DNA of 60,585 bases, counting the filler, from Bipalium vagum (Eukaryota): NCBI GenBank assembly GCA_037834085.1. It is 3 parts of 3 records of this genome, joined end to end, with 100 filler letters (N's around TTAATTAATTAA, not from the genome) between each part and the next. Parts side by side here need not be neighbours in the genome. Positions count along the whole stretch, not along the records: positions 34,375 to 60,585 come from JBBMKC010153641.1; 2 more parts are not named here. One strand, 5' to 3'. Below, in pieces: positions 1 through 60,585 of this stretch. Numbering within the stretch: position 1 is the first letter of the stretch; every line of letters starts with the position of its first letter. The translations under genes and the position numbers were made by a program. The notes beneath the pieces are model-generated. The model was not told the DNA's origin, did not search any database, and saw nothing but the letters and a program-made list of their open reading frames with translations.

Positions 1-25
1 AATAATAATAATAATAATAATAATA

Positions 26-77
<52 letters not shown>
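1..77. repeat. (AAT)n microsatellite
   Basis: Near-perfect AAT trinucleotide run at the window start. Confidence 0.95.
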
Positions 78-1184
78 GATTTACAAATAATTACTAAAAT
101 GACTAAAATCATTTAATATTTGCAAATATAATGAGAAATTTCATTAAAAAATAACTAAAAATAATTCATTTTACATCTTTCTATTAATTTCAAAGACAAC
201 ATCATACGATAACCGATTTATCATCACAGAAAAAATTCCACAGAACTTGCTCGGATCTAGGACACGTTTTAATTATCCGTGCAATTAGCGCTGATCATAT
301 TTGTATGGAAATAAAACACAATGAAGAATGTAAATTAACTTCATACAACTAATGGTATTTTATCTCTTATCAGGACATATGTGGAGTAGAGATGAGTTTT
401 TGGAAATGACAGCGGAAATGAATTCGAATTACTTTGCCGATCCCAATTGATGTTCCAGAAACATGTCGACCTATCCATGTGGACACGAACGCACTTATCG
501 TATCTCTCCTCTTTTGTTTTCGATTTTCGCCTTTATAATATCTTATACTCGGCTTGTATTTTAGAAGTTTTTCTTAATTTCTGCATTATCCTAAAAACTA
601 TTTTGAATTCAATTGGGTATGAATAAAAGACTTTAATTTCGGTAACGAGAATATAACATTTTTGACAAAAAACATTATTTTTATTGTTCATATACTTGGT
701 GCGCCCAATATGTGGGAAGAAAATATAATTTTGTCATGCAATGAAAGTTTTATTGTAACTATATTGTTATAGGTTTAATTTTTGTAGTTTGTTTTATGTT
801 ATCATTACAGTTAATATTGACATTTGCAGTAATTATGGTTATGTGTGAGGAGGGTGTATTAATTTTATATTATTAAAAAAAACTTTTAATATTTATTTTA
901 TGAAAAATAGACACATGAAAATCAATCGTTTGTTTCTCCCAAAAATCTGGCAAATGATTATCTCAGTGTAATAAATGATTTTTCTTTAGAATGAATCCAA
1001 TTGGACACTCAATTTTGAATGTCTTCGTACAAACTGAATTGCATATCTTCCAGAGAATGTGTTATGAAACTGAATAAATGAAATTCTGTTGACTGTGGAT
1101 CTAGAGATTATGCTGAATGAATAAGGATTTCCAATTACAAGTCGAAAAAAAATATATAGAAGGAAACTATATCCTGTGTTGTGA

Positions 1185-1579
1185 AAAAACTTGTGGATTT
1201 TACACCATGATAACGCTCCACCCACAAAGTGTTATCAGGCAAGCTTTATTTGAGCAGCAAAAATATAACTGAACTTGAACATCATCCATACTCTCCTGAT
1301 TTAGCACCTTGCGATTTTTTCCTATTCCCAAAAATAAAATCGGCTCTTAAAGGTGTGCATTTTGTAAGTAAGGAAGAAGTACAAAATAGGACGATGCAGC
1401 TATTACGCAACCTGACGATTGGCAACCTGCAGCATTGTTTTGAACGGTAGAAAGAGCGTTTGCAGATGTGTGTGAATTGTGATGGATCATATCTTGAAGG
1501 AGACCATAAATAGTTGTACATACTTTGTGATTAAATAAAACTTACAGCATCAGTCTCGTTATTTTTGTGTGGCACCATG
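1185..1579 (+). mobile_element. mariner transposon 3' remnant (DD34D transposase C-terminus)
   Basis: Reads LWILHHDNAP...HHPYSPDLAPCDFFLFPKIKSALKG (ORF 1229-1450). Ends in TIR-like GTCTCGTTATTTTTGTGTGGCACCATG followed by TA. Confidence 0.85.
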
Positions 1580-3049
1580 TACATATATATACAGGTATAT
1601 ATTCACGACTTAAAAAAACATTATCTTATCTTGTAATGTAAAAGAAGGATTTTGCATTGAATTTTGGTTATTGCAGATTCTGTTTTCACGAATTCATCAT
1701 TTAATCCTTTTAGTTGATGTTGATATCGTTCCTACGTAATTCTTTCCTACGTAATATCCTGGATCAGGCCACGATTTCAGTTTCAAAAGCCAGAAAAGAA
1801 AAATAATAATAACGTTAATTTGAAATAAATTTATTAAGAGAAAAAAATGTAATAAGTGAAAGAAATAAAATTATGATAAAAATTTTATCAAATTATAGAA
1901 AAAATGTTTAAATAAAAAAGGTTATAAACGGAAAAACACTTTTAATTGTTAAATTTGAAAGAATCTGAAAAACTAAAAAATAATACCAAAAAATAGATTT
2001 AAACAAACAATAACTTCATTTTTTACTTTGTTTTCCATTCATGAATTACTTTAATCAATAATTTCGGCTAATGGTTATTAATATTTTATCAGTAATATGG
2101 GAAGCAGAACATAAAATAATAATTAATGTTAATAATTAACGTTAATAATACATATTATTCTCGTTCTGTGATGTCTGCGTATCAATAATATTAAAAGAAT
2201 ACCATTAAAATAATATGTACAGATGAAAGTGTAATTATAAAATCGAAGTAAAATAATGATTTGGGATATGTTAGAGGATATGGACTCCCATCATTAATTT
2301 GCAACATTGGTACTAATTTGGTAGTGATTTGAGTGCATTTGAAAGACGCTGGACGGAGATCGAACAGTATTGGTTAGTTAAGATGACTGAAAGAGAAACA
2401 GTACGATGAGATCCGAAGTTTGAATGGAAAATGTAATTATTAAAAAGGATGGTGACTATCTATAACAATTTTACCATATAATCTTTATCAATTTGTTAAT
2501 AGCTGAGATTTTTTGGCTCTCCTATATTAGAAGGCCAAATCGGTATGAGAGAAATAATCAATAGTGTACTTATAATATTAAAAGATATTTTCATCTAAAT
2601 TATGAATTTTCTGGAACTGAATTAAGCCTGGGTTAATTACTGAAGAAGAGTATTGAACAATGACAATAGAAAAACTAATTTGATATTATATAAGTGAAAC
2701 TCATATAATCTATTTAAAACGGAACAAATTTGATGTTTTCATTCAGCTGATATCATTATTTTTATTGTTTAAGCTGGTAACTATATAAATGGAGAAGAAA
2801 TGATAAATGTTATTATTGAATTCGAAGGTTTAAAGAAATCCTCGTAATGATGACGTTTTATTAACATTTCAAGTTATCTAAGATGTTTGGGGAAAAGGTA
2901 ATTATTCTAATGTATATTGTTATCATTAAATGAAATGTTGGCACATGATGTATGTTGCGTGAAGAGTTGTGAAAGCGAAAATGAAACAACGTTAACCTTT
3001 AATTGAAATTGCTTTATTGAACACAGTCTCCTGACAAATCAGCATACTA

Positions 3050-3610
3050 GCTCAATTTAATCGCTAATAATTCTATGGTATGTTTGAAGAACGATTCCCG
3101 AAAGTCTGCAAAATACTGTAACACATCTGCCATAGCTTTTTCATTTTATGAAAAAATCTTCCTGTAGAAATTGCGTTAAGTGTGCCTTTCCTCTAATAGT
3201 ATTCAGAGCTATTAGTTTTACCGCTTTCAAGGTAATCGATCAGCAGAAGATTTTTTGTATTCCAAAAAATATTGATATCATCTATTTTATTTAGGGTAAT
3301 AGTGATACATTCAAGTTTCGTCAATGGTTATGAAACAACCTGCTTTATTTTTATTTCAAAGATCTAAATGGAATGGTGTTCACAACGTTGTTTCCTACAG
3401 AGCTTTTGTGGTCGTTAAATTCGGGGCATCTGTTTTCCAAATACTTTTAATATATGCAAATCTTCTTTTAAAATCTGACAAACTTGCTCGTCTAAGATGA
3501 ACAAGTCTTCATCAATTTCATGCAACGTCAATTGGATATTTATGTATAATTTCGTGAATTCGGTTCCATTTTTAAGAAATTTTAAGATTTTCACGAGCAT
3601 CACCTTTGTT
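3050..3610 (-). mobile_element. decayed mariner transposase remnant
   Basis: Minus-strand fragments LTLHEIDEDL...QILKEDLHILKVFGKQMPR (WVPR-like) and FWNTKNLLLIDYLESGKT. Confidence 0.7.
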
Positions 3611-3719
3611 TCTTAAGCAACCACATTTTAATTCTACAGCTCATCGAGTGACAATAGAAAATTCAGGCTCAAATCCTTTTCATATTTAAACCATTTCCAG
3701 AAAAAAAATTGTTCTCATA

Positions 3720-4641
3720 CCAAAATTATAAATGACACAAATCACGAAGACAAACAGCGATGCTGAAGACAAAAAAAAACAAACATAGTGCAAGATAGAA
3801 AAATTAAGAAAATTTTCCTGTTACATAGACGTCAATCAGCGTGAATTATATATGCATTATATAAAGAATTTCAGGAAATGAATGTCAGCGTTTCTACCAT
3901 AAAACGCAGACTGAAAAGTTTTGGCTTATACGGCTGGGTAGCTGCAAAAACCTTTATTTAGAAAATTTAATAAAGCAAAGATCCTGAGATGGGTCACCAA
4001 ACACATAGACTAGAAATTTGACCAATGGAAAAGGTCTAGTAGACAAATGAATCGAACTTCCAGCTTTTCGGTTCGCAGAATGTTTGTTAGAAGATTTTCT
4101 GCAGAAAGGTATAAGAAAAAGTTTTTGGTTCCTAAAGTGAAGTTTGGAAGTGGTTCAATTATAGATTGAGGATGCCTTGGAGGAGAAAATGAAAAATATT
4201 TATGCATAAAAATGATCTTAAACATACCACCAAGAAATACAAAGCCTACTTGGAGGAGTTAGATCAGCAGAATGTTCTCAAAATAATGGAATGGTCTCTT
4301 CAATCACCAGAGCTTAACCATCTTGAATTACTGTAAGATGAATTTGACAGAAAAATTTGGTTAAAACTGCCATCTGGCTTGCAATAACACCAGAAATTAT
4401 ACTGAAATTGATCAATCTCATGTCGAGGATTTGTGTAGCTGTTATTAAAAATCAAGAAGTTACTTTGATGAATGTTATATGTAATATAAAGTAAATATTT
4501 TTCTTCTTAGTTCGAATAAATATGAAAATTATTGTTAAATTTTATAAATAAATTAACTGTGAAACATTTGCCATAAACAGTGTTCCATTTATGTTATACT
4601 TAAAAATGCAAGTGCCTATCTAAAACTTTTGATCGGCAGTG
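3720..4641 (+). mobile_element. decayed Tc1-like transposon
   Basis: Fragments NVSVSTIKRRLKSFGLYG, KVKFGSGSI and MEWSLQSPELNHLELL. Right end AAAACTTTTGATCGGCAGTG|TA is a Tc1-type terminus. Confidence 0.75.
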
Positions 4642-5172
4642 TATATGAAAACAACTATGTTTAAAGAAAAGATTAATTTATGTTTCTCACTATAATAAAA
4701 AAAATATTAAAGAATTAATTTTTTTCTGTTCACATTATATTATGAAACAAGTTCAATTAACAGTGATAAATCATATCAACAGAATGTATATGTCCAATGT
4801 GTTTAGTGAATTTTGCAATTTTAAGTGGACAGAAAAGACTGTACAGATTCGTAGATACATTTGGTGAATAGTCTGGCGAAAATATTGAATTTGTTAACAT
4901 ACGGAGGAATACTCATTTGGTCAAGAGGCATTCATAGTACTCGACTTTTATGTCTCATGACAATGGAAAGACAAATTTGTTAATGTAAATAATTAATATT
5001 ATACAGGGTTTGGGGAAATGAAATTAAAAATTTAATTCAATTCATTCTACTTTAGTTATTATAAGCTTTTGTTATTTTATTGGATAATTGTTGGAAAACT
5101 ATTGAAAATATAAAAGAATTTATTTGTTAATAATTTTCGTAAAACTTATTAACCAACTCATTGATTCAACTA

Positions 5173-6045
5173 TTAGGTTGGAAATAAATTTATGGCGGAT
5201 TTATGATTTCATTTTTTCATTATGAATTGTTTTGTTTTATTAATATAAATTTGTTTTTATCTTAAAGCGAAATATTTTAAAAAGGTAAGTCAACGAAAAT
5301 TTTTAATAAAGAAAAATAATCTAAAATCTTTAGGCATCTGAAAACGAGATAAACGTCATCCAATTTAGAACAATGTTCATTTATGAATACAAAATGGATC
5401 ATAATGTTGCACAAACAACTTGAAATTTGAACAGGAAGTTTGAAGTGAACGAAAGTTTCAAATATTTAAGGATGAAGATGGAGATATTTAAGATAAAGAT
5501 GGTCGTATAGGAAAACCTTCCATCTCCAATAACGATTTGAAGACACTGGTTGAGAATGATCGGCGTTCAACTGTTCGGGAGCTTAACTGTGCGCTATATG
5601 CTTTAGCTATCACTATTTTCAATCATCTGTGAGAAATAGAAAAGTTAAAGAAACTCGATAAATAGGGTCCACATGATATGACAGAAAAGCAAAAGATATG
5701 TCGTTTTGAGGTTTCGTCAACAATTCTTTTGCGCAACAAAAAGGAACTTTTTCTCAATTTTATTGTGGCATGTGATGAGAAATAAATCCTGCATGACAAC
5801 TGCCGACGTTCTCATTAGTGGTTAGATCAATATTAACCTCCTAAATCTAAATTACACCAACGGAAGGTTTTTGTAATTGTTTGGTGGTGATCCACAGATT
5901 TAATCCATTATAAATTCCGGAAATGTGATCAAACAATTCCCAACAAAAATATTGTTTGAAAATAGGTGAAATGTATCAAAAACTGAAGTGTATTTACAAA
6001 GCAATAGAATGGTCAATAGAAAGGTCCATTGATTTTACATAATAA
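5173..6045 (+). mobile_element. 3'-truncated mariner (Hsmar1/cecropia-like) remnant
   Basis: Starts TA|TTAGGTTGGAAATAAA. Fragments KKLDK*GPHDMTEKQKICRFEVS...FLNFIVACDEK*ILHDN, with many stops. Confidence 0.8.
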
Positions 6046-8514
6046 TACTTATATTAATTTCCTGACTATTTGATCAATTATTACAAAATAACAGGAAGAG
6101 GAAAAAATTAACAATAGCACACAAACCTTTCTGTAACATCATTGGATAGTAACAGTGTCAATATTTTTATTTTCCTAATATGAAAAATATGGAACTAAAG
6201 CATAATATTTTATCGATTTTTTAAAATGATATTTCATGACTATGATCAACAAATATTATAATTGGCTCTACCGGTAATATCCATAGGAGTCGTGACTCAA
6301 TATACAATGATATAAAACGGTCAATTTTTTATTCGATGAGTCAGAAACTAATTTTTTAAATGTTACTGGAGATTTCAAAAAAACATTTTTAAAAATTTTT
6401 TTTACAGTAGTTTTAAATGATTGGTTTTTCAAGCGATGTTTGAAACCATTTAATGATAATGATGTTGTAGGTTTATAATTTTAAAATTTATCAAACAAAG
6501 AGCTTAAAAAAAAATTAAAAAGATTAAGCGACAAATATGGATTATATAAAAAAATAATTTATAACAGATTTAGATAACTTAAAAAAATTTTTATTTTAAA
6601 CTGAAAAATTTTACAATACAAAAGACATTTTTTATATACGGTAAAATATCAAAACATTATAAAACCACATATTTTATATATTTCTCTTAAGATATCATGT
6701 TATTTACTGTTGTTCAGATAATCATGCTTTTATCTGAAATGAGCATTTAACTAATTGAGAATATAATTAAAACCATTAAAACAACAAACTCCATCTGTCA
6801 ATTTTTAAAAAAGTCTGCAACGATAACTAATTTTTAAATTAATCCAATTTTTGTAAATTTGTTATTTACAGAGAGCTATTATTAAAATTTTGAAAATTAA
6901 TAAATAATAATTAATATTTTTGATGTTACATAATATTTGTTTGATAAAACTATTCGAGCGCAAGTAAACATAATTTCCTAATTTTCGTCTCTTTAAATTT
7001 ACAGTATCATATAATTTCAGGATCATCTTTCGAGCATCTTAACACAACATTGTCACTGATATTTTTCCTGCAAAGAATAACATTAAAAAATGTAATTAAA
7101 TATAATTTCATTCTTTAATAATGTTAAACATGAAAATTTAAACCAAAAATTTAATTTTAATAAAATATTGAATTTTTAATTGTTAATAAATTATTATATT
7201 ATTATATTAATATTATATTATAAATTTTATACTTAAACAATAGTGAACTTCGAATATTAACCAATATTATCTCCGAAAGTATTTTTAAAGTCAATTATTG
7301 ACCGCCAAAATAAAACAAAGTTCTACATATTAATAATATATATTATTATAATAATTTAGAAAAATGACATAAGAATTCTTATAAAATTTTTTCTACATCT
7401 ATCTGTTAATAAATATTAATTTAAACACAAAAAATAAATAAATAACATTAATTTATTTAAAAATAATTTTTTTAATTTATTATAAAATATGTTTCTAAAA
7501 TAAACTTTATTATCGACAAATTTATACAATTTTTATTATTAATAAACCTTTAAATACCGTAATCAATGAAATAACTACTCAAAATTAATTCTTATATTTC
7601 ACAATAATTGCTTTTGTTTAAACTTTCATTCTTTTCAGTAGTTCAATATATCGAAAAAAATGAATAAATGAAAACATTAAACTATTTAATAAAACATCGA
7701 CATAAGATTGTTGAGTTTATAAAATTGATATATTTTAAATTTAATCGTGATATTTTGAGAATGATAAAATAAAAAAAACATTACAAAATTAGACTGAAAC
7801 ATAACAATATCATATAATAATAAAAATAAATAATAAAAATAATAAAAATAATAAATAATAATATCATGTATAAATAATATGATCAATATTAAAATGAGAA
7901 ACAATTATTTCTAATTAATCGGATATTTTGAAACATAAAAATAATTTTAATTTATAAATATAAATTATAATTTATATTAGAAAATTAAAACAAATAAGTC
8001 GAATATTTTAGATAATGAAATTCTATAAAATAAACAATTTATTCAAGACAAATATAAATATTTATTTTTCGCATTTTTGATCCTCCAATTTTGTTTACTT
8101 AATGATTAAATAAATAAAATATAATCCAGGCTTCCAATAAAATGGTGTCATTCATCTTTAAGGATCACTTTCACGCTCGATTTAATAATGTCAAAATAAA
8201 TTTGTATAATTTGTTGGGCTTGAATGAAGGCCAACGCTGAACGACCCAAAAATTACTTCTTTTAAAGTTCCAATTAATAATTCAAGTGACAAAATTGGTG
8301 GAATTTTGGGAATTTTGCAAATTTCAATTTACACTTGAAAATATAATTTATTTGGGATTTATATTATGAATCGGGTTTCATTGCATGGAGTCATTTTCTG
8401 TAAAATTTTCAATTTTTCTAACAACAATAATCAGAAAGAAAATCGATTGAAAAAATTATTTAAAATTTTTATCAGTACGCGGTCAGTTTAATTTAAATTC
8501 TGCTTTATTTCTCA

Positions 8515-8644
8515 NNNNNNNNNNNNNNNNNNNNNNNNNNNNNNNNNNNNNNNNNNNNNNNNNNNNNNNNNNNNNNNNNNNNNNNNNNNNNNNNNNNNNN
8601 NNNNNNNNNNNNNNNNNNNNNNNNNNNNNNNNNNNNNNNNNNNN
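8515..8644. other. assembly gap (130 N)
   Basis: Run of N. Confidence 0.99.
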
Positions 8645-9859
8645 GTAAGTTAAGATATTTTTAAAGTTATTGTCTTTGCTGATTTCACAATGTGAAGTTA
8701 TTTTGAAGAATTATAATCTTTTGACTCAACTGAGATTTGTAAATTAAATGTTGGAAATAATTTGCTAGGTATAAGTATTGAAAGTTTTTCCCATGTTTTT
8801 CAAGATATACTCTTTAGTAATCTTAAAGATATTTATTGAATTACGCCTGTTTACCGAACTTCAATGTTCAAATTTGTTTTTAATTTCATAAGAAAAGTAT
8901 CGTAATGAACAACAACGGAGACCTTTTCTTGGATAAGTTTGTATTCGAAGATAGATTTTTAATTAGCCCTTGATATAAAGAAATATTTTCGAAAAAATGT
9001 TAAGTAAAACTAATTGCTCTAACGAATACTCGCACTGTTAAGGTAATTCAAGGTATACATTAGTCGTTGTTCCTTATTACCCCATCATAACTAGTTGTCA
9101 TTAATAATATCTTTTCTTTATTGAATTGAAAACTTAAATCTTTTGCAATGGTATTGTCACAAATTGTTACTCCGATTCATTCTAACTTCCTTTATTTTAA
9201 CTTTATATTTTTAAGTTATTTTATTTTCTTCTGCTTTATTTAATATTTTCCTAAAATTTTTATTAAAAATATTCGATTTCATCACCATTTTCTGATAAAT
9301 TTATTTATTTATATAATATAAAATAATTTTAACTTAAAATTATTTCTTCTGTTAATCTTTTTCTTTCTAATTTTATTTTAGTAATAATATTATGTAGTAA
9401 TTATTATTAACATTTTTATATAATATTTCTATAAAATTCATTAATACATAATTTTTCAAAATATAAATTATTTTTGATATTTTTAAATATATTTTTTATT
9501 ATTTCTTTCGAATTTGATCTTTATAAAAAAGATTACGTATAAAAAAAACGTATTAGTTACATATGACAATCATCACTTTTTATAGTGAGTAGAAAAACTT
9601 TGTAATCTTTAGGAGACTTATTATAATACTTGATGTACCCCATAGGTAATGCCGATTTATTTAAATTAATTCTCCGACATATGGTAACATAATTTTGAAT
9701 TCAAATTTAATTCATTTTGTTTTAATATTTACTATTTACCCGAGTAATTATTCAAATGTTCATTGGATGTTAATATATTAAATATTTTATTAGATCTAAA
9801 CATTTATTTTGTATTAAAATCTTTGTGGAAGATTCTTATTCATTATTTTATGATGATTT

Positions 9860-10260
9860 TAATTAATGAACGAAAATTTTACAGAAAGCTACCGCATAAT
9901 TTTCAGGATTTATGAAAAATAGGTAGTATCTCATGATACATATGAGTGTTGGTTTAAGCGCTTCAGAAATAACGATTTTAAAAATTGAAGATCTTGATTA
10001 TATCTAATGCAGTTAAAAGCATCTTAAAAGATATGACCTGATAAGTAATCACCATATTCATCAAATCTTTTAATTTCAGATTTTCACCTATTCCAGTACA
10101 TGGACTTCCTAATTAACACTTCATAAAGTTCGAAGATGTTCAAAAATATGTCTCTGGATGATTCACCCTAAAACTAGAAATGTTCTTTAGGGACGATATC
10201 AATAAACTAACTGAAAGATGAGATCACTTTGTGGCTACCAATGATCATTTCTTTTAATAT
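9860..10260 (+). mobile_element. internally deleted mariner relic
   Basis: N-terminal WFKRFRNNDF-like piece directly joined to C-terminal SPYSSNL...DFHLF and KLTER pieces. Confidence 0.55.
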
Positions 10261-12243
10261 TAAAAAATCCACATCTTTTATCAGAGATTTCAATAATTTT
10301 AAGTACTTTGAGTGATCTCAATTATTGGAAACATCGCTTACCTTAGCTGTTGTATTACCATTTCCTGGGAGTTCTTCCGTCCACATATTAATAGGTTACT
10401 TTCCTGAGTTTCTAAACATAAACTACTTTAAATTTTTATATTTATGAAATCTTTTTATAAGCCACTTGCTAAAATAATAATAGAGTCTCTCTATATATTT
10501 TTTAATAATAATAAAAATAATAATAATATTTTTTAAAAAATAATTTTATAATATAAGATGATAATGAAATTAATTAACCTCCAATATATCACGTATTGAA
10601 ATGGAATTTTGATGATCTGAGGTTAATTGGTTTTTAATACTGATTTTTAGTAACCTTTTCATAATAAATTGTCTTATTCTTTCAGAGGTTGTTTAAAAAT
10701 CTTTTCCAATCAGATTGCCTCATAGGAAACAGAAATCTTTTCTATGAAATTCTCAAATTGATCATATTATGGTTAAAAGACAGTAAACAAGGATCACGTT
10801 TTGAGATGGCATTACAATATTAATGAAACAATATTAAAGTTTTAAAAATTCTGCAAATGATTTTCTGAAAAGAAATTAAACATGGGAAGATTTTGGAATA
10901 TTTCCATTATCATCGCTTTGATGACCGAAATTAGTTTGGTATGGCATAGGATCAGTGACACCCATTTCACAATTAAATATTGCACCTTGAGATGTAATTC
11001 TTAAAATTGTAAATTATAATTTCTATTTTTTATTTTTATAATTTCATCATTTTATTGATTTTTTAATTACTCTGTTGACAGAACACAAAAAATAATTATT
11101 TTATCAAATTCATATCGCATATCTCTGAGACACTGATTTCGCTTTCAAGAGTCAAATATAATAATAACTGAGCGAGTCAAAAATATTATTTTTATAAAAT
11201 CTCATTATTAAGACGAAGAATAATTTCACAAAATTTTCTCCTTTTTCTTGTAATTTTTCTCGTATTTTTACATCATTTTAATACTGTTAATTGACATAGC
11301 ACTTCTTCCTTTTCAGTACCTGTTTTAATTTGTTTTAAGCTCATCAAGGCTTCATGAGGCAATTGTGTTGAAAGACGCTGCTGCAAACTCATTAATATTT
11401 TCCATCATTGTTTGCTATCTATAGAACGTTTGGGGGTGGTGAGTCCTTCGGGTTCAAATTGTATTTTATAATTAAATAATTAGAATTAAAATAAATTAGG
11501 TATTTGTAATTTTGTGGAATGGTGTGACCTACAGGATGATTATTAATTTTTAAAAATATTTTAATATTAGTTTCATTGTTTTAATAGTACGTACAAAATA
11601 ATTAATTAAGCATGATTTTAAAATTATTTTGTTTATAAAATTAGTATACTTCATAAAATTTATATTTCAGCTTTAAAAAAAATTATTAAATAAATAAAAA
11701 TCGAAAAATTAACAAAAATAGAATAAATAAATAAAAATCGAATAAAAAATAAAAATCGGATAAATCAATAAATAAATATCGAATAGTAGTTAAATTAAAA
11801 TAATAATATTATTTTAATATTATAAAACAGTGTGTTTAAGTGAATATCAAATATTAACATATAGCAATTTCTTTAATATTTTCCTATTATATTCTACTTA
11901 CTATTTGTCAATTTAAATTTTAATTAAAATAATAATTTTATTATTATAGTTAATATAGAAAAAGAAGAATAAACCCGGAAAATGATCATGAAAGTTGAAA
12001 TTTTTGAAAGATTTTTCTGGAGGCAACTCAGAATAGAGACTTAAATTCATGAAAATATATAAATAATAAAAATGAAAACCAGTTTCATCGTATTGATTGA
12101 ATTAAAAAATAAATATTTAAAGCGAAAGAATTAAGCTAATATTTGTTTAACTTGTTACATTAATTTCATTGAAAAAATTAAAATTTTGTATCTTACACGA
12201 ATATTTTCTTTTTTTTTTAATATTTCACGATTACTTATTATTA

Positions 12244-12700
12244 TTGGGTTGATTCATAAGTTCATGCGTTTTTCTATATAAACTTTAAAAGGAAATTTTA
12301 AATATTTTCAATTGGGTGTGTGCGTTGAAAGCGAGAATATCTTAAAATAATTGTATTAATAAAAATAATTCACTTATTTAAACGAATTAACTGATTTTAT
12401 GTAGTTTGAATATTGTTCAAAATTATATTTTTTACACACTTTTAGATGGTGGAATATGTCACAAATAATCAACTATTTGTGCGAAGTGATTTTGATTTTT
12501 TCAGTATCAGAAAATCAGTTGCCGAAACCCACAAAATACTTATTGAGACTTATAGCAACACTATTTTTGTACTAATAAAAGATGGTTTGTAGGTTTCAGA
12601 AAGGGGATTTTAATGTGGAAGATTAAGAAAATACTGAACAAAAAAATCAGTATTAAGAAGAAGATCTGGAAGCATTATTTCAAGATGCATAACAAGCAAC
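12244..12700 (+). mobile_element. mariner 5' remnant
   Basis: TA|TTGGGTTGATTCATAAGTTCATGCG terminus followed by a decayed HTH region (KSVAETHKILIETY...GFRKGDFNVED). Confidence 0.6.
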
Positions 12701-12837
12701 CAGATTGTCAACATTATCTTTTGATCCAATTTCTAAGTGAGACATATTTCAGTATTTCGTCTTGGTCCAACCACTGTAGTGATCTTTGTTGGTTGTCAAA
12801 GATCATTGCTCATTACACGTCACAATTAAGATAAGAA

Positions 12838-13165
12838 ATGGTTCACTTCAATCAAAAATCTTTAGGGCAGTGTGATGGCTGTTCCGAACACAACTTCACA
12901 CTGACTCTGAAAATTGAGGAAGCTAAATCAAAGAATTAAGATCTTTTTATTTGTTTCATTGATATTGAAGATGCACTTGAAAATGCTCCAATCAAAGTTA
13001 TATTAGATATATTAGAAAAACAGAAAGTTGGTGAAAATGCACGACATATGATCGAAGACCTTTATCAAAATAAAGTTTTCTGCGAGACTTTTTCTACAGA
13101 ATCTATATAAGTTAAGAGGGAAGTAAGACAGGGCTGCTCGTTAACTGTGTCATAGTTTAATATAA
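12838..13165 (+). mobile_element. non-LTR retrotransposon reverse transcriptase fragment (R2/NeSL-like)
   Basis: One frame reads NQKSLGQCDGCSEHNFTL...*DLFICFIDIEDALENAP...IEDLY...VKREVRQGCSL...FNI. These are RT motifs 2-4 of RLE-type elements, with in-frame stops. Confidence 0.8.
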
Positions 13166-14525
13166 TGCAGATGAACTTTATTCAGAAGTATCGCACTAAT
13201 GAATTACCAACGAATTCAAAATTGAAAAAAGACGGAAACTGGAGAAATTTGTATGAGAAAGTAGAAACTGACTTAAGTGACTGCATCAACATAAAGTCTA
13301 TGGTACGAAAAAGGTACGTTACTGTACGCGATATCTTAGTTGATTTGTTATCCACTCTTAAAAAGAAATAAAAAATGCACGTTGAAAACGAAGGAATTTT
13401 TTAGATCAAAACTTAATTCCTGATAAACAATTAGTCAATAAGAGGCTTAAAAGATATGTATAAAATTATAGAAGTTAAAGTACCCCTTGAATCTGAGATC
13501 TATTGACGACACAAACAATTAAAAATACCAGACTTTATTGAACAAAGCCGAACTTGAACTTGGAAGAACATGGTACTATGATAACAAAACACTTATAATC
13601 GGAGCCGGGGAGTCATAGATCCCATAAAACTACCTAATACTTGGGGCATTAGAATTTTAAAAAACAGAAATTAATTAAATTATGGAAAAATATGCTGCGA
13701 GGACGATCATTAACACTCATATTATCCGGAAAAATTCATAGTCAGAGCTAAACATTAATAAAAACTCCGTGTCAATGACAACCATATCTTTGATTTGAAA
13801 AAAATCACTGAATTTGTTTTTTTTATTTATGTGCAAAATTTTATTTAAATATATATTCATTATTTTTGGTAGAGTCGAAGTACTTTTTAGCCTTACCACG
13901 TATATGTAAATCATGATTCTAATTTGGGGCAATAAGGATTCAGTATAACTATCAAATGAATGCTTTAAGTAGTCGTCTTCAAGGTTGGGGGGACTGTTTT
14001 GTCACACGGTATACATAAATACAAATAAACCAAATATTAAAAATATGAATTTTGTTTTTCAGTATAATTTATGCTGAAAACTGAGCGTATTTTTATTGAT
14101 TTCTTTTAATAAGTTAAATAATAGTACTTACCTGTTTACTACCAATAGATTATGACAATTTATTTTTACAAAATTTCTATTTATAGTAAATATCTTTAGT
14201 AACACAATGTTACTTTAATATTTATTATTACCAAATTTATTTTTTATAAAAAAATAGTAGTCATAACAACAAAAACAATAATAGTAGTGCGTTAGTTAAT
14301 TTATTAATTTTATTTAATTAAAATTTATAATTATTTTTGGAAATTTTCTTACAAAATTACAAAAATAAAAATAAACATAAAATTAAATAAGCCAAATTGC
14401 TTTTAATCACAATTCAGTGGTAATTAAGACAACATTGTTTTTGATCAATCATTTAATGCAGGGATAATTGGTTTTTGTTGGTATTGGTATTAATTTTTTA
14501 GCACAGAAAAATCTTATTGCATATA

Positions 14526-15828
14526 CATGGTGGCGCAAAAGTTAATTAAAAAATATAAAAATTCATAAAAAATAAAATCAATATTTATTTATTTTGAAAT
14601 AATTGTAGATATAAAAATGGATTCCAGGAAATTAATGTCACAAAGATATACAATATCTGAAAAAACAAAAATCGTGGAATTTTATTTTCAAAACAATAAT
14701 TCAACAATCGGAACTCAACGTAAATATTGCAAACATTTCACTGTTAAGAAGCCTAGAACAGCCTTCATGATTATGTAATTAATTAAACGTTTCCGAGGCC
14801 AGGGCTCCGTAAACGATTTGCAAAGATTGGGAAGACCGTTCCAAACCAAAAATAAAGATGTTATTGAACGAGTACGAAGGGTAGTGCGGAGGACTCAGAA
14901 ACATCAAGTCGAAGACGTTCTTTGCAATTAGGCATTTCTCGAAAATCCTTACAACGAATTCTGGTGAGGGAACTAAAACTCTTTCCATACAAAATTCAAA
15001 TGGTTCAATATTTGAAGCAGGCAGACCAACAACAAAGATTAACACATGTCCGGAAATTTCAAGAAATGGCACTTGCAAATGAAAACGTCCTGCAGAATTT
15101 GATAATGAGTGACGAGTCCCACTTTCATCTGAATGGATTCGTCAACAAGCAAAATTATAGAATATGGAGATCTGAAAATCCAAGGGCTGTTCACCATAGA
15201 GAAATGCATTCGATGAAATGTACAGTTTGGTGTGGTGTTTCATATGAAAAGATCATAGGCCCTTTTTGCTTTGAGGATGTTAATGGGAATGCTGTAACCA
15301 TAAATGGTGAGCGATATCGCGATATGATAAAAACATATTTGCTTCCTGCTGTTGCTGACAATGAATTGATGTGGTTTCAACAAGATGGAGCACACGATCA
15401 CATGGTGAAACGTACCATAGAACTCTTACGTGAGATTTTCTGTAATCGGATAATTTCCAGAAATTTGACATTCAAATGGCCTTCTCGTTCACCAGATTTA
15501 TCAGTACCAGATTATTTTCTTTGGGGATATCTGAAGGATAAAGTTTATATTAATAAGCCAAAGTCCATTCAACAATTAAAGAACAATATTCGTGACGAAA
15601 TTAAAGCAATAAACCCGGACGTTTTAGCAGGTGTCATGGAAAACTCTATAAAAAGAGCCAAAATTTTTGAGGCAGAAAGTGGTGGTCATTTGAAGGACAT
15701 AATTTTCAAAATCTAGTTTAAAAAATCTCTGTGAATTATTGTTTATGTATAATATTCAAAATAAATAATTGTCTGGAATATTTACTTTTTACTATTCAAA
15801 ATCATTAAGTTACTTTTGAGCCACCCTG
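14526..15828 (+). mobile_element. full-length Tc1/mariner DD41D (rosa/Visitor-type) transposon, 1303 bp
   Basis: TIRs CATGGTGGCGCAAAAGTTAATTAA and revcomp CAGGGTGGCTCAAAAGTAACTTAA (4/24 mismatches), with TA on both sides. 41 residues lie between QQD and the D of SPDLSVPD. Confidence 0.92.
14617..15716 (+). pseudogene. DD41D transposase (one nonsense codon at ~14776, one frameshift near 14880; C-terminal 264-aa ORF 14922-15716 intact)
   Basis: MDSRKLMSQRYTISEKTKIVEFYF...; MSDESHF, WFQQDGA, WPSRSPDLSVPDYFLWGYLK. Confidence 0.9.
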
Positions 15829-16232
15829 TAGTTGCGTAAATGCTTATTTAAGAATCGTGTGTTGGGCTCCCAGCTCGTTTGACGTATGCACGGGTTACTG
15901 CAAAACGCCTGTGCAAAAGTACCATTGTAAAAAATAACCAGCTGAAACCGTCCATTTTTAGTCATTTTTTTCTGATTTTTTATTTTGTGAAATTGATCGA
16001 ATTTGTGGGACATTTCTTAATTATTAATTGAAAATCACAAGGTGTTTTTGATTTATTGTTTGCTTTGTAGGAAGTCTGAGTGGATCTTGTAATCATTAAT
16101 TGAGTGTACACACATTCTGACAATTAATCTGTATTCAAAGTTGTTTTGTGCAATTGCTTCAATAATCTCTTACTCGGGTTTTTAAAAGGTTTGATGGGAT
16201 TAGTACACAACCAAGTTAGTGAAAACGTAAAT

Positions 16233-16332
16233 NNNNNNNNNNNNNNNNNNNNNNNNNNNNNNNNNNNNNNNNNNNNTTAATTAATTAANNNNNNNNNNNN
16301 NNNNNNNNNNNNNNNNNNNNNNNNNNNNNNNN
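16233..16332. other. scaffold gap with artificial TTAATTAATTAA stop-linker
   Basis: 44 N + TTAATTAATTAA + 44 N = 100 bp; an identical structure occurs at 34275-34374. Confidence 0.95.
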
Positions 16333-16640
16333 TTGCAAGAAAACTGGCTATTCAATGGAGAACAGAAGGTTTAAGTTATTCGGCCATTGCCACAAGGTTG
16401 AGCATTACAAGTAATGCAGCCTGCAATCTATGCGTCTACAGATTAAAAAAAATTAAAGATGAAGACAGGACCGAAATTAAAAATGGATAAAGCGTATAAG
16501 TTGCACGTAAAGAGGAAGATTTGTAGTCTTAATGAAAGCAAAGAAAAGATAAATGCGACGAAATTAATAGATGAATGTGACTTAGATGTATCAAGAAGTA
16601 CAGTACTTATATTTAAGATATTTAAGGAAAACTGGTTTCA
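16333..16640 (+). mobile_element. Tc1-like transposase N-terminal (HTH) remnant
   Basis: WRTEGLSYSAIATRLSIT...KTGPKLKM...DLDVSRSTV resembles a Tc1 paired-like HTH plus GRP linker. Confidence 0.5.
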
Positions 16641-16984
16641 TTTACCATCCGAAAATACAAAATTTACAATTCTATTTATTTCATAGTCATGTCTATCTGA
16701 AAATAATATTATAGGAAAATCTCGTTTTTTAAAAATCCTTTGTTATTTATATCAATTGTTAAATTTTTGCTAAATAATGGTACACAAAATTTGAAAAATA
16801 AAATTTCGATCTTTAAAACACCCTCAGCGGTTGGTCATCCATTTCCTACGAGAATTAATTAAAAGTAATTTGATGAAGGACGGTTATCAAACATGCATAG
16901 AAATACTAACAGAGTGAACGTTAATGCATGAAAATCTCCCCTCTTTTTAAGTCTATAGATTTTTCCCAAAAACTAAGAACTTCA

Positions 16985-18925
16985 GTGCTTCACCAACTCA
17001 TTCAAAAACACAGCATGATCATCTCGTGATTGCTGCTCAACATCTCTTTTGAAACCGAACAACAGATAATTACAAAGAACAATTTCTCAACAAAGTCGTA
17101 ATAGGAGACAAGAAATGGTGTCTCTATGCTAATTTCATGCAAAAGAAGGAATGTCAAAGAATATCAAAGAAGAGAGTTACGCAAGACCCCCATTCAAAGA
17201 AAACTATGATATTTGTTGGTGGAATTATGAAGATCTTTTGCAATGAAAAGTTCTTCTGAGGAACCAGGTGGTTGGTAAGAACATTTATATATCCCAATTA
17301 CAAAGATTAAATGAAACTATTAAACAAAAAAGATCCAACTGAAAGCTTAAGTTATCGTACTTCATGATAATGCGCGACCTCAAATAGATAACTTTGTTAA
17401 ACCTGCCCTCCAAGAGCTCGATTGGGAGAGTTCTTATACACTGACGTGTAAAAGTTCTGTGACACTTAAATTGCAAAATGTATTAAATACGAAAGTTAAC
17501 GCGATTAGTGATGTTAAATGTTCAGGAAATAGGAATTTATACCTGACAAATATAATATGACAGTTAAGCTACAGATAGTACAGATTTTAAGTAAGTTATT
17601 TATTTTCATAATAAATAGAATTTTTTTGAAATATCACCATTTTATATTCATGATATTACTATATTTTTTAATAAAACATATCTATAACTGTTTTATCGTT
17701 GCTTCTGGTTTTGTTTATTTAAAAATAAATATGGGTAAATGATATACAATTAGTCCGCAGTTAGAACCATATCACAAAAAGTAAAGTAATAATTAAGTTC
17801 TAAACAGGAAAGAAATAATGTCTAAAGTTAATCTTGATGATGAGAAAAGGACGATTATAAATTCTTATATATCTGATAAGCTTTCTATCAGAGAAATTTC
17901 AAGGAAAATAAATACCCAACGAGAATATGATACTGAATTTCATAACACTAATGGTTAGACACGGAGGGGGTGCAGTAATTGTTTTGAGTGGATTTTCATC
18001 CAAATGAGTCAGTTCTTTATAAAGGATCAAAGGTATTCTTGAACAAAAGCAATATCACAACATACTTGTTCACTTGGTAGTTCCTGTAGGAAAGAAACTT
18101 ATTTGACATAGATTTTTTCTGCAACAAGATAATGATCCTAAACATACTGCTAAGCTTTGTCAGAGTTATCTAAACCAAAAACAGAAGATTGAACACTCAC
18201 AATCATGGATTGGTTACCACATTCTCCTTTTTTGAATTCGATAGTTATTCTGGGTTGAATTGGATCGTATAACCAGAAAAAATTCCCGTTTTCTCAGGAA
18301 CGGTCTTGGAGCATATTGAAATATAAATGGAATAGTTTAAAAACATACAAACTTCAAAATCAACAGAATGCCCAGAATAGTTAAAGCCATATTGGAAGCA
18401 AATGGTGAGTTATTCGATGAAAAACAAATTTGATGATTTTACTTTGAATTCTTCATCATAATCAATCCGCTATTTTTATTGTCTATTAATTTAATAAATG
18501 TTGGAGGTATATATATTTCATTGTTTCCATATTTTAGTTTTCACGTACTTTAAGATTTAATTAGATTTTCTTAATAGACTAGTTTCAATATTCAGTGTCC
18601 AAAATTTTTTGCACGGCTGTGTACATCCTCCATATTATCCAGATGTTTAACGCTCAATCTCTAACTAAATGGTGGGCTTTACATTAGATAATGAAGAGGA
18701 ACTTTTAAAAATGTCTGAACAACTTCTTTGAGACTAAGCCCAAAGATTTCTGGAATTGCGGCTTCGATAAACTGATGAACAAGTGGGAGAAGGTCATTAT
18801 CAATAACGGAGATTATGTCATCGATTAATTTGTTATTATTATCAAAGAAAAATATTGTTTATAAGTTATATTTCTTGAATATAAATGACTTTTTAGAAAA
18901 AAGGGGATTTATGTTACAACTTATT
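16985..18925 (+). mobile_element. decayed mariner interrupted by a Tc1 element
   Basis: EQFLNKVVIGDKKWCLY and LHDNARP lie upstream of the insertion. HPPYYPD...KLMNKWEKVIINNGDYVID* and a TIR-like TTATGTTACAACTTATTA lie downstream. Confidence 0.8.
17439..18621 (+). mobile_element. Tc1-like element (internally deleted) nested in mariner
   Basis: Degenerate TIRs CACTGACGTGTAAAAGTTCTGTGACACT and revcomp CACAGCCGTGCAAAAAATTTTGGACACT, with a TA duplication. Internal VRHGGGAVIV, FLQQDNDPKHTAKLC, MDWLPHSP. Confidence 0.85.
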
Positions 18926-19229
18926 ACTTTTCACATTTTTTGTTTAAAAAATAGGTAAAATTATAGAAAACTTCAAAACATTATTGACATACGGAAAAAT
19001 GGTAAGATTATTATTTAAGTAAAAATATGATTAATGAAAAAAATGAAATCACTTTAAAAAAGAAAAGGTAGAATTTTATCACAATTTAAAATTTCTAGAG
19101 CAATGAGGTTTATGTCGGGCTAATTGTAAAGCTGTTGTGATTGCTACGCCTGTAGTTAAAGCAAAAATAGAGGTACAAATATATAATAATTCAGTGTCAG
19201 TAAAGATAGAATTAAAAAAGATATTGGAA

Positions 19230-20150
19230 ATAGAAAATCTCATCAAAGTTGACTACACCGTAAGTATGTTAAAACTCAAAGAATGTGAAATGACAACTGG
19301 AGCTTGACTTATGTCAGACTATTATTTTGTAAAGAATTAAGAAATATAATTCTAAATTGTTTAGATTCTAGATGAATAATACAATTAATTTTCATCAGTT
19401 TTGTGGATTTCCAAGATTTTGCAACAAAGCTTTTCTTATTTCCTTCTGTTGCAGGTGCTCCATCGGTTGTGATGCCAATTAGTTTAGAAACATCTAAATT
19501 CACTTTTAATATCATATTAATCACTATTCCAGTAACTGTATCATTCAAATGAATTAACTGAATAAATTTTTCCAAAATATGAAAAGATGAAGTCACTCCT
19601 CGCACTAATACTGCAAACTGAGCGATATCATTTAAATCTGTACTCTCATCAACTGCAATTGAAAAATATTGCAATTCGCTGCAGGCGTTCATTAAACAAT
19701 TTGTAACATCTGTCAACATCTCTTCAATGTATCCTGTGAAAAGTCCTATAAAACTTATGAAAGAAAATAACTTTTTCTTGAAAAACAATATCCATCACAG
19801 CCATTAAACATTATATAACAAATCCACCATCCGTAAACGACTTGATCTTTTTAGCGATAAGTCTTGACACTTCATAACTTATACGGATATTAGCTTCACA
19901 TTCACTTATTTTCTTCATAAACAATTGTCTGCTTTTCAAACTTTGATTTCAGCTTCCTGACTTCATCTGTCCGTGATTCCCTAGTATTTTTTTTAAATTT
20001 CAAAATGGCACGCCATGTAATGGCGCCTTATATTTACCACTTTCACAGCAGCCTTTTAAAGGCAAACAAGATATACTGGCTTTCGATTTTGCTCGATAAA
20101 TAAATAATAGTTCAAAAATTGAAAAATTCGAATCTTTGAATTCATGGGTT
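19230..20150 (-). mobile_element. hAT transposase remnant (SPIN/Charlie/GTF2IRD2-like)
   Basis: ORF 19309-19788 reads YFSIAVDESTDLNDIAQFAVLVRGV...ITTDGAPA...INCIIH. Upstream is a BED-like FIEQNRKPVYLVC...NIRRHY. Confidence 0.85.
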
Positions 20151-20269
20151 AATTTAAAACTCGCATTTGAATGAATATTAAAACAATCTTTGTTTATTAA
20201 AAATATTATAATATGTAATGATATAAAATCCTATTATAAAGATTTTTTCAAAATCCTTCAGGGTCTTAG

Positions 20270-21360
20270 GTTTCATGATTTTAGCTGTACAAAATCAATA
20301 ATACATAAGACAACAAATAATTATATTTCATTACTCAAAGTAATCACCATTGACTTAAATACATTTAGTACATCTTTTATACAAAGCACCACAACTTTTT
20401 TAAAGTCCTCTTTTGGAATACTCATCAGTTTTGTTATATCAATTGTCTGAATACCCTCAATATTTTGAAACTTTTATCCTTTAAGTATGGCTTTCAGCTT
20501 TGGTAATAGCATAAAAAGTGTTGGAGAAATATTTGGATAAATATTTAATCCGGTGAATATAGTGGATTACTGATCGTTGTAATTCCGTTTTTAGCCAGAA
20601 AACACTTAACGATTATTAAGTTTTGAGAAGGTTCGTTATCATACAGTAAACTTCAACTTTCTTTAGTACTGTACTACGGTCTAATTCAGCAAATTCTTTT
20701 TTAAAGCCAAGATATCACTTCTTTTTAATAAACACCATTGACTGTTTTATCAGGAGTTAGAAAATTTTGTCAATGAATCTGTCAGAATCAAAAAATGTAA
20801 TCAATATGGTTTAATCTTCGATTTTTGTATCCATACCTTCTAGTTTTTGAGAGCTCTCTGAACACCTTCGCATTCTCTGTTGTTTCGTTTCAGGATCATA
20901 TTGAAAACATCACGACTCTGACCCAGTAAAATTTTGGTCAGATCACAAGCGAAAATGAAATTTCTGCAGCAATCAATTCTGCATTGTAATTGTTCATGGG
21001 TCAACCTGTGAGGAACAAACCTTGAAAATATATTTTTCTTATCTAAATCCTCAATTGACATTTTTCTAATCGATTCTCTATTGATTTCAGTTTCATCTTC
21101 GAGCATTTTTAATGTAATAGGTCTATCGGCTTCAAAAATGTCTAGTTTTGCCCAGGTTTTCATCATTTCTGAAGGTAGATGGACGGCCACTTCTGTCATT
21201 ATCAAAAGGATCATCACGGCCGTCACGAGAGCAAAAAACCATTTGAAGACACTAGATCTTGACATTTTATTATACCAATACAAAATTCTCAATATTTCGT
21301 AGGTCTCCGTAGATGTTTTGCCTAACTTACAGCAAAATTTTATATTCACTCTAATATTTT
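20270..21360 (-). mobile_element. decayed mariner element
   Basis: ORF 20840-21349 reads NIKFCCKLGKTSTETYEIL...FSRFVPHRLT; downstream are LYDNEP and PLYSPD fragments. Confidence 0.85.
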
Positions 21361-23530
21361 AAACAAATGCAAAAGTATGTCAATTTTGTCAAAGTTATGG
21401 ATAAAAGTCTTTACTCTAAAATTCTTGCAGAACGGAATCAATAGGCAACACAGGATCCCATTAATAGATTATTCGACGTTGACTGTTTTCCGCTGTGAGT
21501 ATATCGGAATTCCAATGAGACAGAATCAGACAGAACTTCGACTTTGATAAACGTTTCAATCGGTTTTCGCATTCTCACACGTTTTAATTACTGGATTTGG
21601 AGTTCAATCCTAATCAATTGATATCACAATAAAAAAATATTATTCCCGGTTTCCTTTTGGATCTCGTCGCTGATGTTCTGGAAATATTTAAGAACAAGCC
21701 AATCTATTATTGGCAAGTTTCACAGATCAACTGAAATGGTAAAGGAAAGATAATATCTCAGTTTCAGGTGAAAATCATGGAGAATTTAAAATTTTTTTCA
21801 CCATTAAGACGGAAATAAAGATACCAAAATGTTGTCTGTAATGGTTTTATTGATTGCCTGCTTTTGGGAAACTTTGAACTAAACGTCAAAAGTGACTAAA
21901 ATGTGACAAAATCATTGCTTCCAAGATTCTTTTCTGATGAAAATATGAATATATATATATGTGTAATTTTCGTCACAATCACGCCTTGATCTATTTATTA
22001 ATGTCATATACATTATAACTATATCGCCAGATTTTAATCAAGATTTTAAAAATTGAAAACCGATATGAATTGAGGTCACTTTAAATGAAAAAATCTTTGG
22101 CAAAATAAATTGCCATTTGATTTATTGACAGTCAAGTTCAACAAATGGTCCAATCTGATCTTACAGGTTTTTGTATAATTTAATTATTCAGCTATTATCG
22201 ATACTGCCTGCATTAAAATGTCATCAATTTAAGTCAATAATTTTCAAAAGTTAAGTAATTATTTCTTAAATTTGTATTTTTCATTTTAAAAATTGAAATA
22301 AGAAATCTAATCCTTTTGAAATCTAACAATTCAATAAAAACATTCAATTTAAGAACGGTGTAACGTATACCTTGAGCTTTTAATTGGATACGTTCTCTAA
22401 AAACAACCCAATACATTTTTTTGCACTTTCCTGATCATTAACTTTACGATAGTCATCTATAGATTTAACCATTGTTTGATAGTTTTTTTTCTAAAGCCTT
22501 CTGATTTCTAAAAATTATCCACAATCATGAAATGTGGCCCTAAAGAGGATTCTGAATCTAAAAAATTTAAAAATTTTCAAAATTAAATTTGTAAATTTAT
22601 TAAATTACTTAATATAAACAATAGATGACCTTCAAATTTCAGGCACCTAGTTTATATATTAACCTATTTAATTTAATATAATGTAATGTGAATATGTTTT
22701 AAGAACATCTATCATTAAAATAAAATAAATTAAACTTTAAATGCCTTGAAAAATAATCAAGATTTCTTAATTTTATAATGTTCGGCAATTAATTTGTGTC
22801 GTATTGTATATTCTTTTAGATTCTTAAAGTCTATAATTTTCTAAAAAATATTTGATAGTCTTCATCTGAAATTAGTGATTTTTTTTAAAACTGAATCAAA
22901 ACTATTTTTTTAGAAGAATTTCTTTTATTAATAATTCGTTTACTTGATAATAGTTTTCTCCTTGAACATAATCATAAGGATACGTCACTTTCTTTGGCAT
23001 AAAATTATATTCTTCTAGTATTTCTTGTTTTGATGTGTCTTACAATATTTTTCATATTTTGTATATTGACATAGAAGGATCCATTGTTCTTAATGATTCT
23101 AAAAAATATTATATATTTAAAACTAAAATTAATATAAATTTAAACAGTATTTGTATTTGTATTTTTATTTGATTAAGAAATTTCATTGTAATATCTAAAA
23201 AGAATAAATCGAAAAGATATCTACTTCCATTATGAAAATAAAATGAAATTATAAAGTTTCTAATACTTTTATCATTTATATTAGAATCATTAGAAATTTT
23301 TCATGAACTATTTTTTGTTATAATTATCAATTATATATTTTGGTAACTATTCAAAAAAAGTATTATAATGATCTTTATTATTTTTCTTTATGCTTTTTTG
23401 ATTTTAAATAGCTTATTAATCCAGTTTTTACTTTAATTATTTTTACAATCTAATTCCATTTTTGACATTTTGATCTCTATTTTATTGATTATAATTTTAT
23501 TTACTTTTTATACTTATGATCAATTGGGTA

Positions 23531-23716
23531 CAGTAGTTGAGAAAAAATGAGTCATGATCAAACCTAAGTGAGGATTTTGTGAAATTGGTATTTTTTTATA
23601 TTTATCAAATTTTGATATTTTCACCTTTTTTAAAAAATGAGTTATAGTAGTAACAAAATTGATAGTTATGATCTAACCCTTGTGTGTGACCGTGACTATT
23701 CATTTTTCTACTATTG
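23531..23716. mobile_element. putative Tc1-derived MITE (~186 bp)
   Basis: TA|CAGTAGTTGAGAAAAAATGAGTCATGATCA and an imperfect inverted copy (revcomp CAATAGTAGAAAAATGAATAGTCACGGTCA), with no coding capacity. Confidence 0.4.
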
Positions 23717-24162
23717 ATCATATTGATCTAGTGTTCATATAGATCCACTGAAGAAATTTCATTGTTTAAACAAAATTTATACAGATTCGTTGTTCAATTA
23801 TCCATAATAAATTTCACAATGATTGTTCAATAATTGCAAAACACTATAACTTTAAACATAAAAAAGAAAGTCTCAAAAACATTTCTGTCAATTTTGAAAG
23901 TTTTTTGTGCCAGCATAAAAACAAAAAATCATAAGAATTTGTGAATTACAAGTAACTTTTAAAATTAAATACACCTACCTTTAATAAATATTCTGTTAAA
24001 AATTGTGAACCAAAAATTAATTCAAAAAACATTTCGATCTACTCAATGAAAAATATAAGATACAAAATGAATATTATTATATAAACATAAAGATAAAAAG
24101 ACACTTGGAAGTTAGTTGAAAATTATCATACTGTTGGAGACATCAAATCCTGATATTTATCC

Positions 24163-24672
24163 CTACTGTTCTGGAGTATACTGATATATAACAAAAGGCA
24201 ATGAACTATAAAAAGATTCATTAACAACCGCAATACCGGTGCGCATTTCTTTTTGTAATTTATCGTAATACCACTTTTCCAAACATTGTAAAGTAATTGG
24301 TTGGAAGTTCTCATAAAATTTATTTGCAAATAAATGAGGAGCTCTCACTAACTTTGGTAAGTCTCCCGCTCCCCATATACACAATCCACGAACTGTCTCT
24401 CTACTAACACAAGAATACTGGTTTCTATTTTTAAATCTGGCTAGAAAAAATGATACAGATTCCCCATTTTCCACATGTTCGTCAGGATTGCCAATAAAAG
24501 ATCCAGGAATTCTAAATTGTGCATTGTAATTAAGCGTGGAAAAAAATTGCTCGTCGGGAATATATGTGTTCGATAATGCTTCAAGAATTTTTTGAGCTTT
24601 GTATGATTCATTTATAAACCTAACGAATTCACGGTTTATTACAACATGGACAGATCCTTTGAACCATGTAAC
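24163..24672 (-). CDS. GCNT-like gene, terminal exon
   Basis: CAG acceptor at 24675-24673; phase-0 VTWFKGSVHVV...YTPEQ*. Confidence 0.9.
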   Translation of the reverse strand, partial: VTWFKGSVHVVINREFVRFINESYKAQKILEALSNTYIPDEQFFSTLNYNAQFRIPGSFIGNPDEHVENGESVSFFLARFKNRNQYSCVSRETVRGLCIWGAGDLPKLVRAPHLFANKFYENFQPITLQCLEKWYYDKLQKEMRTGIAVVNESFYSSLPFVIYQYTPEQ

Positions 24673-27600
24673 CTGAATATATGTTTGTTTATTTTTTTTC
24701 TTCCTTTGAACAATTCAAATTTTCAACATAAAATAAAATCAATTAAACTTATGTAATATTACAGGGTTTTAAATTCAAGTTGGAACAATTTTAATTCAAA
24801 TTCGTATTTTATAAAATTATGTCACCATCTCTGCACATTCGGAGAAATGATTTTATATTTCGAAACCATACTTCACAGTTGAACCTAGTAATTGTATCTA
24901 GTCCTTCTTTCATGGCATTTAATAATTCATCTTCTGAAGTACAATTGCTTCTTTTTACAAATTTCTTCTATTTCGAAAACATATTTTCGATTGGGTTCAG
25001 CATTGAAGAATAGGGTGAAAGATATAGTATAACGTGTCCCTTTCATTGAAAGATCTCTTTGACACTGTTACACTTGTTAAAAGGAACGTTGCTCATTATA
25101 ACCGCACATTTACTGAGTGCTTTGTTTTCAATATATTTAAAAAAATTATTTATGTATTCTAGAAATGAGCTACTATTGTAAGGTTTGTAATTTGTTTCAT
25201 GAAAGTACATTCCAGTTCTTGATATAGCAAAGCAAACACTTAGATTTTTGGATTTAATATTTTTGACTGTTACTATTCTTGTTGACCCAATCTTTGCTCT
25301 GCCTTTAATAACTCTTATGGATAAGTTTTACCCAACTTCATTTACAAAAAAATATTAGTCGGAGAATTCGTTACCCAACTTATCAAACAGTAATGCATAT
25401 TGTTTTCGATGATCAATTGTTTTGGAATCATTTCTTTTCTCTTGGATCAGCTTCAGCATTTTTCAAGTTGTAATGTAAGCTTTTTAAGTTACATATAATG
25501 CACTGTAGCTAAGCATATTTTTTACCTGAAACTTTTCAAAAATTACTTTCTGAATATTTCGTAATGTTTCTGTGCAATTATTTACTATCTCTTGAATGCA
25601 AGTTTTTATTTCATCATTTACCTTCTAATATGTTTTACCACCTTACTTTTTTCGTAAATTCATCAGTTGCTTTAAATGTTGTAATTATGCAGCTTACTGT
25701 ACTTTATGTAGGTTTTTGCTCTGACTATTCTGATAATTTGAAACAATTCTGTGTCTTGAGTCATTATTAATAATCTTATATTGTTTATTCTTTGCATTTT
25801 TTGTAACCTCTTCATCGATACAATCATAATCTTCAAAGCAGTCTGAACTATTTTTGGTCTAATCGAAAAATAAGTAAATGGATAAAATATAATAAATTTC
25901 ATGGAAATTACCAATTTCTATGAGAATAATAAATAAAATACAAATTTGAATTAAAACAAAACGAATTTGAATTTAAAATGTACTAATTAGAATTAAAATT
26001 ATTCCAACTTGAATTAAAACTTATCTATTAATAAAATACACATTAAAATTAAGAAAATAATTAATTTAAAAATTAAATTTAAAATTTTTGTATTTATTAA
26101 TCAGTTAAACATAAGGTCATTTGGTTTCTTATCAAGTATCAGAATAAATAAAGTATAAATGAAGTTTTTAAACATTTAAATAAGGTTATATAATAAAACC
26201 AGTAAAAGAATAATAAGTAACACAAATATGAAATTACACAACTTTACAAGACTTTACAAGACCTTATAACTTTTCATAAGAGCTGGAAGACTTTGTACAT
26301 ACAATATCGACCCATATTGGAGATATTAATGGCCTCACTAAAGTCAAGAAAAAATGAAACAACACACATGCATACATACCTGCAGAAATCAAATTTACTA
26401 TAAATGCAACTGCCCAAAAGAAAACAGGAATAAGTTCAGCTGACATAATATTCGGAATGAAAATATTTCGTGAAAAATGGCATCGAAAAAGTACAAAATA
26501 TTCAAATAACCAATTTACAATGAAAAATAAGAGAAAGGATATTCAGTGTTAAGATATAAGTCATGATATAAGCTGAAAATATGGAAAAATGAACAATCGT
26601 TTTATTGAACCATTTATAAAGGTAGAAAGATTTTATCCAAGAAGATACAGAATCCGAGATGAATAAGATATTACCTTGGAGTGCGGTATCGAAAAGATTT
26701 TAAATAAAAAGTGAAAGTATTTGTTTTAATTATTAATTTTTAGAAATATATACATTTTGAAAAGTAATTTAAGTTAATTACTTAATGAAGAATTTAGGAG
26801 AAGAGGATATTCAACCTATAATAATATTATTGCAATATTAAAAATTTAAAAGATTTCAGAAATACTTTCTAACCGTTAGTTGAATTGCATCTTGGAGTTA
26901 AGATTGTTTTAATAGCTTTTAGCTATCACTGTAATTTAATAAGTACAGTGATAGTGATGTAAAGGTTTTAAATTTCTTAAGGATAACTAATACAGGCTTT
27001 TTCAAAAATTTTAAGAATTTTAAGAATTATTTAACGAAATTTTTTCTATCATTACTAAAATTATCAAATCTACAATTAAAAATGGCAAAATAATACATTT
27101 AGGGAACGGAATAAGGAAAATTGTCTTAACAATCTTAACTATGAATCAGGTATTACTTTGTCTGTATTGTACATACACAATGATTGTAATAATGATGAAG
27201 AGAAGTCTTTGAAACATACTTCAATAGATTTGGACATTAATTATGAAGTTGTAGCCTACATCGTAAGAGTATATAAGTCAACTGACCTATTGATAAAGCC
27301 AAAAAAAATTCCGGCAGATATTAAACATTTTGAAAAACCCTGTAAAAGCCAAAGTAAACAAAAACAGTAAAATGTGGTTAATAAATCGACCAAATTGAAA
27401 TCAAACCACACCAAGAGAAACGATAACAATGCTAAGGTTTTTGAAATACAAAATAAACATATCGTTGGTTTTGTGAAGATTTGTGATTACTTTTTGTGTT
27501 ATAGTTTTTTTATTATAGTTTAAAGATAACAATAGTTAATAATGTTAAATCTTTATTATTCTTTCAAGCGTGAAAACGATATTTTATAGAATTAATGCGA

Positions 27601-30600
27601 TATATGGTGACAAAGATTTGACCTATTAAGTGACATAATTTTAAGATTTTTACAGGGGTAGTTGAAATTTTTAGACAAACATAAATAGCAAAAATACATC
27701 TTATGAACTATTTTTAATTTGACTATCTTATATTTTAATATTTAAAATTAGAGGTTGATCTTTCAAATATAGGCTTGTTTGGCGTTATTTCAAAAATAAA
27801 GTGTCTCACAATTATTGAATATTTGCATAAAGTTTTGGTTGGTAAACAAATTTTCGAGGACAAAATAGATGTTCTAGGGCATCGGTTGACAAATTATGTT
27901 CTGCGTAAGATTAGGAAGTGTTCCCTAAAAAGTTTTAATTTAAAAATCATAAATTTAACATTGTGTAATTCAAAATAAAAATTATTATGAAACTAAACAA
28001 TCTTAAAAAGTTTATTCTAAATTTCTATTTTATGACTTCACTGTCTAAATAAAAAATTTTTTACATTAATCTTATATTTTTGTTTAAAAATTCATTTATA
28101 TTTACAAAAATACTCAGATTCTTAGCTAAAGGGAATTCTAATAAAAAAAACTAAATAGTTTTTCTGAAGCCCCGTGTAGTTTAGGTAGTTCTCCTGAACA
28201 AAATCTAGTATATATATTTTATTCAGAAACCGAATAAATGCTATCTCAGATATAAGAATTCGGATTTCTAATATCGAACCTGATATTAAAAATTATAATT
28301 CAATACCACAAATCTTTAGGGTTTGCCAAAGGCACGAACCTTTGATTTCTAATGATAAGGATGAATAATAATAAAATAAGATTTAATTAAAAAATTTACA
28401 TATATCTATGTGAGGACTTGGACTATTTGGAAGAAGAGAAGTATTCACGTCAATGAGGAGAATAAAATTATCGAAGGAAAATCAAACGCATGTTAGAAAC
28501 CACAAGGATTACTAAACGAAGAAAATTGACCGAGTAAACAAAGATTCGAAACCACTACATTACTGACAACTAGTATGACCGGTAAAATGAAATTGCCTGA
28601 ACGAATCAAGGAAACCAGTACAAGAAATTGCAAACTGAGACAGTTTTATCAACAACGGGACTAAGCAATATAAATTTTATTAAAATAATCCCGGTAAAGA
28701 TGAAATTGCCAGAGAAAAAAGAACCAAGGAGAAATTGATCAAATGAAATGGACACTTCCACAGTAGAAGGCGAAGAATCTAAAGAGAAGAGCTCGGAGGA
28801 AGAGGATGGAGAATCAAAAAGATTGGAAGGACAATTTAAGAAGTATAGGAAAATTTATAAGTCATCGTCTGTCGATCTGGACGATAGTGACAACGACTTC
28901 GGATCCATGATTCCTCGAAAAGAACTTGAAAGAAGACAGAAAATCAGACAGAAAAATGAAAAAGATATGAAAGCAGTAGCAACTGACTTTATCTAAAAGA
29001 TTAGTCTTCGAAGTCCAGCCAGCAACCAAATGAAAAGAAGGAAATTCACAACCCAAACATGGGAAGAGCAAATAGACTCTTTCAATTTGTCCTAGAATGA
29101 AAATTGTGGTCTCATAAACCTTTCATTTTGTCTAAAACTTGTTATTGATGTTGTCTGTAATATTCGAATAAAAATTTTATAGTTCAGTTATTGTATGAAT
29201 ATTCTGAGAACCAAATGATAATAAATCTTGAATAATAATAAAATTAATTACGTTTTAATTAAAATATGCACTTTTTAAAGAAAATTTGTTGGTCGTTTTT
29301 TAGAATATTATCTCGCTATCGAGATAATGATAAAAATTATAATAATAAAAATAATTATATCCCGCCGTATGAATAATGATTTATTATAAATTATTATTTT
29401 AAAAAGTAATTTTATCTCGCCGTCGAGATAATTTCGGAATTAATGGGCTATTGAGATAAATTCAACCGTAGAAATTGGTGGTCGTAGACCAATCTCTACG
29501 GCTCTATAAGGCCGTATTCCGAACAGGGATTGCGCAAAAATATTTCTTGTGATTATCGAGAAAGGAAAGATTTTTTTTTGAAGATTGCCGAAACCATTAT
29601 TTGTTTGAAAAAGAAGATTATCCGAATTATGGCGGAGGCATGACAAATCCGAATAATTTTTTTTGTTCAGAGTTAAAATTTCTTTTATGTGGGAATCCCT
29701 AGATGACCGAATGGAACATAAAGGACGACCTATTATTGCTTCAATTAGGGGATTCTTTATTGTTTGTTTTAATTGTCATTTATTAATATTTTTTCATTTC
29801 ATTTTAACATTTAATCTAATTAGCATCATATTTGTATCTTTAGTATTTTATTGTGATTTTGAATTCAATTAACATTGTTTTATTCCATTGACATTCAGAA
29901 ATTTGATATAATTGATTGATTCGTTAGTATTTTAGTGATTTTCCAGACTTTTATTGTGATTTGTGTTATTGTAAATTTTTATAAATGCAATAAAAAATTT
30001 TTGGGATTGTTTTGATTCACTTTTGGATGCAAACCAAGATAAAGTTTTATTGTGGTTAGTTTGATTCAAGCGAGTTGAGATTTTTGTAACAGTTTCACTA
30101 AAACGAACAAGGCATTAAAGAAGTGAGAAGTTAGTGAATTTCGACTCAAAATTACATATTTTGATTAGGGAAAATAGTAACTTATAGATCCAAGTCATTA
30201 AATGTTCGATTTAATAAATTATTTGTAATATCTGTACTATTTATAATTATGCAATCATACTTAAATTTTGTAATAGAAATATTTATTTTTTGTTAAATTT
30301 TTATAATAATATAGGTTCCACAGAAATTTTTGATTAACGAAATGTTCCGTAAAGCGAAAAATCTGGGAACGACTGTCTCAGGGGAGAGAAAAAAGAGTTC
30401 ATGTCAGGCGATGAGGATTAGAAAAGAAATATAATAATGTGCTGGCTCACAAAGTTGTTTTTGCCATAGAAACATTAAAGAACTTTTATGGCACATTAAT
30501 GGAACATCCTTCACATTCACAGATTTGGATCCATCTTTTCAGAAATATGAAAATATTAATTCGTGGAAAGGGTTTCTCAACAATTTGTGAGATCAAACCA

Positions 30601-31671
30601 TATGTATAGGGATATTTCTAATTGATAAATTATTATTTTTTTAAAAATAACAAGATTCATACTGGACTCTTGTGGTTCAAAACAAATATTGATTTATCAC
30701 TGAACAATTTTAAATTAACCACACAAAAACTCAAAATATTCAATCAATATTGCTTAACAAATTTTGTTTATTAACTGAAAAAAATTAGTCAATGGTTTTT
30801 AAAAGAATTCTTAAAAAAGTCTGACAAAAATTAGACTAACCGGGAACGGTAATTTCACAGTCGGCATTCGAGCTTCATCTCTAAATCTATATGTTCCATC
30901 CACGTTATTGGCACCTTTGAATGCTTTGAGTATCTTTACCAGCTCAAAATTTGTTTTCAGTGGAAATTCTTGACCGGTTAGATTTATCACATATCTCCAA
31001 GTTGCATATTGTTCGTACAACTTTTTCATGCATTTGAGATCTGCAAGTAAAACAGATTTTTCACCCCAATTGACTTCAATTCTGTCGTGTATATTGATCA
31101 TGTTTTTATACTTTTTGTTGAGACAATTCACTAAAGAATCAATTAAATCAAAAGTTTGTTGATCAGATTTCTTATCAACATGAATGCAATAAAAGTTCCA
31201 AGGCCTGTATATTAGTCTCAATAGTTTTTCAAACTGTTGTGGACTTTTGAATACAACGATGCTGTAGGCAATAGGAAAATATTCTTCATCAATACTTGAA
31301 AATTGAAAGATGTATCTCTGATTATTTAAAAAAAATTCACAATTTTCTTTAATTCGTAGAGTTATTTGAGAATCTGATAGTACTTCGCTGTCTGGAATGT
31401 TCCAACTTTCTGCAGCTTTAAAAAATCCAGCGTCAGTATTTTCATTGAAAAGATTTTCACAATTAGGTTTTGTTTCAATTGTAGGTAACGGGTCAAGATA
31501 TGGGTCATGAATTATGAAAGCTTGTCTAATAAAATATGTAACAAACACGAAAGATAATAATAAAATTATTCGGATAAAATTCTTATTTTTGCCAAAAATC
31601 CATCTCCTGACTATTTCTAAATAATTGTAATAGGTTGAATGTTAGATGCTAAATTTACTTATTAAATACAT
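24163..31671 (-). CDS. GCNT1: beta-1,6-N-acetylglucosaminyltransferase (core-2/I-branching enzyme, GT14), join(31671-31659, 31616-30841, 24672-24163), ~432 aa
   Basis: N-terminal TM segment; FPIAYSIVV, LLRLIYRPWNFYCIHVDKKS, WRYVINLTGQEFPLKTN, WFKGS, YIPDEQFFSTL, RGLCIWGAGDL, LFANKF. GT-AG introns are phase-compatible (42 nt with CTAAC branch site; 6168 nt). Paralog identity within the GCNT family is uncertain. Confidence 0.9.
24762..26025 (-). mobile_element. IS630-like Tc1 (DD34E, Gambol-like) element inside GCNT intron, decayed
   Basis: ~45-bp imperfect TIRs (GTTTTAAATTCAAGTTGGAACAATTTTAATTCAAATT vs revcomp GTTTTAATTCAAGTTGGAATAATTTTAATTCTAATT). Fragments FFVNEVG, VIMSNVPF...YLSPYSSMLNPIENMFSK, with 34-residue spacing. 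Confidence 0.8.
29500..30260 (-). mobile_element. highly decayed non-LTR (L2/CR1-like) 3' region
   Basis: Weak fragments such as SINYIKFL and SFMFHSVI*G resemble the post-RT region of APE-type LINEs; many stops. Confidence 0.3.
30400..30700 (+). mobile_element. short mariner C-terminal relic
   Basis: AHKVVFAIETLKNF...MEHPSHS...RGKGF fragments. Confidence 0.4.
30841..31616 (-). CDS. GCNT-like gene, main exon (TM anchor plus Branch domain)
   Basis: Overlaps ORF 30811-31548. TTAG acceptor ends at 31617; GTTAGT donor starts at 30840. Confidence 0.92.
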
Positions 31672-34274
31672 GAGTACATAAATTATTTCAAAAATATGAA
31701 TAACCAAATAACAAATTACATTTAGATTTAAATTGTTATTAATAATTGTAATTTATTATGATTAATTTCAAATGATTTAAACAATTAAAATTCAGTCAAA
31801 ATTATTCAAGTCTCAATTTCAAGATCAAGTAGAATTGTCGTAAATTAACAGAAAAAAGTTTTAAATCAATATTTTTATTTAACTAAAATATATTATGGCA
31901 TTTATATTAAGATTTTCGAGTTAAAATAAAGCTCTAACCTAAAAGAAAATATTAAGATGTTTTATAAAAATCTTTATAGAATAATTAAAGAGCCGAAAAG
32001 GGAGATACCATAGGAGCTTACAAAACCCAGCGAGTCTGTGGAAGAATGAGGTCATATAAATGAAAGAGATGTTGTTTAGAAATGAAAATAGAAAGGAGAA
32101 AAGCCAAGACCTTGAATCGTTAAAATGATGTTCAATAGTTTTTGTATAAAATATTTACTAAATTTTTTAATAATATTTTAATATTTATTAAATTTAGTTT
32201 TTATAGATTAAAAAATATGCAAAATTATTTGATAAAATATTAAATAAATTTTTTTTCATGTTTCTTAAATCTTAAATGAGATAATAAAGTTGTTCATGTC
32301 TTTAATTTTATATCACAGATTTCACAATCAATCATTATTTTATATTTTAGAATTCTGATTTGAATTTAAATGATTCATTAAAGCTAATTTTCTTTGAAAT
32401 TGTTTTTCACATACTTTACAAAAACTGGGATTTTTTACCGTTCTCGTATCTCTAAAGACAGGTTTGTTTTAATTCTTCATTTTAATCATTTATCGGTAGA
32501 TTTTTTTATTAATAAATTTTAATATTTTTGTAATTTTTAAATGTAGTTACAATATTATAATGAAAACTTTTCTAGATGAAGTTCAAGTTATGGCTTCAAC
32601 AAATAAAAACTTATGCAATATATGTTCATTAAATATTCCAGATAATATTATGGTTCAGAATTCAATAAATCATTCACATAGGAATGAAGAAAATTTACCA
32701 TTGTGGCAATCCTAACTGTTTATTTATGATACATAAACAGGTGGACTTTTTAAAATGAACCATAAAAAGAGGATTGTCATTATGGGGAAATCCAAGTAAT
32801 ATAAACATTTCTTTGATTAAAAAGTCGCTGATCTTCTGGTATCAGTGGATACGATTTTAAATGTACTTGATTTTTGGACGACTTGGAAAATTCAAAAACA
32901 TCTGAAAATGATTCGAAAACAAAAATCTCATGTATCATGAACAAATTTATCCATGTCGATAGTCTTTAAGCAGATCTAGTGTTTCATTGTTAAACACTTC
33001 TCGTGGTCTTTTTCATTATGTGTATCGATATACCTTATCAATTTTTTCAACAGGTATTTTGTGTGGATTCTTTTTCAGAGATGCCAACAAACGGAAAAGT
33101 TCAATTGCCTCAGCATACCAATACTGCTTCATTCCATTTGATTCGATTTATCAGATTTTTCAAGAAGTTTTTAAAAAATCAATAAAATTGTGTTGATATC
33201 GACTATTTATAAACTTTCATCGGTTTTTATTTCATTCAATATATATAGAAGACCTTTATAATTTTATCAAATTATAACAGACTTTGCTCTTCATTGATAA
33301 AATATATCTAAATCTTTTTTACTCATTTTTTAATCATGGTGAAACTGTTGGGATCCATTGAAAAAGAGATCCCAGCACCCATCAATTCAAATCCGATGTC
33401 TACAAAGGGACTATAGCCGCTACAGTCAGAACAAGAGCTTATGGAGGAAGATTCTCCAAAGCTCATAATTGACACTTAATAAACATTTTAATTTTGAAAA
33501 TTTGCATGAAAAAGCCTTGTTAGGCTTACTTTCTTTTATATTTTGATTCTTTTTATGTCATTTTATATATTTTATTTTATGTTTTATAAAAAATAATAAT
33601 ATTTAAATTATATATCAGTTTTTAATTAATATAAATAAACAAAATAATATAAATTGTGGATTGAAGTTAATTAAAACTTAACCCACAAAATTGGTAAAAA
33701 TAATTATAATGAGTTAGAAAATAAAACTTTCTAAAAATACATTAATATGAGAAAATATTAATATTTGGAAGGTTATATTTAGTAAGTTCTATAATATAAG
33801 AACTTTCTTAAAATAGCAAAAACCCACATATTACTCTGTTAATGGAAAGTTTTATTTTCCACCAATCAAGAGATCAGGAATGTGAAAATCAGAAGTATAT
33901 AAGTTCTTGGTTTTCTCATTCAAATCGCAATTAACTTCGCATCGACAAGTTAAGCTGGTAAAAGATAATAAATAGGCTTCGGCTATTTAAAACGTACATC
34001 GATCTCTTTTGAGAAATTTCTAAATAATTAAATAATCATTAACGTATTTAGAGCAAATACTCTGCAATAGGTTCTTTTTATTATATTCTCTTGTTTCTTT
34101 TTTTGTTATCTTGGCAATTCGATTCTGCTTCGTTCTAGGTGACAGAATATGTATTTTTAACATCAGGGCTTCTTCGGTTATCGTAAAACCAAGAAAGCTT
34201 TAATTAATTAATATTATAATTGTGATAAGAAAGATTTGTATTTGTTTTACAAAATATATTTTTGTAACAAAAAT

Positions 34275-34374
34275 NNNNNNNNNNNNNNNNNNNNNNNNNN
34301 NNNNNNNNNNNNNNNNNNTTAATTAATTAANNNNNNNNNNNNNNNNNNNNNNNNNNNNNNNNNNNNNNNNNNNN
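34275..34374. other. scaffold gap with artificial TTAATTAATTAA linker
   Basis: 44 N + 12-mer + 44 N. Confidence 0.95.
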
Positions 34375-34460
34375 TTGCTGTATCAAAGTTTAATTTGTAT
34401 ATATATGATGTGCGGCCAACCATTTGTTTCACACAGGTTCGTTATATCGAGCCTTAACTG
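34375..34460. mobile_element. pogo/Tigger-like transposon terminus
   Basis: Revcomp TA|CAGTTAAGGCTCGATATAACGAACC matches the Tigger-type TIR pattern CAGT..ACCTCGATATAACGA. Confidence 0.5.
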
Positions 34461-34484
34461 TATACCTTGTGGTATAACAAAGGT

Positions 34485-34603
34485 ATAATCTCTCGGATGT
34501 AGCTTCGTGCCACTGACCTTTCGATCAATCACATTTACCAGTGATCCGAATCTGTAGTTCTTCTCGTAGTAGACAGAATTACCGTTGTAATGACACTTTA
34601 TAT

Positions 34604-34647
<44 letters not shown>
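34485..34647 (-). rRNA. isolated 28S (LSU) rRNA fragment / pseudogene covering the sarcin-ricin loop region
   Basis: The minus strand contains the conserved eukaryotic LSU string AGCTGGGTTTAGACCGTCGTGAGACAGGTTAGTTTTACCCTACT, followed by degenerate TACGAGAAGAAC and GAAGCTACATCCGAGAGATTAT. Confidence 0.9.
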
Positions 34648-35121
34648 AAAAATATCTCCCCAACAATTTTAGTCACTTATGATGATTTTGCGAGTGACAG
34701 CGAGAAAAATCATAAAAATATAAGTAGATTTTTGGGTCCCATCCTCAAAGTCTCATTTAAATATGTTTAATTCCTAATCAAATTATAAAATAATGTTAAG
34801 TCCTAAAATATTTATGAATAAAAACTCATTAATTTAAAATTCAAAACTATATGTTTAAATAAAAAATCTGCGAAATTCTTATTTTCAAAACCCATTCATT
34901 TTGTTCTGAAAGTTTTAAATAACATCAATTGAATTAAAAAGATCATAAATTTTTAGAAAACCTCACGTATGGAATAACTGATCTTTATTTGAAAGCATTT
35001 ATGAGAAATGTTAAGTTAGTCGATTTCAATGTTGAAGATCCACAAATTATCTGCACATCAAACGCAACTCCAAAACAGGTTACGTTGATAAAAAGATTCT
35101 ATAATTTACATGAGCATGCCT

Positions 35122-35786
35122 TTATAAATTACAAGGACCGTTTTTCTTTTTCACTGAGAAATCAAATAAAAATATTTTATTCATCTCCAATCTGGAACGA
35201 CTGCCTATGCCACACGCGAAATATTTACCATCGGAGACCGATCGCCATACGATTGCATCTTGAAAAATAACATCACTGTCGTTTACTCGCACAATTTCTC
35301 TAATGAACGAACCGTCGTTCAAACTCCACAATTTGACTGTTCCATCAGCACCAGAGCTCACAATAAATTTATCCAAAACCACTTGCACACCGGTTACGGC
35401 AGGCATATTTATGTCACCAGTGCCCAGATTGAACAGACACTCACCAGTCGATATGTTCCAGACCCTCACTGATTTGTCAGCGTTTCCACTTATTGCCAAA
35501 GACTCTTCAGTATTCATCACGATTTCGCAAGTCAAAGACCGATGACCGGAAAGTATCTGAGTGCAAATTCCTTTGACTCGATGCCAAACTCTGATCGTTG
35601 TATCAAGACTCGAAGACAAAATGACTTGTTTTCCCAGATATAACGCATAGATGCGATTAGTGTGACCGATAAGAACATGCCTACAAGCACCGGTCTCAAG
35701 GTTCCACACCCGGACACTATGATCATAACTTCCAGACACAGCACAATAAGAATCAACTTTGACACAACGAATAGCACCGATATGTC
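35122..35786 (-). CDS. FBXW7-like gene, terminal WD40 exon
   Basis: TAG acceptor ends at 35787; phase 1; lies within ORF 35122-35820. Confidence 0.92.
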
Positions 35787-38344
35787 CTATCAATGAATAA
35801 ATATCCCAATTATCGATCAAAGTTATTAATGAAAAAAATAGGTCAATAATAAATTAAATATAAATAGATTTTCGCTGAATTATTGATCCATTTTTACAAA
35901 TGATTTACCATCCTTCAGGATCAAAATTATATTTTAGTTAACCGTCAAATATTCAAATAAGGAAGCTTTCAATTTTTCATGTGAATTTGAATGTGTTTAA
36001 CTACATTCATTTCCAACACTCATGTTATGATCTACTGACTTTTAAAAGGATATTATTTGATTAATAAATAAAAATACAAATAATAATTCAGGTTTACACA
36101 TAATATATTTTATATTATTCAAAATATATTTAAAATTAGTTTGTTTCAATTTTATATATATATATATTTTGGAAAGGTTAAAAAGATTTAACTATGGGTT
36201 CTGCATTTATTCATCCAATTACAAAATAGTGATTTCCGCTATGAAAGGCATCCGTTTTTAGTCATATCATGACAAGTGATGAAAAATAGGTACCCCCTAA
36301 AATAGCCGAAGATATTCAGTAAAATGTATAAATGTCGATCAATTCTTATTCACTGGTCTACAGCATTTTTGTATCGTTTGAAAAGGTTTTGTTACTTCCA
36401 TTACAAATCAGGTAAGGCATGATTAGGATGTTTTAAAGAACATAAATAAAAATGGTGCCGCATATGAATACCTATCCAATAGATTTCTAAAAATAAGTGA
36501 TGCAAAGTTGAAAGAGGGCATTTTCATAGTTCCTCAAATTTGGCAATTGATTAAAGATACAAACTTCTCTTCAAAGTTTAATCCGATAGAACTTAATGCT
36601 TGGAATTCATTTGATCAGGTAGTTAATACTTTTTAGGAAACCGCAAGTTGGATGATCACGACAATTTAGTTAAGAATATGATCTAAGATTTTCAAGTCCT
36701 AAGATGTCGAATGAGTATAATATGAACTATATAGAATTATATAATATAGAAATGAAAACTAAACTCGCAACTGAATGATTTTCCTAGCAACCTTGGAGCC
36801 TATGGGAAGGAGCATGGTGAACGATTTCATCAGGACATAGCCATTATGAGAATAGTTATCAGCGCAGATGAATGTCAACATAATGGCAGACTACTGGTGG
36901 CTACTAAAGCGTAACAATGCCACAACTATTTATAGTAGAAAGGTTCATATGAAAACGTTTAATTGTAAATAAAATAATTTTTTACTTTAAATTAAGTGTT
37001 TTTATAAAAATTATTTTTGCATAAACCAGATGTCCTACAGGTAAAAGGACTTCATATTTGTTAATCACCTGCAAAAATTACACTATATTATCATAATGCC
37101 GTCTCCGGTACAAAAAGGTTAAAAATTGTAGAGTAGTATATAAATGTTTACGTCTTCTGGTTCAGTGCTGATATCATACACCTTTCTCTGCTAAATCTAT
37201 TTTTTCTATTTATCATGTAATTGCATATCTCATATTAAAACACCTAATAATAAAATTATTAATTAATCTCACAGATGAATAAATAGAATCAAAAAATAAA
37301 GGCCGTAAAAAATATTTCTGAAATTAAAAATCGACTTTCCTAATTGCAGATTTAATTATAATATTTAAAATGTATTTAAAATATAATTAACCATTACAAT
37401 TAATTAATGATTACCATTTAATACATACACACATTGGCCAGTTTTCAAATCCCATACCCGTATGGTTGAGTCTCGGCTACCACTGATAAGCCGTACTTTC
37501 TGATTGTTGTCCTCTTGCACAGTAAATGCAGTTAAGCAGCGTATAATCCTCTCGTGACCGTTGAACACAAATACACTCTTTGAAGTCAAAAGCTGCCAAA
37601 CGCACACCGTACAATCTGTGCTGCTAGTTGCCAACATTATTTGGCCATCAATTCGAAAAATTTCCATTGCCCAAACACCATTCATATGAGCTCTAAAAGT
37701 GTTCACAATCTCTCCCAGTGACATGTCCATCACCGCAACTGTTCCATCGTCAGAACCTGAGACCAACCAATTGTCCAATAACATTAGTCCGGTGATAATA
37801 AGACCATGACTCAGAATAGCGACAGACGGTTTAATTTGATCTTCAGTTTTCCAATTTGATAAAAGAGTGTAATACGAATAATATTTATGCTTGAGAGATT
37901 CACCATCTATGGCCATTGATTCCTGAGTTAATAAAATTATTAATGAAATTAACGTCATTATTGTCAGATATAATCTTTAAATTCAAAGGCATAAATATAA
38001 TTTTTAAAATTTTATTTTAATCAGTTAATAGAACTATTTAGAATATCTTTATTACCTTCGGAACTTGTAGTTCCGTACACTTGTTAAGCCATAATAACTG
38101 ATCATTAGAAAGCTCATTCCATACTCTGGAAACCTATTATTCGAATTTTTACACGTTATGGTATTATACTTCAATTACCTGAGAACATGTATGTAAGTCT
38201 TCAGCATTTAATAAATTTAAAATTTGCAAACTAATCTCAACTGGTAAATAGCCCAAAAAATCTTTACTAAAATTAATTTTAATTAAATATTAAAACTGAT
38301 AACTTATAAGATAATTACCCATTCCTTGAAAAATTATATTTCAT
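35122..38344 (-). CDS. FBXW7: F-box/WD40 repeat protein 7-like (SEL-10/Archipelago/Cdc4 family), join(38344-38319, 38266-38179, 38133-38056, 37922-37415, 35786-35122), ~454 aa
   Basis: F-box DFLGYLPVEISLQILNLL...SQVSRVWNELSNDQLLW. WD40 repeats VSGSDDGT, ISGSRDSTIRVWD, VSGSYDHSVRVW, GHTNRIY, SSSLDTTIRVW, GHRSLT, ISGNADKSVRVW. FBXW7-typical tail IVWR...CGIGSR...KIFLFDF. All four introns are GT-AG with compatible phases; the first exon is least certain. Confidence 0.88.
36360..37138 (+). mobile_element. Chapaev3-like (CMC) transposon 3' remnant in FBXW7 intron
   Basis: ISDAKLKEGIFIVPQIWQLIKD...AWNSF and FPSNLGAYGKEHGERFHQDI motifs; frameshifted. Confidence 0.75.
37415..37922 (-). CDS. FBXW7-like gene, WD40 exon
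   Basis: CAG acceptor ends at 37923 and GTAATC donor starts at 37414; lies within ORF 37404-37958. Confidence 0.92.
38056..38266 (-). CDS. FBXW7-like gene, two F-box exons (38266-38179, 38133-38056) split by a 45-nt intron
   Basis: Spliced translation KDFLGYLPVEISLQILNLLNAEDLHTCSQVSRVWNELSNDQLLWLNKC is a canonical F-box. Confidence 0.88.
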
Positions 38345-38657
38345 AATTTACAAAATCAAATCAATAATTATAAAAAACATGAATAAAAATGATTAAATTT
38401 AAAATTTTGAAATTTGACCACTAAGAAATTAGATATTTTAAACAAAGTTCTGAAAAATCGTACTTTGAAATTATTTATACAATAATGCGCAGATTTTTAT
38501 GATGTTTAATTCCACAAAAAATAAAATAAATTAAAAGTAATAAGCAATACTTTAAAATATAAATTAAGGTAAGTGTAGAAAATAAATTTAAAATGAAAAG
38601 ATTAATACTTTTTTTGAATAAATACTGTGAGATAAATTGAGAATTAAGGTAATATAG

Positions 38658-38722
38658 GGGGATATAGCTCAGTGGTCAGAGCAGTCCATGCGCATGTGAA
38701 GGTCCCGGGTTTGAATATCCGA
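38658..38722 (+). pseudogene. tRNA-Ala-like pseudogene or tRNA-derived SINE head
   Basis: GGGGATATAGCTCAGTGGTCAGAGC (A box/D arm) and AAGGTCCCGGGTTTGAAT (degenerate B box); no matching 3' acceptor strand. Confidence 0.65.
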
Positions 38723-39420
38723 TTAATTTTCAACTAACAAATACAATGAGTTTCATAAAACTATTTAGTCTATAAGCTATCTTAATAAGTTAGAAAAAAA
38801 TTATTGTTTAAAAGACTAATAATTATGACCAAGTTTTTTTCTTTTTAAAAGAATCATAAGAGAATTTATACTCGGTACCATCTCTCTCACACGACCATAC
38901 ATTCGTCAAAAATAGATAGAAATATCACACGTGACAGTACACCAAAGAATAAAATATTTATATTTTAACAGTTTCTACCGCTTCCTATCAAGGTACTCTC
39001 CTCAGACTATAAAATTTCTATCTTCTATTAAAAATTATAAAAATTTAAGTTATTTTCTCTATTTTTCCTTCAAATACTATTTTATTGGATTTATGGTTCG
39101 TGGTTTTGTTATTATGGTGGTGGCAGCAACAATGGAACTATGTTATTATATGTTATGTTAAATATACGACTGTAGATGTAATTATTAAAGTGTAAATTTC
39201 TTGAGTAACTGATTTAAAATTTTAAAGATATGTTAAGTTTTACAGAAAGTTTTGAACGCTTTTTTGTTTATATACATTAAAAATTTTAATAATTCAAATA
39301 AATTATTTAAAGATTATTTAATGGTACATAGAATTTAGAAGCCTATATATTTCTTTCTTTAAAGTATTAATCTATTTTGCTTTTAAATTAAAATTTGACT
39401 AGATTTTTCCCATGATAATT

Positions 39421-39930
39421 ATGTCATGATTTGCACAAAATTTATTTTTGAGTTTCGAATCGGTATAAGAGCAGCTGAAACTGCTCAAAAAGTTAATTAA
39501 GTCTGTGGTCATGGTACAGTACGACGTGAGTACCAGAAATTCTTTAATGAAGATATATCCCCTGTAGATGCGGAACGAATTGGTCATCCTTCCAAACTTG
39601 ATAACCAGGAGTTAATTGCTCTAGTGGAAACAATAAGAAACAATATATGTAAACAATAAGAAAACTTACCAAAATTCTAGATGTCAGTTTTGGAATCGTT
39701 TCCAGTTATATGAAGCAAATAGGTAAGACAAAGAAACTGGAAACGTGGTTGCCACATGAGGAAACCATAAAAACAAAATGAAGCGCTATAAGATATGCTC
39801 AGAACGAGTCATTTCTTCATCGTCTGGTTACTTGTGATGAAAAATGGTTGCTAGATAACAATATTAAACGTTCAGTAGTGGTTCGATATTTGTAAATGTC
39901 CTAAGTCTTTCTATTGCATGAAAATGCACC
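39421..39930 (+). mobile_element. mariner N-terminal remnant
   Basis: FEFRIGIRAAETAQK, KQIGKTKKLETWLPHE, FLHRLVTCDEKWLL. Confidence 0.8.
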
Positions 39931-39939
39931 CACATATAC

Positions 39940-41200
39940 AGGTGGAAATATTTACTTACAAGCTTAGTATAATTGTTGAAGGTTATATTAGTAATGGGAT
40001 AAATAGTTCTTTATTCATTTATAATTTATATTTCATTTATTTGTTTAAAAAGATATGAAAACTTATGATATTTGTGCTTCTAAGTTCATATGAACAATAA
40101 AACATTACAAAACTAGATTTTAATATGGAAAATTATATTTACACATTTTATGCGTTATACAAATTTTTTTGAGTAATACTTTTGTGAGTCTCTCTCAAAA
40201 AGTAAGATATATTCCTTGACATATCACATTTACGGAAATTTATTTTGTCAACTGCTTGAAATGATCTTTCTCGCAATTCTTTTGGATTCTTCGGTTGGTT
40301 ATTTGAATAAATAATGTCAAAAAGCATTTTCAAAATGTTTTCCATTAAATTAATATTCGAAAATTTGGATGGCCACTTAATTATTTCAAAATCCAGTTTG
40401 TTGAAAAATTCTTTACTTTTCTTGACCACATTAATGCTGCAATTATCTTGTACCAGATAAATCTTCGACTGAATATTTAAGTTCATTATTGGCACACAAA
40501 ACAATTTCATAGTATCAATATATTTATCAGCATTTTGTTTGCCTTAAAAAATTTTCAAAGTGATGAGGCCATTGAGCATAAGCATTCCCCAAGCTATTAA
40601 TCCACCTTGGCACCGCCGCTTTATTCGATTGAAATTTATTTACCTTGAACTAAAATGTGCACATATTATAAGGTACTTAAAATATATTGTTATTAAACAA
40701 TTCATTTACCAATTATCTGGAACATCCAGAGGAAAGCTTTTTTCATCTGTGAATACTGAACTTTCCCGTGGAATATTTTTATGAATCTATTATGATATCA
40801 GTTCAATTCTTAATTTTCTGTGACAAGGAGGAAGTTACATTTTCTGTTCTGCCTTTTTATACTTATATTCACTTTTCCTTAACCAATTGTTTAGAGTTCT
40901 TCTTGAAACACTTGCACTTGAAGTAACTTTGACACCTGATGAATTTTCATTGCTTATAAATCTTTTTAGCATTAGGAATTGCTATTTTTTTATAAGCATT
41001 TTCGGCTCTCTTTTCTTTTTTGGTTTTTTAAAATTTTATAATTAATAATACTTTGTACTGCTGCCATGGTCATTTTACATTTCTTTGCTATTGAGTTATA
41101 TGATTCTCTGAGATTTTGAAAATTATTAATTATTAGTTTAACTTCTTTCGATTGCATAAAAAATATTAATTTCAAGATATTGAGCATTTTTGTTATGTTA
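39940..41200 (-). mobile_element. decayed Tc1/Tc3-like DD34E element
   Basis: FTDEKSFPLDVPDN and LVQDNCS...WPSKFSNINLMENI (34-residue spacing); HTH remnant in ORF 40990-41187. Confidence 0.8.
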
Positions 41201-41738
41201 CATATTTTTTTTTAAGATTTTTTTGTAATAAAATTTTTATATTATATAATATGTAACCCAACTCTTAAACACCCGGTACCCGGGATGGAAATTCCCTATT
41301 CCGTTACTTTAGGGAAAATGAGGTGCGGGTGCCATCCTAGATTATAATGATATGTTTAATTATGTAATAAATATAAATCTATCTTAATATGTAAAAATAA
41401 TTTTAAAAATCTTATTAAATTTCAACAAATTCTTTTATGTAATTTTTTAAAATTAATTTCCTATTATATTAATTTATTAGAAAATACTAGTTTTTATGTT
41501 AAAAAAATTTGTAAAAGAATTTTGTAAGTAAATTATAAGAAATCAAATAATTTTGAAAAGAACTTAACAACAAATGTTCCATATAACTTAAGAGAAAATA
41601 ATATTTGTCATTTTCTTGAAAAAGATATTAGAAATGAAGAAGATACATTGATCATGATTATAATTATGGTAATTATAGAGGATTTGAACAAAAAAAATGT
41701 ATTATTAAAGCTTCTTATTCAAATTTTGTACCAATATA

Positions 41739-42335
41739 TACTGGTCGGATTAAAAGGTTTTATGCTTTTTTGTACTGAACACTTATTATCATATAACACT
41801 CAAATTTGATGTCAAATTTTCACAATGACTCAACTATACAATAAAAACCTTATATTTTGTTGATCCACCCCTATTTTCTTAAAATCAGCTAATCTATTAA
41901 GCATGCTCAGAATCAGTTTTTGAATCAGGTCGATGGATTTTGCTTCCTAAGCAGTTAGAATTCGTTCCCAAAGTTCCAATCGTGTTTTTCATAATTTTTC
42001 ATGAATTTCTATCAACATAATTCCATAAGTTCTCTATTGGGTTCATATCTGGTGATTGGGGAGAGACAATTAGTGAACGAAGGTATCGAGTTTTCATCAA
42101 ACCACTTTTTGGTGAATTTTGAAGTATAGCAAGGAGCGTTGTCTTGCTGGAATAAGTCATTTCTATCGGGAAAAAATTTGGCAATCAACGGTAACGATCC
42201 TTGGTCCAAAAATTAACAATAAGTGGCGCCAATCACATTAAGTCAATCAATCTATACCAACGCTCCAACTCCAAAATAGCTAAAGCAGCTCCAATCATCA
42301 CTCTATCGTCAAATTTCACGGTTTTGTTCATAGTT
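41739..42335 (-). mobile_element. Tc1 3' remnant
   Basis: FQQDNAPCYTSKFTKKWF and PQSPDMNPIENLW in two overlapping frames. Confidence 0.85.
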
Positions 42336-43359
42336 TTTTTTTATTTAAAAATGGTACCTAATTTGAAATGGTACTTGTAACCCTTATGAAATTCATAGTC
42401 TATGGACAAACATTAAAATGTCTGCCCATAAACCAAAAGAAAGGATAGTAAACATTATATTAAATGCAAAGAAATGCGAAAAAGTAAGTTTTCATGATAA
42501 TATAGAAAAAAGAATATATTTTAAATTATTTAAAATATATTGTTATTTATCTGTAGTTTTAACCATTATGAAATGATTTCAATCATGGAACTTAAACATG
42601 ATCATTAGTTTGTATTCAGTTATTTTATAAATAGTTTTTGTTAAAATTAAAAAATATTTTGTAGTGAATATTTTTAGTAATTGTTGTCTCCTGTTTTGGA
42701 TGTTGTTAATTTGGGATTGAATGTCTGAGAAATAATGTAATGAAATTATTTTTAAATTAATTAATTGAATGAATTCAGTTTTTCTCCATTTGTGGTTGAT
42801 GCGACTATCTTAGTTTCTGTAAAATAAGATCAAGTTAAGTTGTGAAAAGTTGATTTGTGACCGAATGACGCTGTAATTTTTATTGGCAGTGGAACAATCT
42901 TGAAAATCGGGAAATAAGTTGAATGGAATAATTTGGGATTCATTTTGATTGATTGAGATATTACACTATTCGCTTTTGTTATAGTAGTTTTAAAGCTTTT
43001 TTATATACATAAAAATTTTTTTTGAATTTTTCTCATTCTACTAACCCTGGATTAAGCATTATTACTTTTTGCAATCCTAAATGGATTTATAATAATGGAT
43101 AGAATTGGCTATCTATTCTGTCATTGATGATAGGAGAGAAAAATATTTTTGAGACAGTTTTGGCTGCCTCCAAAATTTTTAAAAACAGCAAAGGCCTTTC
43201 AAAAATTAGTTATAAATGAAACTGAAAGAATAAAAAAGTTAGTAAACCAACATTTCAGAGAGAAATTTTTTCAGAAAACTTAATGGTAATTCATTATAAA
43301 AAGTATAAAACAAAAATATTCTGTATTTTAGAACTATCAGAATTATTGTGTGAATTTTA

Positions 43360-46300
43360 ATATAATATACTGAGCGTCAACTTTTTAGCACACTAAGAAT
43401 TTTCTTTACAAATTCATGATTATGATCAAATTATGATCTTTATACAAGATAATAACACCGAATATGGTTAAGTATCACAGATAGTTATTGCTATAATCAA
43501 TAGTCCATAATAGATCTTCATCAAAATTGTCTAATATGGAGTTGTCTTCATTGTCGTCGGCGTTGTTGTGGTCGATCATCATGTTATCAGCTATTTTATC
43601 GACATCCAAAGCAACAAAACTTGACATTGACCTATCTCGAAGAAAGACCCATTGTGCGGTGCTCCATTTAATATTTGAAGAGACACAAAATTAGGCAATT
43701 GTAATGATGATTTTCTTCTTCAGCTCCAGTTTTGATAGTATTGTGTTATTCCTCTTTGACCATGACCCTAAACAACCAACGATAAAAGTGTCTAGTTCAA
43801 CGATCCATCCTGGAAGTGGAGTTTTTGTCGTTAGATCGTCGTAGTGAACCAGTTTCTGATAATGTTTTCAATATATGTTCTTTTCAGTATCAAATGGGCA
43901 TTTAACATCGATTAAAAATAGTTTTTTTGATTTCATGAATTCAATTTGCAAGTCAATGATTGAATGTATTGACTTTCAAAATTGACATATTTTGCTTCTG
44001 TGTAAAATAAAAGTTGTTGAGCTAGATAATCTTGAATTGAATTGTGACGAGAGAGAATAAATATTCTTGAAGGCACACATTCAACGAGAACATGTGCTAG
44101 TGATTCTTCTGATACTGGACATCTGGGACATACTCTGTTTGTGCTTCGATGCCTTGCATTTATTTGGGTGATATTATTTGTATGATCGTTCTAGATGGAT
44201 AAAATACCAGGCTGAGATACATATTTTCCCCTGAAATATTGGTGTTGTTGACAGTTTTGAAGAACCAATACTCGTAGCAAATCCTCCAGCACTTTGTTGA
44301 CGACTCCGTTTGTGGTTCCACGAGTTTTGTACCAGTGTATGAAGTAATTTTGATAAGCATTTTAAGTCTTCAGGATTGATTAGATCTTTAGTTTTCGTGT
44401 CTTGTTCAAGGCATTGGGAAAATTTGAGACAAATGTCTTTTTTCATCTTTTATGAATGATAAGGTGATAGAATGTCTATTTTTCAATTTGAAGATAGCAT
44501 CTCTAATTTTTGTCCACCAGCATTTTAATCATTAATAATGATTATTGCCTTTTTTATCCAAATTTTGTTTTGTCAATTATTTTGTCAATTATTATTTGGA
44601 AGGCACTTGTAGGTTTGTATAAGAAGACTTTTCGAAGGTTTTAATCTGTTACAGATCTTTTTAGTGATTGTCCCAGAAACAATCGTTTTTCCTTTATTGG
44701 ACTTATCTCTTATATAATTTTTACAATTTTATTATCAGCTTCATCGTTTGAACATTTTAATTCTTTAATGTTTAGCAGCGAGCTGTACTCTGTAAATGTA
44801 CGTATTTTTAACCTTTACATGTGAACGTATGGGTCTTAATCTAATAACTTTTATTTGCTTGCTTATGAGCTGTGCCGTGCTTACTTTGATTTTATTGATG
44901 TTAATTAGGTTTCATGATTTACTGTTAAAAATTGAGTAAATATATTCACATATTAGAAGACCGCTTTCGGATGGAGATCTCATTTTCTGAATTTGTCCTA
45001 TTTTTGTTATTTTAAACACAATTTGCCCGAGAAGGAAGTATGTCACAAAAGTGAAGATAATTTTTAAAAGTTCACTCCTTTCGTCGCAATGAGGATTTGG
45101 ATCCAGACAGTATATTGATTCAATAAAACATCGCAGACAAAAAGACCCCAATAATTTTTTAATGTGTCAAAGTATGGAAAGAAGATCATGGTTTTGTCTT
45201 TAAACATTTTAAGTGCCAAATACGTTTTAATGAATTCCAGATTTTTAGTGACTAAGGCTTTGGATATTATTGGATTGGTAACAATGATATCCGGAGAGTT
45301 AATTTAATGACAGCAATATGTAGCTGTGTGGTTATTCTTAAAAAATAATAAAGCTGAGAGGTCTTTCAGCGCAGAATTGAATGTTGTGGAATCAATAGAA
45401 ACAGTAATCTTTTTGAAGGAGTTACATAGATTTCCTTGCCCTGAGAGTTGAGAGATGAGTCGAGTAGATTTTAAGAGATTGTGTACATTTTTAGAATCTC
45501 TTTGATGTACAAGGGAGCTATTGAAAAGTTAGAATCATCCCATTTATGACTGATCATTGCTCCGTAGGCAGCAAAAAATAGTCCGCAATCATAGTCATTG
45601 TTCTGCCTTGTAATAGTTAATTCTCGATCAATGACTCTTGTATTCAGTTTAAAAGATTCATTCAAATCTTCATTAAGATTTTTAATATTTTCATGTACAT
45701 ATTCAGGCACGAAAGCGGAAGGAAGAGGGTCAAGGTAAAAGGAAACTCTAGTTATTTTACAATAAAAAATATGATCCAATGTTTGTTTAGGATATTCAGT
45801 GGACATCTAAGCCTTTCAGCTACGTACGCTACAGGTGTGAAAGCCAGATACGATTCATTTCTATTGGCAAGGCCAAATTCAATAAGAGGATTGACAGCAA
45901 AATTTTGACAGTTATTCACAGTTTTGGACAAATAAAAATGAATGTCGATATCAGTAAAAAGAAAATGATTAAAAAAGGAAATTCGTTGTCTGATTGAGGG
46001 ATATCAGTGCTATTTACACCTGTCAAATCTATTAGATTTGAATCAGGGTAGACAGGTGTAGGCACTATTTGTCAATTTGAGGTACTGGGAACCTGTGGCT
46101 CAACCAGTTTCAATCTTGTTCTTGTTGATTTTGGTAAAAATCAATTTTATTTTCTATAAGTTTCTCAGAGACCTCATTCGAGATTTTGTCATTTTGATTA
46201 TTTTTTTCATTCACCTTGGCTCCCACCCATGTTCTGAAAGTCATTATTTAGTCATGTGATACATTGTTTGCATATTCTAAAGCAAGCTAAGTTGTTTTCA

Positions 46301-46560
46301 AATAGAATTAATTCTTCAGATTTTGCACAGACTTGACAGTGATCTTGATTATTAATCTTATACTGATGTTCATCAACGATCACTGAAGAATTTTTTTTCC
46401 TGGATTTTTCATTAGTGGTCTTGCGTAAAATGGATTTATGTTGGCTAATGGTGGAATGTTTAAAGATATTTTTCGTTTTCCAAATCATTTTTGAATTTTA
46501 GATGAGGCATCTTATCAGTTGTGAGCTCGATAAGGTTATTATTTAAGAATGAAAATTTTC
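43360..46560 (-). mobile_element. decayed RLE-type non-LTR retrotransposon (NeSL/R5/Utopia-like) with PHD-like finger, Ulp1 protease, CCHC knuckle and restriction-like endonuclease; RT core missing
   Basis: CQVC...LILFE...CFRICKQC...GWEPR (PHD-like, ~46220-46345). PLNILNKHWIIF, FYLDPL and RQNNDYDCGLF (Ulp1/C48, ~45500-45980). CPRC-x7-H-x4-C, SRHNSI, FLIDVKCPFD and FIVGCLGSW (RLE, ~43740-44140). Confidence 0.85.
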
Positions 46561-47021
46561 CCCGATTGTATAATGTAGAAATTTGTACATTAAAATGATA
46601 TTTCTATCATTGTGTTCTGTAGGTATCTGTAGTTTTGTTAACTTCGTTTGTTCTGCTATGTTATTGCAGTGAATATGAATAATGCTTAAAAATTTGTTTA
46701 GAGATTTTGAAAAATTTTCTGATAAATTGTCTATGAGGCTAATTGGAGTTCCAATATTATTTCTTCCTGTTTTATCTCGATTTAATCATATATTTACGCC
46801 ATATACCTTATCCTTGTACAATATATATTTTTAAGATCGATAATGTTTAGGATCTCAGCAACGTTTAATTTCGTCTGTAATATTTGATTAATTTTATAAC
46901 ATTTGTTAGCGCTTTCGCTAGATTTATTTAGCCACCCAGCTCTGAAAATGCAGTAAATAGGATCTTTCTTTCTCGTTTATATAGTTTACGAATCAAAACT
47001 TTGGAGCTTAAGTGATGATTA

Positions 47022-48800
47022 CACACCTGTAACAAAACTTTTTTGTCTTTTCCCTCTTTATTTTTTAACTTTATTCAGTTACGCATGTTATAATAGGAAG
47101 GGTGACAAAATTTAACAGAAATCGGTAGAATCGTTTATACTTACATCACTTTTAACAAAATAAAAAAATGTTACAAAACTAGCAATACTTTATTACGCAA
47201 CAGTACATTAATCAAAGAAAGAGATGTTTCTTTGGAGTGACCATATATAATCGGCCATCATTTCATTTGGTCGACTGTCATCAAAACGATTTTCAAAGGC
47301 TTGCATGGTTTTATGTAGCCTTTCGCCGTGTTCATTGGAAAATCTCCCAAGGTGACGTCCAAATTCCTTCTTATGCTTGAAAAGATGCACCTTATTGATA
47401 ACTCGTTCATAATCCATTACTGCCAAGCTATCGATAAATCATCTTTTCTTTGTTCCCAGTTTCCACTCACTTCCTTACCTAACACACCTTTGACTACCAA
47501 GCAAAAGTTTTCCAAGACCATAAGCTGGCAAGGTGTCATACTGCAAGAGAAATTGAAGTCATTAATGAGACGACGAATTTCTGGACCATTGAAAACACCA
47601 TTTTCAAGTTTGGCTTCAGACTTATTAAATTTGTTGCGAATAAACTTGTAGCAGTTACTATTCTTGTCCAAAGATTTGACAAACTTTTGAAAGAGGCCAA
47701 GCTTTATATATAAAACAGGTAAAACAATTTTTTCTGCTGTTACTAATGGCTGACTGTCACAAGATGTACGAGGTGGCCAAATGTTATCTGATTTGAAGTC
47801 AAGATGACTGTTTCTAGAGTCAAACATGCAGTACAAGCATAGGTATTTTGCGAAACCACTTTTTAAACCCATAATAAAATTTAATACTTTAAGATTGCAC
47901 ATTATCAGCCATTCATGACTATGGTAATCAAGTACCTCAAATATTTCTTGATTGAATCACGTTCTACTTTCATATGTCCTAAGGCTATTGGAAAGATGGG
48001 TAGATCATTATTTTTGTACATGAGACCTGACTTTAGACTTTTCATTGAAGAATTTATAAAAAGGCGCCAATCACTTCTGTTATATTCAATCTGTAAAATA
48101 TTTAGCAAGCCTCCGATATCATGACAAAAATTCATTCCATCATGAGAAGAAAAGAAGCCCAGAATAATTTCGTTACGTTTCACGATTTGTCTTATCGTAA
48201 CACCAATTAATTGTGTTCGTATGAGGATCTTTCCTTAATATTGAAAGACATTTTTTTGATTTCACCTTGCTCAGACTCAATTCCCTACAAAAATTCTGAA
48301 AAAAGTTGGTAGACCATTCAAATCTAGACTCATTTCCATTTATATCAAATGCACACATGCTTGCCTTACTAGAATCAGTACTACTGAAAGGTGACAATGT
48401 CGTGCGATCAGCCAGGTCCGGACAATCATTTCTGGATATTTGACAATCGTCACAATCAAAATAAATAGGTTTATTTTTTAAAGTCGGTTTTTCAATTGAG
48501 CAAAAATAGCAAATACCGAAATCATGGCTTTTGTTTTTAGTCCAAATCACTGGGCACTGAAAAGGAAATTTATCACTGCCATTCCGACTGTACATATATA
48601 AATATCGATAGCAAGAAGGAAATACAAAGGACTGTGCAAAACCTTAGCTATTTTCATTTACTATTACTTATGAAATATTTCCAATAGGCATCCTGAACTG
48701 CGGCATTAAATTTTCTTGGTTGCCTCGCAATGAATTTCGCACAAACAAAGCAGAAATCATCCGGATTAATTTTATGGTTTGCTTTGTTGATGACAATAAA
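47022..48800 (-). mobile_element. Chapaev3-like (CMC superfamily) transposase pseudogene
   Basis: NPDDFCFVC; FPFQCPVIW...H..GICYFC; WRLFINSSMKSLKSGL; GLKSGFAKYLCLYCMFDSR; LYIKLGLFQKFVKSL; SEAKLENGVFNGPEIR; SNEHGERLH...MMADYIW. Spread over ORFs 47208-48595 with frameshifts; ends uncertain. Confidence 0.82.
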
Positions 48801-48804
48801 TATA

Positions 48805-49950
48805 GTTTTATTAAAATACTCTTTGCCTTATAGTTTTTATATTACTTTTATAACGAATACTTTTCATCGTGGAAACTCTTTAATCGAAATAAAAATCATT
48901 CGATTCAACACATCTTAGTCAACAGGACAAAAATTTATTTATGCAGATTGAAAAAATTCTGGAATTGATGAAATTAATAAATGGGTTTTGACATCATCCT
49001 GATTTTTAAAATATTTTCCTTTCAAGAAGTTTTGCAAATGTATAAAGAAGTGATAGACAGTCTGGTGAGTATGATTGATGAAATAGAATTCGTAGCTAAG
49101 CTGTTTAATTTCTGTAAGGTCGATTGTGCCACACTTGATCGAGTGTTACCATCCTTTTCTATTGACTAAAAAAGTTTCAAGTTGACTGTTAAAGTTTCAA
49201 GTACATCTGGTAGATTTTATAAAAATATTTCTCTGCCGTAATGATTTCGCTCTAGTGTCAGAAACTGTGATGATTGAGACTGGTCGCAAACAGTCACCAT
49301 TGCCGTCTTTTGATATAAATTTATTTTTGGTCAATGATGCGAAACTTTATAATGGTCTAATTATTGATCTGAGATATTCCGGTTGTCATACATAATCCAC
49401 TTTCCATCGCAGTGGAGAAAGGGCTCATTATTGTTCCGAAAAATAAGCACAGACGCAACTTAAAATACACGATTTTTCTGGTTTTCTACAATTGATGAAG
49501 TAATTATTGTCAATCTTTTTTGATTTACCAATTTCTTCAGGGTGGTTCCAAGTTGTTCAAATAGATACATTCATTTTCTTTACAAGTTCTCGAATTGTAT
49601 GTGAATTGGCCTCCACTAAAGCCTTCAATTTGTCATTTTTGATGATAGTATTTCATCAACGTCCTTCGGCATCTCAATAGAAAACTTTTTAAACCAGCGT
49701 TATGCATTCTTTTTGCTTCTTGTTCTTATTCATACGCACTGCTGATGTTACGACTTGCTTCAGCTCTCTTATGACAAAGTATAAATTCGTATTAGAAAAT
49801 TAAGCATACTTTTTGCTGAGTAAGTTCAATAATTATTAAACATTATTTTTTAATTAAATTAAAACGTTAAGTTCACAAAAATGTAGATTGAAATGAGAGG
49901 TTTAAGATGATATATTTTCCCAGCTCTAACTATCAAATTATTTACCTCTG
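48805..49950 (-). mobile_element. decayed mariner element
   Basis: AEASRNISSAY...WFKKF, LEPP/WVPH-like region, SYSPD, and C-terminal PEFFQSA*NKFLSC*LRCVESNDFYFD*. Confidence 0.75.
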
Positions 49951-50499
49951 TTAAAAACCGGTAATCAGGATCTAAAATCATTCAGTTCCACCATTCTTCC
50001 ACCTCCCTGGTCCTTATCAGCTCCCATATTGTCATTCGAACAGTTCGAAATTCGTCCCAAAAAAACCTATCTATATGCACAAAACAGACATAGATTTGTA
50101 AGTTCCAGACGGCGATATGCGCATTTTATTTATTTTTCGTCAGAAGAAGTGATTCAAGGAAGATGAATTGTGTATTGAAGCCAGTTATTTCCTTTAAGAA
50201 ATCGGATTGTAAATTGGTCATGTCGGGTTTGGTCGTTTTCATGTGAGCCGTAAGGACCTGACTAATGAACCCAAGACACATTTTACACTCTCTTTAATTA
50301 TTAATTGTCTTTTCATAAGTATTTTCATTTATTATTTAATATTTTTTATTTATCTCATTCTTAATCGATAATAATATTAGGTGTATTAATGTGTTTCCGG
50401 CTTTTTAATAAAATGCATAATATTTAAGTTTTCTTTAGTTACATATAATCAAAATATTTTCCATTTACAGATATGACATTGGACCATCTTTTAGGCAAC

Positions 50500-51410
50500 A
50501 AATGCATTCTACGACCCATAAATATTGTGTTTGGGCGTTGATATACTCGGTCACCATTTTAGTCAAGGGATAGTCAAGAAATATAATACTCAAAGAACTT
50601 TAAGAAAATAAAAGAGGCACCTCCAGGCCAAAAAAATTAATTATACCGGATAAACAACAAAATTTTATTAAAGAATGGATTGATGAAGACTATTCGATCT
50701 CTTTAACAAAAATTTCTGGTATTTGAAATTTCTGGTTTCAAAGACTACAATCAAAAATGTTATATAAGAATTTAATTATATCTTGAAACTAGTGCATAAT
50801 ATTCCAGAAAAAAGAAATGATGCATCAAATATACAATCAAGATTTTGCTATGCACAAGAATTTATTAAACTTCATCAAGTTTCTGAAAGTAACGTATTTT
50901 TTATTGACGAAGTTGGCTTTAATGTAAGCATGAGAGCTAAGGGAGGTCGATCTTTTAAAGGAAAAAACCTATTCAGGTTGTCCAATCTTTAATATTAAGA
51001 AACTTATCTGTTTGTTGTGCAATGAATAGGGAATCTTTATATTATTAAGTTGCTCAAACTTGTCCTTTTAATAGTGACTTTTTTTGAAATATATAGAAAA
51101 ATTAAATGCTTTGGTTTAAGAAAAATTGTATACAAAATCGGTCTTAATGTCTTTTCCATAAAACTGCAAGAATAAGGACATTGATAGAGGAAAACGGTTT
51201 CAGTTTATTATTTTTACTTCCATACTCACCTTTTTAAAACTCCATTGAAATTACGAAGAGAGAGACCAGAAAACGAAGAATCTTTAATGGAACTTATAAA
51301 TAATGGTTCAAGGTTTATTACAAGTGAAGATTTCTCCGGTTTCTATCTCAATATGGCTTCATACATTCCAAGATATTTGAACAAGGAAATTATTATTAAT
51401 GAATAAATGT
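50500..51410 (+). mobile_element. IS630-like Tc1 (DD34E-type) transposase remnant
   Basis: VFFIDEVGFNVSMRAKGGRS, RNLSVCCAM, FLLPYSPF*NSIE. Confidence 0.75.
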
Positions 51411-51569
51411 ATTTCTGTTTGAATTTTTTTAATGTTATGAACATATACCTGTTGTAATTAACATTTTGTCAAAATAGACTTTTACGAGGTCAAATTAGAA
51501 TTTTACAATGTCAAAATTAAACTTGACATTGTGAAAATAGAGCTTTAGAATGTCAAAAATAAATAATAA

Positions 51570-53633
51570 ATCCATGAAGCAATTATGAATGATCGAAAAA
51601 TCAAAATCCGCGAGTGTTTGGAAAATAATTCACGATGAATTGGAAATGAAAAAGCATGTCGCAAAATGGATGCCATGCACTTTGACAATCGACAAAAAGC
51701 AACAACGAGTTAATGATTAAAAGCTGTGTTTAAGTGTTTTTAATGGAAAATCAAATGAATTTTTGCCTAGTTATATAATAGTTGATAAAAAGTGGATACA
51801 TAACTATTAGGTAACCAATAAAGTTCGTGCGGTTTTAGCTAAAAAAAAAACAAAGATTTATTTTAAAACACAAATACAATATCAATCATCGAAATAATCA
51901 CCGCCACACTTTATAATATTCTGCAAACGTGTCACTAAATGTTGTATACCGGTTTTGTAAAAATCTTTCGATTTGGAATCAAAAAAACTCCGGACCTCAT
52001 CGATAACACCATCTCGAGTTTGGAATTGCCGCTATCTCATAAAATTGTCCAGAGATAGGACAAGATGGTAATCATTTGGGGAAATATCTGGAGAATAAGG
52101 TGGATGTGGTAATGTTTCCCGCCAAGCTCAAAATTTTTTTCTTGAGTTAATCTTGCGATATGAGGTCTGGCGTTATCTTTTAAGAAAAGCACATTCTTTC
52201 GATTGATCAAAGAAGGTTGTTTGTTTTACTCGCTCAAGCTGATCACAATAGACTGCAGCGGTGATGGTTTGACCACTTTACAAGAATTCATAATGAATAA
52301 TTCCTGCTGCTGTCCACCAAACACACAATAAAATCTTTTTTGGATGTAAGGGGTTTTTGGAGTATGCGGTATTGGAGCAGTTGAGAATAACCAATGACGA
52401 GATCGCTTATTATTGCTAAATAAAAGCCATTTTTCGTCGCAGGTTAATAATCGTTCGAGATAGAACTCTTTTTTATATCTTGATAAGTTTGCTGAACAAA
52501 CGGAAAAGCGGCTTATTTTTTTGAATTCTGAAAAATCATGTGGGACAATTAATTTCCACTTCTTCCCCAACTGGTGAAGGTGAATCCGAATGGTGTCATC
52601 GCTCACATTGAACATTTTTGCAAGCTCTAAGCACTTTAAACTGGAATTTTCATCGATCACTTCTTTGAGATTGTTGTTATCAATAATCGTTGGTCTTCCA
52701 GAACGTGCTTCATCGGTTAGGCTGAAAACCTCCAATGAAAATTTTTGAAACCACTTTTGTGATGCACGATCGCTTACAGCATCATCTCCAAACGTCCTTC
52801 ATTTTTATTCGCGCAGCTTCGGCAGCTCTCGTGCCAAGTTTGTATTCATAGAGTAAACTACTTCGAATTAGCGCTTTTTGGGAGGCAATTTTGACTAAGT
52901 AATTGAACTTTTTAATAATCTTTTCTAATTTTTTTAAAAAAATCAATTGAAAAAAAAAAATTACCTAACCGAAATAAAACAATATAAATAATTCCTATCA
53001 ATAAGTATCAATAAAATCAAAAAAACCCGCACGAACTTTATTGATTACCTAATACATACCGTAATCATTACGATAGTCAAATCAATGGGTAAGACCCGGT
53101 GAAAGTGCTCCACACCGGCCAAAATCACAGCAGTCACCTAGAAAGGTTATGGGAACTGTTTTTTGGGAGACCTATGGAAAACTATTCATTGATTTTCTTG
53201 AAAAAGGGAAAATTATAAAGGACAATATTATGCAGTATTATTGGATCAATTAAATAATATAATTTAAGGAAAAAGACCACGTTTAGCAAAAAAGGTGATG
53301 ACAAGTGTAATTTCAAAGGCTAAAACTGCGCTACAATTTGCTTCCTCATCTATCGTATTCTTAGGACTTAGCACCTAGGGACTTTTTCTTATTCACAAAC
53401 TTCCAAAGATGGCTCATTGGTAAAAGATTTTACACAAATGGTGAAGTCATATTTGAAACTAGAGTATATTTTGAAGTGTTGGAGAAATCTTATTTTTCAG
53501 AGGGTAAAAAACACTTGAGGGTCGATGGAAGCGAGTATCTTCCTAATATATAACTATGTTGAATAATAAAACTTGTTCAAGTCTTAAAAATAGTTTTTCT
53601 TTGTTAGGCCAGGGACTTTTTGAACGACCTAGC
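51570..53633 (+). mobile_element. Himar1/irritans-like mariner relic interrupted by a younger mariner
   Basis: KWMPCTLTIDKKQQRVND, IVDKKWIHN|YIP, KVMGTVFWE, HLSYS*DLAPRDFFLF; right end GGCCAGGGACTTTTTGAACGACCT. Confidence 0.8.
51807..53052 (-). mobile_element. full-length mariner (DD34D), 1246 bp, frameshifted transposase
   Basis: 30-bp TIRs TTAGGTAACCAATAAAGTTCGTGCGGTTTT and revcomp TTAGGTAATCAATAAAGTTCGTGCGGGTTT (2 mismatches), with TA TSD. Motifs RSGRP, LTCDEKW, DNARPH, HPPYSPDISPNDYHL. Confidence 0.93.
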
Positions 53634-53635
53634 AT

Positions 53636-53860
53636 ATGGGGTCCACCAGCAAAATCAGGACAAGGTTTGTTGTGAAAATATGAAGCTAATTAATCTGAAT
53701 TTAAAATATTTGTTTTCAGGTTTATAAATACGTATTATTTGAAAATCATGATAATAGAAAAAATAATGTCTGAATTTAATTGAACATCGGCAGTAATAGA
53801 AAGGCTACGAGCCGAAAGAATACTTACGGAAATTATCATTATTTTGGGTATCAAATGTCA
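53636..53860 (+). mobile_element. 5' remnant of a maT/DD37D-like element
   Basis: Terminus-like GGTCCACCAGCAAAATCAGGACAAG followed by MSEFN*TSAVIERLRAERILTEII. Confidence 0.4.
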
Positions 53861-53869
53861 ACAAAATCC

Positions 53870-54560
53870 AGTAAAGAATATTCACAAAATGATAATTTGG
53901 AAGGAAATAGGTAGACTGGTGGTACTCTTAGAACTATCGCGATAATCTGAATTTTAGACCAGCCAGAATAAAGACATTTTTTATGTTTATGGTAAAAAAA
54001 TAAGCTGAAATTCTCATTCTCAGTTTTCAGTTCATCAATACTGCAATAGGTAATTGCGACGACTCGCAAATGAATTTCGTTTTGAGGAATTCTTTGTCAA
54101 TTTTATTTTAACGTTGGATGCGTTCATATTAAAAAAACATTCTTTAAATATAGACCAAGCATGCCAGGCATTGTTAAAAGATCTGTAATACATTATTGGA
54201 AGATTATCATTTTTGAAGCACTTCGATTTTCTTAAATTTACTGATGATCTTTAAGGGTAACTTATGCTGCCAGTACGCATTTGTGCATAACATCATATTA
54301 ATTTTTCCTTGTTAAACGACAAAAGTACTTTATTCTTTATTGTATACAGGTCCAGTCTCACCAGCATTATAAATTTGATCAAAAACCAAATCGTTTTCGG
54401 GTTGAAGCCAAAATGTGGTTTTGTTGCAACCCAGTTTCTCTCCATTTACTTTCAAAAGTCGAATTGACTTTCTTCATTTAAGTTTCGGTATCCATCCTGA
54501 ACTAGTTTTAAAACATGTTTTTTATATTATGAAATTTCGTTGCGTGACATTGTAATTTAT
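53870..54560 (-). mobile_element. possible piggyBac transposase relic
   Basis: An MSRN(E/R)F-like start and weak IDxxL and GxKIxI-like fragments; heavily decayed. Confidence 0.3.
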
Positions 54561-55909
54561 GCAGTGCTCTTTTGATTTCAGGATTTACTATTTTTCAAGC
54601 CCCTTAATATGTTATTATTTATATTTATTATTTATATATTATTTATATTTATATATTATTTTAATAGTTCTATTTTTACTATCGTGATCATAAATGGTCT
54701 CTTTATAGCTAATGATACTCTTAAGTACCTTGAATATTTTACAAATATCATTCTTTGAAATTTTATTTTCTAACTTTTAAATAATTTCTAATTTATTTTA
54801 GCAAGTTAATCTTTGTAGTGGCTTCATATAGCAATAAATAAAATTGTAAAAGTGGAATATTAAAACAACTTAAATAAGTTGCATTTAATCTGCAAAAAGT
54901 TGCGCATTGCGTTTGTTGCATTTTGTGAGGATGCAGTTGTGAGAATTCACTATATACAATAAAATATAAAAATAATAATAAATTCAATTTGGAAGCAATA
55001 ATAATACTGATAATATTTCTTTAATAAAAATTTAAAAATAGTTATAATATCGTAATAGTAAAAAACGATTATTTTTAATTTTTCACAGTTAAGCTGTTTT
55101 AATTAAGTACTAGTTTATTTTAATGCTTTTATGTGGCTTAGGCTGCTTATGTATCTTTTATTAGCGTAGCCAATGATGTCATTGATAATTAATTATCTTT
55201 CAACAGAATCAGCTGCAGTTGTTGCCTTTGAAGTTGCAAAGGAAGTGAATTATATATTCATTCAAAATTTTAAGGTCTAATTGAATGAAGCAAGCCACAA
55301 ATGAGTTCACAGAGCTGAGAAGAGAGCAGAAAATTGTTGGAAAACTAAGGCGTTATTGATAAAGAGAGAACGTGGAGATTTTGATCATTATTTTCTATAA
55401 AGTTACACTTGAGAACCAATTTCCACTGTATTTTTCATTTTCTGGGTAAAGACTCGGGTTCTATGGAACTTGGCCAACCACAACCGACCTAAGGACCCAC
55501 ACGCTATTACATTTTATTTCTTATATTTATTCTATTCACTTTGGTCATTTCGATTTATTATTACATCTGTCCATTTATTATTTTTAGGCTATTAGTATTT
55601 ATCTGCAATTATGTTATCTTATCCGATTTTATTCTACTCAATTATGAACCATTACTTGTACTTGTCCATTGTTACCATTTTACTGCCATTATTACTAAAT
55701 TAAATTCTTTTTCTTTTCTTCTTTTGGAGATAAAAAAAAATTAACACGTGTCACAAATAATATTTATTTAGCTGAAATTAAAACACATTAATTGAAACAA
55801 ATATATACATTATACTCACTTTCATGATCTTAGACATATGTTTAATTATATCGCGTGAAAAGTAGTATACGTTAGTTGGTCAATATGTATTGCAAAAAAC
55901 AAAAAAATT

Positions 55910-56850
55910 CAAAAACTAAAATTTAATTATAATAAGATGTCATTGTTTTTCAAAATACTCTCCTTCTTGGTCAATACATTTTTGCATACGTTTGAACCAA
56001 TTTTCAAAGCATTTTGTCGATAATGATACCGTTATCTCAGAAACATGAACTTAAATCGTGCAAAAATCATTGTCCACACAGGTTATTCTTCACATATGTG
56101 AATAAAAATAAATTGTTAAGAGTCAAATCAGGACTACACCGAGAATGTCCCATCATTTTTATTTTTTGGCTGTTCTAAAAGTCAGTTGTTTGTTGTGAAT
56201 TGTGTGAGCTGACATTGTCAAAGTGGAGAATGATGCAGCGCTTTGAATTGTTTTTCTTTATTTCTTCAAGGGCTTCTGGCAAGCAAATGTTTGTGTACCA
56301 TACAGAAAGTAACCATACTTTGAAGCTCTAGTGTCACAGTTGCGATATACCCAAATTTTATGAAAAACTGGGTACAATTTTCTTTGAGGTGGTTTAAGCA
56401 CGAATGACTTTTGTTGCCTTTGGTTCATCTTGGAAGACCCGTATAGACTGCAGTTTATTTTACGGATCATACTCATATATACAAGATTCATCACTTGTAA
56501 CGATATTGTAAATCACTGTTGAAGAACTGGAATTGAAATTCTTAAGAATTTCTTTAGGCAAATTCACACAAGCCACATTTTGAAAATTCGTTTATTTATG
56601 CCGGATTCAACTTGCACACAGTTTTTTACAGGCAAATGTTTATGCAAAATAGATATGCTAGTCATACAAGACCCCAAAGAGACCTGAATTTCGCTTCTAA
56701 ATTCATTAAACCAACGATATGTAGTGGGTTTGTATGGAGCTTGATCTTCAAAAGTTTAAATAAGTTGATTGGTGTATTGTTGCTGAGATAATCCACATCG
56801 AAAATTAAATCATAGCACGAAAATTATCGAAACTTAATTCAATTTTTATA
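55910..56850 (-). mobile_element. decayed mariner element
   Basis: FRCGLSQQQ...FEDQAPYKPTTYRWFNEF, LHFDNVSSH, C-terminal RMQKCIDQEGEYFEKQ*. Confidence 0.8.
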
Positions 56851-57469
56851 CCGAGAAGTAAATTTTGATATTGATTTTGATATATTTTAAATAATCCAAT
56901 TGTTATATAAACTTGTTAATGTAGATAAACAAAGTCAAATTTTATGACAATTCAGTCAAATCAAACATATGTATTGTCAGTTCGCAATACAAATCGAGCA
57001 ACTTAGGTATAAACAAATGTATATCAATATTAAAAATGATTTATATTCATAAACTGGATTATCGTTTATAAAATCGTCATTTTCAACTTGTAAACCTAAT
57101 ATATTAGGGTTTCGAATTATTGTAACACACGTGGAGTCAATTTTTTTTATAGAAAGTATTGTGAAAGGGATAATTAAGCGTTACCTTGAGTTTATTTGTG
57201 TTAGATTTAGGTTGTGTTTTGGAGATTTGTTAACTTCTTTTATGATTATGACACATTGGGAACAGTTTGGACGTCTGCATTGCGAATTGTGAATATTTTT
57301 TGTGGAAAAATAAAAAAATTTTATATCAAAATGTATTATTTTATTTGTCTATAAGATTATTATTGAAACTAGTCAAATAAAAGTAACAGAATAAGAGCAG
57401 CTTAGCTTTAAGGTTATTCAAATCTATAAGACCATATTTTTATAAATATAAATAATAATAATATAAGGA

Positions 57470-57950
57470 AAAATATAAAGGCTGTTCAAAATGTACGTCC
57501 GAATCGAGGACAAAATCACAGTCTGATATGTGCTATTTGAGTTCTTGGTGTTGTTGTTCATGAATATATTAGGTCTTATAATGCTGAATTATTTATAAAT
57601 TTCATTGAAGAAAAACTTGCTCCCTATTTCCAATTAAATCCTGATAAAATACATATTATGGATAATGTCAGTTTCCAAAATACAGCATCTTTTTTAGAAC
57701 TCCTCCGGGCAAAAAGAGTCGCCTATAAATATTTAGTTCCATATTCATCAGAATCAAACCCGATTAAAGAGTTTTTTCTGCTCTGAAATCCAGATTTGGT
57801 GCATTGCGCATAGCAAACGGAGAACTCTATTGGAGAATGTATTGACCAAAATCTTGCTCTAGAAATTGATTTTTCATCACTTTGTGCAGGTTTTTATAGT
57901 CACATGAAACAATGACTAGAACAGGGTCTAAGGCGTGAGCCTTTAATATA
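57470..57950 (+). mobile_element. IS630-like Tc1 (DD34E-type) transposase 3' remnant
   Basis: SYNAELFINFIEEKL...HIMDNVSFQ...YLVPYSSESNPIKEFF. Confidence 0.75.
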
Positions 57951-60417
57951 ATAACCCTGTAAATTTTGCTTATGTAAAAATATATTTGTTTTTATGAATT
58001 TTTGACTTATTTATTAACCTTTTAAATTCCTTGTTACTTATAGAACACACTATATTTATAGATTCGAATAATCATGTAATATCAACTATTAAAAGAAAGA
58101 TCTAATAAGATTGTTTAAAGAAAGCACGAGATAAAATTTAATGATGATATTTATTAATATTTTTTTAATCATTTTCATTTATTTATTGATCTACACGAAT
58201 TTTTGAATTTAATAAAATTTACAGAAAAGTAAATCACTTCATTAATTTTATAAATTATTAGTTGATTTAAAAAATTAATATTTTATTTTATACGTAATTT
58301 AAAAAAATATGCATATAATAATATTATTAATTTTTATTAATTATTAAATTAAAAATTATTTTAACTTTTGTTTTTGATATTGAATTTAATAAAGTTAATT
58401 TTAAAAATATTTCTATTAATTTCATAATAATTTTTAAAAATATTTCTTTTTTGTTGAAATAATTAATTTAAAATATAAGATTTAATTAATATTACAGTTT
58501 TATTTCACTATAGTTAAATCAAATTATTAAACTGACCAATAGAGTTAATTAGCATTGAAAATAAAATAAATTCTTTGTTTGAATGAAATGATCAATAGAA
58601 AAATGAAGAATAATTGAGTCAATAAAAGTAGCAGAGAAAATAGATGATTAATTTTAATGGTGTTTTATTAGGTAAGGCTGTTTGGAATCTTCATTTGAAG
58701 TCATTTTGCATAGTTGAAAAATTTCTGGTTGGAAAAATCAGGGGGGAAATGTTCGATTATGATGGCAATACCTTAAGCTTCATGTCACTAAGGGTAATTA
58801 GAGTCAATATTGAATTATTAAATCAAATTTTTCTCTACAAAAAATATAATATATACAATAATTATTTCAATTGACAGTCACATTTTCTGAAACACGGAAA
58901 TTAAAAATTAAACATTTTTATTAAATTAAAAAAAAATTATAACGAGGAAAGTATCTAAAAGATCATTGAAAATAATCTTTTTATAATTAAACAAACAATT
59001 TTCTCAATTAAAAAGAAAATATCAATCGTTTGTATTAATCGGTAAATCAATCAATATAAATAAATAATATAAAGTTCTCGATGAGATTTAAACAAATTAC
59101 TACTGAAAAATGCTTTTTGTCACAGAAAGTTTACCGGTAAAGTGTCATAAAAGATATGCAACCTCATTAGTAAAAAAGTCAACATTTAATGAGAAAATAT
59201 TGAAGAAGTACCATCAGCAGAAGAGTATTAACACAAAACGTTGGTCTCACATTGAATAAATTATTCAAAATTATAAATCAATAGCTTTTATTTAATTGTC
59301 AATGTTTAAATCAATAAAAATGATAAGTATGAGCCCTTCTCTCAAGTAGTCCACCAAACAATGACATCAATGAACATTTCCATTTCCCAATGTCATCGTT
59401 GTCATTAAAGAGCTCCACTATCAATCGAGGGAATCGGGTCCAAATGCCACATGTTTCGTTCACAGGAGAATTAATAATCGTTGTATAAATAATTACGGTT
59501 TTCATCAAAACCTTCGCATTTTACCTATTGGAAATACTACTTGGGAATCATTTTCCTTTTCCATCTCATGACGGATCTATTAATCAATCAAATTAACAAA
59601 AGAGCATTAAGAAAATAAAATGTTAAAAGAAAGACAGATATTGTTCTTTAATGTCACACTTATTTGTGTAAGAATTTTTTTTATAATAATTTTATATTTT
59701 TCCCCGATATCGGTACAAGAATATTATTGAGCAATAATAATTTTTTCGTTAATAAATTAATTAAATATTAATTTTTTTAATTATTATTTACAAAAATCAT
59801 TTTATTATATTTATATATTTTATATGTTGAAATGTTTTTGAGTATATAATTATAAAAAGTATTTTTTTAAAGAAAAATAATTAAATATAAAATAAATCAA
59901 AGAACGTTTTTGAATGATGTTTTTTATTTTATGGCAATGAAAAATTAAAACAATTAAAATAAAAAATAATAATATAATAATTAAAATAATAACTTATAAT
60001 TTAACATAAAATATATTTATTTATTAAAATTTAATAATTTTAGGAATAGAAAATTTCCATAATTCGTGGATTTCTTCAATAAATGACAAAAACAAAATTT
60101 AATGAAAAAGTTCTAATTAATATTTTAATGAAATCTAATACGCTTATTCCATGATAACGTGTCACTTCGAATATGAAGATAGGCACAGAAAGCAAATAAG
60201 GAATCAGTAGGGGTCGAAACTTATGAAAATACTCAACAGGAAATAAGAAATTTTAATCGTGACTTTGGTTATTTAAAGATCACATATTCCGAGAAACTGA
60301 GAAAAAATAAATAGAGAGGAATGACAATTATCAGTGGGTAACGCGGCTTGACCTGAGCTGAAAAAAATGCAACCCGCAATCACGTTTAGAAAATAAAAGT
60401 AATCATGATAAACAAAT

Positions 60418-60585
60418 GGCAATAATCAATAATAATAATAATGGTGATAATAATGGCGACAAAAATAATAAAAAAAATAAAAATAAAAATAATAGTAATA
60501 AAAATAATAATACTAATAATAAAAAATAATACTAATAATTATAATAATAACAATAATAATAGTAAATAATAGTAAATTAATAGTA
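60418..60585. repeat. degenerate (AAT)-rich microsatellite
   Basis: Imperfect AAT/AGT/ACT triplet repeats at the window end. Confidence 0.7.

Follow-up and report, generated by a model that had tools for sequence, protein, structure and literature searches.

R2 elements begin with zinc fingers and a Myb domain and are not known to have protease domains there, and their reverse transcriptase (RT) and restriction-like endonuclease (RLE) together carry out target-primed reverse transcription. Ulp1-like proteases have been described in other RLE elements. The passages of PMC4640811 cited here name nematode NeSL and Utopia-1_TSP as carriers, with an Ulp1-like protease before the RT, a CCHC knuckle and a C-terminal RLE; planarian R5, which a sequence-only reading of the present DNA had listed as a further carrier, is not named as one in them. 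Among DNA transposons, Ginger1 and Mutator carry Ulp1, and a role in handling ubiquitin or SUMO has already been proposed for transposon-borne Ulp1 (cited section of PMC2836005). In the papers cited, this role is proposed and not tested.

We analyzed one stretch of DNA from Bipalium vagum (60,585 nucleotides in all, called the window). On its minus strand lies a decayed copy of a multi-copy RLE-type non-LTR retrotransposon from which the RT is missing. In the explanation that we find best, at a probability of about 0.7 for the whole of it, the relatives of this copy encode a live Ulp1/C48 protease, a twin of the same fold with a Cys-to-Ser change, an RT, a CCHC knuckle and an endonuclease, and the live domain would remove SUMO-type tags while the dead one would bind. 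The features of the window copy, from its 5' to its 3' end, are as follows.

43,230 to 47,020 (approximate ends), minus strand: whole element, RT-deleted copy of about 3.8 kb, from summed contig depth and loose contig ends
46,255 to 46,785, minus strand: N-terminal coding frame, ORF1-like, with no recognized domain ahead of the Cys cluster, from codon and stop counts
46,252 to 46,338, minus strand: Cys cluster C-x2-C-x14-C-x3-C-x2-C, either one half of a finger of ADD/PHD-like type or a treble clef with a single zinc, from PDB and Pfam alignments and the DNA layout
45,499 to 45,958, minus strand: first Ulp1/C48 protease domain (domain 1), whose His, Asp, Gln and Cys are all intact and which a frameshift near 45,750 divides, from PF02902 and our own profile
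44,885 to 45,375, minus strand: second Ulp1/C48-like domain, catalytically dead, from our own profile and tree grouping
44,575 to 44,884, minus strand: helical region that precedes the RT in relatives, colinear with profile columns ~365-476
44,530 to 44,580, minus strand: junction of the missing RT, adjoined by a 12-base tandem duplication, from profile alignment, sequence and contig cover
44,200 to 44,529, minus strand: thumb end and linker region, from tblastn to P0005 residues 991-1100 and profile alignment
44,041 to 44,130, minus strand: CCHC zinc knuckle and RHN motif, from zf-RVT (E 0.0079) and profile alignment
43,630 to 43,975, minus strand: restriction-like endonuclease with two in-frame stops, from identity to relatives and profile alignment
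43,478 to 43,629, minus strand: acidic C-terminal tail matching relatives, from profile alignment
43,230 to 43,477, minus strand: likely 3' untranslated region with a T-rich end and no target gene next to it, from the highest depth bin and the sequence

The extent and copy number of the element were assessed with contigs from the only matching sequencing run, which contains 0.37 of the window's words and may be the source of the assembly. Summed contig depth was 342 to 2846 over 43,219-47,022, compared with 37 to 88 over 42,268-43,218; single-copy contigs lie at about 22. Contigs of roughly 2 kb at depth 350-375 are likely a young subfamily. Loose contig ends lie at 43,259 and 43,429, and the ends of the element are approximate rather than base-exact; the span first assigned to it, 43,360 to 46,560, was nevertheless too short on both sides. 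Depth is greatest at the 3' end (2846) and declines to 342 at the 5' end, a trend and not a copy count, which is the pattern expected of 5' truncation. Such a spread of copies, in which 3' ends outnumber 5' ends, is in keeping with an RLE-type non-LTR element. No RNA run was among the listed matches to the window DNA.

When 43,400-46,150 was aligned, with frameshifts tolerated, to a profile built from 19 related sequences, the score was 492.5 bits, as against 19 to 23 bits in five shuffles and 19 on the opposite strand. The alignment crosses 8 frameshifts and 9 stops, and the window is also colinear with the relative P0005. Every motif quoted in the sequence-only reading was recovered on the minus strand in the order given, and the alignment score against these controls shows that this is not chance. 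Upstream of this region, the N-terminal frame has 2 stops in 177 codons (shuffle mean, 14.3), and 0 of 2000 shuffles had 2 or fewer; the frame was chosen after inspection. A second RLE relic, with a large internal deletion, is also present within the window.

The C-terminal part of the copy is that of an RLE element, with a CCHC knuckle, RHN and an endonuclease of the PD-(D/E)xK type. The knuckle is at 44,130-44,077 and RHN at 44,049, with a weak zf-RVT match on the single piece; the endonuclease motifs IDVKCPFD and IVGCLGSW are at 43,912 and 43,783, and this domain is 50% identical to P0002 and P0003 (E 3e-16 and 1e-15). The flank, for which a target sequence had been anticipated, held no target gene: no tRNA was found beside the copy and no Rfam family reached its gathering score, three sub-threshold matches being judged chance, and inspection of the surrounding sequence found no target-site duplication. 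The relative L001 abuts a tRNA fragment at its end.

A full-length search returned eight matches, seven of which carry both Peptidase_C48 and RVT_1 (P0005 being counted for P0003); the eighth, P0014, begins after the proteases. These relatives bear out the claim of an RLE-type non-LTR element with an Ulp1/C48 protease, of the same kind as nematode NeSL and Utopia-1_TSP (cited passages of PMC4640811), and place protease and endonuclease in one element. Intact open reading frames are found in P0005, P0012 and P0016. Elements with more than one protease domain form a single RT clade (FastTree local support, 0.958, in a tree of 147 unnamed RTs), and on the C-terminal tree the window copy falls inside the multi-protease clade at 0.965, as sister to P0040 at 0.924; both trees contain no named reference elements and omit near-duplicates and proteins that cover too little of the region. 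The P0011 RT is closest to R2 structures (9nl3, E 6.6e-28). As in some NeSL-clade members, the Ulp1-like protease lies upstream of the RT, its motifs having been compared by eye with alignment S5 of PMC4640811; none of the proteins contained a match to any of three short NeSL/Utopia motifs. Searches farther afield found relatives in 0 of 83 pattern matches on viral contigs, Ulp1 in 0 of 72 prokaryotic loci with distant RTs and, among 80 of at least 440 metagenomic loci, an Ulp1-like domain in L001 only.

Domain 1 is a C48 protease with its His-Asp-Cys triad and oxyanion Gln intact, as the H, D and C motifs had suggested: NKHW (His 45,781), YLDPL (Asp 45,731) and QNNDYDCG (Cys 45,587). Its match to Pfam Peptidase_C48 (PF02902) on single pieces is weak (E 0.0015), and our own profile detects it at iE 2.8e-11 and 9.4e-5. 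When homologues of the Ulp1 piece were searched for, none of 44 candidates matched, which is weak evidence. Domain 2 is detected by our own profile (iE 2.4e-14 and 1.3e-5), groups in a tree with the dead domains of relatives and, in the window, lacks the catalytic pair of C48 enzymes, His being Tyr at 45,153 and Cys being Ser at 44,965. In the window a single base separates this Ser codon from one for Cys, and the copy by itself is insufficient proof of a Cys-to-Ser change. In the clade, 22 RT-proximal domains could be aligned from 24 proteins (P0038 lacks the domain, and the second domain of P0025 is weak), and Ser replaces the catalytic Cys in 19 of them, with Cys in P0024, Ala in L001 and Val in P0033. 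The first domains upstream of these retain the catalytic Cys in 17 of 17 cases, and His and Asp/Asn wherever they are covered. Since His, which varies among RT-proximal domains, occurs beside Ser in several (P0168, P0022, P0021, P0018 and P0029-31), altered catalysis may apply to some of these.

In relatives, one or two dead domains come after the live one, and the live/dead pair is kept across elements that are 28-42% identical. In 7 of 7 pairs chosen for comparison, conservation of the dead domain equaled or exceeded that of the live domain (for example, 0.83 versus 0.75, 0.85 versus 0.75 and 0.40 versus 0.24). Across seven distant members the dead domain was slightly less conserved than the live domain (0.23 versus 0.28) and no better conserved than the pre-RT region (0.22). 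Through relative P0007, domain 2 can be assigned a CE-clan fold: in the AlphaFold model of that protein (pLDDT 77.8), the dead domain (residues 148-334) matched SENP5 with a Z score of 17.8 (rmsd 3.1, 168 residues aligned), followed by SENP3 (Z 17.5), yeast Ulp1 (Z 17.3) and NEDP1 (Z 16.1). In L001, a dead domain directly precedes the RT with no live partner, and an in-frame TGA separates two open reading frames; the live/dead pair is thus not obligatory.

We propose that target-primed reverse transcription would be the means by which intact elements move, that the live protease likely strips SUMO-type tags, and that the dead domain is likely a noncatalytic binding module; the purpose may be relief of SUMO-dependent repression of the element or of its landing site. 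On this proposal the substrate would be SUMO, and not NEDD8, ubiquitin or a protein of the element itself; the fold, which SUMO and NEDD8 enzymes have in common with bacterial ones of the CE clan, does not predict the substrate. In flies, loss of SUMO raises R1 RNA ~1000-fold and R2 RNA ~300-fold (PMC7676866), which would give an element a motive to carry its own de-SUMOylating enzyme. Knockdown of host Ulp1 likewise raised R1 and R2 (PMC7676866), so de-SUMOylation is not simply activating.

Several rival explanations bear on the protease function and on the gap in the window copy. The live protease might instead process the element's own polyprotein, for example at an ORF1-like/RT split, with the dead domain only a structural spacer or a nucleic acid-binding surface beside the RT. 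The position of the dead domain in L001, which retains it immediately ahead of the RT although the live partner is missing, is consistent with this, as are the shared fold of the polyprotein-processing CE-clan proteases of adenovirus and ASFV and the L001 TGA, which suggests a read-through polyprotein. L001, however, has the two-ORF layout and no live protease, most clade proteins begin right at the protease, and the best fold matches are SUMO proteases at Z 17-18, with viral processing enzymes at only Z 9-10; we regard self-processing as unlikely. With respect to the gap, relatives have RVT_1 between the proteases and the endonuclease, and in the window copy the whole RT is absent at ~44,562 (profile columns 477-992; 516 columns, ~1.55 kb). 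Among 57 contig records over 44,400-44,760, cover is zero at 44,530-44,568, and the single-copy contigs listed extend past the join on both sides with differing letters, five of them sharing a loose end at 44,525. Because the join is bridged by none of the contigs from the single matching run and other copies continue past it, the RT loss looks either private to this copy or a product of misassembly. An assembly error fusing the 5' and 3' parts of two copies would fit the unbridged join, its 12-base tandem duplication and the N gaps in the scaffold. Against such a fusion, the join letters differ from those of other copies yet are homologous to the thumb end, and some records are dropped from the contig set; since the contigs at the join do not include the window copy either, the hole in cover alone proves nothing. 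This error is rather improbable in our judgment. It is far less probable still that the RT-less form is an amplified nonautonomous family that keeps protease and endonuclease and borrows an RT in trans. The clean loss of the RT alone, with the rest in order, and the large internal deletion in the second RLE relic point that way, and the absence of any record across the join, the contigs that run past it with other letters and the 8 frameshifts and 9 stops of the copy argue against it. Whether the gap is real or misassembled, it is the intact relatives that support the family architecture.

The Cys cluster, originally read as a degenerate PHD finger, raises a further alternative. The cluster ends at an in-frame TGA (46,252) followed by CTA, and its pattern occurs once in the window and once across 30 shuffled windows. 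DNMT3B ADD PHD (gapless over 33 residues, E 0.21) and CHD4 PHD1 (E 0.079) were the only PDB families returned; the top Pfam match, PF21255, was below its cut-off (E 0.022), and a Pfam scan gave no canonical PHD. The four exactly kept Cys are, by their ligand numbering, presumably the ligands of one zinc site. Of the eight ligands of a cross-brace, the window copy thus has four in register and one Cys one place off; Phe is at position 3, the closing W-x-C-x2-C pair is absent, and GWEPR, which had been counted as part of the finger, lies in another frame. The PHD reading is half supported: the cluster is, at a minimum, a finger for one zinc and resembles one half of an ADD-type PHD. The intact family might encode a full, all-Cys ADD-type PHD upstream of the proteases, coupling histone-tail reading to de-SUMOylation, with the second zinc site lost by decay in the window copy; we place this a little below an even chance. 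A PHD of the ADD type would be expected to recognize unmethylated H3K4. The DNMT3B, CHD4 and PF21255 matches favor it, as do a ligand 3 Phe one base from Cys, a W-x-P-R-stop 12 codons on in another frame whose stop is one base from Cys, and 14 contigs over 46,261, whose difference at that point is a synonymous one, in a Cys codon. Single contigs also link the region upstream of the cluster with Ulp1 (45,827 to 46,405) and with the endonuclease (43,804 to 46,329), and Ginger1-9_HM is a precedent for PHD plus Ulp1 (cited section of PMC2836005). Every E value, however, is nonsignificant or under the curated cut-off, rescue requires a substitution and a frameshift as well as a Cys codon that is missing and an altered stop, and no such majority indel was among the best 12 of 241 indel rows. 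A PHD/ADD pattern was absent from 182 proteins, from 28 proteins searched by Pfam and from 152 loci, save for a low-complexity repeat in L009. Co-occurrence of a PHD in relatives thus failed to appear in any examined; 14 of 15 clade proteins start ≤65 residues before the first protease, so only P0025 and L001 ORF1 are informative, and both are without one. An Atlas search on the cluster, which was uninformative, found no PHD cluster. No signal was detected for a read-through hairpin after the in-frame TGA in the window or in L001 (z −0.52 to 0.18), and the UGA-C context is the sole remaining lead for read-through. The boldest version, an undescribed, ancient RLE clade that fuses a live SUMO-type protease with a substrate-capturing pseudo-protease, to which the window family adds an ADD-type PHD as a reader-catcher-eraser head able to locate repressed chromatin and clear it of SUMO for transcription or insertion, is improbable, though conceivable. 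The conserved dead second protease is a more solid unusual feature than the PHD; neither this domain nor the RT loss had been noticed in the sequence-only reading.

The locus itself is a dead relic, and the interest lies in its family. A live enzyme and a pseudo-enzyme kept together at such divergence form a clean, testable system, and should the pair prove to bind SUMO and take it off, the retrotransposon would encode its own counter to a pathway that strongly represses fly R1 and R2. RLE elements are in development as gene insertion tools (cited section of PMC13580325), which lends practical interest to newly found accessory domains and to tRNA-directed relatives like L001.

The window family can be compared with several known systems. 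Its domain 1 has the catalytic H/D/Q/C of cellular SENP/Ulp1/NEDP1 enzymes; domain 2, whose model shares the fold of the clan CE, family C48 proteins SENP5, SENP3, Ulp1 and NEDP1 (Z 16-18, rmsd 3.1-3.5), lacks the nucleophile Cys. Identity to these cellular enzymes is 12-16%. The Cys cluster has the four Cys of one DNMT3B ADD PHD zinc site in register over the 33-residue alignment; unlike the ADD domain, it has no preceding GATA-like finger, ligand 3 is Phe and the last Cys pair is absent. The pairing of PHD and Ulp1 has its precedent in the Ginger1-9_HM transposon protein; Ginger1 and Mutator have a DDE transposase, with no dead duplicate described in the section cited (PMC2836005). R2 structures (9nl3, 9dou and 8gh6) are the best matches for the P0011 RT fold, and CCHC and RLE are common to both. 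R5 and LIN of planarians are NeSL-clade RLE elements that target 28S rRNA or tRNA genes, to which the L001-tRNA junction is similar; unlike for the window family, the passages cited (PMC4640811) mention no protease in these elements. The literature searched contained no description of tandem live/dead Ulp1 domains or of a PHD in a NeSL-type element. The window copy also differs from NeSL-type elements in having no RT and no SL1, U2 or other target adjoining it. The H-W, D and Q-x-D-C-G motifs are those of the NeSL/Utopia alignment (S5 in PMC4640811). In the passages cited from that paper, NeSL and Utopia have one protease domain per element, whereas the window family has a live domain and then one or two dead ones; single Ulp1 domains in NeSL and Utopia are therefore known, and the live/dead pair is apparently unpublished.

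The element, a non-LTR retrotransposon copy at about 43,230-47,020 (-), was compared with related proteins found by search. The motifs quoted in the sequence-only reading all lie on the minus strand, in the order proposed, across three frames. Single open pieces of the element gave weak Pfam matches (Peptidase_C48, E 0.0015; zf-RVT, E 0.0079). Of 61 candidates searched with the endonuclease piece, two matched, both with 50% of residues identical. The cluster to which one of them belongs includes P0005, whose 1339 residues contain Peptidase_C48 and RVT_1; P0005 in turn retrieved 8 proteins among 3250 candidates. Cluster representatives were also searched with HMMER, yielding the top 150 of 29,485. 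One match in that search, P0118, belongs to an RLE-type (restriction-like endonuclease) retrotransposon and carries a 2OG-Fe(II) oxygenase domain at its N-terminus (E 2.4e-24) as well as a Ulp1-like domain.

In a frameshift-tolerant alignment, window 43,400-46,150 scored 492.5 bits against a profile of 19 close relatives, compared with 19-23 bits in five shuffles and 19 on the other strand. This colinear match upholds the proposal that a Ulp1 protease and an RLE sit in one element. Judged by these alignments, the element is real and its protease and endonuclease belong together; the element is NeSL-like, and this copy of it is dead and lacks the RT.

The solid unusual feature of this element is a conserved live/dead protease pair, not a PHD finger. 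The first domain is intact (His 45,781, Asp 45,731, Cys 45,587). It is followed, before the RT position, by a second C48-like domain, in which Tyr replaces His and Ser replaces Cys. Among 24 clade proteins, 22 could be aligned at the catalytic-Cys position of the RT-proximal domain (Ser in 19; Cys, Ala and Val in 1 each), and the upstream domain kept its Cys in 17/17. Four relatives (P0018, P0029, P0030 and P0031) have three consecutive C48-like domains, of which one is live and two are dead; L001, a related metagenome locus, carries a dead domain only. In none of 7 chosen pairs was the dead domain less conserved than the live one; across seven distant members its conservation was slightly lower (0.23 versus 0.28). 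A tree of 147 RTs places the multi-domain elements in a single clade (support 0.958), and the window copy falls inside this clade on the C-terminal tree (support 0.965). The dead domains cluster (support 0.818), with the Cys-bearing domain of the relative P0024 just outside, a grouping that, on this tree, fits one old duplication. An AlphaFold model of the related protein P0007 (pLDDT 77.8, pTM 0.54) has two like domains joined by a flexible linker, and its dead domain resembles SENP5 (Z 17.8, rmsd 3.1, 168 residues), Ulp1 (Z 17.3) and NEDP1 (Z 16.1).

The proposed PHD finger, a Cys cluster at 46,338-46,252 (-), ends a 177-codon frame holding only 2 stops. Fourteen contigs of other copies cover it, and individual contigs connect the sequence upstream of the cluster with the protease, and likewise with the endonuclease; chance juxtaposition with the element is therefore unlikely. 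Gapless alignments were obtained with DNMT3B ADD PHD (E 0.21), CHD4 PHD1 (E 0.079) and Pfam PF21255 (E 0.022, below cut-off). The PHD claim survived in part: the cluster is present, with Cys in exact register with what we take to be PHD ligands 1, 2, 5 and 6, one zinc site. Ligand 3 is Phe, the ligand 4 Cys is one place off, the closing Cys pair is absent, and GWEPR lies in another frame. One low-complexity false match aside, no PHD pattern occurred in 182 proteins or 152 loci, and Pfam found none among 28 long proteins; the members informative for this absence are P0025, another relative, and L001 only, most clade proteins beginning at the protease. That intact members of the family have a complete PHD is possible, at a little under even odds, and a single-zinc finger as the family state is about equally likely. 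Directly after the cluster, an in-frame TGA is followed by CTA (46,254-46,249, -), which we take to be a leaky-stop context; no hairpin signal was found after it, and decay of a Trp codon could explain this TGA just as well.

The copy carries 8 frameshifts and 9 stops. It is colinear with the relative profile apart from one gap at about 44,562, where columns 477-992 are missing; these span the entire RT and most of the thumb. Contig depth was taken from one public sequencing run (0.37 share of window DNA). Because its contigs match the element flanks letter for letter at depth ~22, the run may be the assembly's own source. Summed contig depth over the element, which is not a copy number, was 342-2846 with its maximum at the 3' end, the pattern that 5' truncation would give in a dispersed family. 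That RT-less copies form an amplified family of their own is unlikely. Most probably the RT loss is either confined to this copy or due to misassembly, because 0 of 57 contig records on 44,400-44,760 cover 44,530-44,568 and the single-copy contigs listed run on beyond the join on both sides. Contigs at depth 350-375 match the element in patches only and point to a younger subfamily.

The window is AT-rich (GC 15-37% per kb), contains N gaps and, by Pfam, holds several decayed DNA transposons; it resembles an animal scaffold. Its features are as follows.

14,868, 19,309, 20,840 and 40,148: Tc1/mariner and hAT-like fragments
24,163-24,714 and 30,811-31,641 (-): pieces of a Core-2/I-branching glycosyltransferase host gene (PF02485, Pfam)
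35,122-37,976 (-): WD40 beta-propeller gene (Pfam), a host gene piece
47,024-about 48,800 (-): multi-copy DNA transposon, decayed, directly adjoining the 5' end of the element; a single terminal repeat was found
51,805-53,054: mariner-like element; inverted repeats of 32 bases, broken transposase containing HTH_48 (Pfam)

The transposon at 47,024-about 48,800 has no Pfam match; its motifs presumably recall a Chapaev-type transposase. At 12,600-13,500 (+) lies a second RLE-type retrotransposon relic, an RT 5' half fused to the remains of an endonuclease; it scores 136 bits against the clade profile, and no Ulp1 was detected beside it.

The search for a target sequence in the flanks, suggested by the sequence-only reading, came up empty at this copy: neither end has a tRNA, rRNA or snRNA, and no target-site duplication was found; the 5' side of the element adjoins the transposon at 47,024. 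L001 is an intact-looking relative (81-5732 and 6754-6820). At its end it abuts the 3' portion of a tRNA whose anticodon is GAA (E 0.0023, below the gathering score) and a T-run. The clade may thus have target specificity, and L001 is a candidate tRNA-Phe-targeting family. Its ORF1 (734 codons) and ORF2 (1148) share a frame, parted by one TGA then CAA, and its 3' region holds short tandem repeats.

Elements with an RT and an RLE insert by target-primed reverse transcription. By analogy, an intact element would work like NeSL or R2, a NeSL likeness rather than a clade placement; the RT in a model of the relative P0011 is closest to R2. Domain 1 would cut SUMO-type tags, domain 2 would bind without cutting and be retained for binding, and the benefit to the element would be relief from SUMO-dependent repression. 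In flies, according to one study, R1 and R2 are under strong SUMO-dependent repression, and knockdown of host Ulp1 derepresses them too (PMC7676866). The main rival to relief from repression is polyprotein processing by the protease.

None of the papers listed by the literature searches describes a live/dead Ulp1 pair in a retrotransposon; the available parts of PMC13580325, PMC7650587 and PMC9977147 hold nothing further on this architecture. Bao et al. 2010 describe a Ginger1 transposase with Ulp1 and PHD and propose a ubiquitin/SUMO handling role (PMC2836005). According to Kojima and Jurka 2015, planarian LIN families target tRNA or 28S (PMC4640811). Whereas nematode NeSL and Utopia-1_TSP are described there with a single Ulp1-like domain, this clade has a live/dead pair.
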